Shown here one piece after another: positions 1 through 64,000 of a DNA stretch of 64,000 nt. Made by a program: the position numbers and the translations under genes. How positions within the stretch are numbered: the first letter of the stretch is position 1; each line of letters starts with the position of its first letter. The notes beneath the pieces are model-generated. The model saw only the letters and a list, made by a program, of their open reading frames with translations, made no database searches and was not told the DNA's origin. The DNA is from Candidatus Babelota bacterium. Lineage in GTDB: Bacteria; Babelota; Babeliae; Babelales; Vermiphilaceae. The stretch is from the NCBI GenBank assembly GCA_004375875.1, contig SOKE01000016.1, positions 4,423-68,422 of the forward strand, read 5' to 3'.

Positions 1-1084
1 TTTTGTTATATCACGTGATAAACAATTACCTGATTTTGACTTTCATGTCCCGCTCATGACATTACCATTGATATTTAAAACACATGAAGAAACTATACCT
101 GCAGAAATTCCATACTTGCATGCTGATCCAAAATTAGTTGAATACTGGAAGGAAAAATTAAGCGCTGACAAAAATTTTAAAATCGGTTTATGCTGGCAAG
201 GAAATGCAAATTATAGTACACAATTCTTACGTCAAGTAGTAGCCGCTAAATCAATATCGGTTAAATTATTTGAGCCACTTTCTCAAGTTCCCGGCATCAG
301 TCTTTATAGTCTCCAAAAAATTCATGGGACTAATCAATTGAAAGAACTCGATGGATCATTAGTAATCTATGATTTTGGACCTGATTTTGATACTACCAAT
401 GGCCGCTTTATGGATACAGCAGCAATTATTAAAAACCTGAACTTAGTCATTACCGTTGATACTTCCATATGCCATCTATCTGCTGCATTAGGAACTCCTA
501 CATGGATCATGCTACCAGAACCAAGTGATTGGCGCTGGATGCTTAATCGAACTGATACACCATGGTATCCCAATGCACGCCTTTTCCGCCAACCATCTCC
601 CGGTGATTGGAAAAATGTAATACAACAAATTGTACAGGCCTTATATGCCTTACTCAGACCATCACAAACCGATAATTCAATATTAGAAGGAATCTCGGAT
701 CTTGGTCGCCATGAACATCAAACAATACAGCAGATAAATAATCAGAAAACTACAAAAGATTTTTCCTTACTACCGATTGACGAATTCATCGATAAAATGA
801 CTTGGATTACCATTAATACCAATCAACAAGAAGATTCTACCTCAAACGTACAGACTATGCATTTATTATACAGTAACTATTTAAAACAATGGCCATCATT
901 AAAGGAATTAACACAACAACTATTATATGCTAATCGCTATCTATTGAATCTAAAGAAAAGACTCGAAGAGGAACTGGAAGGAGATATTCTTGATTATCCT
1001 TTTGCTGAAATTGCCCGTAAAATATCGCGCACAAGCAAATTTAAGAAAGAAATAAAAAAAGAAATTCACCAGTTAATCAACTAA
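1..1084 (+). CDS. Glycosyltransferase family 9-like (heptosyltransferase-fold) protein, C-terminal part; 5' end lies outside the window; fused C-terminal helical module
   Basis: The frame is open from nt 2 through the first ATG at 56. The product aligns colinearly with the C-terminal half of the 3367..5133 paralog (IPYLxAD, KIGxCW, NGRFMDxAAxIxNL, ITVDTxIxHL, PWYPxxRxFRQPxPGxW). Residues ~238-342 (nt ~767-1081) resemble the module repeated in 5199..6125. Confidence 0.75.
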   Translation, partial: FVISRDKQLPDFDFHVPLMTLPLIFKTHEETIPAEIPYLHADPKLVEYWKEKLSADKNFKIGLCWQGNANYSTQFLRQVVAAKSISVKLFEPLSQVPGISLYSLQKIHGTNQLKELDGSLVIYDFGPDFDTTNGRFMDTAAIIKNLNLVITVDTSICHLSAALGTPTWIMLPEPSDWRWMLNRTDTPWYPNARLFRQPSPGDWKNVIQQIVQALYALLRPSQTDNSILEGISDLGRHEHQTIQQINNQKTTKDFSLLPIDEFIDKMTWITINTNQQEDSTSNVQTMHLLYSNYLKQWPSLKELTQQLLYANRYLLNLKKRLEEELEGDILDYPFAEIARKISRTSKFKKEIKKEIHQLIN

Positions 1085-1326
1085 AAAATAAGAGCCTTCA
1101 CAGTTCAAAAAGAAACCCTTATACCTCTAGGCTATGCCCTTCTAATTGTTTGTTTAGCGGTTCTCATCAACCGATTGTATCAAGATAAATCAAGGGCAAG
1201 TTACGATTCCTTTAAACAGAAATCCTGTTTTTATCGAATTGTTATTACTTGAAATAAAATATAGAAATGATATTTTATATGGGAAAATGTTTTTCTTTTT
1301 TTTAATTTATGTTTTAAAAGGACCTC

Positions 1327-3231
1327 ATGAAAAAATATTGGCTATTTTTTGTCTTAGCTGTTTCTTGCCCTATTGCCACACTCTTTACCATGGAAGAAAA
1401 TCAACCAGTTAAATCAGATCAACAAAAAAATGAAAAACTGAATACTCCAAAAAAAATAAGACTCCCAAAGGAAATTTATAACTCCATAGCTGAGTGGGCA
1501 AATGAGGAGTTCATACGACGAAATCTAAATCATACAAATAAGAAAAAACGTCGCATTAATAATGCCAACCTGAATTCAAAAGTTACCGGTAATGAAGGTG
1601 CTAAAACTTTTGAGGAATTAAGGAAAGATTGGACTTTTAATATGTCAGGAGAAGAAATAATAAGTACCCTCAACCAAATTAACGAATCTCTAGCATTTTG
1701 CACAGAAATGAAAAAAAGATTAGAAGCCCTAAATTCTACTACTAATGCATTAACAAAACATGGTCCGTCAGCCTTTCTTAGTAACTCGTCAATATGGGAT
1801 ACGCTTAATATAGAACTAAAAAAAGTAGATTCTTATATAAAGGAAAACTGGACTTTCTATAATAAGTTATTGCCAAACATCAAAACAACAAAAAGAATTC
1901 TCACCCAGGTAAATAATAATCCATTTCCCGATAATTTTGATAAACTGCTCATGCATTATAAATCCTTTTTTCCAAATGAACAATCAGTATCATTAGCAAT
2001 ATTAAAAGAATATATTAAATGCCTGGTTGGAAACTTAGAAAAACAAATAAATATTTCAAAAATATCATTATTAATGTTCCTTCATAGTTATTACGATAAA
2101 TATTCACCGTTAGCAACAAAAAAACTGGATGAAATAAAAAAATACTCCGACGAAATGAAACAGGATACAGAAACAAATTTTGAAACACTCAAGAAACTGC
2201 TAGATGATATCACATTTATTGGTAATAATCTTGCACTCATTAATCCCAGAAATTTAGAAAAAAATAATGAAGGCAAATTGCTATACCCCAAAGGGAAGAA
2301 AAGGAACACAAAAGAAGAAGAAAAATCGCTTGATTCTAAATTTATATCCAACTTAAAAAAAGAAGTTCTAGATAGTTTTCTTTTAAAAAAAACAAAATAT
2401 TTTAGAAAAGGCCTTGATTTACTTAGAAAAAAAATGGCCGAATATAAACAAGAAGTATATACAAGAAACAATAAGAATAATCAATTATCAGACAGTCATG
2501 ATAATTCTATTTATCCCTTATTTCCAGAGAGAAGAACACTTGTACAAGAGATGCTAACGGATGTTGATTCACTTAAACAAAAAATACAGGATATTAGGAA
2601 AATAATAACCTATAATCCTAAAACACTGAATGATGAAAAAAGCTATATTACTACTATTAACGAAGTCCTTGCGGAAAAAAAGAAAATACTTACAGCTGAA
2701 ATGAATTTTATTAGACTAGTGGAACAGCAAGCACAAAAATATATACAGAAAGGATTTTGCCCCGTCTGTCACAACCTTGCAAGTTATAAATGTCGCAATT
2801 GCAAACGCGTGTTCTACTGTTCAAAAGTGCACCAAAGGTATCATTGGCCTGAACATAGGCAGCAATGTACTCCTTTGCCTGAACATAAGAAGAAACCATT
2901 GTATTTTATTGCAAATCTTATTAATAATAAGGAAATTGCGTTCTTTGACAATAATGAAAACAATCTAATCCCCAATGAAAACAATCTAATCCCCCATGAA
3001 GCAAAATTTATTTTCGAAAATAGAAGCTATACTTTAAAAATAAACATTTCTCATGGTCCAGTATTTTTAGAATTCGGTGGAAAAATGCAATATCAAGTAT
3101 ACTTTGATGACGGAGCTGCTCGTGAAATGATTAATAATCAAAGCCAAACACCACTCGATTCAAATGAGAAGGCCAAAATAGCTTTTTCTCATCTTGCCTA
3201 CACATTTCTACAAAACAAAGGAGGCAAATAA
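1327..3231 (+). CDS. Secreted lysine-rich coiled-coil protein with a MYND-type zinc finger
   Basis: The N-terminus is hydrophobic and signal-like (MKKYWLFFVLAVSCPIATLF). Residues 478-514 read CPVCHNLASYKCRNCKRVFYCSKVHQRYHWPEHRQQC, matching C-x2-C-x7-C-x2-C-x5-C-x3-H-x7-H-x3-C. There is no recognisable enzymatic motif. Confidence 0.6.
   Translation: MKKYWLFFVLAVSCPIATLFTMEENQPVKSDQQKNEKLNTPKKIRLPKEIYNSIAEWANEEFIRRNLNHTNKKKRRINNANLNSKVTGNEGAKTFEELRKDWTFNMSGEEIISTLNQINESLAFCTEMKKRLEALNSTTNALTKHGPSAFLSNSSIWDTLNIELKKVDSYIKENWTFYNKLLPNIKTTKRILTQVNNNPFPDNFDKLLMHYKSFFPNEQSVSLAILKEYIKCLVGNLEKQINISKISLLMFLHSYYDKYSPLATKKLDEIKKYSDEMKQDTETNFETLKKLLDDITFIGNNLALINPRNLEKNNEGKLLYPKGKKRNTKEEEKSLDSKFISNLKKEVLDSFLLKKTKYFRKGLDLLRKKMAEYKQEVYTRNNKNNQLSDSHDNSIYPLFPERRTLVQEMLTDVDSLKQKIQDIRKIITYNPKTLNDEKSYITTINEVLAEKKKILTAEMNFIRLVEQQAQKYIQKGFCPVCHNLASYKCRNCKRVFYCSKVHQRYHWPEHRQQCTPLPEHKKKPLYFIANLINNKEIAFFDNNENNLIPNENNLIPHEAKFIFENRSYTLKINISHGPVFLEFGGKMQYQVYFDDGAAREMINNQSQTPLDSNEKAKIAFSHLAYTFLQNKGGK
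2953..2994 (+). repeat. Perfect tandem duplication of a 21-bp unit inside the MYND protein gene
   Basis: aatgaaaacaatctaatcccc occurs twice in tandem, encoding NENNLIP NENNLIP. Confidence 0.9.
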
Positions 3232-3366
3232 AGGATAATTAAACGATAAAACAGTAAGCCGAAAAATAACAATCTCAGCTTTACCCTTTTCCTTGTTTAT
3301 GCTATTACTGAGACAGCCCGCTCTGTGAAAAACTAAACTATATGAGTAGCATAAAAAAGGAACGAT

Positions 3367-5133
3367 ATGCCAGTAAAGGCTTACTTACGTTTAGTTGTTT
3401 TTATCCTTGGTGGATTTACTTTAGTTAGCGCTGGCTTTTATATCAGGCACTGTTATCAATTTATTAATGCAATCACTCAAAATCAATCTCGATCTACAAA
3501 GAAAAAGATAAAGCTCTCAATTCCATTTGATAGCAATAAATTAGAAGAATTTTTTGAATGTGGTGATCAAGAATACAAAAAAGGTAATCTAGAAAGTGCT
3601 ATTACCAATTATCGTAAGGCCCTGGCAACCTATCCTTCAATTGTTGAAGCCCTTCTTCGATTAGGAAAAACATTTGCAAAACAAGATAAGCATGAATTGG
3701 CAATTATTGAATATAAGAGTGCACTTACCATCAATCCTCGCCATCTTGTCACTTACTTATTGCTCAGCAGAAGTTTACATGCACAAAAAAAAGCAGAAGA
3801 CGCCATAATCATACTCGAACGCGCCCTTACATTAAATCCTACATGCCCTGAAATATATATAGAATTAGCTAAAATGTTTACGGATACCCAAGAATACGAC
3901 AAGGCTCTCTCGTTGATCGATAAAGCTGAACAATGTAATCCTAAGAATGTAAATGTATTGTTGAATCGTGGTCATGTTCTTAATTGGAAAGGAGATATTG
4001 TTGGTGCAATCGAAGCCTATAAAAAAGCAACGCTGCTTGATCCAACATGTGCAAATGCTCATTATAATTTAGGACATACATTAAAAGTTTATGGCAAGAT
4101 GCATGATGCAATAAACTCGCTCACGAAAGCAGCAGAACTTGATTCCTATCATATAGACACACATATTGCGCTATCGCATGCATACTGGGCCCTTGGAGAT
4201 TTTAAAAATGCATGGCAAGAATATGAATGGCGCTGGAAACGATATAAGAAAAATCAACATATCACCGGAATTTCTCAATGGCATGGTCAAGACCTGAAGG
4301 ATAAAACCATTCTGCTTTATAGTGAACAAGGATTAGGCGATACACTTCAATTTATTCGTTTTGCACAAGAACTGAAAAAAAATGGAGCAACGGTATGGTG
4401 TAAGGTACAAAAACCATTAATCAATCTGCTATCTTGGTGTCCCTATATTGATCATCTCGTAACTAATGAAGATCAAAAGGAACTACGACAGAATATTAAT
4501 TTTCAAGCACCACTTATGAGTATGCCAGGAATTCTCAAGACAACACCCCAAACAATTCCGGCCTTAATACCCTATCTTTATGCTGATAGTTCACTTATTA
4601 AAAAATGGAAAGATCGCCTTGCCCAAGACAAAAAATTAAAAATAGGCATCTGCTGGCATGTTGAGCAACATCATGAAATCTATAAACTCCCAATTGCCAA
4701 ACGTGCAATTTCAATACAAAATTTCCTCCCTTTAGCTAATCACGATAACATCAGCTTATATTGCCTACAACGCTCTGATGAAAACCTACAAAATAAAATT
4801 CCGAATGAACTTCAACTTACTATTTTTCCTACTGATTTTGATAACACCAATGGAAGATTTATGGATAGTGCGGCGGTAATCGCAAACCTAGATATAATTA
4901 TCACCGTAGATACAGCTATTGCACATTTGGCTGGAGGGCTCGGCAAAGAAGTCTGGATGCTTTTACCCTATTCATCTGATTGTCGTTGGTATTTACAATC
5001 AGATCGTTCACCATGGTATCCAACTATGCGTATTTTCAGACAGCCAGAACCAGGCAATTGGAAGGTAGTTATGGATAAAATAAATAACGAAATAACAAAA
5101 TTAATAGACAGTAATAAAGCATTGCATAGTTAA
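3367..5133 (+). CDS. Membrane-anchored TPR-repeat protein fused to a glycosyltransferase family 9-like domain
   Basis: An N-terminal TM helix is followed by about six 34-residue TPR-like units (e.g. AITNYRKALATYPS, AIIEYKSALTINPR, AIEAYKKATLLDPT). The GT9-like core follows (ILLYSEQGLGDTLQFIRFAQELKK; NGRFMDSAAVIANLDIIITVDTAIAHLAGGLG; PWYPTMRIFRQPEPGNW). Confidence 0.75.
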   Translation: MPVKAYLRLVVFILGGFTLVSAGFYIRHCYQFINAITQNQSRSTKKKIKLSIPFDSNKLEEFFECGDQEYKKGNLESAITNYRKALATYPSIVEALLRLGKTFAKQDKHELAIIEYKSALTINPRHLVTYLLLSRSLHAQKKAEDAIIILERALTLNPTCPEIYIELAKMFTDTQEYDKALSLIDKAEQCNPKNVNVLLNRGHVLNWKGDIVGAIEAYKKATLLDPTCANAHYNLGHTLKVYGKMHDAINSLTKAAELDSYHIDTHIALSHAYWALGDFKNAWQEYEWRWKRYKKNQHITGISQWHGQDLKDKTILLYSEQGLGDTLQFIRFAQELKKNGATVWCKVQKPLINLLSWCPYIDHLVTNEDQKELRQNINFQAPLMSMPGILKTTPQTIPALIPYLYADSSLIKKWKDRLAQDKKLKIGICWHVEQHHEIYKLPIAKRAISIQNFLPLANHDNISLYCLQRSDENLQNKIPNELQLTIFPTDFDNTNGRFMDSAAVIANLDIIITVDTAIAHLAGGLGKEVWMLLPYSSDCRWYLQSDRSPWYPTMRIFRQPEPGNWKVVMDKINNEITKLIDSNKALHS

Positions 5134-5198
5134 AGAAGTACTCACATACTCCAAAAAAGGAAAGAAGTTAAAAAGTCTTATTATTAAAAGAGAGAAGT

Positions 5199-6125
5199 AT
5201 GAAACAAACTCTTTTTATAGCCCCCCTCACAATAGCCATTGGTCTGACATTTATTATTAATGCTGAACAAGCCAAACAAGTACACCTTCAAAAAAATATA
5301 GAAATAACTGCGCCACTCGCATTAGGAGAGTTTTTCGACAAACTTACTATTCTTATGATTAAACGTGAACGGATCCACGATTCTACAAAGCGCATCAATA
5401 TTGATAAAGAATATGATCTGCTCAACAGCATTTATCACAATGCCATAATTTCCTCAAAAGCATTATCAGAACTTATTGCTGATCTTTTAACAGTAAATAA
5501 AACATTATGGGATCTCGAAGATGCAATTCGTGAAAAAGAACGACTCAAAGAATTTGATGATGAATTTAAACAACTTGCAAAAGCAATTCCAGAAAATAAT
5601 GACAAACGCTTTATTATAAAACGTTTTATTAATATGCTTCTTGCTTCTGATATAATCGAAGAAAAATCATATGCAGAAACCCTTGCACGTACAGGAGAGA
5701 TAGACATAGAAGCAACTGATACCTATCATAACATGGTACCAATAATGAGCATACCAATTTCATTAGCAGATCTACTCGATCGCATTTCAATTTTAGAAAT
5801 AAAACAAAAAAAAATAGCTGACCAGGAAAAACTAATTAATATTCGCAATGAATATAATACTTTGATGGCTATCTATAAAAAAACAATAGCACCCAGTGAA
5901 GAGCTTGCAAAACTTTGTCAGAAGTTAATCGCAAGTAATGAAAAAATGTGGAATATTCAAGAGGAAATCCGCAAAAAAATAATCACAGCCGAACTTGATC
6001 AAGAATTTATTGAATATGCTCGGGGTGTTTATTATACCAATGATGAACGAGTTAACATTAAACATACTATTAATAAATTATTGAATTCTGAGTTGATTGA
6101 TGAAAAACAATACACTGAATATTAA
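5199..6125 (+). CDS. Secreted protein made of two tandem copies of a ~120-residue helical module (DUF6165-like; family name recalled, not verified)
   Basis: Signal-like N-terminus. Residues 38-158 and 185-306 align with each other (LxxxxDxLxILxIKxxxI, NxxxEYxxL, NxxxWxxxxxIRxK, DxEFxxxAxxxxxxNDxRxxIKxxINxLLxSxxIxEKxY). Confidence 0.6.
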   Translation: MKQTLFIAPLTIAIGLTFIINAEQAKQVHLQKNIEITAPLALGEFFDKLTILMIKRERIHDSTKRINIDKEYDLLNSIYHNAIISSKALSELIADLLTVNKTLWDLEDAIREKERLKEFDDEFKQLAKAIPENNDKRFIIKRFINMLLASDIIEEKSYAETLARTGEIDIEATDTYHNMVPIMSIPISLADLLDRISILEIKQKKIADQEKLINIRNEYNTLMAIYKKTIAPSEELAKLCQKLIASNEKMWNIQEEIRKKIITAELDQEFIEYARGVYYTNDERVNIKHTINKLLNSELIDEKQYTEY

Positions 6126-6127
6126 CT

Positions 6128-7609
6128 TCAATCAGCAACAGCCAATTTGGCTCTGCACATTGGACATTCCCCGCTTTGCAACACTGTCTTTATAAGATCA
6201 GGATTACATACAAAGTTAGTACAACAAGGCGTAACAATACAGTTATCCAAGCCAATCGTTTGAGGATCTTCAAAACAAATAGGGCACGTTTCAGTATTCT
6301 GGGTATATATCTTCCCAATAAGTTGACACCTCAAATAATCAATCACATTTTCATGGCCAGATTTAGCGGCAATCTTGAGAGCAGTTTTGCCGCCCTTTGT
6401 CCTTTTCATAATATCTGCATCTTTTCTAACAAGGTATTCAATAATCCTATTATAAGATTGATTTTGCTGATTATTTTGTCTATTAAAGACAGCCTCAATG
6501 AGGGCGGTTCTTCCTTGATTATCTTGTGCATTAACATTAGCTCCTCTTCTTAAAAGAGATTCAACTAAACTAAAACAGCCTCTCCCAGCAGCGCATATAA
6601 GTGGTGTCCTTCTGCTACCATCAGGAATATTTACCTCTCTAGTATGATCAAGCAATCTTAATGCTGCATCTGGCTTACCAATATCAATCGCATGATGCAA
6701 GGCAGTTTTTTCTCTACCATTCTTTACGCCTACATCAACCTTAACACGGTTAATTAAAAATTCCTGCGATAGATAACAATCTCTCGATATCGCTTCACAA
6801 AGAAGATCTGCTTGTACTTGATCATTAAGCTGTCTTGTTTTATTTTTTAAAAAGACTAATGACCCAGATTCTCGCGATAAGACAGCAGGCAGAAGACATG
6901 CACATTGCTGATTCACGGTAAGTCCTTTAAAATCAAAACCTGCTTCTTCAAACAAAAATCGCAAAAAAACACAACCCTGCGATAATCTAATAATTTTCTC
7001 AAAAGAAGAAACCGGTGCTCCTTTACTCAAAAGAAACCGTGCCATATCAATATTTTCTTGTCTAATAGATTGGCAAAGTGCATTATTACCTTGACTATCT
7101 TCTTTTCCTAATTGTGCCCCACAAGCAAGTGAAAAACGAACAAGAAGTTTGTTATTTAATTTTATTCCCCAGCGCAACAAAATATTCCTGAGATAAAATA
7201 ATGTTAATGCAATACTGCTGATTCCAAGAGTAGCGTGCAAAGATTTTTTATTCTTTTGATAGTTTTTTTGTAATCCATCCCCCATCTTTTTTGCCACTTG
7301 AGAAACAGGAATCACAAAATCATTTAAAATTCGCTTTCTCAATGAAGGTTTCTTCTCATGGCCCCTTTTGATTCCTCTTAGAATTGCTGTAGTGATAGCT
7401 AATATACTAGCACACAGTAATGGAAATGTTCGCTTTAAATATTTTTTAGTTGCATCTAAAGAGCGCAACATCATTTTTTTCGGAGAAGAACGGTTCTCTT
7501 TTTTCTCATGAGTAGCACACGACCACGGTAAAAAAATAGATCCAGTTAAACTAAAAGAAGTAAAACTGAGAATTAAAAGAAAAGAAAGATGTTTATTTAA
7601 AATACACAT
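6128..7609 (-). CDS. Ankyrin-repeat protein with a C-terminal RING/U-box-like cysteine-rich domain and N-terminal signal/TM segments
   Basis: ANK-type units are present (GNNALCQSIRQENIDMARFLLSKGA; KTALHHAIDIGKPDAALRLL; RTPLICAAGRGCFSLVESLLRRGANVNAQDNQGRTALIEA; KTALKIAAKSGHENVIDYL). The C-terminus is CPICFEDPQTIGLDNCIVTPCCTNFVCNPDLIKTVLQSGECPMCR. The track ORF extends to 7675 via a TTG; the first ATG (7609) precedes a signal-like segment. Confidence 0.65.
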   Translation of the reverse strand: MCILNKHLSFLLILSFTSFSLTGSIFLPWSCATHEKKENRSSPKKMMLRSLDATKKYLKRTFPLLCASILAITTAILRGIKRGHEKKPSLRKRILNDFVIPVSQVAKKMGDGLQKNYQKNKKSLHATLGISSIALTLFYLRNILLRWGIKLNNKLLVRFSLACGAQLGKEDSQGNNALCQSIRQENIDMARFLLSKGAPVSSFEKIIRLSQGCVFLRFLFEEAGFDFKGLTVNQQCACLLPAVLSRESGSLVFLKNKTRQLNDQVQADLLCEAISRDCYLSQEFLINRVKVDVGVKNGREKTALHHAIDIGKPDAALRLLDHTREVNIPDGSRRTPLICAAGRGCFSLVESLLRRGANVNAQDNQGRTALIEAVFNRQNNQQNQSYNRIIEYLVRKDADIMKRTKGGKTALKIAAKSGHENVIDYLRCQLIGKIYTQNTETCPICFEDPQTIGLDNCIVTPCCTNFVCNPDLIKTVLQSGECPMCRAKLAVAD

Positions 7610-7789
7610 AGCATTTATTATCAGTTTTAATGATGCTTTAAAAAACTTTTTAACCTTAATATACAGGAAAAACAAAAAAACTAAACTAAAAACCTCCGAA
7701 AAAGAAGGGCAAAAACTTCAGGACCAAATTAGTTTTTTGTTGTACATTAAAAGAAAATACATGAACATAGTACAACCTGAAAGATATCA

Positions 7790-10042
7790 ATGAGCCCAAT
7801 CAAAGAATCATTTGCAACCTTCTTAAAGACACAGCTCAATGAAGAACAACAAAAAGCAGTCACTCAGTCGCGTGGATCAATGTTAGTTGTCGCTGGCGCT
7901 GGGTCAGGAAAAACACGTGTTATTACCGCACGTATTGCGCATCTTATTATCAACGAACAGATTGATCCCTTTTCTATTGTTGCAGTTACTTTTACCAACA
8001 AGGCCGCAAATGAGATGAAAAAGCGCATTGTGCATTTTCTTGAAACAGAGAACCGTACAACTCAAATTCCTTTCATTGGAACATTCCATGCTTATTGTCT
8101 GCGTCTTTTAAAACAGCATGCTAAATATCTGGAGTACCCATTCTTTTCAATCTTAGATGAAGATGATCAGCATAAAATCATAACAAACATTATAAAACGT
8201 AATAATTTACAAAAACAGGTAACGGCAAAACAAGTCGCTTATCAGATTTCCTTTATAAAAAATCGTTCAACTAATCCGAAACATGAAATTATAGCGACCC
8301 AACCGAAATTATTGCAAGACATATATACAGCATACGAGCAAGAAAAACGGGAAAGTAAATCCCTCGATTTCGACGACCTTCTCCTGCACACAGTAAAACT
8401 ATTACACTCCAAAAAGGAAGTAAAACAAGGTCTGCAAAAACAAATTCGTCATATTTTAGTTGATGAATATCAAGATACAAATGTAACGCAGCATGAACTG
8501 CTTAAGCAATTAGCATTACGTACAAAAAAACAGCTGAGTGTTGATTCGTTGTGCATTGTAGGCGATGAAGATCAATCAATCTATTCCTGGCGTGGTGCTA
8601 CAGTAACCAATATTCTTAAGCTTCATCATGATTTTCCAAAAACAAAAATCATAAAAATTGAACAAAATTATCGCTCAGTGCAACCAATCCTTGAGGTCGC
8701 TAATAACGTTATTAAACATAATCAACACCGTAATCCTAAAAAATTGTGGTCTGCACGCAAGGGAAATAATCGTATCTGTACGCTGTTGTGTCTTTCAGAA
8801 TATCAAGAAGCAGAAGCTATTGCTCAATTCATCAAACTATTAACAGGGAGTAAACAACGCAATGCTATTGCTATACTATATCGTGCACATTTTCAATCAC
8901 GTGCCATTGAAGAAACATTGATACGCCATTCAATTCCTTATCGCATCATTGGTGGTATACAATTTTATGAACGAAAAGAGATTAAAGACCTGCTTGCCCA
9001 TTTGCGCCTCATTGTCAATCCATTTGATCGTACTGCATTTTTTAGAATTATCAACTGCCCACCACGCGGTCTTGGACAATCATTTGAAGAACTTTTTTAT
9101 ACCCGATGGCGTGCAGAACCGTTTCTATCATTTAACGACATTGCTACCAAATTGATCAATGAAGGTAATCTAACCGCAGTGAAAAAAACTTCTTTGATTC
9201 AATTCTTACAAATTTTTGAAGATTATACACATAAAACACAACCAACTACTACTCTCAAGCATATTTTAAAAACAACTAATTATATTGAGTATCTCAACCA
9301 CACCTGTGATAAAGAAGAAGCTGAATCACGCATTGAAAATATTAAAGAACTAATGCAAGCATTTATCTATTTTGAAGCACAGGGCACTACTACTCTTGAA
9401 CACCTACTTGATGAGATAAGTCTCATGCAAAAAAAGATGCACGGCAATCAAGAACAGAAACAGCAGGTATTGCTTATGACACTGCATGCTGCAAAAGGGT
9501 TAGAATTTAATACGGTTATTATTGTGGGACTGGATGAGGGGCTTCTGCCAAGTTCACGCTCACTTGAATATGAAGAATCAACTGAAGAAGAACGAAGATT
9601 ACTATATGTTGGCATAACGCGAGCTCGGGAACGGCTTATGCTCATGCATGCTCGCTATCGCTATACCTATGGACAAATGGTTGAACAATGTTGTTCCCGA
9701 TTTTTAGATGAAATTCCACAACATCTACAACAGCAACAGGATGTTTCTTATTGGAATAATGATCAACTTTCTCATTTCTTTTCCTTGTGGCTTGGTATAA
9801 TAATAAGACAAAAATCATCTCTTAAAACATTTGGAGCAGCAGCTACAACAAAACAAAAGTACCATAGAAAATCTCTAGCACAGTCCAATGGCTGGAAAAT
9901 AAATCAACCGGTCAATCATCCTCAATTTGGCATTGGCACTGTAAAAAAGGTAGAAGAAAAGGGTAACAATAAAATTTATTTAACCGTTAATTTTAAAATG
10001 GGCACAAAAAAAATCACAGAACAATTTCTAAAGAAGATATAA
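7790..10042 (+). CDS. uvrD: ATP-dependent DNA helicase, UvrD/PcrA/Rep family (SF1)
   Basis: Walker A AGAGSGKT, motif II VDEYQDT, QNYRS, TLHAAKGLEF, LYVGITRA. The C-terminus has a small Tudor-like tail (GWKINQPVNHPQFGIGTVKKVE). Confidence 0.9.
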   Translation: MSPIKESFATFLKTQLNEEQQKAVTQSRGSMLVVAGAGSGKTRVITARIAHLIINEQIDPFSIVAVTFTNKAANEMKKRIVHFLETENRTTQIPFIGTFHAYCLRLLKQHAKYLEYPFFSILDEDDQHKIITNIIKRNNLQKQVTAKQVAYQISFIKNRSTNPKHEIIATQPKLLQDIYTAYEQEKRESKSLDFDDLLLHTVKLLHSKKEVKQGLQKQIRHILVDEYQDTNVTQHELLKQLALRTKKQLSVDSLCIVGDEDQSIYSWRGATVTNILKLHHDFPKTKIIKIEQNYRSVQPILEVANNVIKHNQHRNPKKLWSARKGNNRICTLLCLSEYQEAEAIAQFIKLLTGSKQRNAIAILYRAHFQSRAIEETLIRHSIPYRIIGGIQFYERKEIKDLLAHLRLIVNPFDRTAFFRIINCPPRGLGQSFEELFYTRWRAEPFLSFNDIATKLINEGNLTAVKKTSLIQFLQIFEDYTHKTQPTTTLKHILKTTNYIEYLNHTCDKEEAESRIENIKELMQAFIYFEAQGTTTLEHLLDEISLMQKKMHGNQEQKQQVLLMTLHAAKGLEFNTVIIVGLDEGLLPSSRSLEYEESTEEERRLLYVGITRARERLMLMHARYRYTYGQMVEQCCSRFLDEIPQHLQQQQDVSYWNNDQLSHFFSLWLGIIIRQKSSLKTFGAAATTKQKYHRKSLAQSNGWKINQPVNHPQFGIGTVKKVEEKGNNKIYLTVNFKMGTKKITEQFLKKI

Positions 10043-10066
10043 AAAAACATAAAAAAATTGAGCAAT

Positions 10067-10672
10067 CTAAAAACTAACATTAATTCCAGTCAACTGCCCC
10101 AAAATACGATTTTTTTGATCATTGGTAGTAAAGTTGTTATCACAAAGAAAGAGCCTAAGCGGATTCCCAGCGACATGAAGGTTATTATCAAGAGGATAAC
10201 GGCTATGAGAATAATTTAAACTCCGTAATGCTTCATGAGGCACCGCATTAAGAGAATTATCTGCAAGAGAAATTGCTCTTATTCTTCCTACTAAATTTTG
10301 TTGATAACTTAACCAAATCAAAAAACACTGTAATTGCAAAAAACTATTTTGTTCTGATAAATGGCTCTTATCAAAATAAAGCGCAATATCACAAGGGGAA
10401 AAGACTTTTCGTGCTATGTCCGAGAGATCTTCCTGTAGCCTCCCAAATCTTTCCATATTAAGTAATTCAATATGTCGATTAATATAGTTTCTAGTACAGA
10501 ATCGTGATGCAAGTAAGAAACGAAGGAATAAAGAATCCTTCGGTCTTTTTGAAAAATTCAAGGTAAGAATGCCAAAGGGGTTTTTGCAATCATTATAATA
10601 ATCCTCCGCTCTTTCCATCGAAAAAAGAGAAAAATAATTTAGCAATATAAGCAAGAATAAAGACCATTTCAT
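10067..10672 (-). CDS. Secreted leucine-rich-repeat-like protein
   Basis: Signal peptide MKWSLFLLILLNYFSLFS. LRR-type segments include ISLADNSLNAVPHEALRSL and LHVAGNPLRLFLCDNNF. A GGAGGA Shine-Dalgarno sits 5 nt upstream of the ATG at 10672, whereas the track ORF starts at 10693. The stop codon is TAG. Confidence 0.45.
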   Translation of the reverse strand: MKWSLFLLILLNYFSLFSMERAEDYYNDCKNPFGILTLNFSKRPKDSLFLRFLLASRFCTRNYINRHIELLNMERFGRLQEDLSDIARKVFSPCDIALYFDKSHLSEQNSFLQLQCFLIWLSYQQNLVGRIRAISLADNSLNAVPHEALRSLNYSHSRYPLDNNLHVAGNPLRLFLCDNNFTTNDQKNRILGQLTGINVSF

Positions 10673-10797
10673 ATTTCCTCCTTCATTATTCATAAAGAAT
10701 CACTTATTATTTTTATATAAAAAATATAAATTATACAAGACTTACCGTCATAACAAGGCAAAAGGTCCCAACTATGCCTAATTATATTAGAAAGAAT

Positions 10798-11388
10798 TTA
10801 TATTCGCTCAATAGGAAGCTTTTGGTAAATTAGGCCTGGTTCTGTAACACCAATAGTAAGACGAGCAGCCAATTGCTTACCGTTAAACATCAGCTGATTT
10901 TCATCTTTCATCATTGAAGGAATATCAGCATCTTCATCTAAGATAATATCTTTACCGATGATCTGACCATTTGGTAATTTTACTCCTTCTCCGGGAGTAA
11001 CAAAATAACCCTTCTTTGTCCTCACTACCAGGTATTCTTTGTCTTGATAAGTAGGATTATCATCTATATAAGGCCCATTCCATTTGTCTGGATAGGCTAA
11101 ATTCATCGGACCTACTTCTGACCCTACAAATGATTTCACATTGAGAAAATTTATTCTATTTTTTTGATAATCAAAATCGAGTATCTTGCATTCCTGATCA
11201 ATACGTTCAAAAATAGTTGCCAGCTGTGTTACATCACGCACAATCAAATCTGCCAAATAATATTTTGATGTTACACGCAAATTAAAAATAGCAAGTACAA
11301 TCAACATACTAAAAAAGAGCACTATCAAAAGCGGGATAATATAATTTCTCATAAACCCCTTTTTATAATCATACATAGTAATCTTCAT
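10798..11388 (-). CDS. Type IV pilin / type II pseudopilin-like protein with a divergent leader
   Basis: KKGF followed by a hydrophobic helix (MRNYIIPLLIVLFFSMLIVLAIF) resembles a prepilin leader but lacks Glu+5. PDKWNGPYIDD resembles the DPWGxPYxY signature of GspG-type pseudopilins. A strong AAGGGGAGG RBS lies upstream. Confidence 0.35.
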   Translation of the reverse strand: MKITMYDYKKGFMRNYIIPLLIVLFFSMLIVLAIFNLRVTSKYYLADLIVRDVTQLATIFERIDQECKILDFDYQKNRINFLNVKSFVGSEVGPMNLAYPDKWNGPYIDDNPTYQDKEYLVVRTKKGYFVTPGEGVKLPNGQIIGKDIILDEDADIPSMMKDENQLMFNGKQLAARLTIGVTEPGLIYQKLPIERI

Positions 11389-11497
11389 CGCCTCCCCTTA
11401 ATTATTACCCTGCTTATGGTATACACTATCGTTAAATACTATTAGTACACCGATGTTCAGCCTGATAGTAACAAAAAGAAAAAGGGGAAATAAAGAT

Positions 11498-12547
<1,050 letters not shown>

Positions 12548-12711
12548 TTACTGAGCTTTAACAATGATCTGCACACAGATTAACACAATATCAAAAATAG
12601 ATATAACCCAACGAATTTTTGATAAATGCAATAAACCGCTTACACTCATGGGATAATTCAAAAGAAAAACCTGATGAGACTCTCGTCAAATTAGCTGACC
12701 CGATTTTTGGA

Positions 12712-15441
12712 TCATTGTTCTTGCCTTATTTCTAAACCATTCCGCCGAAATTTTTCTATAAGTGTATTAAATAACGTTCTACATATCGGATGCTCTTTTG
12801 ACAACTTTTCTGTAACTTCATTTAAATAGTCCAAGGCCATCTTAAGCTTCCTTTTACTTTTTTTACAAGAAAGCTTCGTAACAAAATCAAAATCAATGGC
12901 AGATATCATCGCCCTGATTGCTTCAATTAGAAAATCCCTTGCTTCTATAAAATTTTCATAACATAGTTCAACTTTTGCACAAAATATAGAAAGAATCGCT
13001 AATTGAACTGTAGCAGAAAGACACATAGGCTTTTTTCCCTCAACAACTTCTTTCAGCTTTTTTATCATAAGACCCGCCTTTTGAGACATCTCAATTCGAA
13101 CCTCCTTTGATAATGTTCCTTTCTCTGCTTCTCCAGCACATTTCTCTGCTAATTGCGACACTTTTACTGCGTCATTAATAATATCATTAACAGGAGCACC
13201 TATAATAGTTATTTGTTCATCTTGAACAGGTCCCACTTTAAAAAAACTAGCCATTTTCGAAGGCTTCCCCTCAGTCATTTTAAAATAATACTCAGATAAT
13301 CTCTTATTTTTCTTTACTCCTCCAGTACACACTGTCTCAGGTGAATATAAAAAACATAAAGATGTTTGTGCTTCTCTATAACCTTCTTTTGCAAGATCTG
13401 TAAGCATTTTAATAGTCTTATTTACAAATTCATTTGGATTTATATTAGGGGGAGTAACAAGATAACGGATAGCCAAGTTATATCTTGTTTCTTGATCTCC
13501 AGGGTTATATTCTAACGCCTCTTGCAGATACTTAACATACTTTTCCTCTTTATCAAAGCAGCTTGCAAGCCACTTATAAGCTGAATATAAAATAGCCTTT
13601 TTCTCTTTGCCCCTTTCATTTATTTCAGACACTTGGCTTTCCTTAAGCTCATCAGCTAAATTAATAACCCTCTTCTCAGCTTCTTCACTTATTTCATTTT
13701 CAAGTAAATAGCATTTATTTTTTAATCTTCTTGAGTGAAAATTAACTAATGCCTCCCCTGCATGTACATCACCTGCTTTTATCAAATTAAAAAGGAGGTC
13801 GTATATACCAAGCCGCAGAACTAAGGATATTACCTCATTATCTTGAATATATTGAGAAATTACAGCATTCTCCGTATCTTCAAATAGTCCAAGAACTTTC
13901 TTCAAAAAGATTGGATCATTTTTTTGAATAAAAAATTTTATTACTTTATAACATGTTTTTATTTGTGCTTTTGTAATTATATAACCCATTACTTCTTCAG
14001 ATTCTATATTAAACTTCTCTGTCAGAAGACGATTTAACAAAGGAATCAGCATAGCTGCAGCACATTCTCTCGTTACTAATGATGCCTGTTCATCCTCAAA
14101 TGCCTTTTGAAACCACGATAATCCATCGGTAAATGATTTCTCAGAACACATAAAGCCCATTAAAAGTTGTGCCCGAGGATTATCACTACTTCCTACATCT
14201 TCCAAAAGAATCGCATATGTATTTTCTTTTTCTAATTTTTTCCAACAATTGTATGCCTGTACAACTGCTCCTTCTTTTACATAGGTTATTGCAAGATACT
14301 CCATTACCTCTAGTTTTTTCCTATTAACAAACGCACGCTCTTCTTCCACAACGCAGGCAAAGGCATCTCTTAAACATTTCAAAGCCTGTTGTAAAAAGAT
14401 CTTCTTTTGTTTTAGATCATTTTTCCCTATTATTCCCTCTATACAACGTGAACAGCCAAGAAGAAAATTAGCATACCAATTTCTTTTCTTTGTATGTTCT
14501 TTTAATAAACAACAATATTCATGAGTGAATTGCTCAAAACATAATCTTTGCTCTTCAGGATCGCGATTAAGAAAATCATGTAAAATCACCATAGATTCTT
14601 TACAGATTGCCTCATCAGTAAGTCCTTCTATAAAAAATGGGGCAATAGCCTCTACGATTCCTTGATTAAATAATTCTTTAAGTGCCTCTAAGGACCATCT
14701 TTTAATGTAAGAATTGGTTGTTTTTTTCAAAGCCTCTTTATAATACTTGGCAGCATCATGCGGAGAATGTACAAATTCAGAGCCATCATGCAATATATCC
14801 GCAACACAAAACTGTGCTAATGAATTCCCTTGATCAGCAACTGGCTTCAAGCAACTTAATGCATACTCCCATTTATTTCTAGCGTATAAGGCAACACCAC
14901 GTATAAAACGAGCATGCATATCACCATTTTGTTCATCGTGCTCAAGCGAATTAAGCATTTCACCATCAATAAGATTTGCAAAGTATGGTAATAATGACCA
15001 TCCCTTTTTTCTCTCCAAAAATTTTTGAAGTTGATAAACTACTTGCTGGGTCAACTTCTTTTCTTGTCGCAAACAGAGATCTACAGCTTTTTTATAATAA
15101 TCAGATGCTAATTTATAATTCTTCTCATCTAAAGCCATCAAGCCAAGAATAAAGCAAGAACGTCCATCATTTTTAGTTTCTAAAAATTGTAATACAGACT
15201 GCCCTCCTTTTGAAGCTGCAGCACTTATTATTTGATAAGCTTGATTACACATATGCTGATCATCCTGCTTGCTTGCCTTATACAATAATGGAAGACCAAC
15301 CATAGAAAGCGATGCTGCTGGAAGTTCATTGCACATTTTATCAAGATTTTTTACTTCCATAGGATAAAAAGAAAATGATAAAAAGGCAGCTGGTAACAAA
15401 AACATCATTTTTTTATATAAACTAGATGATATAAACAACAT
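12712..15441 (-). CDS. Large secreted Sel1-like/TPR-like helical repeat protein
   Basis: Signal-like MMFLLPAAFLSFSFYP. The protein is all-helical with Sel1-like units (e.g. GNSLAQFCVADILHDG...AAKYYKEALKK; GYREAQTSLCFLYS...SEYYFKMT). No catalytic motif is recognised. Confidence 0.5.
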   Translation of the reverse strand: MLFISSSLYKKMMFLLPAAFLSFSFYPMEVKNLDKMCNELPAASLSMVGLPLLYKASKQDDQHMCNQAYQIISAAASKGGQSVLQFLETKNDGRSCFILGLMALDEKNYKLASDYYKKAVDLCLRQEKKLTQQVVYQLQKFLERKKGWSLLPYFANLIDGEMLNSLEHDEQNGDMHARFIRGVALYARNKWEYALSCLKPVADQGNSLAQFCVADILHDGSEFVHSPHDAAKYYKEALKKTTNSYIKRWSLEALKELFNQGIVEAIAPFFIEGLTDEAICKESMVILHDFLNRDPEEQRLCFEQFTHEYCCLLKEHTKKRNWYANFLLGCSRCIEGIIGKNDLKQKKIFLQQALKCLRDAFACVVEEERAFVNRKKLEVMEYLAITYVKEGAVVQAYNCWKKLEKENTYAILLEDVGSSDNPRAQLLMGFMCSEKSFTDGLSWFQKAFEDEQASLVTRECAAAMLIPLLNRLLTEKFNIESEEVMGYIITKAQIKTCYKVIKFFIQKNDPIFLKKVLGLFEDTENAVISQYIQDNEVISLVLRLGIYDLLFNLIKAGDVHAGEALVNFHSRRLKNKCYLLENEISEEAEKRVINLADELKESQVSEINERGKEKKAILYSAYKWLASCFDKEEKYVKYLQEALEYNPGDQETRYNLAIRYLVTPPNINPNEFVNKTIKMLTDLAKEGYREAQTSLCFLYSPETVCTGGVKKNKRLSEYYFKMTEGKPSKMASFFKVGPVQDEQITIIGAPVNDIINDAVKVSQLAEKCAGEAEKGTLSKEVRIEMSQKAGLMIKKLKEVVEGKKPMCLSATVQLAILSIFCAKVELCYENFIEARDFLIEAIRAMISAIDFDFVTKLSCKKSKRKLKMALDYLNEVTEKLSKEHPICRTLFNTLIEKFRRNGLEIRQEQ

Positions 15442-15685
15442 TAATATTTCCCCACATAATAATTTAAAAATATAATGACAAAGAGATAATTTTAGAGTCT
15501 TGATATTATAAATCTATATTAATAATTATAAATAAAAAGTAAAAAAAGTCAATTTACTTTAAAATAATTTGATATTGCAAAGTGAAAAAATCACCCAAAA
15601 AATGGTAATCATGAAGATTCCAATGAGTAAATAGGGCCCTGACGGTAATTTTCTCTATCCTATTTTAACCTGAAGGATATTAAGC

Positions 15686-15713
15686 TTGACAAGTTCACTA
15701 TAAATCATATACA
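15686..15713 (+). promoter_or_regulatory. Candidate sigma70-type promoter for the cdaA-like/ybbR/glmM operon
   Basis: TTGACA (15686-15691), a 16 nt spacer, then TATACA (15708-15713), about 48 nt upstream of the ATG at 15761. AGGAG RBS at 15751-15755. Confidence 0.35.
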
Positions 15714-15760
15714 AAACAAAAAAACAATCTAAACTAAGGTATCAAAAAAAAGGAGTATTA

Positions 15761-16597
15761 ATGATTATTTTATCGAATTTCTTTTCATTTATGAACTGGC
15801 GTGATCTTATAGAAATTATTTTCTTTGCCACAGTCTTTTACTATATCAGCAAGTGGTTGTATGCCGATCATCACCACCAATTGTTTTTCTATTTTTTGGG
15901 CTATTGTTTACTTTTTCTGACAACTGCCTGGTTGCAACTGCCAGTAGTACACTCATTTCTTTCCTATTTTGCTCCAGTTACAGCAATGCTTTTTATTCTA
16001 CTTCATCAAGAAACATTACAAAAAAAAATTATTACACTGCGTAATTATATTCCAGTAAAACAAATACCATCCAATTGGCATCAAGAACTTATTAGAATCG
16101 CCCTAATCGCACGCAATAAGGAAATCCCTCTGAATATTATCATTGAACAGAGGGATAATCTCAACGAACTTCTTCACTCACCATTCTTATTAGATGCCCC
16201 TTTTCAGGTAGAACTTTTACAAACACTCATCAATAGCACCACATTTATACCAGAAAAATTTATATGGCTCAAATCGGATGGAACTATCCGCAGCATCAAT
16301 GTTTCTGCACAATATAAAATCGATGAAATGCAAAATAATGAAATTCACACAATGCCTCGATGGAAACAAGATGCTACCATCCTCAGTACCAAGACAGACG
16401 TTATGATCATAGTTACTTCTGAAGAACAAACAACAAACTTTACAGTAATACATCAAGGAACTGAATTATCCTCTCTTTCGGCGGAAAATTGTATAAAACT
16501 TCTCAAAAAAATCACACTAGCAGCTCTAAACAAAAAAGGAAAAACCAGTCATGAATCCAAAAAAGAATCTCTTAACAGGCAGCAGCATACCTCTTAA
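15761..16597 (+). CDS. CdaA/DacA-like membrane protein (diadenylate cyclase homolog with altered catalytic motifs)
   Basis: Three N-terminal TM helices are followed by a DAC-like domain colinear with CdaA (NIIIEQRDNLNELL; DVMIIVTSEEQ). The DGA motif reads DGT (res 173-175) and the RHR motif reads RWK (res 200-202). The gene lies upstream of a YbbR-domain gene and glmM, as canonical cdaA does. Confidence 0.6.
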   Translation: MIILSNFFSFMNWRDLIEIIFFATVFYYISKWLYADHHHQLFFYFLGYCLLFLTTAWLQLPVVHSFLSYFAPVTAMLFILLHQETLQKKIITLRNYIPVKQIPSNWHQELIRIALIARNKEIPLNIIIEQRDNLNELLHSPFLLDAPFQVELLQTLINSTTFIPEKFIWLKSDGTIRSINVSAQYKIDEMQNNEIHTMPRWKQDATILSTKTDVMIIVTSEEQTTNFTVIHQGTELSSLSAENCIKLLKKITLAALNKKGKTSHESKKESLNRQQHTS

Positions 16598-16949
16598 ATT
16601 ACTTTCATTATTCTTCGGTTTCAGTTTTTGGTATATTTTTATACAAGAATACCATGATTATCAGCAAGTAATGGTTCCAATCAGTTTTTATAACATATCA
16701 TCCGATGTAATAATCTCTGCTCCCGAAATGGCTACGATTACTGTTCACGGCAAGCGAATTGACATACACACTCTTGATACTAGTACACTAGCTTTTCACT
16801 TTAATGCTCAATTACTCAAAAAAGGCAAAAATAGTATACCTTTATTGGCAGATCAACTTTTCCTTCCTGATCATGTTTCATTGCTAAACTGCTCTCCTTC
16901 AACTATACTCGTTTATGTTGATAAAACATCTGAACAAGAACACAGTTAA
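16551..16949 (+). CDS. YbbR-domain (CdaR-like) membrane-anchored protein, single domain
   Basis: An N-terminal TM (LKLLSLFFGFSFWYIF) is followed by one ~90-residue beta-rich domain (VPISFYN...ATITVHGKR). It occupies the position of cdaR between the cdaA-like gene and glmM and overlaps the upstream gene by 47 nt. Confidence 0.5.
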   Translation: MNPKKNLLTGSSIPLKLLSLFFGFSFWYIFIQEYHDYQQVMVPISFYNISSDVIISAPEMATITVHGKRIDIHTLDTSTLAFHFNAQLLKKGKNSIPLLADQLFLPDHVSLLNCSPSTILVYVDKTSEQEHS

Positions 16950-16959
16950 AAGGATCTAC

Positions 16960-18297
16960 ATGAAACAGCACCTGTTCGGCACTAATGGCATTAGAAGCAT
17001 TGTAGGGCAAGCACCATTAACGTTTATCAACCTCCCTTTACTCGGTCTTGCAATAGGTCAATCGATTATCAATCATTATGGTAAAAATGCACAGGTATTG
17101 CTTGCACATGATACTCGTATTTCATGCTCTTTCATCAAATCAGCTCTTGGATGCGGATTATCATTACACCAACTCACAATCTACGATGCAAACGTACTAC
17201 CAACACCAGCGGGCTGTCGCCTTGTACAACAAAATCAAGATTTTAAGACCGGTATTATAATTACCGCTTCACACAATCCTTACTATGACAACGGAATAAA
17301 AATTATTGATGAAAATGGTGTTAAAATAGATGAAAAGGAAGAAACGGAAATCGAACATCTTTTTGAGAAAATAAAGAATAGCCCCATTAGTTATGACACA
17401 CTTGGCAGCATCCACTATTGGCCATATGCCGCAGATCGGTATATTGCAACGATATGCAGTCTTTTTCCTGCACAATTTTTAGATGGCATAACCATTGCTC
17501 TCGATTGCGCCAATGGCGCTACTTCGAAACTTGCACCACATATATTCAGAAAGTTAGGTGCAACGGTTATCCCTATTCACAACGCTCCAGACGGTATTAA
17601 TATAAACGAACAATGTGGCACACAACATACACAGGATCTTGTCAATACAGTATTAGCACATAATGCAGATATAGGATTTGCGTTTGATGGTGATGGCGAT
17701 CGCCTTGTTATTATCACCAAAGATGGAATAAAAAAGGACGGAGATGATATGCTGGCACTGTTAGCTTCTAACCCTCCTTATGATCAAGAAACAACAATAA
17801 TTGGAACAATCATGAGTAATCAAGGATTGGAGCAATGGCTTGCATCGCATAAAAAAAAGCTTATTCGGTGCGCAGTTGGAGAGCCTGCAGTATGGAAACA
17901 TCTGAAAAAACATAATCTTACCTTGGGCGGAGAACCTTCAGGACATATAATCATGACTAATTATCTGAGCAGTAGCGACGCTATTTATACAGCACTTCGT
18001 CTACTTGGAATAATTATCACAACTAATAATTGGAAATTAGAAACATTCACCCACTATCCACAGATAAATCTCAATATTCCGGTTACAGTAAAAAACCCTC
18101 TTGATAAACCACCGTTAAAAAATATTATTGAAGCTGCTCAGACTGAGTTGCCTGATGGACGTTTAATTATTCGCTACTCAGGAACTGAACCACTTTTGCG
18201 TGTTATGGTAGAGGGTCAAGATCAAAAAAAAGTGAACCAAGTTGCTCAAACAGTTGCTCATAAATTAAAAAAAGAACTTTCAACTTCAGGAGAGTAA
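16960..18297 (+). CDS. glmM: Phosphoglucosamine mutase
   Basis: Active-site loop TASHNPYYDNGIK, metal loop FDGDGDR, sugar loop GGEPSGH. The start is revised to the ATG at 16960 (MKQHLFGTNGIRS), which is preceded by AAAGGA. Confidence 0.9.
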   Translation: MKQHLFGTNGIRSIVGQAPLTFINLPLLGLAIGQSIINHYGKNAQVLLAHDTRISCSFIKSALGCGLSLHQLTIYDANVLPTPAGCRLVQQNQDFKTGIIITASHNPYYDNGIKIIDENGVKIDEKEETEIEHLFEKIKNSPISYDTLGSIHYWPYAADRYIATICSLFPAQFLDGITIALDCANGATSKLAPHIFRKLGATVIPIHNAPDGININEQCGTQHTQDLVNTVLAHNADIGFAFDGDGDRLVIITKDGIKKDGDDMLALLASNPPYDQETTIIGTIMSNQGLEQWLASHKKKLIRCAVGEPAVWKHLKKHNLTLGGEPSGHIIMTNYLSSSDAIYTALRLLGIIITTNNWKLETFTHYPQINLNIPVTVKNPLDKPPLKNIIEAAQTELPDGRLIIRYSGTEPLLRVMVEGQDQKKVNQVAQTVAHKLKKELSTSGE

Positions 18298-18300
18298 AAA

Positions 18301-18930
18301 ATGATTCGATGGATACAAAAAAAAATATCACGGTTATTCAACGGTTTGTGGAAACTCTTTCGTAATGGATTTTTAACCATTCTCCCTATCGCATTAACCA
18401 TTGTTATCTTCAAAATAACGCTTAATCTTATTATTAGTTGGCTTGAACCGCTTAAACCATTTGTGCCTACTTATCTAGATATCCCTTATGGTGAAGTTGT
18501 TCTCGCTATACTTATTATTTTCTTATTCGGAACAATACTCAAAATATTTGTTATGCGCTCAATCATCAACACAATAGAAAATTTCTTGATCAAACTTCCC
18601 CTCGTGCGACCTATATATTCCGGCATTAAGCAACTGGTACAAGCATTTAGTGCACATGATAAAATTACATTCAAAAAGGTTGTACTTATTGAGTTTCCAC
18701 GCAAAGGCATATACAGTGTAGGCTTTCTTACAAGCGAATTGGCACCGGATTTAGCTCCTAATAAAGAAGAAAAATTCTATAATATCTTTGTTCCAACTAC
18801 ACCTAACCCAACCAGCGGTTATTTCATTATTCTGCCGGAACGTGATATTATTATTATCTCTATTACTCGCCAAGATGCAATGGCTATGATCATATCTGGC
18901 GGCATCATCCAACCAAAAAAACATTTTTAA
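18301..18930 (+). CDS. DUF502-family membrane protein
   Basis: Two TM helices plus the conserved LPLVRPIYSGIKQL...FPRKGIYSVGFLT...IFVPTTPNPTSGYFI...ISGG pattern typical of DUF502. Confidence 0.6.
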   Translation: MIRWIQKKISRLFNGLWKLFRNGFLTILPIALTIVIFKITLNLIISWLEPLKPFVPTYLDIPYGEVVLAILIIFLFGTILKIFVMRSIINTIENFLIKLPLVRPIYSGIKQLVQAFSAHDKITFKKVVLIEFPRKGIYSVGFLTSELAPDLAPNKEEKFYNIFVPTTPNPTSGYFIILPERDIIIISITRQDAMAMIISGGIIQPKKHF

Positions 18931-18959
18931 CTAAAAATTAGAAAAAAATAAAAATTTTC

Positions 18960-19406
18960 TTACCATTGGACTTGTTGATGAGGACATAAATTATTAACAT
19001 CAATATAAAAAGCAGGCAATTCCTCTTCAGCTAAAGAAAGATATGAAATTTCTTGTACATTATTACAAAATGTTTCCCCCTGGCCAACTTCTTGATTTGA
19101 TATTTTTTGCTGTTGCAGCGGAAAATTTTTTACAAATTTCCAGATTTCTTGAAACATCTCTCTTGGCAAAACTCTGGCAGGCGATTCAGAGCCTACCCGG
19201 AGATGCAATGCAAGTAGAAAAGTTAAAATTGACTTAGAATTCTGCTCACATCGCAGTTCCTCTCTCCGTAAAATTTCTCTATCCGCTAGTTGAGCATAAA
19301 ACTCTTTGTATTCTTCCGCCGCTTGCCGCCAAAAAGCTGGTCCACATGAATCCAATATAATGAAGTTGAAAAGCAGCGATAATACTAAAATAAACTTAGT
19401 TTTCAT
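18960..19406 (-). CDS. Small secreted protein, tandem paralog A
   Basis: Signal peptide MKTKFILVLSLLFNFIILDSC. The N-terminal ~55 codons are ~88% identical at nt level to 19452..19775. Confidence 0.45.
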   Translation of the reverse strand: MKTKFILVLSLLFNFIILDSCGPAFWRQAAEEYKEFYAQLADREILRREELRCEQNSKSILTFLLALHLRVGSESPARVLPREMFQEIWKFVKNFPLQQQKISNQEVGQGETFCNNVQEISYLSLAEEELPAFYIDVNNLCPHQQVQW

Positions 19407-19451
19407 ATTTTTCCATTAATCCTTTACATAAATCCTAACGCAACTCTATTG

Positions 19452-19775
19452 TTATTCACATTGAAAAAATTGAGAAGATCTTCTAATTACAAACAATCTC
19501 GGTACACAAATCATACACGGCAAGCAATTTAAATTTGAAGGTAGACCGCAGGCAATGTAAGTAGAAAGCAATAAAATTGACTGTTTAGGACTCTGATTAC
19601 GTTGCAACTCCTCTTTACGTCCTAGTTCCTCTCTCCGTAAAATTTCTCTATCCGCTAGTTGAGAATAAAACTCTTTGTTATCTTCTACCGCTTGCCGCCA
19701 AAAAAATGGTCCACACGAATTCAATATAATGAAGTTAAAAAGCAACGATAATACTAAAACCAACTTAATTTTCAT
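19452..19775 (-). CDS. Small secreted protein, tandem paralog B (C-terminal half diverged)
   Basis: MKIKLVLVLSLLFNFIILNSC...EFYSQLADREILRREEL is shared with paralog A. The remainder is unrelated and Cys-rich, so this may be a decaying copy. Confidence 0.35.
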   Translation of the reverse strand: MKIKLVLVLSLLFNFIILNSCGPFFWRQAVEDNKEFYSQLADREILRREELGRKEELQRNQSPKQSILLLSTYIACGLPSNLNCLPCMICVPRLFVIRRSSQFFQCE

Positions 19776-19941
19776 TTTTTTCCTCTATAGATAATGATTG
19801 AACATATGCTACACCAACCTGAACACGTAATAATTTACAATAGGTTAGCAAAAAAACATACTTATGTAAAATGTTTTTTATTAAGACAAATTAGCAAAAG
19901 TTTTCTTATGGAAAATAAAAAAACAAAGATTGTTACATTGT

Positions 19942-20967
19942 TCAACAATGCGCTTGAAATGAAGTTTCATCATAATCACTTACTGATTGAATATCCTGCG
20001 GTGAAAACTGACCAAGGAAAAATTTTATATAAAGCAACTCAATATAATAAGAACCAACGCCATTTTTGAGATTATAATCCATTATATACAAAAACTGGTG
20101 CATCTGCTTTAACTCTTCAGGATCAGCCTTCTTCCAATCCCATTTGAGAAATGCAAACGGCAATTTAAATCCTAACTGTTTTGCTTCTGCACTTTTACCG
20201 CTCTTTTTGAGATTCGTATAATGATAAGAACGCCACAAGATATCAGACCAGAAAGCAATCCAAAAAACCTCCGGATAACGAAGCCCTATCTTTGACCATA
20301 ATGAAAAGAACTCTTTTACACGTTTGGCCAAAAAATATTCACTCACCTTAAAAAGTGATTGCTCCGGATCAATCAAAATTGGTAGCCATTCATCACAAAA
20401 TTGTTTTGTATTATTTCCTAGCAGTTGACCGTATTGCAAAAGCAAACAGGCTTTATCAAGCGCAATAGTTGCTCCATAAGAAAAAAATGGCTTACTTATA
20501 TTCTTCAGCACCCCTGATTGTATTTTATTAAAGAATAGTGCAAGTTTTTCAAAACCTTCTTGATCAATTTTGATATCCATAGTCACACACAAACAATCTT
20601 TTTTAAGTTCAGCTTGTTCTCGCTCATTTATACAAAAACCAAGAATATGTGGACCTTTATAGCAATTAATATATTCAAACCAAAATTTCTTTTTCTTTAC
20701 AGGAAGCATTGAAATATTACCCAACCAATAAAAATCGGTAGTTCCCAAAAAACCGTAAATTTCAAGTTTACTCAAAATCTGTGCTTGTTCCTGTAATTCC
20801 AGATCAAGACGCTCCACATTTCCTTCAATCAAACGTTGCACTTTTTGTGATAAAAGCGAGAAAAAAAGAAGTGGATACACATTATCACGCAATAAAAAAC
20901 AGATAGTACAATACGAAGAAAGAAATGATGATTGTTCAAGCTTTTTAAGAAACAATAGTAACTTCAT
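19942..20967 (-). CDS. Hypothetical protein; possibly DNA polymerase III delta subunit (HolA)-like
   Basis: The ~340 aa length and all-helical C-terminal half loosely follow HolA organisation. No diagnostic motif is visible by eye. Confidence 0.25.
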   Translation of the reverse strand: MKLLLFLKKLEQSSFLSSYCTICFLLRDNVYPLLFFSLLSQKVQRLIEGNVERLDLELQEQAQILSKLEIYGFLGTTDFYWLGNISMLPVKKKKFWFEYINCYKGPHILGFCINEREQAELKKDCLCVTMDIKIDQEGFEKLALFFNKIQSGVLKNISKPFFSYGATIALDKACLLLQYGQLLGNNTKQFCDEWLPILIDPEQSLFKVSEYFLAKRVKEFFSLWSKIGLRYPEVFWIAFWSDILWRSYHYTNLKKSGKSAEAKQLGFKLPFAFLKWDWKKADPEELKQMHQFLYIMDYNLKNGVGSYYIELLYIKFFLGQFSPQDIQSVSDYDETSFQAHC

Positions 20968-21130
20968 ACAATATTAAGATACTCAAAAATAAAAATAGAA
21001 GCACAAACGTATTTATCCAATTTTAGCTAAATATTTTTACATCTTCGACACTAATTTCGTGAAGGTTTTTATAAAAGAAAAAGCAAATCATAATTCCAAT
21101 GATATCAAGGGAATAAACAACATATATTAT

Positions 21131-21913
21131 TTACTCTATCCCTCGCCGCTGCAAACTAAAAAGCTGGCCTTTTTCTTGATTATTGTCCTTTGCCAGTCGT
21201 TTAGAATAATGCAACAATTTCACTATTCCTTTGCACGCAAGTTGTCGTAATTGTTCAAAAATCTCCCATGAAAGAGCTGTTTTTTCGGCCGAACCTTGTA
21301 CTTCAATCAGTTTGCCAGAAGAGGTAAGAACAAAATTAAAATCTGCACCTGCTCTGTTGTCTTCAGAATAATCGAGATCTAAATAAACTTGATTATCAAT
21401 AACTCCAACTGAAATTGCAGCAAGTGCATCCTTTATGATTGATTCTGGAATAATATCTCTTTCAAGCCAATACTGCTCTGCTACTTCCAATGCTAAATAA
21501 GCGCCAGTTAAACAAGCAGTCCGAGTTCCTCCATCCGCTTGTAAAACATCACAATCAACCAAAATAGTTTTCTCACCTATATTATCAAGCTGCACTATGC
21601 TACGCAATGATCTTCCAATTAAACGCGATATTTCAACTGAACGGCCATTGCGTTTTAATAACGTAGCTTCGCGCTGCGTTCGTATTGTTGTTGCAGCTGG
21701 CAAAAGTGCATATTCGGCTGTTAACCAACCAGTTTTTGAGCCTTTCAAAAAGAAAGGCACTCCTTTTTGCATCATCACAGAACAGAGAACCTTGGTATTA
21801 CCCATCTCGAATAAAACATTCCCTGGAGCATAACCAAAAAGGTTATAACTAATCTTTACTTTGCGCAGTTGATTATATGTACGATTATTCTGACGCCACA
21901 TCATGCTGCTCAT
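21131..21913 (-). CDS. rph: Ribonuclease PH
   Basis: GNVLFEMGNTKVLCSV, RSVEISRLIGRSLR and DCDVLQADGGTRTACLTGAYLAL are typical of RNase PH. Confidence 0.9.
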   Translation of the reverse strand: MSSMMWRQNNRTYNQLRKVKISYNLFGYAPGNVLFEMGNTKVLCSVMMQKGVPFFLKGSKTGWLTAEYALLPAATTIRTQREATLLKRNGRSVEISRLIGRSLRSIVQLDNIGEKTILVDCDVLQADGGTRTACLTGAYLALEVAEQYWLERDIIPESIIKDALAAISVGVIDNQVYLDLDYSEDNRAGADFNFVLTSSGKLIEVQGSAEKTALSWEIFEQLRQLACKGIVKLLHYSKRLAKDNNQEKGQLFSLQRRGIE

Positions 21914-21948
21914 ATCTTTAAATAAAAACTATTATTTTATTTATTCTC

Positions 21949-24033
21949 TTATTCTCGATCCAGCAAACGTAAACGAATTTTTCCACTTACTGGATCGTAA
22001 TCTACAACTTCAACGAGAACAACATCTTCTAGTTTGAAATGCTTCATAAACGTTTTTTGCAGTTGTCGTGGAATATTTGAAATGTGGACAAGACCATCTT
22101 GACCTGGTACCAGCTCAACAAAAATGCCAAAATCAACAAAACGTCTGATCTTTCCGTGATATCTAGCCCCTTTTTCTATATCACCAACGAGCGTTTTTAT
22201 CCAGTTGACTGCCATCTCAATATTAGCGCCTGGTGCACCAAACACCTTTACTTGACCATCTGGTCCAATATCAATATCAGTGCTCGTTTTTTCAATAATA
22301 TCACGGATAGTCTTACCACGAGGACCAATAACAGTTCCAATCTTATCAGTACCAATTTTGAAATTAACCAATTTAGGCACTAATTCAGATAGTGTTGAAC
22401 GTGGTTCGCTCATAACAGAACGCATTTTTTCAAGAATATAAAGTCGTCCTTCACGTGCTTGCTCTAATGCTTTTTCAAAAATTGGTCGCGTCAAGCCACC
22501 TTTATATTTAATATCAAGCTGAATTGCTAACACACCTTTATCTGTACCAGCAACTTTAAAATCCATCAACCCAAATGAATCCTCAAAACCAGTAATATCC
22601 GACAGAGTTTTACATTCAGCATCTTTCGAGCACAACAAACCCATTGCAATACCGCTTACCATCTTTTTTATTGGTACACCAGCATCCATCAATGCCATGG
22701 TAGAACCACAAACTGTTGCCATCGATGAAGAGCCATTAGACTCCAAAATATCTGATACAACACGAATAGTGTAAGGGAATTTTTCTTTATCAGGCAAAAT
22801 ATAAGTAAAAGATCCCGCAGCTAAATGACCATGACCAATTTCACGACGACCGGGTCCTCTGAGTGGACGAGCTTCACCAACAGCAAATGGAGGAAAGTTG
22901 TAATGAAGCATAAAACTTCCAGAAATCTCATCCCCCATTATTCCTTCAATCTTTTGTTCATCTCGACCACCACCAAGTGTTACGCTTACCAATGCCTGTG
23001 TGCGTCCTCTCGTAAAGAGCGCTGAGCCATGTACAAATGGCAATATCCCAACTTGTATCCAGATAGGCCGAATCTCGTTGAAAGCGCGGCCATCAAGGCG
23101 TTTGTTTTTAGCAAGCACAATCTCTCGTAATTTACGCTTGAGCACTAATTCCCAAATATATAAGACAACCTTTTTCAGTTCCTCATTATATTTAAATTCT
23201 TCCGCATATTGATTAATAAAATCTTCTTTAACCACTTCAAAATTTTTGCTAAATGCAATCTTATCACTAATAAAAAAACTGCTAAGTAGGTTGTCATCTA
23301 AAAATTTATCCGCATTTCTTTCCCATTTATCAAAATCAAAACTGAGAACAACCTTCTCCTTAGGAATACCAACTTCCTGTTGAATCTCCTTCTGCCAGGC
23401 CACCAACTTCTTTATTTTTTCATGGGCTAGAAAGAGCGTATTAACTAACTCATTATCCGGCAACTCATCAAGTGAGCCTTCTACCATGCTCACGCCTTCA
23501 TCCGTACCAGCAATAAACAGCCTTCCATTAGAAGCAAAACTTTGAGCATAAATTGGATTAATAACCCAGCTACCTTCTAAATATGCAAGTTCAACAACAC
23601 CAACTGGACCCAAAAAAGGAATTTTTGAAATTGTTAATGCAAGCGAACTAGCAATCATTGCTAACGGTCCTGGAACATGTTCTTTATCAACTGAATAAAC
23701 AGTCGCAATTATCTGCACAGAATCAAAAAAACGCTCAGAAAATAGGGGTCGCAGCGCACGATCAATAAGACGACTCGTTAGAATTTCTTTATCGGTGGGC
23801 CTCCCCTCACGCTTAAAATAACCACCAGGAATTTTACCCGCAGCAGAAAAAAGTTCACGATATTCAACCGTTAATGGTAAAAAACCAGGGAATTCTCTAG
23901 CAGGTGCTGAAACAACCGTAGCCAGTACAATAGTGCCACCTTGTCTAATCCAAACAGACCCACTAGCCTGTTGCGCAAAAGTATTTAATTCAACTTCATA
24001 TCCAAAATCAGAAAATGTAAATTTCTTTGTCAT
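21949..24033 (-). CDS. pnp: Polyribonucleotide nucleotidyltransferase (PNPase)
   Basis: Two PH domains, a KH domain (GPRGKTIRDI) and a C-terminal S1 domain (YHGKIRRFVDFGIFVEL). It sits downstream of rpsO, as in most bacteria. Confidence 0.95.
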   Translation of the reverse strand: MTKKFTFSDFGYEVELNTFAQQASGSVWIRQGGTIVLATVVSAPAREFPGFLPLTVEYRELFSAAGKIPGGYFKREGRPTDKEILTSRLIDRALRPLFSERFFDSVQIIATVYSVDKEHVPGPLAMIASSLALTISKIPFLGPVGVVELAYLEGSWVINPIYAQSFASNGRLFIAGTDEGVSMVEGSLDELPDNELVNTLFLAHEKIKKLVAWQKEIQQEVGIPKEKVVLSFDFDKWERNADKFLDDNLLSSFFISDKIAFSKNFEVVKEDFINQYAEEFKYNEELKKVVLYIWELVLKRKLREIVLAKNKRLDGRAFNEIRPIWIQVGILPFVHGSALFTRGRTQALVSVTLGGGRDEQKIEGIMGDEISGSFMLHYNFPPFAVGEARPLRGPGRREIGHGHLAAGSFTYILPDKEKFPYTIRVVSDILESNGSSSMATVCGSTMALMDAGVPIKKMVSGIAMGLLCSKDAECKTLSDITGFEDSFGLMDFKVAGTDKGVLAIQLDIKYKGGLTRPIFEKALEQAREGRLYILEKMRSVMSEPRSTLSELVPKLVNFKIGTDKIGTVIGPRGKTIRDIIEKTSTDIDIGPDGQVKVFGAPGANIEMAVNWIKTLVGDIEKGARYHGKIRRFVDFGIFVELVPGQDGLVHISNIPRQLQKTFMKHFKLEDVVLVEVVDYDPVSGKIRLRLLDRE

Positions 24034-24108
24034 TAAAGTAGATTACCTCTTATTATTATATCTATTGAATTGAATTCCATTATAGAATTGCATTTTCACA
24101 GTTGATTC

Positions 24109-24378
24109 TTATCCTTTCAATCCAAAACGCTCTCTTACCAATTTATACCGTTCAGGATCATGTTTTGCAAGATATTTAAGGAAGTATCGACGTCGAGCTA
24201 CCTGAGTCAATAATCCTCGTTTTGACGCAAAATCATTGTGATTTTCTTTCAAATGATTCGTAAGCCGCCGAATATTCTCGGTCAGTAGTGCTACTTGGAC
24301 TCCCAAGGAACCACTATCATCAGGATGCAACCCAAATTCTTCAATGAGTTTCTTCTTCATTTCTTTATCTAATACCAT
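24109..24378 (-). CDS. rpsO: 30S ribosomal protein S15
   Basis: 89 aa; LTENIRRLTNHLKENHNDFASKRGLLTQVARRRYFLKYL. Confidence 0.95.
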   Translation of the reverse strand: MVLDKEMKKKLIEEFGLHPDDSGSLGVQVALLTENIRRLTNHLKENHNDFASKRGLLTQVARRRYFLKYLAKHDPERYKLVRERFGLKG

Positions 24379-24411
24379 ACTACTAAAAACCTCAAGTAAT
24401 AAAAAATCATA

Positions 24412-24441
24412 ATTCTACCTTATACCAACTTAAATTTGCAA
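24412..24441 (-). promoter_or_regulatory. Candidate sigma70-type promoter for rpsO-pnp
   Basis: On the minus strand: TTGCAA (24441-24436), an 18 nt spacer, then TAGAAT (24417-24412), about 34 nt upstream of the rpsO ATG. Confidence 0.35.
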
Positions 24442-24477
24442 AATATAAATTGATCCTACCCAAAAGGCCTAACTCAA

Positions 24478-24552
24478 TGGTAGGCGCGAGCGGGATTGAA
24501 CCGCTGACCCCTGCTACGTCAAAGCAGTGCTCTACCGCTGAGCTACGCGCCT
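24478..24552 (-). tRNA. tRNA-Val (anticodon GAC), CCA encoded
   Basis: The reverse complement is AGGCGCGTAGCTCAGCGGTAGAGCACTGCTTTGACGTAGCAGGGGTCAGCGGTTCAATCCCGCTCGCGCCTACCA. It forms a cloverleaf with a 7-bp acceptor stem, anticodon loop TTGACGT and a GGTTCAATCC T-arm. Confidence 0.9.
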
Positions 24553-27500
24553 ATTGATACACCCTCACTATCTTCAGCCGATTGTAGCTTCGGTTGCTGT
24601 TCCTCTTCTTCTTCTTTGCTGCCATCGCCAAGGTATTTCTCCCTGAACGATTTCAGGCCAGTCCCAGCAGGTATTAGTTTACCAACAATTACATTTTCTT
24701 TTAAGCCATAAAGATGATCTACCTGCCCCGAAATAGCTGCTTCTGCCAAAATTCTTGTCGTTTCTTGGAATGAAGCAGCCGAAATAAAGCTTTCAGTACC
24801 AAGTGAAGCCTGCGTAATTCCCATCAATACTGGTTTAGCAATTGCAACTCTTTTGCCTTCAGCTTGTAATAAAGAGTTGACCATCCCAAAATGTATACGA
24901 TCAATACGATCACCAATGAGGAAATCGGAATCACCAGGTTCAACAATACGAACTTTGCGTAACATTTGACGTACTATAATTTCAATGTGTTTATCATTAA
25001 TATCAACACCTTGTAACCTATAAATTTCCTGAATTTGGTCTACTAAGTAACGTTGCACTACACCAGGACCAAGAATACGCAATATATCATGCAGCACCGG
25101 AACACCGACAGTTAATAGATCACCTACACTAACTTTATCACCATTAACAACATTAAGCTGTTTACCGCGTGGTATATGATAATCATACGATTCTACTCCA
25201 GAGACCACAGAGATTTTACGCATACCACGATGTAATCCACCAAAAACTACTTCACCATCAATATCAGCCAAAACAGCTGGATCTTTTGGCACACGAGCCT
25301 CAAACAATTCTGAAATACGAGGTAAACCACCAGCAATATCTCTCGCTTTTGAAATTTCTCGTGGCATCTTAATAAGCACATCACCAGCTTGCACTTCCTG
25401 TCCATCAACAACGTTGAGATACCCTCCAGCAGGCAAGTAATAATGAGCCAACTCCTTACCGTCAGCATCTATAATACTAATGGCAGACTGATATTTCTCT
25501 GCTTTATGCTCAAGTACAATATACATTGATTTGCCAGTTGCTTCATCATAACGTTCATGTAACGTTATGTGATGAACCAGATCAACAAATTTAACAATAC
25601 CATTCTTTTCCGTCAATAATACTCTATTGTGTGGATCCCATTCTGCAAGCTTAGTATTAACACGAACTTCCTGCTTATCATTAACAAAAATAATTGAACC
25701 ATATTCAATAACATGACTCTGCAATTCACGGCCATCACGCGAAAAAATAAATAATTTAGCCTTCCTGCTCATAACTACATACTGGCCACGCTGATTAGTT
25801 ACCGTACGTATGTCACGCCAATGAACAACTCCATCCTTCTTGCTAATAAAGTATGGCTGCACTACCAAGCCACTTGCTATACCACCTATGTGGAATGTTC
25901 TCATCGTTAGCTGTGTACCAGGTTCACCGATTGATTGTGCAGCAATAATACCAACTGTTGTTCCTACATCAACAACTTCACCACGGGCTAAATCATAGCC
26001 ATAACAGCAAGCACAAATACCTCGCTTAGCTTGACACGTAAGTACTGATCGAACCTTAATTTCAGACACAGCAGAATTAACCAAAACCTGTAAATCATAT
26101 CTGCCAATTATATGACCTTGCTCAAATAACAACTTACCAGAAACTTGATCTTTAACCTCCGCTGCTAACACCCTACCAAATACCCGATTGCTTAATGGAG
26201 AAATAACATCACCAGATTCCTGCAAATCTTTTAGTTCAACATAGCCAAGAGTTCTACAATCTTTCATTGTAACAACAACGTCTTGTGCAACATCAACTAA
26301 ACGACGCGTTAGATAACCAGAATTAGCTGTTTTTAGTGCAGTATCTGATTGTCCTTTTCGTGCGCCATGTGTCGAAATAAAATATTCGAAAACACTTAAG
26401 CCCTCTTTAAAATTAGTAAGAACTGGTGTCTCCATAACCTCTCCTGTTGGCTTTGCCATAAGTCCACGCATACCAGCAAGCTGCTTAACTTGGTCCTTAG
26501 AACCACGTGCCCCAGAAGCAAGCATCATAAAGATAGGATTAAATGGGCTAAAGGTACGTTTTTTATTTTCAAATCCCTTCTCATCTTGCTCTTCAAGCCC
26601 TTTATACATAGCAGATGCAACACCCGAAGTTGCACTCCCCCAAATGCTAATTACTTTGTTATAACGCTCACCGTTTGTTATAACACCATCCATATAAAGT
26701 TTCTCAACTCGTTCGACCTCTTTATTTGCTTGTTCAATTATTTTTGATTTTTCTTTAGGTACTATTAGATCGTCTATTGCAAAAGAAATCCCAGAAATAG
26801 TCGCATAATAAAAACCAAGATTCTTAATTTTATCTAAGCAGACAACAGTCGCTTCTTGACCAAATTGGTAATAAATTTTTTCAATCAATCCAACTAAATC
26901 ACTCTGCATCATTACTTTATTAACCCAGCTAAAATTAGCTTCATCTGGCAAAGCATCATAGAGAAGAACACGCCCCGTTGTCGTCTCTACAATAGAACCA
27001 TCAGAAATACGAACCTTAATTTTTGCATGCAAATCAACTTGATTATACTGGAAAGCCGAAATAACTTCTTGAAATGACCCAAAGGTTATATTTTCACCTT
27101 TGGCATGCAACCGAACCTTTGTTATATAATACAACCCAAGAACCATATCCTGCGATGGCACAATAATCGGTCTTCCATTTGATGGAGAAAGTACACTAAG
27201 GCTTGAAAGAATCAGATTACATACTTCCATCTGCGCCTCTTTGCTCAGCGGAATGTGAACTGCCATTTGATCTCCGTCAAAATCCGCATTATAGGCAGCG
27301 CATACTAACGGATGAATACTAATCGCCTTACTATCAACCAAGACTGGATAGAACGCCTGAATACCCAACCGATGTAATGTTGGAGCACGATTGAGTAAAA
27401 TAGGTCGGTCTTTCACCACATCTTCCAAAACATCCCAAATAACCGGATCCAGATCTTCCACCATTTTTTTGGCTACACGCAAATTAGGTGCAACTTCACG

Positions 27501-28346
27501 TTCAATTAGACCAGAATAAATATAGGGTTTAAATAACTCCAAAGCCATAATCTTTGGCAAACCGCATTGATCTATATGCAATTTTGGATCAACGACAATA
27601 ACTGAACGACCAGAATAATCAACTCGACGTCCCAACAAATTTTGTCTGAATCTACCTTGCTTACCACGGAGTATCTCACTTAATGATTTAAGTGGTCGTT
27701 TATTGGAACCACGAACTGGCTGACCACGTCTGCCATTATCAATAAGAGCATCAACAGATTCCTGCAACATACGCTTTTCATTTTTTATGATAACCGATGG
27801 TGCATCAATTTCAATCAAGCGTTGCAATCTAATGTTACGATTAAGCACACGACGGTACAACTCGTTCAAATCTGAACTTGCAAAGCGTCCACCTTCCAAT
27901 GGCACTAGTGGACGCAAGTCTGGTGGTAATACCGGAAGTACCTCTAAGAACATCCATTCAGAACATAAGTTTGCCTGAATTAACCCAGAAACTATCTTAA
28001 TCCTACGAATAATTTTATGGCGCAGTGTAACCGATGTTATTTTACGATATTCTTCTTTTAAATTAACTAACTCAGCCTTTAGATCCATCTTGCCAAAGAA
28101 AGTTTTTAGTGCCTGTGCACCAGTGTCGGCAAAAAATTCAGTATCATTCGGGTTATTTTCAATATAGTTTTCCAATTCAAAAGTAGTAATCAGTGTTTTA
28201 CGTGGAAAAGGCGATTTTCCTTGAGTAATAACCATATACAGATCATAATAGATAACACGCTCAAGATCTTTAACTGGCATATCCATTATGAGCCCAAGGT
28301 AACTCGGAATACCCTTTAAATACCAAATATGACAAACAGGTGCTAC
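24543..28346 (-). CDS. rpoC: DNA-directed RNA polymerase subunit beta', portion downstream of the in-frame TAG (first ATG at 28286, conserved frame continues from 28346)
   Basis: Catalytic NADFDGDQM, bridge helix and trigger-loop regions are present. Codons 28346-28287 encode VAPVCHIWYLKGIPSYLGLI, which is conserved beta' sequence. The stop TAG at 24543-24545 lies inside tRNA-Val. Confidence 0.9.
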   Translation of the reverse strand, partial: VAPVCHIWYLKGIPSYLGLIMDMPVKDLERVIYYDLYMVITQGKSPFPRKTLITTFELENYIENNPNDTEFFADTGAQALKTFFGKMDLKAELVNLKEEYRKITSVTLRHKIIRRIKIVSGLIQANLCSEWMFLEVLPVLPPDLRPLVPLEGGRFASSDLNELYRRVLNRNIRLQRLIEIDAPSVIIKNEKRMLQESVDALIDNGRRGQPVRGSNKRPLKSLSEILRGKQGRFRQNLLGRRVDYSGRSVIVVDPKLHIDQCGLPKIMALELFKPYIYSGLIEREVAPNLRVAKKMVEDLDPVIWDVLEDVVKDRPILLNRAPTLHRLGIQAFYPVLVDSKAISIHPLVCAAYNADFDGDQMAVHIPLSKEAQMEVCNLILSSLSVLSPSNGRPIIVPSQDMVLGLYYITKVRLHAKGENITFGSFQEVISAFQYNQVDLHAKIKVRISDGSIVETTTGRVLLYDALPDEANFSWVNKVMMQSDLVGLIEKIYYQFGQEATVVCLDKIKNLGFYYATISGISFAIDDLIVPKEKSKIIEQANKEVERVEKLYMDGVITNGERYNKVISIWGSATSGVASAMYKGLEEQDEKGFENKKRTFSPFNPIFMMLASGARGSKDQVKQLAGMRGLMAKPTGEVMETPVLTNFKEGLSVFEYFISTHGARKGQSDTALKTANSGYLTRRLVDVAQDVVVTMKDCRTLGYVELKDLQESGDVISPLSNRVFGRVLAAEVKDQVSGKLLFEQGHIIGRYDLQVLVNSAVSEIKVRSVLTCQAKRGICACCYGYDLARGEVVDVGTTVGIIAAQSIGEPGTQLTMRTFHIGGIASGLVVQPYFISKKDGVVHWRDIRTVTNQRGQYVVMSRKAKLFIFSRDGRELQSHVIEYGSIIFVNDKQEVRVNTKLAEWDPHNRVLLTEKNGIVKFVDLVHHITLHERYDEATGKSMYIVLEHKAEKYQSAISIIDADGKELAHYYLPAGGYLNVVDGQEVQAGDVLIKMPREISKARDIAGGLPRISELFEARVPKDPAVLADIDGEVVFGGLHRGMRKISVVSGVESYDYHIPRGKQLNVVNGDKVSVGDLLTVGVPVLHDILRILGPGVVQRYLVDQIQEIYRLQGVDINDKHIEIIVRQMLRKVRIVEPGDSDFLIGDRIDRIHFGMVNSLLQAEGKRVAIAKPVLMGITQASLGTESFISAASFQETTRILAEAAISGQVDHLYGLKENVIVGKLIPAGTGLKSFREKYLGDGSKEEEEEQQPKLQSAEDSEGVSIGA

Positions 28347-32994
<4,648 letters not shown>

Positions 32995-33061
32995 AATAGC
33001 TCCTTATTAGCTACAAGGGGTAATCCATCCATTTTAAAAACGGCAAGTATAAACACAAAAC

Positions 33062-33448
33062 CTATGCAAACTTAACTTTAGCACCAGCAGCTTCAAGAAC
33101 CTCTTTCATCTTCTTTGCATCATCTTTCGGAGCTGATTCAGCTATAACACTTGGTGTATTCTCAACAAGTTTTTTTGCATCAGTTAAATTTAAATCAGTA
33201 ACAACTTGACGCAACGCTTTGATCATCTTGATCTTCTCAGGACCAGCCTCTTCCAAAGTGACTTTATATTCCGCTTTCTCTTCCTGCTGTGCAGGAGCTT
33301 CTGTTGCAGCTGGAGCCGCAGCAGCAGGTGCAACAGACATTGCAGCAGAAACACCAAACTTTTCTTCCAAAGCGTCTGCCAATTCAGATGCATCAAGTAC
33401 TGACATGTTCGCTATTTCTTCAATCAGTTTATCTAAATTCTTTGCCAT
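33062..33448 (-). CDS. rplL: 50S ribosomal protein L7/L12
   Basis: MAKNLDKLIEEIANMSVLDASELADALEEKFGV, an Ala-rich hinge, and the C-terminal domain ending ...KEVLEAAGAKVKFA. The start is revised to the ATG at 33448. Confidence 0.95.
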   Translation of the reverse strand: MAKNLDKLIEEIANMSVLDASELADALEEKFGVSAAMSVAPAAAAPAATEAPAQQEEKAEYKVTLEEAGPEKIKMIKALRQVVTDLNLTDAKKLVENTPSVIAESAPKDDAKKMKEVLEAAGAKVKFA

Positions 33449-33525
33449 AATATTCCCCATACTAAGTGGTGTAGTTAACAAAAAACCTTTTTAAAATCAA
33501 CTTCTCTACTATTCTTTCTCTCGTT

Positions 33526-34047
33526 TTATTTCTTTAATTCTCCTATCATCCTTAATATTCTTATAATTCGAATCATAGGAGCCCTCAATGTATAAATTAA
33601 ACGTGCTGATGGCATCCTTAACATACCGCATAATTGTGCAATCAAGATTTCTTTAGGTGGCAACGTTGCAATGCGTGAAACAGCCTCTTTTGTTAGCAAT
33701 TCTGAATCTAAATATCCTGCAATCACATGCAATTGTTTATTCTCTTGTGCAAAATCGTACAGAACCTTTGCTATTACTGGTGACTCTCCAGTTGTTGATA
33801 AAACAAATGCAAGTTGACCCTTCAAATACGGTATTAACGATTCAATTTTTTCTATTCCCTTAGCAGCACGCTTCATTAATCTAATTTTTGAAACCTTTAA
33901 TGCCCCACCTTTTTCATCCAGCCTTCTCCGTAATAGTTGCATCTGCTCAACAGACATACCACAAAAGTTCACTAAAAATAATGACTTACTTTCAGTAAAA
34001 TCATCTCGTAATTGATTAACAACCAGCCCTTTTTGATGACGATTCAT
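33526..34047 (-). CDS. rplJ: 50S ribosomal protein L10
   Basis: 173 aa, positioned between rplA and rplL. The N-terminal KxxxVxxLxxxFxxSxxxxLVxFxGMSVxQMxxLRxxL pattern is present. Confidence 0.9.
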   Translation of the reverse strand: MNRHQKGLVVNQLRDDFTESKSLFLVNFCGMSVEQMQLLRRRLDEKGGALKVSKIRLMKRAAKGIEKIESLIPYLKGQLAFVLSTTGESPVIAKVLYDFAQENKQLHVIAGYLDSELLTKEAVSRIATLPPKEILIAQLCGMLRMPSARLIYTLRAPMIRIIRILRMIGELKK

Positions 34048-34063
34048 CGTAACCTCATACCAA

Positions 34064-34759
34064 TCATGCTAATATTTCATCCGGATTTATCGAAATACCA
34101 ACGCCCATCGTAGAAGAAACAGTTGCTCTCTGAATAAATTTGCCCTTAGAAGCAGCAGGTTTTGCAGCTGCTAGAGCCTTCAAAAAGGCAACTAAATTTT
34201 GATACAATTTTTCACTATCAAATGAAACCTTACCAAATGAAAAATGAACAAATCCTTGTTTATCATTTTTGAAAAAGACACGCCCACGCTTTAAATCTTT
34301 TACTGTCTCGGCAATATCAAAAGTTACTGTACCAAGCTTTTTGTTCGGTAAAAGACCTCTTGGTCCTAAAATTTTTGCTAACTTACCCACAAGACCCATC
34401 AAATCAGGTGTTGCTATAGCATAGTCAAAATCCATCCAACCTCCTTGAATTTTTTCAACTAGATCTTCAGCACCAATATAATCAGCACCAGCCTTTTGAG
34501 CCTGATCAGCGTAATCTCCTTTGGCAAACACAAGTACACGAACCTCACCAACTTTTTTAAGAGGCAATACAACAGAACCACGAACTGTTTGCTCACCCTT
34601 CGATGGATCAATTCCTAGTTTAACATCTACGTCGACAGATTCATCAAACTTTGCGTAAGCCCACTTTTTCAGATTATCGAGCGCATCCTTAATTGGAACT
34701 ATTACTTCCGTTTGAACCTGCTCTTTTACAGTATTGTATTTCTTCCCATGCATAGACAT
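34064..34759 (-). CDS. rplA: 50S ribosomal protein L1
   Basis: DESVDVDVKLGIDPSKGEQTVRGSVVLP, LGPRGLLPNKKLGTVT. Confidence 0.95.
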   Translation of the reverse strand: MSMHGKKYNTVKEQVQTEVIVPIKDALDNLKKWAYAKFDESVDVDVKLGIDPSKGEQTVRGSVVLPLKKVGEVRVLVFAKGDYADQAQKAGADYIGAEDLVEKIQGGWMDFDYAIATPDLMGLVGKLAKILGPRGLLPNKKLGTVTFDIAETVKDLKRGRVFFKNDKQGFVHFSFGKVSFDSEKLYQNLVAFLKALAAAKPAASKGKFIQRATVSSTMGVGISINPDEILA

Positions 34760-34777
34760 CTTTAATTCACCTAGCTA

Positions 34778-35203
34778 TTAGTCAACTACATCAAGCCCCA
34801 TACTTCGAGCACTGCCAGCAACAATTCGTTTCGCTTGCTCAAGATTTACAGTATTGAAGTCTAGAAGCTTAATTTTAGCAATCTCTTCAATATCTTTCCA
34901 AGAAATTTTGCCACTTTTATCAATTCCTGGACGGGAAGAACCCTTCTCAAGATTAATCTTTTTACGAATAAGTTCAGAAACTGGCGTCGTTTTTACGATA
35001 AAATCAAACGATTTGTCAATGTAAACAGTTATAACAACTGGCACTGTTTCTCCCTTCCTAGCAGCCGTTTTGGCATTAAACTGTTTACAAAACGCCATAA
35101 TATTGACCCCATGCTGACCAAGGGCGGAACCAACAGGAGGCGCAGGAGTTGCTCCTCCACCAGGAATTTGCAATTTTATCTTTGTTTTCACTGTTTTTGC
35201 CAT
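34778..35203 (-). CDS. rplK: 50S ribosomal protein L11
   Basis: [35 protein letters not shown]. Confidence 0.95.
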
Positions 35204-35218
35204 AGCAAAAGAACCTTA

Positions 35219-35737
35219 TTATTGCTTAACCTGATGAAATTTAAGCTCAACAGGTGTCATTCTACCGAATATACTTACCATTACCGTTAATTTTTCACTT
35301 TCTTCGTTAACCCTATCCACAATTCCAATAAATCCATCAAATGGTCCATCTTTGATTGTTACCTCACTACCAACCGCAATTTCAGTCTTTTTAGGCGCTA
35401 CAACTACCTCACCCTTGATTTGAGCCAACACGCGTTCGATCTCTTTTTGACTGAGTGGAAACGGATCTTTTCCCCCTAAAAAGCGAATAACCCGTGGGCT
35501 TGCAAGTACAAGACGAATAGACTCAGGAATCGAATCCATCTCAATAAGCATATATCCAGGAAAGAGCTGTTCATCTTTTTCTTCTTGCGTACTAAAAAAT
35601 TGTTTCAAGCGTGCTGAAGGAATTAAAATATCACCAAACTTTTCTTCCAATCCCTCTTCTTGGATTCGCTTTCTTAAATCTGCTTTGATCAAATCCTCGT
35701 AGCCAGCAAAAACCTGGACAACATACCATCGCTTCAT
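35219..35737 (-). CDS. nusG: Transcription termination/antitermination factor NusG
   Basis: KRWYVVQVFAGYE forms the NGN domain. The C-terminal KOW is GPFDGFIGIVDRVNEESEKLTVMVSIFGRMTPVEL. Confidence 0.95.
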   Translation of the reverse strand: MKRWYVVQVFAGYEDLIKADLRKRIQEEGLEEKFGDILIPSARLKQFFSTQEEKDEQLFPGYMLIEMDSIPESIRLVLASPRVIRFLGGKDPFPLSQKEIERVLAQIKGEVVVAPKKTEIAVGSEVTIKDGPFDGFIGIVDRVNEESEKLTVMVSIFGRMTPVELKFHQVKQ

Positions 35738-35752
35738 TCGATTAAATCCTGT

Positions 35753-35995
35753 TTACAACCAATACACGCCGAATCGACTAAAGATATAATCAGCAATTCG
35801 TGATAATCCAAAATCAAGTACCCCTAGGTAGCCGGAAAAAAAGGCAATTACAACCAAAACAATGATAGTTGAACCAACAAATTCATCCCAGCTTGGCCAG
35901 ATAACCTTCGAAAGTTCAACACGCACTTCATTAAAAAATTTAACAGCATCTTTCATATAACGCCTATATCTTTTATTACCTTCTTCTTTACTCAA
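35753..35995 (-). CDS. secE: Preprotein translocase subunit SecE
   Basis: FFNEVRVELSKVIWPSWDEF followed by a single TM. The start is ambiguous: TTG at 35995 or ATG at 35956. Confidence 0.85.
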   Translation of the reverse strand: MSKEEGNKRYRRYMKDAVKFFNEVRVELSKVIWPSWDEFVGSTIIVLVVIAFFSGYLGVLDFGLSRIADYIFSRFGVYWL

Positions 35996-36018
35996 ATAAC
36001 ATCATACATACATAACAT

Positions 36019-36095
36019 TGGCAGGCCAGGAGGGATTCGAACCCCCAACCCGCAGATTTGGAGTCTGCCGCTCTACCAATTCGAGCTACTGGCCT
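36019..36095 (-). tRNA. tRNA-Trp (anticodon CCA), CCA encoded
   Basis: The reverse complement is AGGCCAGTAGCTCGAATTGGTAGAGCGGCAGACTCCAAATCTGCGGGTTGGGGGTTCGAATCCCTCCTGGCCTGCCA; anticodon loop CTCCAAA. Confidence 0.9.
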
Positions 36096-36103
36096 AAAGT
36101 GAC

Positions 36104-36262
36104 CTATTTTGTTTCCTTATGCTCGGTATGTTTGCGGCAACGAGAACAGAACTTTTTGAGTTGCAATGCACCAACTTTTCGGTTTTTTGAAACAACTTGA
36201 CTATAATTGCGCTCCTTGCACTCTTTACATGCCAAATGTGTCGTTACCCTATTTTTTGCCAT
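36104..36262 (-). CDS. rpmG: 50S ribosomal protein L33 (52 aa; below the ORF-track size cutoff)
   Basis: Hand translation gives MAKNRVTTHLACKECKERNYSQVVSKNRKVGALQLKKFCSRCRKHTEHKETK, then TAG. This is the C4 zinc type (CxxC...CxxC) and sits immediately upstream of tRNA-Trp and secE. Confidence 0.85.
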   Translation of the reverse strand: MAKNRVTTHLACKECKERNYSQVVSKNRKVGALQLKKFCSRCRKHTEHKETK

Positions 36263-36291
36263 ATTGTAATCATTCCGTTACGAAAGCGCTA

Positions 36292-36367
<76 letters not shown>

Positions 36368-36465
36368 GTTCGATCATTCTTTTCACCACTTAATTAATAA
36401 ATAATACAATGAAAAACTTAAAAAAACAACTTATTTTGTATTAGAAAGTGCTTTGTACCAACCTT

Positions 36466-36541
36466 TGGAGCTGGCGACTGGACTTGAACCAGTGACCTGC
36501 TGATTACAAATCAGCTGCTCTACCAACTGAGCTACGCCAGC
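36466..36541 (-). tRNA. tRNA-Thr (anticodon TGT), CCA encoded
   Basis: The reverse complement is GCTGGCGTAGCTCAGTTGGTAGAGCAGCTGATTTGTAATCAGCAGGTCACTGGTTCAAGTCCAGTCGCCAGCTCCA. Confidence 0.9.
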
Positions 36542-36568
36542 TAAATTCTTTTTTTGAAAATCTTTTTA

Positions 36569-36644
36569 TGGAGCGGGAAACGGGACTCGAACCCGCAACC
36601 TACAGCTTGGAAGGCTGCCGCTCTACCAATTGAGCTATTCCCGC
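36569..36644 (-). tRNA. tRNA-Gly (anticodon TCC), CCA encoded
   Basis: The reverse complement is GCGGGAATAGCTCAATTGGTAGAGCGGCAGCCTTCCAAGCTGTAGGTTGCGGGTTCGAGTCCCGTTTCCCGCTCCA. Confidence 0.9.
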
Positions 36645-36653
36645 GTCTGTTCA

Positions 36654-36738
36654 TGGTGGCGAGGGCAGGATTCGAACCTGCGAAGGCTGAGCCAACGGAT
36701 TTACAGTCCGTCCCCTTTGGCCGCTCGGGAACCTCGCC
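36654..36738 (-). tRNA. tRNA-Tyr (anticodon GTA), long variable arm, CCA encoded
   Basis: The reverse complement is GGCGAGGTTCCCGAGCGGCCAAAGGGGACGGACTGTAAATCCGTTGGCTCAGCCTTCGCAGGTTCGAATCCTGCCCTCGCCACCA. Confidence 0.9.
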
Positions 36739-36922
36739 ATGATGTCAAATATCATTTAAATAATAACATATTACAGCACGATTAGAATAGTGTTTTTCGA
36801 TCTTTATTGCAACTTTCTTTTTTATCCAAAAGGCCTATTTAGAGCTTATCAAAAAATTAATCTGACAGCACAAAAAAATGCTACCTTTTACCAATAAAAT
36901 AACAAACTACAAAAGGAATTCA

Positions 36923-37738
36923 TTAGAGAGCAGACTCCAATTGTTGTTTGCGGAAGATTTTTGCTTTTTTCTGTATAGCCCTATTTTCTACTGTATAACC
37001 ATGAAGTTTACACCAAACCTCAACAGAAATAGGAAAATGAATCTGTGCAAGCTCAAGCATCCCTTTTGCATAGCGCTGAATTTCCCATTGAGCATGATAG
37101 TCGTAACGCAATTTTATGAAGTGAAAAAGTGATACTAAATTACAAGTAAAAATGAATTGCGTATAGGTACAAAGCGGTAATAACCCACGCGCTAGTTCCT
37201 TAGCTATACCGGCTTGTAATAACTGTTGGTAGGTCTGACCACATAGATCAAGCACATTTCTATAAGCAGTAAAAAGTACATATTCATCATTAACATTTTT
37301 TTCAATAGAACCCTGACGATTTTTTTTATCAGAAACTCTCCACTTTTTTGGAATATAAAATTCTAGCGGAATTTGTGTATATCGGCCACTTACTTCATTA
37401 TAACTTACTCCAACACGATGACGCATCCATTGTCTGGCAATGAAAATAGGAAGTTTAACCTGAAAAACAAGGTGACTATGTTCAAAAGGACTTGTATGAC
37501 CATGTGATAATAAATAATGAATCAACTTTTCATCACGTGTACTAAACTGTTCACTCTCTTTACCATATGATACACGTGCTGCATTAACAATATCTAAATC
37601 TGAACCTGCAATACGTACCAAAGAAAGCAAACTAATCCCATCTCCAAGAGGATCTAGTTGTTCCATAAGAAAAAGCCTTTCATAATCTATTATTTTTTCT
37701 CTTAGGTAATTATTACATTCTGGGCAATGTAACACCAT
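36923..37738 (-). CDS. thyX: FAD-dependent thymidylate synthase ThyX
   Basis: The ThyX motif RHRxxSxxxxSxR is present as [17 protein letters not shown]. The ATG at 37738 overlaps dcd by 26 nt. An alternative ATG at 37666 (MEQLDPLG...) fits the usual ThyX N-terminus better. Confidence 0.85.
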
Positions 37739-38294
37739 GCTGTTTCATATATTTACCCTTTTTATCCGCATACGAAACTTCACAACTTTCATCCGCTTCA
37801 AAAAAGATAACTTGAGCAATTCCTTCATTTGCGTAAATTTTTGCTGGTAGCGGTGTTGTATTAGAAATCTCAATCGTAACATATCCCTCCCATTCAGGCT
37901 CAAAAGGAGTTACATTTACAATAATACCACACCGCGCATACGTAGATTTTCCAAGACATATTGTCAGTACATTGCGAGGAATACGAAAATATTCAATGCT
38001 CCGCGCAAGAGCAAATGAATTAGGCGGAATAATACAAATAGATTTCCTCATTTCAATAAATGAATCTTCAGCAAAACATTTGGGATCAACAATAGCATTA
38101 CGAACATTGGTAAATACTTTGAACTCATCGGCAACACGAATATCATAGCCATAACTAGACAAGCCATAACTAACAATCTTAGAGGAACAACCATTTGACT
38201 GTTCAATATGCGCAACCTGTTTTCCTTCAAATGGCTCAATCATATTATGCAGCCGTGCCATTTTACATATCCAACGATCAGGCTTAATACCCAT
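37713..38294 (-). CDS. dcd: dCTP deaminase
   Basis: [13 protein letters not shown] and [10 protein letters not shown]...[33 protein letters not shown] are typical of the Dcd/dUTPase fold. Confidence 0.85.
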
Positions 38295-38554
38295 TGCATT
38301 CCTTTTTATATGGTTTTCTAAAATTGGGTACTTATTACCTTACCTAAGTTGGCAAAAAAACAAAGAAAAATCTTAAACGTAGTAACATGAAACAAATACA
38401 AACAATATATCAAAAAAATTAACAACAACAGAAAATTATTAGATCATCACAGCAGGTAAATTATTGAAAAAGAATTTTGTTTTTAAAAAATGCAAAAAAT
38501 AGAAGATAAAAAGGTTATAAAAACAGAAGTAAATAGGAAGGCTCTCATTCAATG

Positions 38555-39334
38555 TCAATTGTGATCATGATGTGAACCAAACATATTACTCGATAATGGC
38601 ATTACAACTGTATCTTTCACCAATGCTTTACCAATATAGTCAACAACACCACAAGTAACATACATGCCAAATTTTCCTAAGGTTTGTATCCAAAGAGGCA
38701 ACTTATCAAAACCAGCTTCGTGTGTAGCTACTGCCAAAAGATCATCTATTGTTTTAGTTAGACCTACTCCACGTGATGTATCTTTGATGCTAGCCCATAT
38801 AACAGAAGCAGTGGCATCTTCTAACATTGCACGCACATTTTTTTTGTACCCTGGATCAGCACTATTAGGAAAACACTGTTGTTTGCATTTTTGAGCAATA
38901 GTATATGCAGCTAAGCGAGAACAGGAACTGCTCGCTGCCCGCACTACAGATAATGACGAATCAAGATCGATACTCTGTGTTTTACATACAGCATTACAAC
39001 CATGGTAAATCGCTTCAGTTAAAATCATTTCTGATGCTACTTGTGGCACCGCATTAATATCAAATCGAGTTTGCTGTTCCTCATCACCTTGCCTTTTCTT
39101 GACAGCGTTACTATCACTTGGCTTCACTAACGCTCTACAACCTTTGTAGATTCCTTGAGCAAAACCAAAAAACCGCCAAGACCAATCATCGTGAGATGAA
39201 GTTGGTACCATTTTCAAATGTTCTGGTGTCTTCCCTACACGTTGAAAAGAACAATCCATTGCAACAAGATTAAAACAATGGGCAAATAACAATGATATAA
39301 CAGACAGTTTTATAGAATTCCATTTTATCTGCAT
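38555..39334 (-). CDS. Hypothetical secreted protein
   Basis: Signal-like MQIKWNSIKLSVISLLFAHCFNLVA. A GGAGG RBS lies 5 nt upstream of the ATG at 39334, while the track ORF begins at a TTG at 39346. No recognisable domain. Confidence 0.45.
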   Translation of the reverse strand: MQIKWNSIKLSVISLLFAHCFNLVAMDCSFQRVGKTPEHLKMVPTSSHDDWSWRFFGFAQGIYKGCRALVKPSDSNAVKKRQGDEEQQTRFDINAVPQVASEMILTEAIYHGCNAVCKTQSIDLDSSLSVVRAASSSCSRLAAYTIAQKCKQQCFPNSADPGYKKNVRAMLEDATASVIWASIKDTSRGVGLTKTIDDLLAVATHEAGFDKLPLWIQTLGKFGMYVTCGVVDYIGKALVKDTVVMPLSSNMFGSHHDHN

Positions 39335-39476
39335 AATAACCTCCAAAAATATAATTTAAAACAGTTTAAATAAAACAATTTTAAAAAGAAACGATATAAA
39401 CATTTCCTTATCTTTATTTTCTAATAAAACTTTGTTTTTGTCAATTAAATTTGGATAATCTTTCAAGGGAGAATTT

Positions 39477-40712
39477 CTATTTGAAATGTTTACCATGTAT
39501 TACTTCTTCTAGCATATGAACTAAGCTATCAATTTCGCTCGACATATTGTAACAATAGAAACTAGCTCGAACCGATCCAGGAAGATTTAAGGCTTTAAAG
39601 AGTGGCTGTGCACAATGATTACCCGCACGAATACAAATGGCATATCTATCTGCATAGCATGCAATATCATGGGGATGAATAGTATCCACACTGAAACTTA
39701 CCAAATGCCCCTTCTTTTTCAGTTGGTCAACTGGCCCTAATATTCTAATCCCTTTTAGACTTTCAAGCCCTTCTATGAACCGAGCACATAATTGTGCCTC
39801 ATGTGCCCACAGTTCTTCCCACTTTATATTCGCTTCTAAATAATCTACAGCAGCCGCTAAACCAATTGCTTGTGCTATTGGTGGTGTACCTGCTTCATAT
39901 CGTTGCGGCGCCTTACGCCAAAAGGCTTCTTGCATTGTACAATCCAAAATCATGCCACCTCCAAACTGGTAGGGAGGAAGGCTATCTTGAACAATGGAAT
40001 TAACGTAAAGCACTCCAATACCTGTTGGCCCTAACATTTTATGCCCAGAAAAAACACAAAAATCACAATTAAGTTTTTTTACATCCACCTGCTTTCTTGG
40101 CACCGTTTGTGCTGCATCAACGAGTACAAGTGCTCCTACATCATGCGCTGCCTCAATAAGTAGTTCTATAGCAACCATTGTGCCAATAGCATTTGAACTA
40201 TGAGAAACAGCAACAAGCTTTGTTTTTTTGGTGATAATAGAATCCAGTTTATCAAGTTTAAGCATTCCAGTATCACGATCGATTGGAATTACTTTCAGAA
40301 TCGCACCATGTCGCTTGACCAGTTGTTGCCAGGGAACCAAATTTGAATGATGTTCTATCTCGCTTACAACAATTTCATCTCCATCGTGGATATAATGATC
40401 TCCCCATGCTGTTGCTACAAAATTAATACCCTCTGTACATCCACACGTAAAAATTATTTCTGATGAATCAGCATTAATAAATTTGGCAACTGTTGTACGC
40501 GATTGTTCATATAATTCAGTCGCTTCCTCTCCCAATGTATAAATACCACGCTGCACATTTGCATAGTGTTTACTATAAAAATCTACTACCGCATCTAATA
40601 CCTGTTGCGGCTTTTGACTTGTTGCCGCATTATCTAGATAAATGAGCGAATGACCATGTACAGTACGCTTTAAAATTGGAAAATCATGGCGAATAGCTTC
40701 GATATTCTTCAT
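39477..40712 (-). CDS. sufS: Cysteine desulfurase, SufS type
   Basis: PLP lysine context SGHKMLGPTGIGVLY and catalytic Cys loop RAGNHCAQP. Located in the suf neighbourhood. Confidence 0.9.
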   Translation of the reverse strand: MKNIEAIRHDFPILKRTVHGHSLIYLDNAATSQKPQQVLDAVVDFYSKHYANVQRGIYTLGEEATELYEQSRTTVAKFINADSSEIIFTCGCTEGINFVATAWGDHYIHDGDEIVVSEIEHHSNLVPWQQLVKRHGAILKVIPIDRDTGMLKLDKLDSIITKKTKLVAVSHSSNAIGTMVAIELLIEAAHDVGALVLVDAAQTVPRKQVDVKKLNCDFCVFSGHKMLGPTGIGVLYVNSIVQDSLPPYQFGGGMILDCTMQEAFWRKAPQRYEAGTPPIAQAIGLAAAVDYLEANIKWEELWAHEAQLCARFIEGLESLKGIRILGPVDQLKKKGHLVSFSVDTIHPHDIACYADRYAICIRAGNHCAQPLFKALNLPGSVRASFYCYNMSSEIDSLVHMLEEVIHGKHFK

Positions 40713-40730
40713 CTCGTTACTCTATATGAA

Positions 40731-42116
40731 TCAGAAATTAGTATACCCACGATAGCGAGGAAATGGCATCACATCACGAATATTTTCCATGCCAGTTACT
40801 AACATAACTAACCGTTCAAAACCCAATCCAAAACCAGCATGCGGAACCGCCCCATATTTACGCAACTCAAGATACCACCAATAATCATCGTATGAAATTT
40901 CATATTGCTTCATCTTTTCTTTCAAAATTTCATATCGCTCTTCACGCTGGCTCCCCCCAATAAGTTCACCGATACCTAAAACAAGCAAATCCATAGCAGC
41001 AACAGTTTTTCCATCATCATTGCGACGCATATAAAATGCTTTTATTTTTTCAGGATAGTCATACACAAAAACTGGTCGTTTAGCATACTCTTCGACCAAA
41101 TAACGTTCATGTTCAGATTGCAGATCATCTCCCCAGTTCGGCGTAAATATAAATTTCTTAGACGCTTTTTGCAAAATTTCAATAGCTTTTGTATAACCCA
41201 CGCGTTCAAAAGATGTTTTACCAATATGACGTAGACGGTCAGTAAGTCCCTTGCTAAAAAAACAATCCAAAAAATCTATGTCTTCAATACATTTCTCAAG
41301 TGCATAGTTCACGCAAAATTTCACATACTCTTCTGCATAATCCATATCATCCTGTAAATCAGCAAATGCCATCTCTGGCTCGACCATCCAAAACTCAGCC
41401 AGATGGCGCGTTGTCTCTGAGGGATCTGCACGAAATGTTGGCCCAAACGTATAAACATCAGAAAGAGCACACGCATAACATTCAACATTTAACTGACCAG
41501 ATACAGTCAAATATGTTTGTTTGCCAAAAAAATCATGTGCAAAATCAACTATACCTTCTTTCGTTTTTGGAAGCTTTTCCAGATCAAGTGTAGTTACGGT
41601 AAAAAGCTGACCGGCACCTTCGCAATCGGCTGCAGTAATTAACGGCGTAGTTATATATAAAAAACCGCGTTCTTGGAAAAAAAGATGCGTTGCAAAGGAT
41701 AATGCATTACGTATCCGCGCAATAGCACCAAAAGTGTTAGTACGTGGACGCAAATGTGATATAGTACGTAAAAATTCAAAAGTATGATGTTTTTTTTGCA
41801 GAGGATATTCTTGTGCATCACACATACCAATTATATCTATCTCTTGTGCTTGTAATTCAAACGTTTGCTCTCTACCTGGTGTTGCAACCAATTTTCCTGT
41901 TACACTAAGAGCAGATCCAGTTGTTATCTGAGAAAGGAGCTGTTCATAATTATTAAACGATGCATCAACAACAACTTGTAAACCAGCAAAAGAGGACCCA
42001 TCATTAAGTTCAATAAATGCAACATGCTTAGAACGCCGAACACTTTTAACCCATCCTTTAACGGTTAATCCTTTGCCAACTTCAGCTTCTGTAATCTGCT
42101 TTATCTTTGTACGCAT
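40731..42116 (-). CDS. asnS: Asparagine--tRNA ligase
   Basis: OB-fold N-terminus (VKGWVKSVRRSKHVAFIELNDGSSFAGLQVVV), class II motifs, and C-terminal GFGLGFERLVMLVTGMENIRDVMPFPR. The start is revised to the ATG at 42116. Confidence 0.85.
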   Translation of the reverse strand: MRTKIKQITEAEVGKGLTVKGWVKSVRRSKHVAFIELNDGSSFAGLQVVVDASFNNYEQLLSQITTGSALSVTGKLVATPGREQTFELQAQEIDIIGMCDAQEYPLQKKHHTFEFLRTISHLRPRTNTFGAIARIRNALSFATHLFFQERGFLYITTPLITAADCEGAGQLFTVTTLDLEKLPKTKEGIVDFAHDFFGKQTYLTVSGQLNVECYACALSDVYTFGPTFRADPSETTRHLAEFWMVEPEMAFADLQDDMDYAEEYVKFCVNYALEKCIEDIDFLDCFFSKGLTDRLRHIGKTSFERVGYTKAIEILQKASKKFIFTPNWGDDLQSEHERYLVEEYAKRPVFVYDYPEKIKAFYMRRNDDGKTVAAMDLLVLGIGELIGGSQREERYEILKEKMKQYEISYDDYWWYLELRKYGAVPHAGFGLGFERLVMLVTGMENIRDVMPFPRYRGYTNF

Positions 42117-42240
42117 ATCCTTCTCTAATACTGCTATTTCTATCTTAAATATCAAGTTACAAGATAACAAACAAAATGTATATGGGTAAATTAGTTAAAC
42201 AAATGGCTCTATAAGCTATAAATGCTGTATTTTTTATATT

Positions 42241-43575
42241 TTATAGCTCATTTTTCATACCAATAATGCGATCAATTTCAATAGCATATTCCACAGGCAA
42301 CTCTCTTACAAAAGCATCGATAAAACCAGTAACAATAAGAGCACGCGCGTGGCTTTTATCCAAGCCACGACTCATGCAGTAAAAAAGTTGATCCTGATCG
42401 ATAGCACCAATTGATGCTTCATGATTAATTGCAACACCATCACTTTTCGTAGTTATCATTGGAATTGATTGAGCATGTGATTGTTCATCTAGCAAAAGAG
42501 AGTTACATTGCATAGAAGCATTAACCTCATCCACTCCCTTATTACATCGTATTTTACCACGAAAAGTTACACATCCACCATCTTTACTAATTGATTTGCA
42601 TAGAATATGCGAATAGGTTTTCGAAGCCTCATGAATCATAGAACCGCCAGTATCCTGACACTGCCCTTTTCCTGCTGTTGATAATGAAATAAGAAGTCCA
42701 CGTGCCCCTGACTCTTTTAAAATAATTGAAGGATATTTTACCGTTACTGCACTACCAAAATTTCCATCAACCCATTCAATTGTCGCATTGCGATAAGCAC
42801 ATGCACGTTTAGTTACTAGATTATATATAATGCGAGACCAGTTTTGTATTGTTGTATAACGAATATGCGAATTTTCATGAGCATAAAGTTCTACTACTGC
42901 ACTATGTAATGAATAGACACTGTGATAACGCGCACTACATCCTTCAATATAATGAACTGAACTTCCTTTATCAGCAACAATAATGGTACGTTCAAACTGA
43001 CCTAATTGCGGTGATTGCATACTAAAATAAGCTTGTAATGGCATAGTTACATGAACACCTGGGGGTATATAAATAAAACTACCACCACTCCACACAGCAG
43101 AATTAAGCGCTGCAAATTTATTATCATCAGATAAAACTAATTGAGAAAAATAACGTTTAAACAAATCAGGATATTGCTTAAGCGCCGTATCGGTATCAAC
43201 AAAAATAACCCCTTGAGCTTCCCATTCTTGACGTAGCTTCTTATAGACAACTTCAGATTCATACTGCGCACCAACACCCGCTAAGAATTTTTTTTCAGCT
43301 TCTGGTAAACCAAGACATGAGAAGGTATCACAAATTATAGGAGGCAGAGCATTCCATGATAATTCAGGATGTTCTATAGACTTGAGATAATAGCAAAGAA
43401 GATCAAAATCAAGATTAGATAAATTTGGTCCCCATGATGGCATTTGCATTGAAAGAAAAGTATCAAGTGCTTCGAGCCGAAATTGGGTCATCCAAACAGG
43501 TTCTTCTTTCTGCTCTGAAATTTGTCGTACAATTTCTTTTGATAAACCCGGTTGCACCTTAAAATAATAAGTCAT
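42241..43575 (-). CDS. sufB: Fe-S cluster assembly protein SufB
   Basis: VKYPSIILKESGARG...GQCQDTGGSMIHEASKT...FRGKI...NHEASIGAIDQDQLFYCMSRGL...ELPVEYAIEIDRI. Confidence 0.85.
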   Translation of the reverse strand: MTYYFKVQPGLSKEIVRQISEQKEEPVWMTQFRLEALDTFLSMQMPSWGPNLSNLDFDLLCYYLKSIEHPELSWNALPPIICDTFSCLGLPEAEKKFLAGVGAQYESEVVYKKLRQEWEAQGVIFVDTDTALKQYPDLFKRYFSQLVLSDDNKFAALNSAVWSGGSFIYIPPGVHVTMPLQAYFSMQSPQLGQFERTIIVADKGSSVHYIEGCSARYHSVYSLHSAVVELYAHENSHIRYTTIQNWSRIIYNLVTKRACAYRNATIEWVDGNFGSAVTVKYPSIILKESGARGLLISLSTAGKGQCQDTGGSMIHEASKTYSHILCKSISKDGGCVTFRGKIRCNKGVDEVNASMQCNSLLLDEQSHAQSIPMITTKSDGVAINHEASIGAIDQDQLFYCMSRGLDKSHARALIVTGFIDAFVRELPVEYAIEIDRIIGMKNEL

Positions 43576-43590
43576 ATCCGTCTTTTTTAA

Positions 43591-44337
43591 TTATATAGTT
43601 TGATAGCCATGTTTTTCAATTTGGCAAGCTAGCAGTATATCACCAGATTTAACGATTTTTCCATTCAACAATACCTGCACATAATCAGGTTTTATAGATT
43701 GTAAAATATGTCGATAATGGGTAATAATGACAATACTCATTGCTGGATTATTTCGCCGTACTTCCTGAATACTATTTGTTATAGAGATAAGCGAATCAAC
43801 ATCAACTCCAGAATCAATTTCATCTAAAATCGCTACTTTTGGATTAAATAAAAGCAGCTGTAGTAATTCAAGTCGCTTTTTTTCGCCACCCGAAAAACCA
43901 TCATAAAGAGATCGATTTAAAAATCTCTTATCCATGGCTACAATACCAAGCTTTGGAAACAAAAACTCTTGAAATCTATTGCTATCAATCAAGATCCCAG
44001 TATACGTCTGGTATACTTCCTTTAAAAACGAAAAAACTGTAAGACCAGAGATAACTGGAACTTGTTGAAATACAACAAAGAGTCCTTTACGTGCTCTTTT
44101 ATCGGGTGAACTTTTCGTTATATCTTCATCATTAAATGTAATAGCCCCTTTAGTAATTGTATAACGTGGATGTCCCGCAAGTGCATATGCAAGTGTGCTT
44201 TTACCAGAACCATTCGGCCCCATCAATGCATGTACACAGCCAGGTTCAATAATCAAGTCAATGCCATGCAAAATAGTCTTTTTATCAACTGCAACATGCA
44301 AATCAGAAATACACAACGAAGCCTTCATTTGATTCAT
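43591..44337 (-). CDS. sufC: Fe-S cluster assembly ATPase SufC
   Basis: Walker A GPNGSGKST, signature FSGGEKKR, Walker B ILDEIDSGVD. The likely start is the ATG at 44337 or 44328; the track ORF starts at 44364. Confidence 0.9.
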   Translation of the reverse strand: MNQMKASLCISDLHVAVDKKTILHGIDLIIEPGCVHALMGPNGSGKSTLAYALAGHPRYTITKGAITFNDEDITKSSPDKRARKGLFVVFQQVPVISGLTVFSFLKEVYQTYTGILIDSNRFQEFLFPKLGIVAMDKRFLNRSLYDGFSGGEKKRLELLQLLLFNPKVAILDEIDSGVDVDSLISITNSIQEVRRNNPAMSIVIITHYRHILQSIKPDYVQVLLNGKIVKSGDILLACQIEKHGYQTI

Positions 44338-44517
44338 TTTTTTATTCGTACCTCGCAGACACATTTAACTTTTCATAACTCGTATATAGATGAAAAGAAT
44401 CAAAAAATGTTTGCTTTTTGAAATTACACAACCATAATGCTGTATTTATGAATTGTTTCAAAACAATATCACATATGACAATCAATTATACCTAAAAAAA
44501 TTAAGTAAACCAGGAAA

Positions 44518-45690
44518 TTAGGAAATGGCTCGTATTAGTTCTTCTAATGTTATGATACCTTGTTGAACCTTTTGCGCTCCATCATACAACAATGACTGCA
44601 TACCATCTTTACATGCCTGTGCATAAATGGCGTCAAAAGAAGGATTCTGAACAATGAGAGAACGCAATTTATTTGTCATAGGAAGTAACTCAAAAATACC
44701 GGTTCGACCCTTATAACCAAGACCAAGGCATCTCTCACATCCTTTGCCTCTATAAAGAACTGGAATCTTAATGTCAAGACGATTCAAAATTGCCTGTTCT
44801 TGCTCAGTTGCTTTATATTCAACACGACATGATGGACATATAACACGTGCTAACCGCTGTGCAAGCACACCAGTAATTGAAGCATTAAGCAAAAAGGGTT
44901 TAACACCCACATCCATCAATCGTATAATAACACTTGGAGCATCATTCGTATGCACCGTGCTCAACACTAAATGACCGGTTAATGATGCCTCAATAGCAAT
45001 TTGCGCTGTTTCTTTATCGCGTATTTCACCAACAAGCACAATATCCGGATCTTGACGCAATAATGCCCGCATCCCACGTTCAAATGTAAATCCAGCTTCT
45101 GGATGAATCTGTCCCTGTGTAATACCATGCAGATTATATTCAATAGGATCTTCAAGCGTAATAATATTTTTTTCAGGAACATTCAATACCGAAAGCACTG
45201 CATAAAGCGTTGTTGTTTTTCCCGAGCCGGTTGGACCAACCACCAATAAAAAACCGCTTGATCGGTTAATCAATTGTTCAAACTGTTCACGCATTGCCGT
45301 TTGAAAGCCCAGCATATCAAGTGAAAGCATATTTTGTGAACGATCGAGAATACGAATAACAACCTTTTCGCCATAATAGGAAGGAAAAGTAGAAACACGC
45401 AGATCAATCTCCTTATGTTCATTAACAATACGAAACTTCCCATCTTGCGGTATTCGTTTTTCTGCAATATTAATGTTACTGAGAACTTTTATACGTGAAA
45501 TAACCTGTTTCATAACCGAAGCAGGTAATGATTCTTGATCGTACAGAAGACCGTCTAATCTAAAGCGGACACGTAAATTCTGCTCTGTAGGCTCAAGATG
45601 AATATCAGATGCATTGTATGCTATAGCCTGACATAAGAGCTTATCAACAATCCGTATAACAGTTTCTTCCTGTTCAACTGAGCTTCCCAT
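44518..45690 (-). CDS. pilB: GspE/PilB-family secretion/pilus assembly ATPase, core only (no N-terminal T2SSE_N domain)
   Basis: Walker A GPTGSGKTTT, Asp box, Walker B VGEIRD, His box TGHLVLSTVHTND, and a tetracysteine CPSC...CERC typical of PilB/GspE rather than PilT. Confidence 0.85.
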   Translation of the reverse strand: MGSSVEQEETVIRIVDKLLCQAIAYNASDIHLEPTEQNLRVRFRLDGLLYDQESLPASVMKQVISRIKVLSNINIAEKRIPQDGKFRIVNEHKEIDLRVSTFPSYYGEKVVIRILDRSQNMLSLDMLGFQTAMREQFEQLINRSSGFLLVVGPTGSGKTTTLYAVLSVLNVPEKNIITLEDPIEYNLHGITQGQIHPEAGFTFERGMRALLRQDPDIVLVGEIRDKETAQIAIEASLTGHLVLSTVHTNDAPSVIIRLMDVGVKPFLLNASITGVLAQRLARVICPSCRVEYKATEQEQAILNRLDIKIPVLYRGKGCERCLGLGYKGRTGIFELLPMTNKLRSLIVQNPSFDAIYAQACKDGMQSLLYDGAQKVQQGIITLEELIRAIS

Positions 45691-45717
45691 TTCTAATGCC
45701 TAGCCTTGCTGTATAAT

Positions 45718-46287
45718 TTATTCTTCTTCACCTGGCTCCTCTAACCCTTCTGGAGAATATCCTTCTTCACGAGTAGCTATACGATATATATCGTCTTCAT
45801 CAATATCATAAATAGCTAAATCTTCCGGAACTTCTGTATCTGATTTATCATAAAATTCCCGAATAGCAGCAATGATATCCCGTTTAATGGAAACGCGAAA
45901 TTGAATACCATATGAAACATATTTGCCAACGATGGAAAGCAGTTCAGGATTATCCGGTTCACCTGCAGATATAACCATAAAATTCTGATCTACTTCAAGT
46001 GGAATAAAGGTATTACGAAGCATTACCCCCTTTGGAAATTTCCTCACCAAAAAAGTTTGGAAAAAGTAGCCAGATAAATCGATTGCAGGTGTTTTGTAAT
46101 ATTCGCTTAATGCTTTGAGCAGATCTTTCCTATCAATCAATCCTTCATCAAGAAGAAATTCATCAAATGTTTCCTGTGATGCCTCTTTAAAAGCCTTTTG
46201 CAATGACTTTACTTCATGTTCCGAAAAAATACCATGTCTTAATAAAATTGAGGAAAGATCATGAACGAAAGTTTCCTTTTTGTCCAT
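45718..46287 (-). CDS. Stand-alone T2SSE_N (GspE/PilB N-terminal, MshEN-like) domain protein with an acidic tail
   Basis: LLDEGLIDRKDLLKALSEYYKTPAIDLSGYFFQTFLVRKFPKGVMLRNTFIPLEVDQNFMVISAGEPDNPELLSIV matches the N-terminal domain normally fused to PilB/GspE. Confidence 0.65.
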   Translation of the reverse strand: MDKKETFVHDLSSILLRHGIFSEHEVKSLQKAFKEASQETFDEFLLDEGLIDRKDLLKALSEYYKTPAIDLSGYFFQTFLVRKFPKGVMLRNTFIPLEVDQNFMVISAGEPDNPELLSIVGKYVSYGIQFRVSIKRDIIAAIREFYDKSDTEVPEDLAIYDIDEDDIYRIATREEGYSPEGLEEPGEEE

Positions 46288-46299
46288 ACAGGATCCTTT

Positions 46300-46689
46300 T
46301 TATCCAAGCCTGAGACCAATCAGTAATCCAATCGAGAAACTCAATACCAACGCCATGTTAAGTTTGATCCATTCCCAATAAATCATCAACACATTTGTGT
46401 CAAGCGTTACTGTCTGCTGAATTCCAAAAAGTTCCTGCATCTTAACCGGATTAACAGTTATAGTTATCACTTCAAACTGATGCAAAATAAACAAACCTAC
46501 AATGCTCAGCACAACTACAAATACATAACCCGCACAACGCCTAAGCAAAAAACCGGTGAGAAACCCTATACCAAGATACATACCAATCTCGATAAGACGA
46601 TTGGTAGAAATATTTAGCTTATCAATATTAAGTTTCTTGATCAGCATATTAAACCAACCAACTTCTACAGGGACTTCTTTTCCAATCAT
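46300..46689 (-). CDS. Small integral membrane protein (FUN14-like?)
   Basis: Three predicted TM helices; the family assignment is by weak resemblance only. Confidence 0.3.
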   Translation of the reverse strand: MIGKEVPVEVGWFNMLIKKLNIDKLNISTNRLIEIGMYLGIGFLTGFLLRRCAGYVFVVVLSIVGLFILHQFEVITITVNPVKMQELFGIQQTVTLDTNVLMIYWEWIKLNMALVLSFSIGLLIGLRLG

Positions 46690-46823
46690 ACATCCTCCTT
46701 TAGTTATATATACTTCAAATAAGAGATTTTTTAAAAAGTATAGTGCTTTTCATCATGCAGAAGCAAGAAAAATCGACTCAATAGTCTTGCTGCTACCAAA
46801 GAAAAATAAAATTATATTTATAC

Positions 46824-46853
46824 AAAAAAAGAGAGGCGTTTTAACGCCTCTCT
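46824..46853 (-). terminator. Rho-independent terminator downstream of hup
   Basis: On the minus strand: AGAGAGGCG, a 6-nt loop, CGCCTCTCT (9-bp GC-rich stem), then TTTTTTT. It lies 33 nt after the hup stop. Confidence 0.75.
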
Positions 46854-46885
46854 TATGTTAATAATCAATTTAGATCTTTACTACC

Positions 46886-47158
46886 TTACTTTACCAACTG
46901 CTTAAGTGCCTTTCCCGCTTTGAATTTTGGAACCTTCTTAGCAGGGATTTGCATCCTTCTACCAGTAGCAGGATTAATACCTACCCTACTCTTTCTCCTC
47001 ATAACACTGAAGGTACCAAAACCAGTTAATACAACTGGTTTATTTTGCTTCAAGGCGGCACCTACTGTTGCAATAAAGGCTTCCAAGCAATCCTTGCAAG
47101 TTGACTTAGGCAATTTGGTAACCTTTGCCATATGTTCAACTAACTTTGCTTTGTTCAT
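46886..47158 (-). CDS. hup: Nucleoid-associated DNA-binding protein HU
   Basis: 90 aa; MNKAKLVEHMA...VVLTGFGTFSVMRRKSRVGINPATGRRMQIPAKKVPKFKAGKALK. Confidence 0.9.
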   Translation of the reverse strand: MNKAKLVEHMAKVTKLPKSTCKDCLEAFIATVGAALKQNKPVVLTGFGTFSVMRRKSRVGINPATGRRMQIPAKKVPKFKAGKALKQLVK

Positions 47159-47223
47159 GCAAACATCCTTAATTGTTTTTACAAAAAGTTAGTTAAGCAA
47201 ATAAAAAAACGAGTACTAAAAGA

Positions 47224-47251
47224 ACAATAGCGCACATGAAAGATTTGTCAA
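47224..47251 (-). promoter_or_regulatory. Candidate sigma70-type promoter for hup
   Basis: On the minus strand: TTGACA (47251-47246), a 16 nt spacer, then TATTGT (47229-47224), about 65 nt upstream of the hup ATG. Confidence 0.4.
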
Positions 47252-47272
47252 GTTTTTTATCTTAGAAAGAAC

Positions 47273-47360
47273 TGGTGCCGAGAGCCGGACTCGAACCGGC
47301 ACAGGCAAAAAGCCCGAAGGATTTTAAGTCCTTTGCGTCTACCTATTCCGCCACCTCGGC
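47273..47360 (-). tRNA. tRNA-Leu (anticodon TAA), long variable arm, CCA encoded
   Basis: The reverse complement is GCCGAGGTGGCGGAATAGGTAGACGCAAAGGACTTAAAATCCTTCGGGCTTTTTGCCTGTGCCGGTTCGAGTCCGGCTCTCGGCACCA. Confidence 0.9.
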
Positions 47361-47382
47361 AAACTTATTTCAAAAACCAAAT

Positions 47383-47456
47383 TGGAGGCGGCACCCGGAT
47401 TCGAACCGGGGATCAAGGTTTTGCAGACCCATGCCTTACCACTTGGCTATGCCGCC
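47383..47456 (-). tRNA. tRNA-Cys (anticodon GCA), CCA encoded
   Basis: The reverse complement is GGCGGCATAGCCAAGTGGTAAGGCATGGGTCTGCAAAACCTTGATCCCCGGTTCGAATCCGGGTGCCGCCTCCA. Confidence 0.9.
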
Positions 47457-47588
47457 AGATTATCTATTTTTATCCTGAATTTACTAGAAAAATAACGCAC
47501 TTTAAATCTATCATAAATCCCCTAATCTGCAACCTTTTAACCTTAGTTTTCGCTATCCAAAAGAAAAACTTCAAGAAAAAATTATAAT

Positions 47589-48590
47589 CTATTTAACCCG
47601 TTGGAAAAAGCGGTTCCATCGAACTCTCTTCCAAAAATCGGTAGGATGCCTGATAATATCAACAATCCACCATGATTCAGTACTATCAACTGACCATATT
47701 CTATAAAGTATTTTACCATGAATCAGACTGCCTTTAACCGGGCCAAAAAAGCGTGAGTCATAACTGCCACGTCTATTATCGCCCATCAACCAATATTCAT
47801 TGGCGCCAAGTTCAACATAGAATTCATCAGATCCACTCCAGTAATTATTACCTCTTCGTGTAATTTTATTTTGCCGTTGGTAGCTAGGAGTATAAGGATA
47901 ACACAACAACGGATTGCCATTCTGCCCAAGTACAGGCTCACCATAAACATTAGTCTTAACCAAAGAGGCAATACTCATACGATAAAATGGCTGTTTATTA
48001 TATGGAACCGAAGAATCGTAGGAACGCAAATCATAATACTTACCCATTGTCTGCGATGCAACCTTTTCAAGCAATGCTTGATTCGTACTATTTCCTATAA
48101 GCTGGATTACTTCGTTTCGCAATAGCGCATGCAATTTGAGCGGATCAACCTTCCAAATCCCAATGAGTGGATATTTATTAATATATGCCTCATCCAGTTT
48201 CTTACCATTGAGGTAGACAACAGGAATATTATTTTCGATAACTCCCTTAACAATATCACCAGGACTCCCTATTACTCGTTTTGTCCAATTAGATGGCCCC
48301 CATACATAATGCTGCCAAAGTTTTACTATTAAATTATCCGAATAAGCATAGGTCGGATCATTGAAGGAGATAATATTCCCATGCTTTGGCCTAGTGAAGA
48401 GAATTGTTAATTTATCGGCAAAAAAACGTTCTCCTACCAACATGGTTGTTTCCATTGAACCAGTTGGTACTTGATAAAGGCCAAAACCAAAGGTTCTAAT
48501 AAGAAAAATTATCAGCAAAAGACCAATGATCTCACGAACACTGTCAGAAAAAAAACCATTTACTATTGCAGCTATACGCCTTCTTATCAT
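47589..48590 (-). CDS. lepB: Signal peptidase I
   Basis: Catalytic Ser box PTGSMETTM, Lys box, and GDNRRGSYDSRFFGPV. The start is revised to the ATG at 48590 (the track TTG is at 48608). Confidence 0.85.
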   Translation of the reverse strand: MIRRRIAAIVNGFFSDSVREIIGLLLIIFLIRTFGFGLYQVPTGSMETTMLVGERFFADKLTILFTRPKHGNIISFNDPTYAYSDNLIVKLWQHYVWGPSNWTKRVIGSPGDIVKGVIENNIPVVYLNGKKLDEAYINKYPLIGIWKVDPLKLHALLRNEVIQLIGNSTNQALLEKVASQTMGKYYDLRSYDSSVPYNKQPFYRMSIASLVKTNVYGEPVLGQNGNPLLCYPYTPSYQRQNKITRRGNNYWSGSDEFYVELGANEYWLMGDNRRGSYDSRFFGPVKGSLIHGKILYRIWSVDSTESWWIVDIIRHPTDFWKRVRWNRFFQRVK

Positions 48591-48736
48591 AGTCAATCCT
48601 TTTTGCAATTCACCTTGAATAATAACTGATTATATCACTATCTCTTTAAAAAGACTATCGCAAATATACATTTATCAGCGTACTAGAACTACACAAGAAA
48701 CCTATAAGTTCTGTCCGTTTATTTACCATTACTCTA

Positions 48737-49444
48737 TTAGGCCGTTAGAAAATATAAAGGGTTTACTGGACGATTAAAGGAATAGACTTCAAAATGCAAA
48801 TGAGAGCCATCCTCTCCTTCAGTTCTGACATTTCCTGTTGAACCAACCAATCCAATAATTGTATCACCTTTCACTTTTTGACCCGCACAAACGCATATTT
48901 TGTCAAGGTGAGCATAGCGAGTCTTATATTTTCGGGTGTGAGCAATAAGAATTGTTTTTCCATACCCTCTTGCATATCGTGCTTCTATGACAATCCCAGA
49001 TGCAGCTGCTTTAACTGGAGTGCCACGAAATGCAGCCATATCCAGGCCATGATGAAAACCAGACAAACCATTCAACTTAGGTCGTGGTCCAAAAAGTGAA
49101 CTCAACCAACACTTAGAACGCTCGACTGGCCACAAAAACACAATATCAGAAGAAAGTGACATGTGATGGATATTTTTCTTCTTTCTACTTCTAATAGGTA
49201 ATACGCTACGCCGTTTATTTGGCTGAATATACCTACAAGGAATCCCTTGTGTAAGCACATCTGTATATTCAAGAAATTCATCGTCTGAAATACGAAGTAC
49301 AAAGGCACTACCATATTCCTGTGTAATAAAATTACGAGCAGCCTTTCGCAAATACAGAAGTTCTCGATTAACCACTACAAAGCTCTCATCCTGCTTACTC
49401 CTTTCAGATAAGAAATCTAAAAGGCTCAGTTCTATATCGATCAA
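48737..49444 (-). CDS. M23-family (LytM-type) metallopeptidase
   Basis: HHGLDMAA, GYGKTILIAH, GLVGSTGN, GSHLHFEV. The TTG start overlaps the upstream stop (TTGA). Confidence 0.8.
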   Translation of the reverse strand: MIDIELSLLDFLSERSKQDESFVVVNRELLYLRKAARNFITQEYGSAFVLRISDDEFLEYTDVLTQGIPCRYIQPNKRRSVLPIRSRKKKNIHHMSLSSDIVFLWPVERSKCWLSSLFGPRPKLNGLSGFHHGLDMAAFRGTPVKAAASGIVIEARYARGYGKTILIAHTRKYKTRYAHLDKICVCAGQKVKGDTIIGLVGSTGNVRTEGEDGSHLHFEVYSFNRPVNPLYFLTA

Positions 49445-49725
49445 CTCCTTATTTTCTCTATATTTTTCGTTTTTTTTTTCTTTTCTAAATAGTTCTCAAG
49501 AAGATCGAGCCGTTCTTTTGTCTTATTATAATCGTGTAAAATCTTTTTCAGTGCTGCAGTATAATTACGATAATCTTCTTTGATACTACATAATTCTTTT
49601 GCATTTGTATGAAAATAATGACATTCAAATATAAGAAAAACAACAAAAGTTCCCAGCAAAGTCATACCAGAAGCAATTAATAAATAGATATATAAATAGG
49701 CACTAGTAAGTTTCTTAATAGCCAT
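49441..49725 (-). CDS. Small membrane-anchored coiled-coil protein
   Basis: One TM helix plus a charged helical tail. It is translationally coupled to the M23 peptidase gene. No family recognised. Confidence 0.4.
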   Translation of the reverse strand: MAIKKLTSAYLYIYLLIASGMTLLGTFVVFLIFECHYFHTNAKELCSIKEDYRNYTAALKKILHDYNKTKERLDLLENYLEKKKKTKNIEKIRS

Positions 49726-49743
49726 ATTCCATCATCAAAATTT

Positions 49744-50484
49744 TTAAATTATAGCTACGTGTTCAAGAAATATCCAGCCAATAAGGCCTCGTTCTTGTAT
49801 TTTCAACCATCTCTCTTGCTGTTCACAAATAGTAACTTCCGTAGCCCGAGCAAAAGAACCAAGTTTATGAAATTCCTTATCTGGTCCAGCATATACAATA
49901 AGATCATTTTCAATAACTATTCCATACCGTGTAGTATCTATCTCATACTTAAGGTATAAAGCACCGGTAAAAAGTATAGTAATGAGACATAATACGCTGA
50001 GAATAAAATAATTATGGTTACGAACAAGCTGCGCCACCAAAAACAAAAGTAATACCCATACAAGCAAAAAAATCAGTTGCCACCCATAGAGAGAAAAGAA
50101 TGAAAGATAACGTTGAGCAAAACGATATAAGGATGTTTTAAATCTATTTGACAGCTGTATTCCCAAAACTTTATAAACTTGATCAAGATTATGATGTATA
50201 ACAGACAGCTCATACCATGTCGCATCCCTCTCCGCTCTACGCCAACAAATAAGCGCATCAAGATAATTGCCAAGCTTATAATAACAATTACCCATATTAT
50301 ACCAGGTTGCTGAGCCTTTTTTTTCAATAGATCCGTACAATTCTAGTGCTTGATCAATATTCTGCTGTTCATATAATTTATGTGCTCGCAGTACTATTTC
50401 TTCTACATCACGTGAACATAATCCAAACACAACAAATAGTACAAAACCAATTAGCAAATAATATACTTTCATGATATTTATCAT
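49744..50484 (-). CDS. batE: BatE-like protein (TPR + TM + C-terminal SH3b-like domain)
   Basis: TPR unit ALELYGSIEKKGSATWYNMGNCYYKLGNYLDALICWRRAE and a C-terminal beta-rich ...RWLKIQERGLIGWIFLEHV. It is the last gene of the bat cluster and has an ATGA overlap with batD. Confidence 0.55.
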   Translation of the reverse strand: MINIMKVYYLLIGFVLFVVFGLCSRDVEEIVLRAHKLYEQQNIDQALELYGSIEKKGSATWYNMGNCYYKLGNYLDALICWRRAERDATWYELSVIHHNLDQVYKVLGIQLSNRFKTSLYRFAQRYLSFFSLYGWQLIFLLVWVLLLFLVAQLVRNHNYFILSVLCLITILFTGALYLKYEIDTTRYGIVIENDLIVYAGPDKEFHKLGSFARATEVTICEQQERWLKIQERGLIGWIFLEHVAII

Positions 50485-52244
50485 ATCACCTTTTTTAACC
50501 TATTTAACCATCTTCGTGCCTGCTCAAACAACTCTTTTTCTACTCCACGCTGTTTCTGGACTCCATAGACCAGTTCCGTGAGAGTTGAAAAAAAATGACT
50601 AAAAGCAGTAATCTGATCTTCCGACCAGCTCGTTTCTGACAATTTCTGTTCAATGTATGCCTGCGAAATAGAAGTTGCAGGAAGTTGTAATCTCACTGCA
50701 AACAAATTTACAAACAGGTGATAGAGCTGTACAATGTCATTGGCTGCCAAAGCCACCTTCAGTTGTTTACCAACAATAATAAATGCACGTTTTCGTCGCA
50801 ATGAAGATGCATAACGTATATTGAAATATGCCATTGCATGTTTAATACTATATATAAAAAGACACAAAAAAGGAAGTATAAGCAACAAAAAAAACCAATA
50901 CCATGACATTGGATAATTATCACGACGATACCAGGCACCATCCTTGTTGAGCGGTCGAAGATTATCATTATCTTCTAAATTATCTTTATTCTTTTGAACA
51001 TGCTTATCATTTTGTTGATTTTGTTGATCTGGCTTAGTCAGATTGGATGATTTAAGATGACTTGTATTCTGCGGCATAATTGTTATACATAATGGCACTG
51101 TTTTGAGCGTTTTATATGACTTAGATTTTATATCAAAATAGGCAAATTTTTGCGCAGGAATCTCCCAATTTCCTGATTCAAACCCTTGCACAATATACTC
51201 AAAACATTTAGCTGGATTTCCATCACTAGTATCCATACAATAGTTCTTAGAATCATAACACTTAAATACTGGTGGAATCCCTTGCAACTCAGGAATATTG
51301 ATAGAATCAAAATTTCCTTCTCCGCTTAGAATCAACGAAAGCACCATTCCTTCACCTTCTTTTGCGACAGATGGATCAATTTTCGCGCTAAAAGTGTTAA
51401 ACGCTCCTATTGCACTGATAGGGGGATCATGCTCCGGCAATGGAAATATAGATATACGTACAGCATTCGAATAAATAGATTTTCTGATACTACGCTGTCC
51501 AAAAAAGAACGAAAACGCTGTAAATTTATCACGCCGTGACGGTACAAAAAAGTCTGCACAATAAGCAGGAATTGTAATATCACCAGAACATTTTGGATAT
51601 AATTCAAAACACCACTCCAATACATTATATTCTGTCCCGTCAAAAGTTCGCACACCAGTTACAGGACCCGTTTTACTTGTTATTGCAAAATCATTAAATT
51701 CTGGTTCAATTATTCGTTCTAATGAAATGATATTATCAGAATACAAAAACTGCACAGAAACTTTAATTTTTTCACCAATAAAAGCTTCTTTTTTATCAAG
51801 CTTTAAAATTAAAAGCACCGGTGATGCGTGCTGACGCTTTTTGGTACGCACCCCTTGTGCTACTTGTCGCTCTCCTACAGACAATTTCACCGTATCAGAA
51901 CGCAGGTAATCACCATCCAGATACAAGGTAGCAGGCCCTATAAGATAATCACCTGGAATATCGATACGCACTTTATATAAATGCTTTACACTCGAATTGC
52001 CATTGATTGAACGAATTTGTATACCTGCATTACGTATATTAAATGAATCAACTCCTTCAATTTTAGGAGCATTTGTAGATTTAATATCAGGAATGGTAAC
52101 TTCAATTAAAAAGGGCTCCCCCGTAGCAGCCCGAGAAAGAGGTGCACCATCCATAGTTGTAAGATGAAGCTCAATGCCTGCATAAAGTGGCATATATATT
52201 AAGAATAAATGTATAAGAATACTACCAACAATTTTGTCCTTCAT
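50481..52244 (-). CDS. batD: BatD-like oxygen-tolerance family protein
   Basis: Signal peptide, long beta-rich ectodomain, a TM near residue ~450 (WYWFFLLLILPFLCLFIY) and a helical C-terminus. The ~590 aa length and position match BatD. Confidence 0.55.
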   Translation of the reverse strand: MKDKIVGSILIHLFLIYMPLYAGIELHLTTMDGAPLSRAATGEPFLIEVTIPDIKSTNAPKIEGVDSFNIRNAGIQIRSINGNSSVKHLYKVRIDIPGDYLIGPATLYLDGDYLRSDTVKLSVGERQVAQGVRTKKRQHASPVLLILKLDKKEAFIGEKIKVSVQFLYSDNIISLERIIEPEFNDFAITSKTGPVTGVRTFDGTEYNVLEWCFELYPKCSGDITIPAYCADFFVPSRRDKFTAFSFFFGQRSIRKSIYSNAVRISIFPLPEHDPPISAIGAFNTFSAKIDPSVAKEGEGMVLSLILSGEGNFDSINIPELQGIPPVFKCYDSKNYCMDTSDGNPAKCFEYIVQGFESGNWEIPAQKFAYFDIKSKSYKTLKTVPLCITIMPQNTSHLKSSNLTKPDQQNQQNDKHVQKNKDNLEDNDNLRPLNKDGAWYRRDNYPMSWYWFFLLLILPFLCLFIYSIKHAMAYFNIRYASSLRRKRAFIIVGKQLKVALAANDIVQLYHLFVNLFAVRLQLPATSISQAYIEQKLSETSWSEDQITAFSHFFSTLTELVYGVQKQRGVEKELFEQARRWLNRLKKVI

Positions 52245-53439
52245 GCCCTGCCAATTTTCTACTTACAGCCGATTTAATCATTCGCTTATGACTCCGTGCA
52301 TCCTTCTCTTCATTCTCTCTCAACACTGATGCTAACCATGCATCCAGTTTATCATATCCATCATTTTCCGCATCTGGAGCCTGTGCCAAAGGCACTTCTT
52401 GCATAGCTTCATCCTTTTGATTACTTTTATCCTGCTGTTCATTCATTCCTCCTTTTTGCTGCATTTCTTCCTGCTTAGCACGTGGTTGTGTAGCCTCTGG
52501 CCCCTGCCCCTGTTGCTCAGTCTCCTGCTTCTGTTCTTCCTTTTCTCCCTGCTCACCATGCTGGTTCTGTTCTTGATTCCGTTTTTTCTTCTCCGATTTT
52601 TTTTCCTGCTCTCCATCTTGATTACTTTGTTTTTGTTCTTTACGTTTCAGTTCTTGAGTTTGTTCCGAACCTTGGTTAGACTGCTCTTCTTGTTGCTCAG
52701 ATGTTTCTTGATTTTGATTTTGCTGCTCTTGCCCTTTTCTTTCCTTCTCTTCCTTTTCCTTTTCGTTCTCCTGCTCTTGATTGGATTTCGATTGTCCCGA
52801 TTCTTGTTCATCCCCATTCTTTTCCTGTTCTTCACGATTATTTTTTTTGTCAGCTGATGATTGCTGATTCTCTTGTTGCTCTTCTTTATTTTCTTTATTC
52901 TCCCGCTGTTGCTCTTGATTTTCTTTCTGTTGTTTTTCTTGTTGCTGCTTCTTATCACGTTCCTTTTGTTGTTTCTGCTGCTCCTGTTGTTTTTGCTCTT
53001 GTTGCTTCTGTTTAAGCATCTCTTTTACAATTCCCAAATTATGTTGAGCACGTTCGTTAGCAGGATTAATTTCAAGAACTTTTTCATATGCTGAAATAGC
53101 TTCTTCTAATTTTTCTTGCTCCACACAGCAATTACCAAGATTAAAATAGGAACACTCTGTAAGCAGATTATCTTCTTCATTATGTTCAGCAGCATGTTTA
53201 AAATAAGCATGAGCCTTATCTATTTCACCGATTTTAAAAGAAGCAACACCTGCATCATAAAGCAGGTCTGCCTTGTCTGGCGCATCAACTAACTTTTTCT
53301 TCAACAACTGCATAGCCTGCTGCCAGTCACCATGTTGTGCTGCATGTACAGCTCGATCATAACCAAACCAAGAAATACCATTCATGGTCTGGCACGCAAT
53401 TATTACAACAATTAAATTAAACATAAAATATCGATTCAT
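52222..53439 (-). CDS. batC: BatC-like TPR protein with a ~200-residue Q/E/K-rich low-complexity region
   Basis: N-terminal anchor followed by TPR units (ADLLYDAGVASFKIGEIDKAHAYFKHAAE; FNLGNCCVEQEKLEEAISAYEKVLEINP). The ATG at 53439 forms an ATGA overlap with the batB stop; the track GTG is at 53448. The stop codon is TAG. Confidence 0.6.
   Translation of the reverse strand: MNRYFMFNLIVVIIACQTMNGISWFGYDRAVHAAQHGDWQQAMQLLKKKLVDAPDKADLLYDAGVASFKIGEIDKAHAYFKHAAEHNEEDNLLTECSYFNLGNCCVEQEKLEEAISAYEKVLEINPANERAQHNLGIVKEMLKQKQQEQKQQEQQKQQKERDKKQQQEKQQKENQEQQRENKENKEEQQENQQSSADKKNNREEQEKNGDEQESGQSKSNQEQENEKEKEEKERKGQEQQNQNQETSEQQEEQSNQGSEQTQELKRKEQKQSNQDGEQEKKSEKKKRNQEQNQHGEQGEKEEQKQETEQQGQGPEATQPRAKQEEMQQKGGMNEQQDKSNQKDEAMQEVPLAQAPDAENDGYDKLDAWLASVLRENEEKDARSHKRMIKSAVSRKLAGHEGQNCW
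52414..53016 (-). repeat. Low-complexity Q/E/K-coding region within batC
   Basis: About 200 codons composed almost entirely of CAA/CAG/GAA/GAG/AAA/AAG. It generates long spurious ORFs on the opposite strand. Confidence 0.85.
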
Positions 53440-54455
53440 ATGATCCACTCAAGAGCAAAACAGATAAAACTTATCAATAGGAAGTATGGATATTGTTCAT
53501 CAAGCATTTCCATCTTTTTATCATCAAATTTTTCTTTTTCAAATGCTTCTATCTTACCAACCAAGCTTTTCAATTCATTATCATCTTTGTTACAACGAAA
53601 ATAAATCCCTCCTGAATCATGAGCCAAAGCATGCAAGATTCCTTCATTTAAACGGGATATTACCACTTTACCCTGCTTATCCAATTGATGACCAATTTGC
53701 TTACCTGATTCATCGTACAATGGAATTGGTGCCCCATCCGGAGTACCTACACCTAACGTAAAAATATTCAATCCCATTTCTATTGCCTTCTGTTTGATTC
53801 CTGCTAAATTGCTTGAAAAATCTTCTCCATCAGTAAAAAGAACAAACAATTTTGTCTTCTTTTCTGGAGTTGTAGCAAAAACTTCTAATGCTTTACGTAT
53901 TGCTTGATCAATAGCAGTTGTACCAGATGAAATAGTCTCAACATCCACTTGATCCAGAAACATAAAAAAAGCTGGATAATCGGTAGTAAGCGGACACTGT
54001 ACAAGCGCCGAGCCCGAAAAAAGAATCAAGCCAACTCGCTCACAGGAAAACATTGAAAAAAGGCGGCGAATTTTTTCTTTCGCACATGCTAAACGATTAG
54101 ATTCACAATCTGTCGCAAGCATACTACGTGAAATATCAAGTGCAATAAATAGGTCCCGACCCTCTTGAGCAATAGGTATCTCTTTTTTACGCGTGGCAGG
54201 ACGTAACAGTGCAAAAAATAATGCAATTAACCCTACGGAAAATAAAAAGGCTTTACCAATTGTACGCACCCGAGAAAAATGAGGCAATAACTCTTGCCAC
54301 CAAGAAGAAGCAGCCAAAATTTTTTGTACTGTTATAGTACGCCAGACATACCTCACAATAAACAATAGAAGTGCAATAATTACCGGAAGCAACAACAAAT
54401 TTTCAGCTGCTATCCAAATTATTCCTAACAACTCAATCTTCATATACCAAACCAA
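53436..54455 (-). CDS. batB: BatB-like von Willebrand factor A domain membrane protein
   Basis: Two N-terminal TMs, MIDAS motif LDISRSM, VLFTDGED, and a C-terminal TM. Confidence 0.7.
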   Translation of the reverse strand: MVWYMKIELLGIIWIAAENLLLLPVIIALLLFIVRYVWRTITVQKILAASSWWQELLPHFSRVRTIGKAFLFSVGLIALFFALLRPATRKKEIPIAQEGRDLFIALDISRSMLATDCESNRLACAKEKIRRLFSMFSCERVGLILFSGSALVQCPLTTDYPAFFMFLDQVDVETISSGTTAIDQAIRKALEVFATTPEKKTKLFVLFTDGEDFSSNLAGIKQKAIEMGLNIFTLGVGTPDGAPIPLYDESGKQIGHQLDKQGKVVISRLNEGILHALAHDSGGIYFRCNKDDNELKSLVGKIEAFEKEKFDDKKMEMLDEQYPYFLLISFICFALEWII

Positions 54456-55441
54456 ATCAATGATGACAAAAATAATTCAAGTACAAGTAATATAAATACA
54501 AACCACAAAAATGGCATAAAAATATCATAATAATGAGAAAATAAAGGCATCTCTTGCTCAATTTTTTCAAGTTGATCGATAGTGTCATAAATAGCACGCA
54601 TATCTTGTGGATTGTTTGCTAAAAAGAATTTCCCTCCCGTTTCTTTTGCTATGTTACTGAGTAATTCTTTATTAACTTTAGGATATGCCACAATACCATA
54701 GAAAGGATGCATAAATACTTTGTCTGTGTCACTTCCAATACCAACTGTATATATCTTTATTCCAAGCTGTTTGGCAACTTCAATTGCAACAGTTGGATCC
54801 AGATCCCCCTCACTTGGAGTACCATCAGTAAGCAAAATAATAATATTACTCCGTGCATTCGCTTTTGTTTTGCGTAAGCGATTAATCGCGGTAATGAGAC
54901 CTCGCGCAAGTAATGTCCCATCAGGATTAATTGTTCCAATATCTACCTCTTCAATAATGCTGTTTAGGATCTTTTTATCAAGCGTAAGCGGACACCGTGA
55001 TATCGCATCATTCGCAAAAAGTACAAGTCCAATTGCATCATTATCCCGTTTATTGATAAAACGAATTGCTTCCTCTTTGGCAACATTTATACGAGAACGA
55101 TTATCATTCTCATCATCCTGCAGATGCATACTTCCAGAAATATCCAGTGTTAAAATTATATTGATACCTTCCACTTTAACTTTGGATTGCAAATCAACCA
55201 GTTGAGGACGTGCAATTAAGAAAGCTATACCAAGCAAAGAAAGCATTCGCAAAACAAATAAAATTTTCTTATATGGATGATTAGATGCAAGTCCAGACTG
55301 CTTGAATTCTGAGGCAAGCGAATAGCGATAGCGAGCCTGCCTTGCCCAACGCAAACGGATAAATGCCAAAATAATAAGACTTGGCAAAAACAGATAAAGT
55401 ACAAATGGATAAGCAAAGCGGAACATAAATTCCACTATCAC
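54440..55441 (-). CDS. batA: BatA-like von Willebrand factor A domain membrane protein
   Basis: N-terminal TMs, MIDAS motif LDISGSM, ILLTDGTPSEG, and a C-terminal TM. Confidence 0.7.
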   Translation of the reverse strand: MIVEFMFRFAYPFVLYLFLPSLIILAFIRLRWARQARYRYSLASEFKQSGLASNHPYKKILFVLRMLSLLGIAFLIARPQLVDLQSKVKVEGINIILTLDISGSMHLQDDENDNRSRINVAKEEAIRFINKRDNDAIGLVLFANDAISRCPLTLDKKILNSIIEEVDIGTINPDGTLLARGLITAINRLRKTKANARSNIIILLTDGTPSEGDLDPTVAIEVAKQLGIKIYTVGIGSDTDKVFMHPFYGIVAYPKVNKELLSNIAKETGGKFFLANNPQDMRAIYDTIDQLEKIEQEMPLFSHYYDIFMPFLWFVFILLVLELFLSSLIWFGI

Positions 55442-56166
55442 CTCTCAGTTTGTTCAAGAAACCATTGATATACTCGATTTTTAAATACTTCATCGCTCTC
55501 ACCTTCTTGCAGGTACATTGGCTTACCAACGACCACATAAATAGGATACCAATATGCTAGAAAAGAGCCAGGGGGATACACTTTATTGATATTGAAAATT
55601 CTAACTGGAATAACTGGACGCCCTGTCTTTCGCGCTAGTAGTACAAAGCCGCTAAAAAATTCATGTACTTTCCCATCAGTATTACGCTGTCCTTCAGGAA
55701 ATACCATTGCATGGGCTTTATATTTCTGTAACGTATCAACTGCTTTGCGCAATGAACTGACAGCTTTTTGCAAAGAAGAAACATCAATAGGAATAGATAA
55801 ACGTCGGATCAATAATCCTAAAGCAAACCATTTATACAAAGCAACCCAAGCAAGCCAAATATGAGGAAAACCACCAACAAGCACTCCTACCAAAGGAACA
55901 TCAAGGACTGACTGATGATTTGCCACAATAATCACCGGTTTCTTAGGAATATTTTCTGCTCCGCGAACGGTTATTGATAAAAAAGTACTTTTCAGCAAGG
56001 CAATATATGTAATATGAATCCACCAATAAAATAATCGACTACTGAAGCGCCATCGCTCCGGCAACAACAAAAAGAATGTTCCTGGTATTGCAAAAATAAT
56101 GAGAATAATCGCAGCGAGCAGGTATGAGAGAAGCGATCGTAATAATCGTAATAAAATAAGCAGCAT
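55438..56166 (-). CDS. plsC: 1-acyl-sn-glycerol-3-phosphate acyltransferase
   Basis: HxxxxD block ANHQSVLDVP, FPEGQRN block and an N-terminal TM. It overlaps batA by 4 nt. Confidence 0.8.
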   Translation of the reverse strand: MLLILLRLLRSLLSYLLAAIILIIFAIPGTFFLLLPERWRFSSRLFYWWIHITYIALLKSTFLSITVRGAENIPKKPVIIVANHQSVLDVPLVGVLVGGFPHIWLAWVALYKWFALGLLIRRLSIPIDVSSLQKAVSSLRKAVDTLQKYKAHAMVFPEGQRNTDGKVHEFFSGFVLLARKTGRPVIPVRIFNINKVYPPGSFLAYWYPIYVVVGKPMYLQEGESDEVFKNRVYQWFLEQTER

Positions 56167-56175
56167 TTATTCTCC

Positions 56176-56997
56176 TTATTTTTCTGATGGTTTACCGCCA
56201 AAATAGAGGGAAAACTGCTCATGTACTTGTTTTATATAAAGATTTGTAAAGATGCAAATTGGAATGGGAATTAAAAAAATAGTTGAATAAAAACATATGT
56301 TCCACGCAAGTTCAACAAAAAGATATTTAAATAAAATATTCCAAAATAGGTTTAAAAATAAGAAAATAACAGAGTACATAATAAAATAAGCAGGATAATT
56401 GAATATAATCATCTTTATCGAGCGTATCAATGAAAGCATAATTGATCGAAAACCCTTATCAGAATCTAAATAAAAAAGAGTAAATAAGACAACAAAAGGA
56501 GAAATCAATAGTTGAAAAAAAATAGATAATTCTACCTGGTTGAATCGACTGAGATCAGAAAGTATATATTGAATAGGAACAGAAAAAACAAAAGTAATTA
56601 TCTGTGAAAATGATATAAAAGGGGTTAAACCACTAGGTCGATTAAATAAAATACGTGAATAATAACTAAAAAATGCAAGTACTATAACCAAAAAAGGGAT
56701 AATGTAATAAGATAAAATGTATTTTCCAAAATATCCCCAATTTTTTAAGGAAACAGAAGATCGCACAATTAACACCACAATATAAGTAAACAATAAAGGG
56801 CCCATATACATTATCAGCAGACCAAGAGCAGTCCGATGAAATGGCACTGTTAATAATACTAAAATCAGCCACCAAAAATAGCGGAATAATATCTTGTATG
56901 TTTCCCAAATAGATTTGACCGTAACTAAGAAAAAAAGCTTAAAATTTGTCGGTTTAAAAATGAGCAATGATTCTTTCCAAGATTGTAATAAATACAT
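56176..56997 (-). CDS. Polytopic membrane protein, tandem paralog 1 (family not recognised)
   Basis: It shares both N- and C-termini with 57023..57928 (SWKESLLxFKPxxFKxF...ETYKxLFRYFWWL...LFTNxYxKxVxEQ). About 6-7 TM helices. Confidence 0.5.
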   Translation of the reverse strand: MYLLQSWKESLLIFKPTNFKLFFLVTVKSIWETYKILFRYFWWLILVLLTVPFHRTALGLLIMYMGPLLFTYIVVLIVRSSVSLKNWGYFGKYILSYYIIPFLVIVLAFFSYYSRILFNRPSGLTPFISFSQIITFVFSVPIQYILSDLSRFNQVELSIFFQLLISPFVVLFTLFYLDSDKGFRSIMLSLIRSIKMIIFNYPAYFIMYSVIFLFLNLFWNILFKYLFVELAWNICFYSTIFLIPIPICIFTNLYIKQVHEQFSLYFGGKPSEK

Positions 56998-57022
56998 AAC
57001 AATCTCTCCTTCTAAAAACTAC

Positions 57023-57928
57023 TTATTCCCACATCGAAAGACTTTCTTCAAAATAGATCTTATATTGTTCCTTTACTCGTTTACCATAAAAGTTAGTAAA
57101 CAGACAAATAGCAATAGGCGATAATAATATAATGCCAAGATTATGAACAGTTATCGCCATGCTATATGATAAGAGATATCTAATAATTAAATTAAAAAAA
57201 GCTCCTATGACAACAAGAAACATATGCATGATAAAACAAAAAGGATAATTATACCAAGTCATTTTTAATGCTCGCATAGCCGAAAAAAAGCTCGTCTTGA
57301 AATGGTATTTTCCTGAATCAAGTAAGAATAAAATAAAAAATATTATCAAAGGAAAGAGCCATATGGTCATTAATCCTACTATTACCAAATCAATAAAAAT
57401 AAAAGCATCAATATACTTTAAAAACTCTCCCAAAAGTATCCAAAAAAATACTAACCCAGCAATAGCACCACCAAGAGAATAAAATATCGCTCCTATAAGT
57501 ATCCCCATTGGCCCACTAAAGTTAGCACCCGTATGCCTGGCAAAAAGCATAAAAAAAGAAACGATAATTCCCCACACAAAAAACGGCACAAAATAAACTA
57601 TGCGCTGTATAAAATAAGCAAAATTTTTCTTTGTCGCTGAAGGACGTGCGGCTAAAAAAACAACAAAAACAAAAAACAGTTCGACTATCCAATTGATAAG
57701 ATAATTTTTAGCATGCAAATAAATAGGATATGCATGATAATACGCATGGATAGGATATACATAATAATAGGCAACCATTACATAAATAAGCACCAGCCAC
57801 CAAAAATAGCGGAATAATAATTTATACGTTTCAAAAGCAGTTTTGAATGTATTCAACAAAAAAAATTTAAAATGGACTGGCTTAAAAAACAGCAGCGACT
57901 CTTTCCATGATTCTAATAATTGATGCAT
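57023..57928 (-). CDS. Polytopic membrane protein, tandem paralog 2 (family not recognised)
   Basis: See 56176..56997. MHQLLESWKESLLFFKPVHFKFFLLNTFKTAFETYKLLFRYFWWLVL. Confidence 0.5.
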   Translation of the reverse strand: MHQLLESWKESLLFFKPVHFKFFLLNTFKTAFETYKLLFRYFWWLVLIYVMVAYYYVYPIHAYYHAYPIYLHAKNYLINWIVELFFVFVVFLAARPSATKKNFAYFIQRIVYFVPFFVWGIIVSFFMLFARHTGANFSGPMGILIGAIFYSLGGAIAGLVFFWILLGEFLKYIDAFIFIDLVIVGLMTIWLFPLIIFFILFLLDSGKYHFKTSFFSAMRALKMTWYNYPFCFIMHMFLVVIGAFFNLIIRYLLSYSMAITVHNLGIILLSPIAICLFTNFYGKRVKEQYKIYFEESLSMWE

Positions 57929-58246
57929 GATTCTCTCCTTATTCCTTGGACAATCAGTTATATAACCATCCTACCCTAAAAATAAATGGCATGCAAAATT
58001 GGAAAGCCTAACATCTGCCTAAATTGACCTTTGATCACTTATTTTTAATGATGTCAGGAAACAACTTCAAAATCAGTAAATATGGCTATAAAACCTCAGA
58101 TCGCCTTAAATTATTTGACATTTAGAAAATTTTTTATATATCCTATAAAAAGAAATAAACGTCATGAATTTGACCTTATAAAAAAATGCATTACTTTTTA
58201 TAAAAATGGTGGATATAAAGGTTAATTAAAGAAGCAAATAGATACT

Positions 58247-60520
58247 ATGAAGAAACTGATAATTGTAGAGTCACCCGCAAAAACACGAACAATCAGCAAA
58301 TTTCTGGGCAAAGAGTATAAAATTATCTCAACTATGGGCCATATCAAGGATTTACCTATCAAAGAGTTAGGTATTACTATGAATGGTACCATTGATATTG
58401 ACTATGTAACTATCGAAAATAAAGATGATATCATTGCCAATATTCGTAAAGAAGCAGAAACGGCCGATGAAATCTATCTTGCGCCCGATCCTGATCGTGA
58501 AGGGGAGATTATCGCATGGCATATTGACCAGGAAATAAAAAATGTCGTTAAAGAACCGGGTAAAATCTACCGCATAATGTTTAATGAAATAACCAAGCCT
58601 GCCGTGATTGAGGCAATTAAAAATCCTTCAAATATTGATATACAAAGGGTACGCGCTCAACAAGCTCGTCGCGTACTTGATCGGTGGGTTGGATATGAAG
58701 TCTCACCTATTTTATGGCAAAAAATTGCTAAAGGTCTTTCAGCTGGTCGTGTTCAATCGGTAACACTACGCCTTATCTGTGAACGTGAAGAGTCCATCAG
58801 AATTTTCAAGCCACAAGAATATTGGACAATCAATGGATTATTTGCCCGAAATAGCGATCAACTTGAAGCTTCTCTAACACATATCGGTAAGAAAAAAATT
58901 GACATAAAAAATAAAAAAGAAGCTGATAATATACTCAATCAATTAAAAAAACAGAGCTATATTGTCGATTCTATAACTGACAAGACACGCACCAAAAATC
59001 CTTTACCACCATTTATGACGAGTACCCTGCAACAATCTGCCTTTAATCGTCTTGGTATGCCAGTTAGAAAAACAATGCAGTTGGCGCAACAACTCTATGA
59101 AGGAATACCACTCGATGATCAAAAAGTACCAATCGCATTAATTACATACATGCGAACTGATTCATTGCGTATATCTGAAACAGCTCTAAAGCAAGCACGT
59201 TCGTTTATTTCTAAGAGTTACAGTAAAGAATATTTACCACCACATGCTAATATATATGCTAAGAAGAAAGGCAAGACACAAGATGCACACGAAGCTATTC
59301 GTCCTATCGATGTAACTTTAACACCTGAAAAGGTAAAAAAATATTTACCACCGGATGCAGCAAAAGTATACACGCTTATTTGGCAACGATTTGTGGCTTC
59401 ACAAATGAAATCAGCTCAATATGCACAACGTCAAGTAGTGCTTAAGGGTGGACAATTTATATTTAAAGTAACTGGTTCTACATTGCTTTTTGATGGTTTT
59501 TTGAAAGTTTATGGCATTATTGACGAGGAAGAAGAAAAAGAAAAAAAGGTTATTATCCCAAAAGATCTCAAAGCAAAAGAACCTGTAGATCTCACAAAAG
59601 TTCTCCCAAAGCAACATTTTACACAACCACCACCGCGCTACACAGAAGCATCCCTGATTAAGGAACTTGAAAAAGAAGGCATTGGCCGTCCAAGCACGTA
59701 TGCTACAATTTTAAATACAATCCAAGCGCGCTCTTATACTACACTTGATAATAAAAAACGATTTACACCAACTGAGCTTGGTATGACAGTCACTAAATTG
59801 TTAGTAAAACACTTGCCAGACATCATAAATGTTAAGTTCACAGCGCATATGGAAGAAGAACTTGATAAAATTGCACAAGGTGATCTCGAACGAGATACTC
59901 TTTTGCGTGAATTTTACAAAGCATTCAAAAAGGATTTATCTGATTTCAAAAAATCAATTGGCGTTGGCAAAAAGCATGTTGAAACAACCGACATTCTTTG
60001 CCCAAAATGCAAAAAAACAAAATTAGTTATTCGATTCGGAAAAATGGGAGAATTTCTTGGTTGCATGAACTACCCAGATTGTACTTTTACATCCAACTTT
60101 AAACGTGATGAAACAGGAAAAATACAGCTTATTCAACCAGAAGGGCCTATACTCCTTGAGGAAAAATGTCCAGAATGTGGAAGACAATTGAGACAAGTAG
60201 TTGGAAAATTCGGTCCATTTATCGCTTGCTCAGGCTATCCAAAATGCACGTACATTCATCGAGAAAAAGCAAGCTTTAAATGTCTAAAATGCAAAAAAGG
60301 AAACATTATTAAACGTCGCTGGCGCGGAGGTATTTTTTGGGGATGCGATCAATACCCAGAGTGTAAGTTTGCTGTTTTCGGTGATATTGAAGAAACACCG
60401 TGTCCATTATGCCAATCACCATTTCTCGTAAAAAAAGTAGCAAAAGACGGAAAAATTACTCTTTTCTGTCATAACAAAACATGTCCTTACAAAATAGAAA
60501 AAGAAGAAGCTACCGCATGA
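58247..60520 (+). CDS. topA: DNA topoisomerase I
   Basis: Toprim IVESPAKTRTISKFLG and DPDREGE, catalytic Tyr context ITYMRTDS, and four C-terminal CxxC...C zinc-ribbon modules. Confidence 0.95.
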   Translation: MKKLIIVESPAKTRTISKFLGKEYKIISTMGHIKDLPIKELGITMNGTIDIDYVTIENKDDIIANIRKEAETADEIYLAPDPDREGEIIAWHIDQEIKNVVKEPGKIYRIMFNEITKPAVIEAIKNPSNIDIQRVRAQQARRVLDRWVGYEVSPILWQKIAKGLSAGRVQSVTLRLICEREESIRIFKPQEYWTINGLFARNSDQLEASLTHIGKKKIDIKNKKEADNILNQLKKQSYIVDSITDKTRTKNPLPPFMTSTLQQSAFNRLGMPVRKTMQLAQQLYEGIPLDDQKVPIALITYMRTDSLRISETALKQARSFISKSYSKEYLPPHANIYAKKKGKTQDAHEAIRPIDVTLTPEKVKKYLPPDAAKVYTLIWQRFVASQMKSAQYAQRQVVLKGGQFIFKVTGSTLLFDGFLKVYGIIDEEEEKEKKVIIPKDLKAKEPVDLTKVLPKQHFTQPPPRYTEASLIKELEKEGIGRPSTYATILNTIQARSYTTLDNKKRFTPTELGMTVTKLLVKHLPDIINVKFTAHMEEELDKIAQGDLERDTLLREFYKAFKKDLSDFKKSIGVGKKHVETTDILCPKCKKTKLVIRFGKMGEFLGCMNYPDCTFTSNFKRDETGKIQLIQPEGPILLEEKCPECGRQLRQVVGKFGPFIACSGYPKCTYIHREKASFKCLKCKKGNIIKRRWRGGIFWGCDQYPECKFAVFGDIEETPCPLCQSPFLVKKVAKDGKITLFCHNKTCPYKIEKEEATA

Positions 60521-60574
60521 TGTCATTAAACACTTTAATTTCAACAGATAAAAAACATTAAAGTATAGTGCACA

Positions 60575-62524
60575 TTATCGCAATTTTGTACCGTCGGGTA
60601 CCGATGTTGTTGGTGTAATATATTCTAAGCGACCTTTTTCTGATTCAGCAAAAAGCATCATACCGTGTGATTCCATGCCGAGCATTTTACGAGGCTTGAG
60701 ATTGTAAATAAACACTGCTTGTTTACCAATCAAATCATCAGGTTGATACCATTTTTTCACACCTGCAAGGACGGTACGCACCCCTTTAGGACCAAAATTG
60801 ACCGTTAATTTGAGCAACTTATCTGATTTTGGAATTTCTTCACAATTTTCAATTGTTCCTACACGCAATTCAATTTGTGCCGCTACATCAATTGGAATTG
60901 TACTCTCTTGCTCTTTTGCAGAACCTTGTTGAGTACATTCTCTGCTTCCTTGTTTCTCTTTTGATTCCAATATTACCTTTTCAAATAAGGCTGGTATAAA
61001 CGTGAGCTTAAATTCCTCTGTCCATCGATTCAGCTTTAAATTTGTAATAATATTATGCTCAACATCAAAAGAAAACCCAAGAGCTGAAATTAACTCTTCC
61101 ATCTTGCTTGGCATTGTTGGCCAAAGTAAAAACGCAATCGTATGTAAGCTGTGACACGTTGCCGAAAGCACCTCAATAAATTGGCCTAGATCCTTCTTTG
61201 CCAATTTCCACGGTTCTTGTGCATGAAAATATGCATTAACGTGAGCAATAAATTTCCATATCCGAGCTAAAGCCATATGAAATAGATAATCTTCCATATA
61301 TTTTTCTACATCGTCTATCATATTCCATGCTTCTTCACGAAGTTTAAGTGCCGCTTCAGACCAATTAGTTTGTACAGCTATAGTTGAAACATTATTTTTT
61401 TGCGCCAGCATGAGCATGCGATTAACTAAATTACCAAGATCATTAGCTAAATCGGAAGTTATTCGTTGTTCCAAATCTTCAAGACAAAAATCACCATCTT
61501 GAGTCACCGGAATTTGTCGTAGCAAATAGTAACGAATAGGTTCAGCACCATATTTTTCATATAAAATTTCTGGATCAACAATATTTGCAAGTGATTTTGA
61601 CATTTTTTTACCACAAATGGTAATCCATCCATGCACAAGTAACTGTTTCGGCAATTTAAGATTAGCAGACATTAAAAAAGCTGGCCAATAGACTGCATGA
61701 AAGCGAACAATATCCTTCCCCAAAATATGCAGATCAGCTGGCCACCAAAAATCGAATTCTTTTTTTTTATTTGACTGACCATACCCAATAGCACTGATAT
61801 AGTTGATAAGCGCATCAACCCATACATAACACGTATGAGAAGGATCATTAGGAAAAGGAATACCCCATTTAACAGTTGTGCGAGAAATACTTAAATCTTT
61901 CAATCCTGCTTTAACAAAACTAATAACTTCTTGGAATCGTTCACGTGGCGTTATAAAATCAGGATTTTCTTTGTAAAATTTCAGTAATTTATCTTGATAT
62001 GCTGAAAGCTTAAAGAAATAAGCCTCTTCGGAGGTAAAAGATGTTGGACGTTTACATAATGGACAAGCAGGCCCTTGATCAGGTTTATAAGTAAGGCTTC
62101 TATCATAATCAGTTTCAGTTAAATATGCTTCACAATGAATGCAATACCACCCTTCATAATATGCCTTATAAATATCTCCAGTTTTCTGAACTTTTTTTAT
62201 CCATGCTTGTACTGCATCTTCGTGCCGTGAATCTGTGGTACGAATAAAATCATTATAGGAAAGCTCATAATCACGCCAAATTTTTTTATATACATCAATA
62301 AAACTATCAACAAACACCTTTGGCTCTTTACCAGCTTCTTTTGCAGCCTGAGCAACCTTTTGACCGTGCTCATCAGTACCAGTCAAAAAAAATGTTTTTT
62401 TACCTTGTAATTTGTTCCAACGAGCACAAACATCGGCAAGCACTGTTGAGTAAAGCGATCCGAGATGTGGCCGTGCCGTAACATAATAAATAGGTGTTGT
62501 TACATAAAATTTTTTATTACTCAT
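60575..62524 (-). CDS. metG: Methionine--tRNA ligase with a C-terminal tRNA-binding (Trbp111/EMAPII-like) domain
   Basis: HIGH-type RPHLGSLY, zinc knuckles CIHC...CPLC, KMSKSL, and a C-terminal OB domain (IELRVGTIENCEEIPKSDKLLKLTVNFG). Confidence 0.95.
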   Translation of the reverse strand: MSNKKFYVTTPIYYVTARPHLGSLYSTVLADVCARWNKLQGKKTFFLTGTDEHGQKVAQAAKEAGKEPKVFVDSFIDVYKKIWRDYELSYNDFIRTTDSRHEDAVQAWIKKVQKTGDIYKAYYEGWYCIHCEAYLTETDYDRSLTYKPDQGPACPLCKRPTSFTSEEAYFFKLSAYQDKLLKFYKENPDFITPRERFQEVISFVKAGLKDLSISRTTVKWGIPFPNDPSHTCYVWVDALINYISAIGYGQSNKKKEFDFWWPADLHILGKDIVRFHAVYWPAFLMSANLKLPKQLLVHGWITICGKKMSKSLANIVDPEILYEKYGAEPIRYYLLRQIPVTQDGDFCLEDLEQRITSDLANDLGNLVNRMLMLAQKNNVSTIAVQTNWSEAALKLREEAWNMIDDVEKYMEDYLFHMALARIWKFIAHVNAYFHAQEPWKLAKKDLGQFIEVLSATCHSLHTIAFLLWPTMPSKMEELISALGFSFDVEHNIITNLKLNRWTEEFKLTFIPALFEKVILESKEKQGSRECTQQGSAKEQESTIPIDVAAQIELRVGTIENCEEIPKSDKLLKLTVNFGPKGVRTVLAGVKKWYQPDDLIGKQAVFIYNLKPRKMLGMESHGMMLFAESEKGRLEYITPTTSVPDGTKLR

Positions 62525-62613
62525 GCTTGCCTTTATAAAATCTTTAACTTAGATTTCCTACTATAAAAATCATCTGATAATACTTACAGTATAGCATAAA
62601 AACTAATTTGACC

Positions 62614-62641
62614 AAAAAAGAGCTACCATATGGGTAGCTCT
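62614..62641 (-). terminator. Rho-independent terminator downstream of the 62690..63547 gene
   Basis: On the minus strand: AGAGCTACC, a 5-nt loop, GGTAGCTCT (9-bp stem), then TTTTTT. It lies ~49 nt after the stop. Confidence 0.65.
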
Positions 62642-62689
62642 TCTCTCTTGCTTTTTTTACTAATTCGAAGCTTTAATAGGATCTAAACT

Positions 62690-63547
62690 TTATGGTACAT
62701 TGTATACCTGATAGTAAATTGCTTTCAACCATTCAATAACTGAGTAAGTAGCATCATTCGTCTCTTGTGTATTAGACGGAAGTAAGTCAAAAGCTAGAGT
62801 ATCCCATGGTTCACCAATTTTTGATTCAATTCGATCTACTTCAGATTCTATTACATCTATCTTCGATTCAATTGTACTTAAATCGCAAACAACTGTAAGA
62901 TTGTCTATCTTAGATTCTATTGTTATCTCTCTCCAAATAACTTCGTCTATCTTTGAATCAATTGTTAAAATCTCTTCATTCTGGGCAAAGACTTTGCTTT
63001 CTATTGTCCCTACAATTTCTATAACTTCATCTACCTTCGATTCAATTGTACTTAAATCGCAGGAAATTGTGAGATTGTCTATCTTAGATTCTATTGTTTC
63101 TACCGTCTCTATTATATCATCTACCTTCGATTCAATTGTACTTAAATCACAGACAACACTTAAATCGCAGGAAATTGTAAGATTGTCTAGTTTTGAATCC
63201 ATCGTCTCCAGCAATGACTTGATGAGGCAAACAATACAACGAATTTGCTCTAACAAGACGGAATTAATAGACGAAGAAGGAGGAGGAACCGGATTCGTTT
63301 GATTTCCATAAGAAGGAGAATCTGGACGTGACGCACGCATTGCATCGTCCTCTAGCATGTTTTCAAGCAGGTGTTTAATTCCTTCCAACTGCTTTAAAAA
63401 CTGTACTTTTTCACCATAAGCCAAATTTTCAATCCTAAAACTGCATGTTTCGATCTGACTTTCCTCAAGCACAGTTACAGTGCTCAGAAAAAACAGACCT
63501 GCAATCATTCCTGATTTTACCCATTTTCTCGAAAATATAGCTCTCAT
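62690..63547 (-). CDS. Secreted repeat protein with about nine (T)IESK(I/V)D units
   Basis: Signal/anchor KSGMIAGLFFLSTVTVL and a Pro/Ser linker. Residues 117-245 are built from IESKIDNLTISCDLST-type units. Confidence 0.5.
   Translation of the reverse strand: MRAIFSRKWVKSGMIAGLFFLSTVTVLEESQIETCSFRIENLAYGEKVQFLKQLEGIKHLLENMLEDDAMRASRPDSPSYGNQTNPVPPPSSSINSVLLEQIRCIVCLIKSLLETMDSKLDNLTISCDLSVVCDLSTIESKVDDIIETVETIESKIDNLTISCDLSTIESKVDEVIEIVGTIESKVFAQNEEILTIDSKIDEVIWREITIESKIDNLTVVCDLSTIESKIDVIESEVDRIESKIGEPWDTLAFDLLPSNTQETNDATYSVIEWLKAIYYQVYNVP
62813..63199 (-). repeat. Intragenic imperfect tandem repeats (~45-90 nt units) encoding the IESKID array
   Basis: Near-identical stretches (ctaccttcgattcaattgtacttaaatc[ga]ca...attgt[ag]agattgtcta) recur at ~62860, ~63035 and ~63120. 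Confidence 0.8.
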
Positions 63548-63588
63548 ACCTTCTTCTCCTTTTTATATAGGATTTACATCACATTACC

Positions 63589-64000
63589 TTAGAAATAAAT
63601 CGACACACCAATATGCAATTCAGTTTCCTTCAATGCATTTCTTCCTGCAAAAATCCAAGAACCACCACCAAAGAATTCACAATACCCAAGACGATTAAAT
63701 ATCTCACCACGAATTTTATGGGTCATCGTATTTGTATTACATTCCAAAATACAGTTGTCAAGCTGGGCAATATTATCGAAGAAATCTTTTGCCATTGGAG
63801 TTAAACAAACTCGATCATTTCTCTTTGCATACAGTTCATAGCCAACTGTGAAACCAAGGTTTGGATTATCTGGATGATACAACCCCAAATCAATATTACC
63901 GAGAAAATAATCCCATTTTACATCTGCTTGAATTGGAGGGCCAACTGGAATATTTCTAATAGTTGCACATTTAAACGATGGAGCACGGCATTCTTCTGCT
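63589..64000 (-). CDS. Putative outer-membrane beta-barrel protein, C-terminal part (5' end outside the window)
   Basis: The frame is open from 64000 down to the stop at 63589. The sequence has an alternating hydrophobic pattern and a terminal aromatic residue (...ETELHIGVSIYF), as in OMP C-terminal signatures. The track start at 63888 is only an internal TTG. Confidence 0.4.
   Translation of the reverse strand, partial: AEECRAPSFKCATIRNIPVGPPIQADVKWDYFLGNIDLGLYHPDNPNLGFTVGYELYAKRNDRVCLTPMAKDFFDNIAQLDNCILECNTNTMTHKIRGEIFNRLGYCEFFGGGSWIFAGRNALKETELHIGVSIYF

What the first reader, a model, noticed from the sequence alone, without database searches (positions are those of the whole stretch)
28286..28349. 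In-frame TAG interrupts the essential rpoC (beta') gene at a universally conserved Leu codon
On the minus strand, the 110-codon ORF 28347..28679 encodes the canonical beta' N-terminus with its zinc ribbon and ends ...[13 protein letters not shown]. The TAG (28347-28349) is exactly 21 codons in frame above the first ATG (28286) of the 1247-codon ORF. The 20 intervening codons read VAPVCHIWYLKGIPSYLGLI. Together this reproduces the conserved beta' segment ERMGHIEL-AxPVxHIWFxKxxPSxxGxxLDM, with the stop sitting where the Leu of IEL belongs. TTG to TAG is a single transversion. There is no start codon immediately after the TAG, and initiation at 28286 would delete conserved residues. The possible explanations are a base-call or assembly error, a very recent or polymorphic nonsense mutation, or site-specific UAG read-through or suppression in an essential single-copy gene. 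TAG is not globally reassigned: rpmG stops with TAG at its normal C-terminus, and batC and rpoC itself also end in TAG.
Basis: partly seen in the sequence, partly recalled or inferred. Interest (0 to 1): 0.8.

Follow-up and report, generated by a model that had tools for sequence, protein, structure and literature searches.

The report
One-base stop codon private to one assembly
The stop codon inside the RNA polymerase gene rpoC is really in this sequence, but it is a one-letter difference private to this metagenome assembly (two otherwise near-identical assemblies read TTG, leucine), so it is a base error or a defective variant and not a special decoding mechanism.

Summary
On the minus strand, rpoC (beta') of a Dependentiae/Babeliales bacterium has one in-frame TAG at 28349-28347 (codon 111). 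Every homologue checked has Leu there.

The exotic reading is not supported. Two independent assemblies of the same organism carry TTG (Leu) at this codon and encode an intact 1377-aa beta'. They are NCBI GCA_030589665.1 and JGI metagenome 3300022538, 99.98-99.99 % identical to the window over 20-24 kb.

Against the JGI contig, the window differs at two bases in 24,134. Both lie in rpoC and both are T->A on the coding strand: 28348 (TTG->TAG) and 25809 (ATT->ATA, synonymous).

A k-mer (Logan) assembly of read set SRR7716471 matches the window exactly elsewhere. One of its contigs ends on the base just before 28348, which suggests that position is heterogeneous or thinly covered in reads.

TAG also ends seven other genes in the window, including rpoC itself. 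There is no other interrupted gene, no tRNA-CUA in the window, no RNA structure after the TAG, and no start codon or ribosome-binding site after it.

GenBank protein numbering skips rpoC on the 68,830-bp source contig, so the break is probably already flagged as a pseudogene.

Verdict: a miscalled base or a defective minority allele. Low interest.

The parts
28347..28349 (-). In-frame TAG, codon 111 of rpoC. The middle base, 28348, is A here and T (TTG, Leu) in two near-identical assemblies.
28350..28679 (-). rpoC N-terminal 110 codons (TTG 28679; a GTG at 28676 is the start used by gene callers). Includes the zinc-ribbon cysteines. Matches Pfam RNA_pol_Rpb1_1 positions 3-74.
28287..28346 (-). 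20 conserved codons (VAPVCHIWYLKGIPSYLGLI) between the TAG and the first downstream ATG. They contain no ATG, GTG or TTG and no Shine-Dalgarno-like sequence.
24543..28286 (-). Rest of rpoC (1247 codons from ATG 28286; Pfam Rpb1 domains 1 to 5), ending in a normal TAG stop at 24545-24543.
25809..25809 (-). The only other base private to this assembly in the 24 kb compared with the JGI contig. T->A on the coding strand, ATT->ATA, Ile957, synonymous. The Logan contig L084 carries T.
28669..32991 (-). rpoB (1440 aa) directly upstream. Its TAA stop overlaps the rpoC start. Its exact protein is GenBank TET06523.1, numbered next to S15 (TET06522.1), with no beta' accession between them.

Best explanation
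The organism, an uncultured Dependentiae/Babeliales bacterium, has an ordinary uninterrupted rpoC with TTG (Leu) at codon 111. The TAG in this window is one T->A difference at base 28348 that is private to this metagenome assembly, the 68,830-bp contig held in GenBank and IMG. It most likely arose at a position where the read data are heterogeneous or thin. Either the consensus base is wrong, or the assembler threaded a defective minority allele. I rate those two sub-cases about equally likely. In neither case is the UAG decoded. Functional beta' comes from TTG copies, and no read-through, suppression or split-subunit mechanism is involved.

Shown: the one-base difference, the intact alleles elsewhere, and normal use of TAG as a stop. 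Inferred: the heterogeneity in reads (from a contig end) and the pseudogene status in GenBank (from accession numbering).
For: 1. L083 (GCA_030589665.1, contig JAUUVG010000001.1) is 99.985 % identical to window 34378..14109. It has 3 mismatches in 20,270 bp and reads TTG at the codon, with an intact 1377-aa gene.
2. L085 (JGI 3300022538, Ga0247413_1699936) differs at 2 of 24,134 bases, 28348 and 25809, and also has TTG and an intact gene.
3. The protein cluster holds two intact 1377-aa members. Its one 1245-aa member is identical to the window ORF from its second Met and comes from a 68,830-bp contig.
4. GenBank accessions run pnp TET06521, S15 TET06522, rpoB TET06523, L7/L12 TET06524 on that contig. 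There is none for beta'.
5. Logan contigs of SRR7716471 total 25,079 bp and match the window with one mismatch. Contig L082 ends at 28349, the base before the variant. Logan contigs end only at graph branches or where 31-mers were seen fewer than twice (PMC12424806). With 10 contig ends in 64 kb, an end exactly there is expected about 3e-4 times by chance.
6. Real strain variation exists: 9 SNPs in 49.7 kb against the GCA assembly.
7. TAG terminates rpmG, rplL, rpoC and four other genes. Stops among 50 ORFs of at least 100 aa are TAA 32, TGA 11, TAG 7. No other gene is interrupted.
8. The RNA after the stop folds no better than shuffles (z = -0.68).
Against: No reads could be inspected, so the allele fractions at 28348 are unknown.

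Two private differences of the same type (T->A), both inside rpoC, look more like a real linked haplotype than like two random errors. If that haplotype dominated the source sample, its carriers would need some way to make beta'.

A long contig (68.8 kb) usually implies coverage at which consensus errors are rare.

The Logan contig end could be a dead end from low coverage rather than a two-allele branch. I could not recover the adjoining Logan contig.
Confidence: 0.88

Rival explanations
1. The A...A haplotype (28348, 25809) is real DNA but comes from a second, non-functional copy of part of rpoC. Examples would be a duplicated fragment or symbiont DNA transferred into the host genome. It evolves without constraint and was collapsed into the contig by the assembler.
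For: Both private differences lie within 2.5 kb of each other inside rpoC, while the other 20 kb compared is identical. One is a nonsense change, as expected without selection. A Logan contig of SRR7716471 ends exactly before 28348, which points to heterogeneity at that base, though it could also be a low-coverage dead end. The same read set carries the T allele at 25809, unlike the window.
Against: No junction, extra copy or coverage signal was seen or could be tested. Two sites are too few to establish clustering (about 3 % by chance). An ordinary co-occurring strain explains the same data.
Confidence: 0.06
2. The TAG allele is the genuine, dominant genotype of a viable strain. Full-length beta' is made by amber suppression, for example by a Leu-inserting tRNA with anticodon CUA derived from tRNA-Leu(CAA), like E. 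coli supP, or by unusually leaky termination.
For: The contig was assembled with A at 28348, and a linked synonymous change suggests a real lineage. TTG->TAG is exactly the change that a Leu amber suppressor would repair without altering the protein (established genetics of supP/leuX; my own knowledge, not tested here).
Against: The allele is absent from two assemblies that differ by no more than 0.02 %. No tRNA-CUA is among the 8 tRNAs in the window. TAG is kept as the terminator of 7 other genes, with 5-16 codon extensions if read through. There is no stimulatory RNA structure. The GAA-UAG-G context has no known leakiness (my own knowledge).
Confidence: 0.05
3. rpoC is genuinely split here into a 110-aa zinc-ribbon fragment and a 1247-aa fragment that are translated separately and assemble, as natural split beta' subunits do.
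For: Both ORFs are otherwise intact and in one operon. Split beta' exists elsewhere in nature, as cyanobacterial rpoC1/rpoC2 and archaeal A'/A'' (my own knowledge).
Against: There is no ATG, GTG or TTG for 20 codons after the stop and no Shine-Dalgarno sequence before ATG 28286. Starting at 28286 would delete 21 residues, most of them invariant or nearly so in the Babeliales alignment. The break falls inside Pfam domain 1. Near-identical assemblies are unsplit, as are all 120 relatives.
Confidence: 0.01

Closest known systems
Internal-stop pseudogene calls in MAGs caused by base errors or minority alleles (NCBI PGAP 'internal stop' annotations)
   Same: A single nonsense codon in an otherwise perfect, essential, single-copy gene. 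Conspecific assemblies are intact. GenBank numbering shows no beta' protein on this contig. Other Dependentiae beta' proteins from long contigs in the database end in short non-homologous tails, consistent with frameshifts.
   Different: This is a substitution, not the more usual homopolymer frameshift. It is accompanied by a second private substitution in the same gene, which leaves room for a real variant haplotype.
Laboratory amber (UAG) mutants of E. coli rpoB/rpoC kept alive by suppressor tRNAs such as supP (tRNA-Leu, anticodon CUA)
   Same: A UAG inside an RNA polymerase subunit gene at a Leu (TTG) codon, one transversion from the wild type.
   Different: Those strains carry a known suppressor. 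Here no suppressor was found in the window and the rest of the genome was not available. This comparison rests on my own knowledge of E. coli genetics.
Programmed stop-codon recoding (pyrrolysine UAG, selenocysteine UGA, viral read-through) and stop-codon reassignment (codes 4 and 25, TAG-recoded phages)
   Same: An in-frame stop inside a conserved coding sequence.
   Different: The stop is not conserved even within the species. No RNA element is present. It is the only such codon in 64 kb, and TAG is used as a normal terminator.
Naturally split beta' (cyanobacterial and plastid rpoC1/rpoC2, archaeal A'/A'')
   Same: Beta' encoded as two consecutive ORFs.
   Different: Those splits lie elsewhere in the protein, are conserved across lineages, and each part has its own start signals. 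None of this holds here.

Membership tests
Programmed UAG read-through / recoding site | The stop codon is conserved at the site among relatives | tested here: not met
   Two assemblies at least 99.98 % identical have TTG. All 120 Dependentiae beta' proteins and all 73 genome and metagenome loci checked have Leu.
Programmed UAG read-through / recoding site | A stimulatory 3' context or RNA structure | tested here: not met
   The 111-nt fold gives -24.3 kcal/mol against a shuffle mean of -22.3, z = -0.68. The flanks are identical to those of the TTG alleles.
Programmed UAG read-through / recoding site | A dedicated decoding tRNA (anticodon CUA) | tested here: inconclusive
   None among the 8 tRNAs in the 64-kb window. 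The rest of the genome could not be fetched.
Genome-wide TAG reassignment | Many in-frame TAGs at conserved positions of ordinary genes | tested here: not met
   Only one coding-strand case in the window.
Genome-wide TAG reassignment | TAG not used as a terminator | tested here: not met
   TAG ends rpmG, rplL, rpoC and 4 other genes. Stops are TAA 32, TGA 11, TAG 7 among 50 ORFs of at least 100 aa.
Naturally split beta' subunit | The second part has its own start codon and ribosome-binding site at the break | tested here: not met
   No ATG, GTG or TTG for 20 codons and no Shine-Dalgarno sequence before ATG 28286.
Naturally split beta' subunit | The split is shared by related genomes | tested here: not met
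   Intact 1364-1387-aa genes across Dependentiae, including the same species.
Assembly-private nonsense variant (error or defective allele) | One-base difference from otherwise identical intact sequence | tested here: met
   T->A at 28348. It is one of 2 differences in 24,134 bp against L085 and one of 3 in 20,270 bp against L083.
Assembly-private nonsense variant (error or defective allele) | Reads at the site are mixed, thin or of low quality | tested here: inconclusive
   The evidence is indirect only. Logan contig L082 of SRR7716471 ends exactly at 28349.

The most novel reading that the evidence does not exclude
The TAG allele is real and dominant in the sampled population of this intracellular bacterium, and beta' is still made. 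This could happen through a Leu-inserting amber suppressor tRNA, or because defective and intact genome copies complement each other inside polyploid cells. It would be a natural, tolerated nonsense allele in an essential gene.
Probability: 0.05. Interest if true: 0.6.

Novelty: not a real feature. Interest (0 to 1): 0.08.

Why it matters
As found, it matters only for quality control. One base (28348) in a public Dependentiae MAG contig makes an essential gene look broken, and gene callers then emit a truncated beta' (the 1245-aa IMG protein). Anyone using this contig should read codon 111 as TTG (Leu).

It would matter more only if reads showed the nonsense allele fixed in a living population. 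That would point to natural amber suppression, or to complementation between genome copies in an intracellular bacterium.

Tried and rejected
- **Genome-collection scan.** The patterns came from universally conserved peptides.
- **Exact look-ups of the window's own products.** The 1247-aa product and the 110-aa TTG-start product were not on record. The 1245-aa IMG product is in the cluster table but not in the position index.
- **Exact-pattern DNA scans across the site.** An exact 36-mer (one N at the variant base) scanned in metagenome contigs and an exact 26-mer (one N) in viral contigs both found nothing. A protein-based metagenome scan found only relatives of 72 % identity or less.
- **Recovering the Logan contig that continues past 28348.** Ten guessed partial products were not in the collection. 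No 100 %-identical partial protein appeared in three homology searches.
- **Sister species L090 (90.8 % DNA identity).** Its contig ends 45 nt before the site, so it says nothing about the ancestral codon.
- **Systematic motif error.** Both private sites share the context AT[T]NGTA. However, 20 other ATT[CG]GTA sites in the compared 24 kb are unchanged, so a motif-wide error, for example linked to methylation, is rejected.
- **Frameshift bypass.** By inspection, the +1 frame hits TAG after one codon and the -1 frame does not encode the conserved peptide.
- **Literature.** Searches for the accessions and for Dependentiae code changes returned nothing.

Full report
**What is in the sequence.**
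Read on the minus strand, the frame that opens at TTG 28679 (GTG 28676) encodes the N-terminus of RNA polymerase beta', including the CxC...CxxC zinc ribbon. It ends ...[10 protein letters not shown], followed by TAG at 28349-28347. The same frame continues VAPVCHIWYLKGIPSYLGLI, then ATG at 28286, and runs 1247 more codons to a TAG stop at 24545-24543. Pfam confirms that a single domain is cut. RNA_pol_Rpb1_1 positions 3-74 lie in the 110-aa ORF and positions 89-312 in the long ORF, followed by Rpb1 domains 2 to 5.

**The interrupted position.**
The closest database proteins are beta' of Candidatus Dependentiae/Babeliales, at 70-81 % identity. In about 100 of the first 120 homologues the motif RRERM(G/A)H(I/V)xL was found, always with Leu. 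In a second set, 120 of 120 Dependentiae proteins have Leu. At the DNA level, 56 genome loci from many phyla and 17 Dependentiae metagenome loci all have Leu, spelled with six different codons. The stop therefore replaces an invariant residue.

**The same organism assembled elsewhere.**
Exact-protein look-ups of neighbouring genes found the same strain in three other data sets.
- L083, from NCBI GCA_030589665.1 (contig JAUUVG010000001.1, 66.7 kb), matches window 34378..14109 with 3 mismatches in 20,270 bp. It reads GAA TTG GTA at the site and has an intact 1377-aa rpoC.
- L085, from JGI metagenome 3300022538 (Ga0247413_1699936, 59.5 kb), matches 38676..14543 with 2 mismatches in 24,134 bp. It also has TTG and an intact gene.
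- The two differences from L085 are both in rpoC and both T->A on the coding strand. They are 28348 (TTG->TAG) and 25809 (ATT->ATA, Ile957, synonymous).
- Across 49.7 kb the GCA assembly differs from the window at 9 sites, so a low level of real strain variation exists.

**Where the window comes from.**
The 90 % protein cluster of this beta' has three members. Two are the intact 1377-aa proteins. The third is a 1245-aa JGI/IMG protein from a 68,830-bp contig, and it is identical to the window's ORF from its second Met. The window's neighbouring proteins carry consecutive GenBank accessions on that same contig: pnp TET06521.1, S15 TET06522.1, rpoB TET06523.1, L7/L12 TET06524.1, L10 TET06525.1, L1 TET06526.1. 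rpoC lies between S15 and rpoB but has no accession. I infer that the GenBank annotation already treats it as a pseudogene. The TAG is therefore a property of one public assembly, not of the species.

**Indirect view of reads.**
Logan contigs are a k = 31 de Bruijn assembly. K-mers seen only once are dropped, and contigs end at branches or dead ends (PMC12424806). The Logan contigs of run SRR7716471 cover 25,079 bp of the window with a single mismatch.
- Contig L082 is 100 % identical to 31231..28349 and stops on the T of TAG, so the first k-mer that would include base 28348 is where the graph breaks.
- With ten contig ends in 64 kb, an end exactly there is expected about 3e-4 times by chance.
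- Contig L084 starts 17 nt before the second private site and carries T there, unlike the window.
- The simplest reading is that this read set is heterogeneous, or split and thin, at these two bases. I could not recover the adjoining contig to see which alleles it holds.

**Tests of the exotic readings.**
- TAG is not reassigned. It ends rpmG, rplL, rpoC and four other genes (TAA 32, TGA 11, TAG 7 among 50 ORFs of at least 100 aa). Reading through those stops would add 5-16 codons.
- No other gene in 64 kb is interrupted by a stop.
- None of the 8 tRNAs in the window has anticodon CUA.
- The RNA downstream of the stop folds no better than shuffled sequence (z = -0.68), and its sequence is identical in the TTG alleles.
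- A split gene would need a start signal. There is no ATG, GTG or TTG in the 20 codons after the stop and no Shine-Dalgarno sequence before ATG 28286. Starting at 28286 would delete 21 residues, most of them invariant or nearly so in the Babeliales alignment.
- Frameshifting past the stop gives an immediate TAG in the +1 frame, and a -1 frame that does not encode the conserved peptide (by inspection).
- An allele that differs from intact copies by 2 bases in 24 kb is too young to be an evolved recoding site.

**Error or real defective allele?**
I cannot separate these without reads.
- For a real allele: there are two private changes of the same type in one gene, which looks like a haplotype. 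The graph break lies at the exact base. Strain variation demonstrably exists.
- For an error: a nonsense codon at codon 111 of an essential single-copy gene should not persist in a viable dominant genotype. The fragmented Logan assembly suggests modest coverage.
- A motif-wide systematic error is unlikely. The two sites share the context AT[T]NGTA, but 20 other ATT[CG]GTA sites in the compared region are unchanged.
- A variant of the real-allele idea is a second, decaying copy of part of rpoC collapsed into the contig. It would explain the clustering and the nonsense change, but it has no direct support.

**Verdict.**
The read-through and suppression reading is not supported. I put about 0.88 on 'private base difference, no special decoding'. 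The rest is 0.06 on a collapsed non-functional copy, 0.05 on a real suppressed or complemented amber allele, and 0.01 on a true split. This is not a new biological feature, and interest is low. The practical outcome is a correction: codon 111 of this rpoC should read TTG.

Noticed in passing
window 28356-28358 (minus strand, codon 108): The almost invariant His of the beta' motif RERMGHIEL is Ser (AGT) here. Across the Dependentiae beta' set it is His in 117 proteins, Asn in 1, and Ser only in the two intact proteins of this species. The Ser codon is present in all assemblies of this species and in the Logan contig, so it is a real lineage-specific substitution three codons from the stop.
   Followed up: partly
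window 24478-24552: tRNA-Val(GAC) on the minus strand overlaps the last 10 nt of rpoC, including its TAG stop at 24543-24545.
   Followed up: no
window 19255-19414 and 19624-19783: Two 160-bp segments are 90.6 % identical and lie in two adjacent small ORFs (18960..19406 and 19452..19775, no Pfam match). They look like tandem paralogues. A Logan contig ends inside this repeat.
   Followed up: no
window 28669-28679: The rpoC start (GTG 28676 or TTG 28679) overlaps the end of rpoB, whose TAA is at 28669-28671. This suggests translational coupling of the two subunits.
   Followed up: no
window 20757, 48395, 52122, 52855, 52858, 62400, 62726: Seven further single-base differences from GCA_030589665.1. 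They include a pair 3 nt apart (52855 and 52858) in the gene occupying the batC position. The window agrees with the JGI contig at 20757, and with the Logan contigs at 20757 and 62400, the sites those contigs cover; 62726 lies 16 nt beyond the end of Logan contig L089, and the other four sites were not covered. These are strain-level variants.
   Followed up: partly
proteins P0017, P0018, P0029, P0031 (other Dependentiae, contigs from 10 kb to 165 kb): These beta' proteins stop after 500-570 aa with short non-homologous tails, the pattern expected from frameshifts. P0017 and P0018 lie on 140-165 kb contigs, so they are not contig-end truncations. Interrupted rpoC genes may therefore be fairly common in public assemblies of this phylum.
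   Followed up: no
window 49.7-55.4 kb (minus strand): A Bat-like operon: two VWA proteins, an unannotated protein, BatD, and a TPR/SH3 protein.
   Followed up: partly
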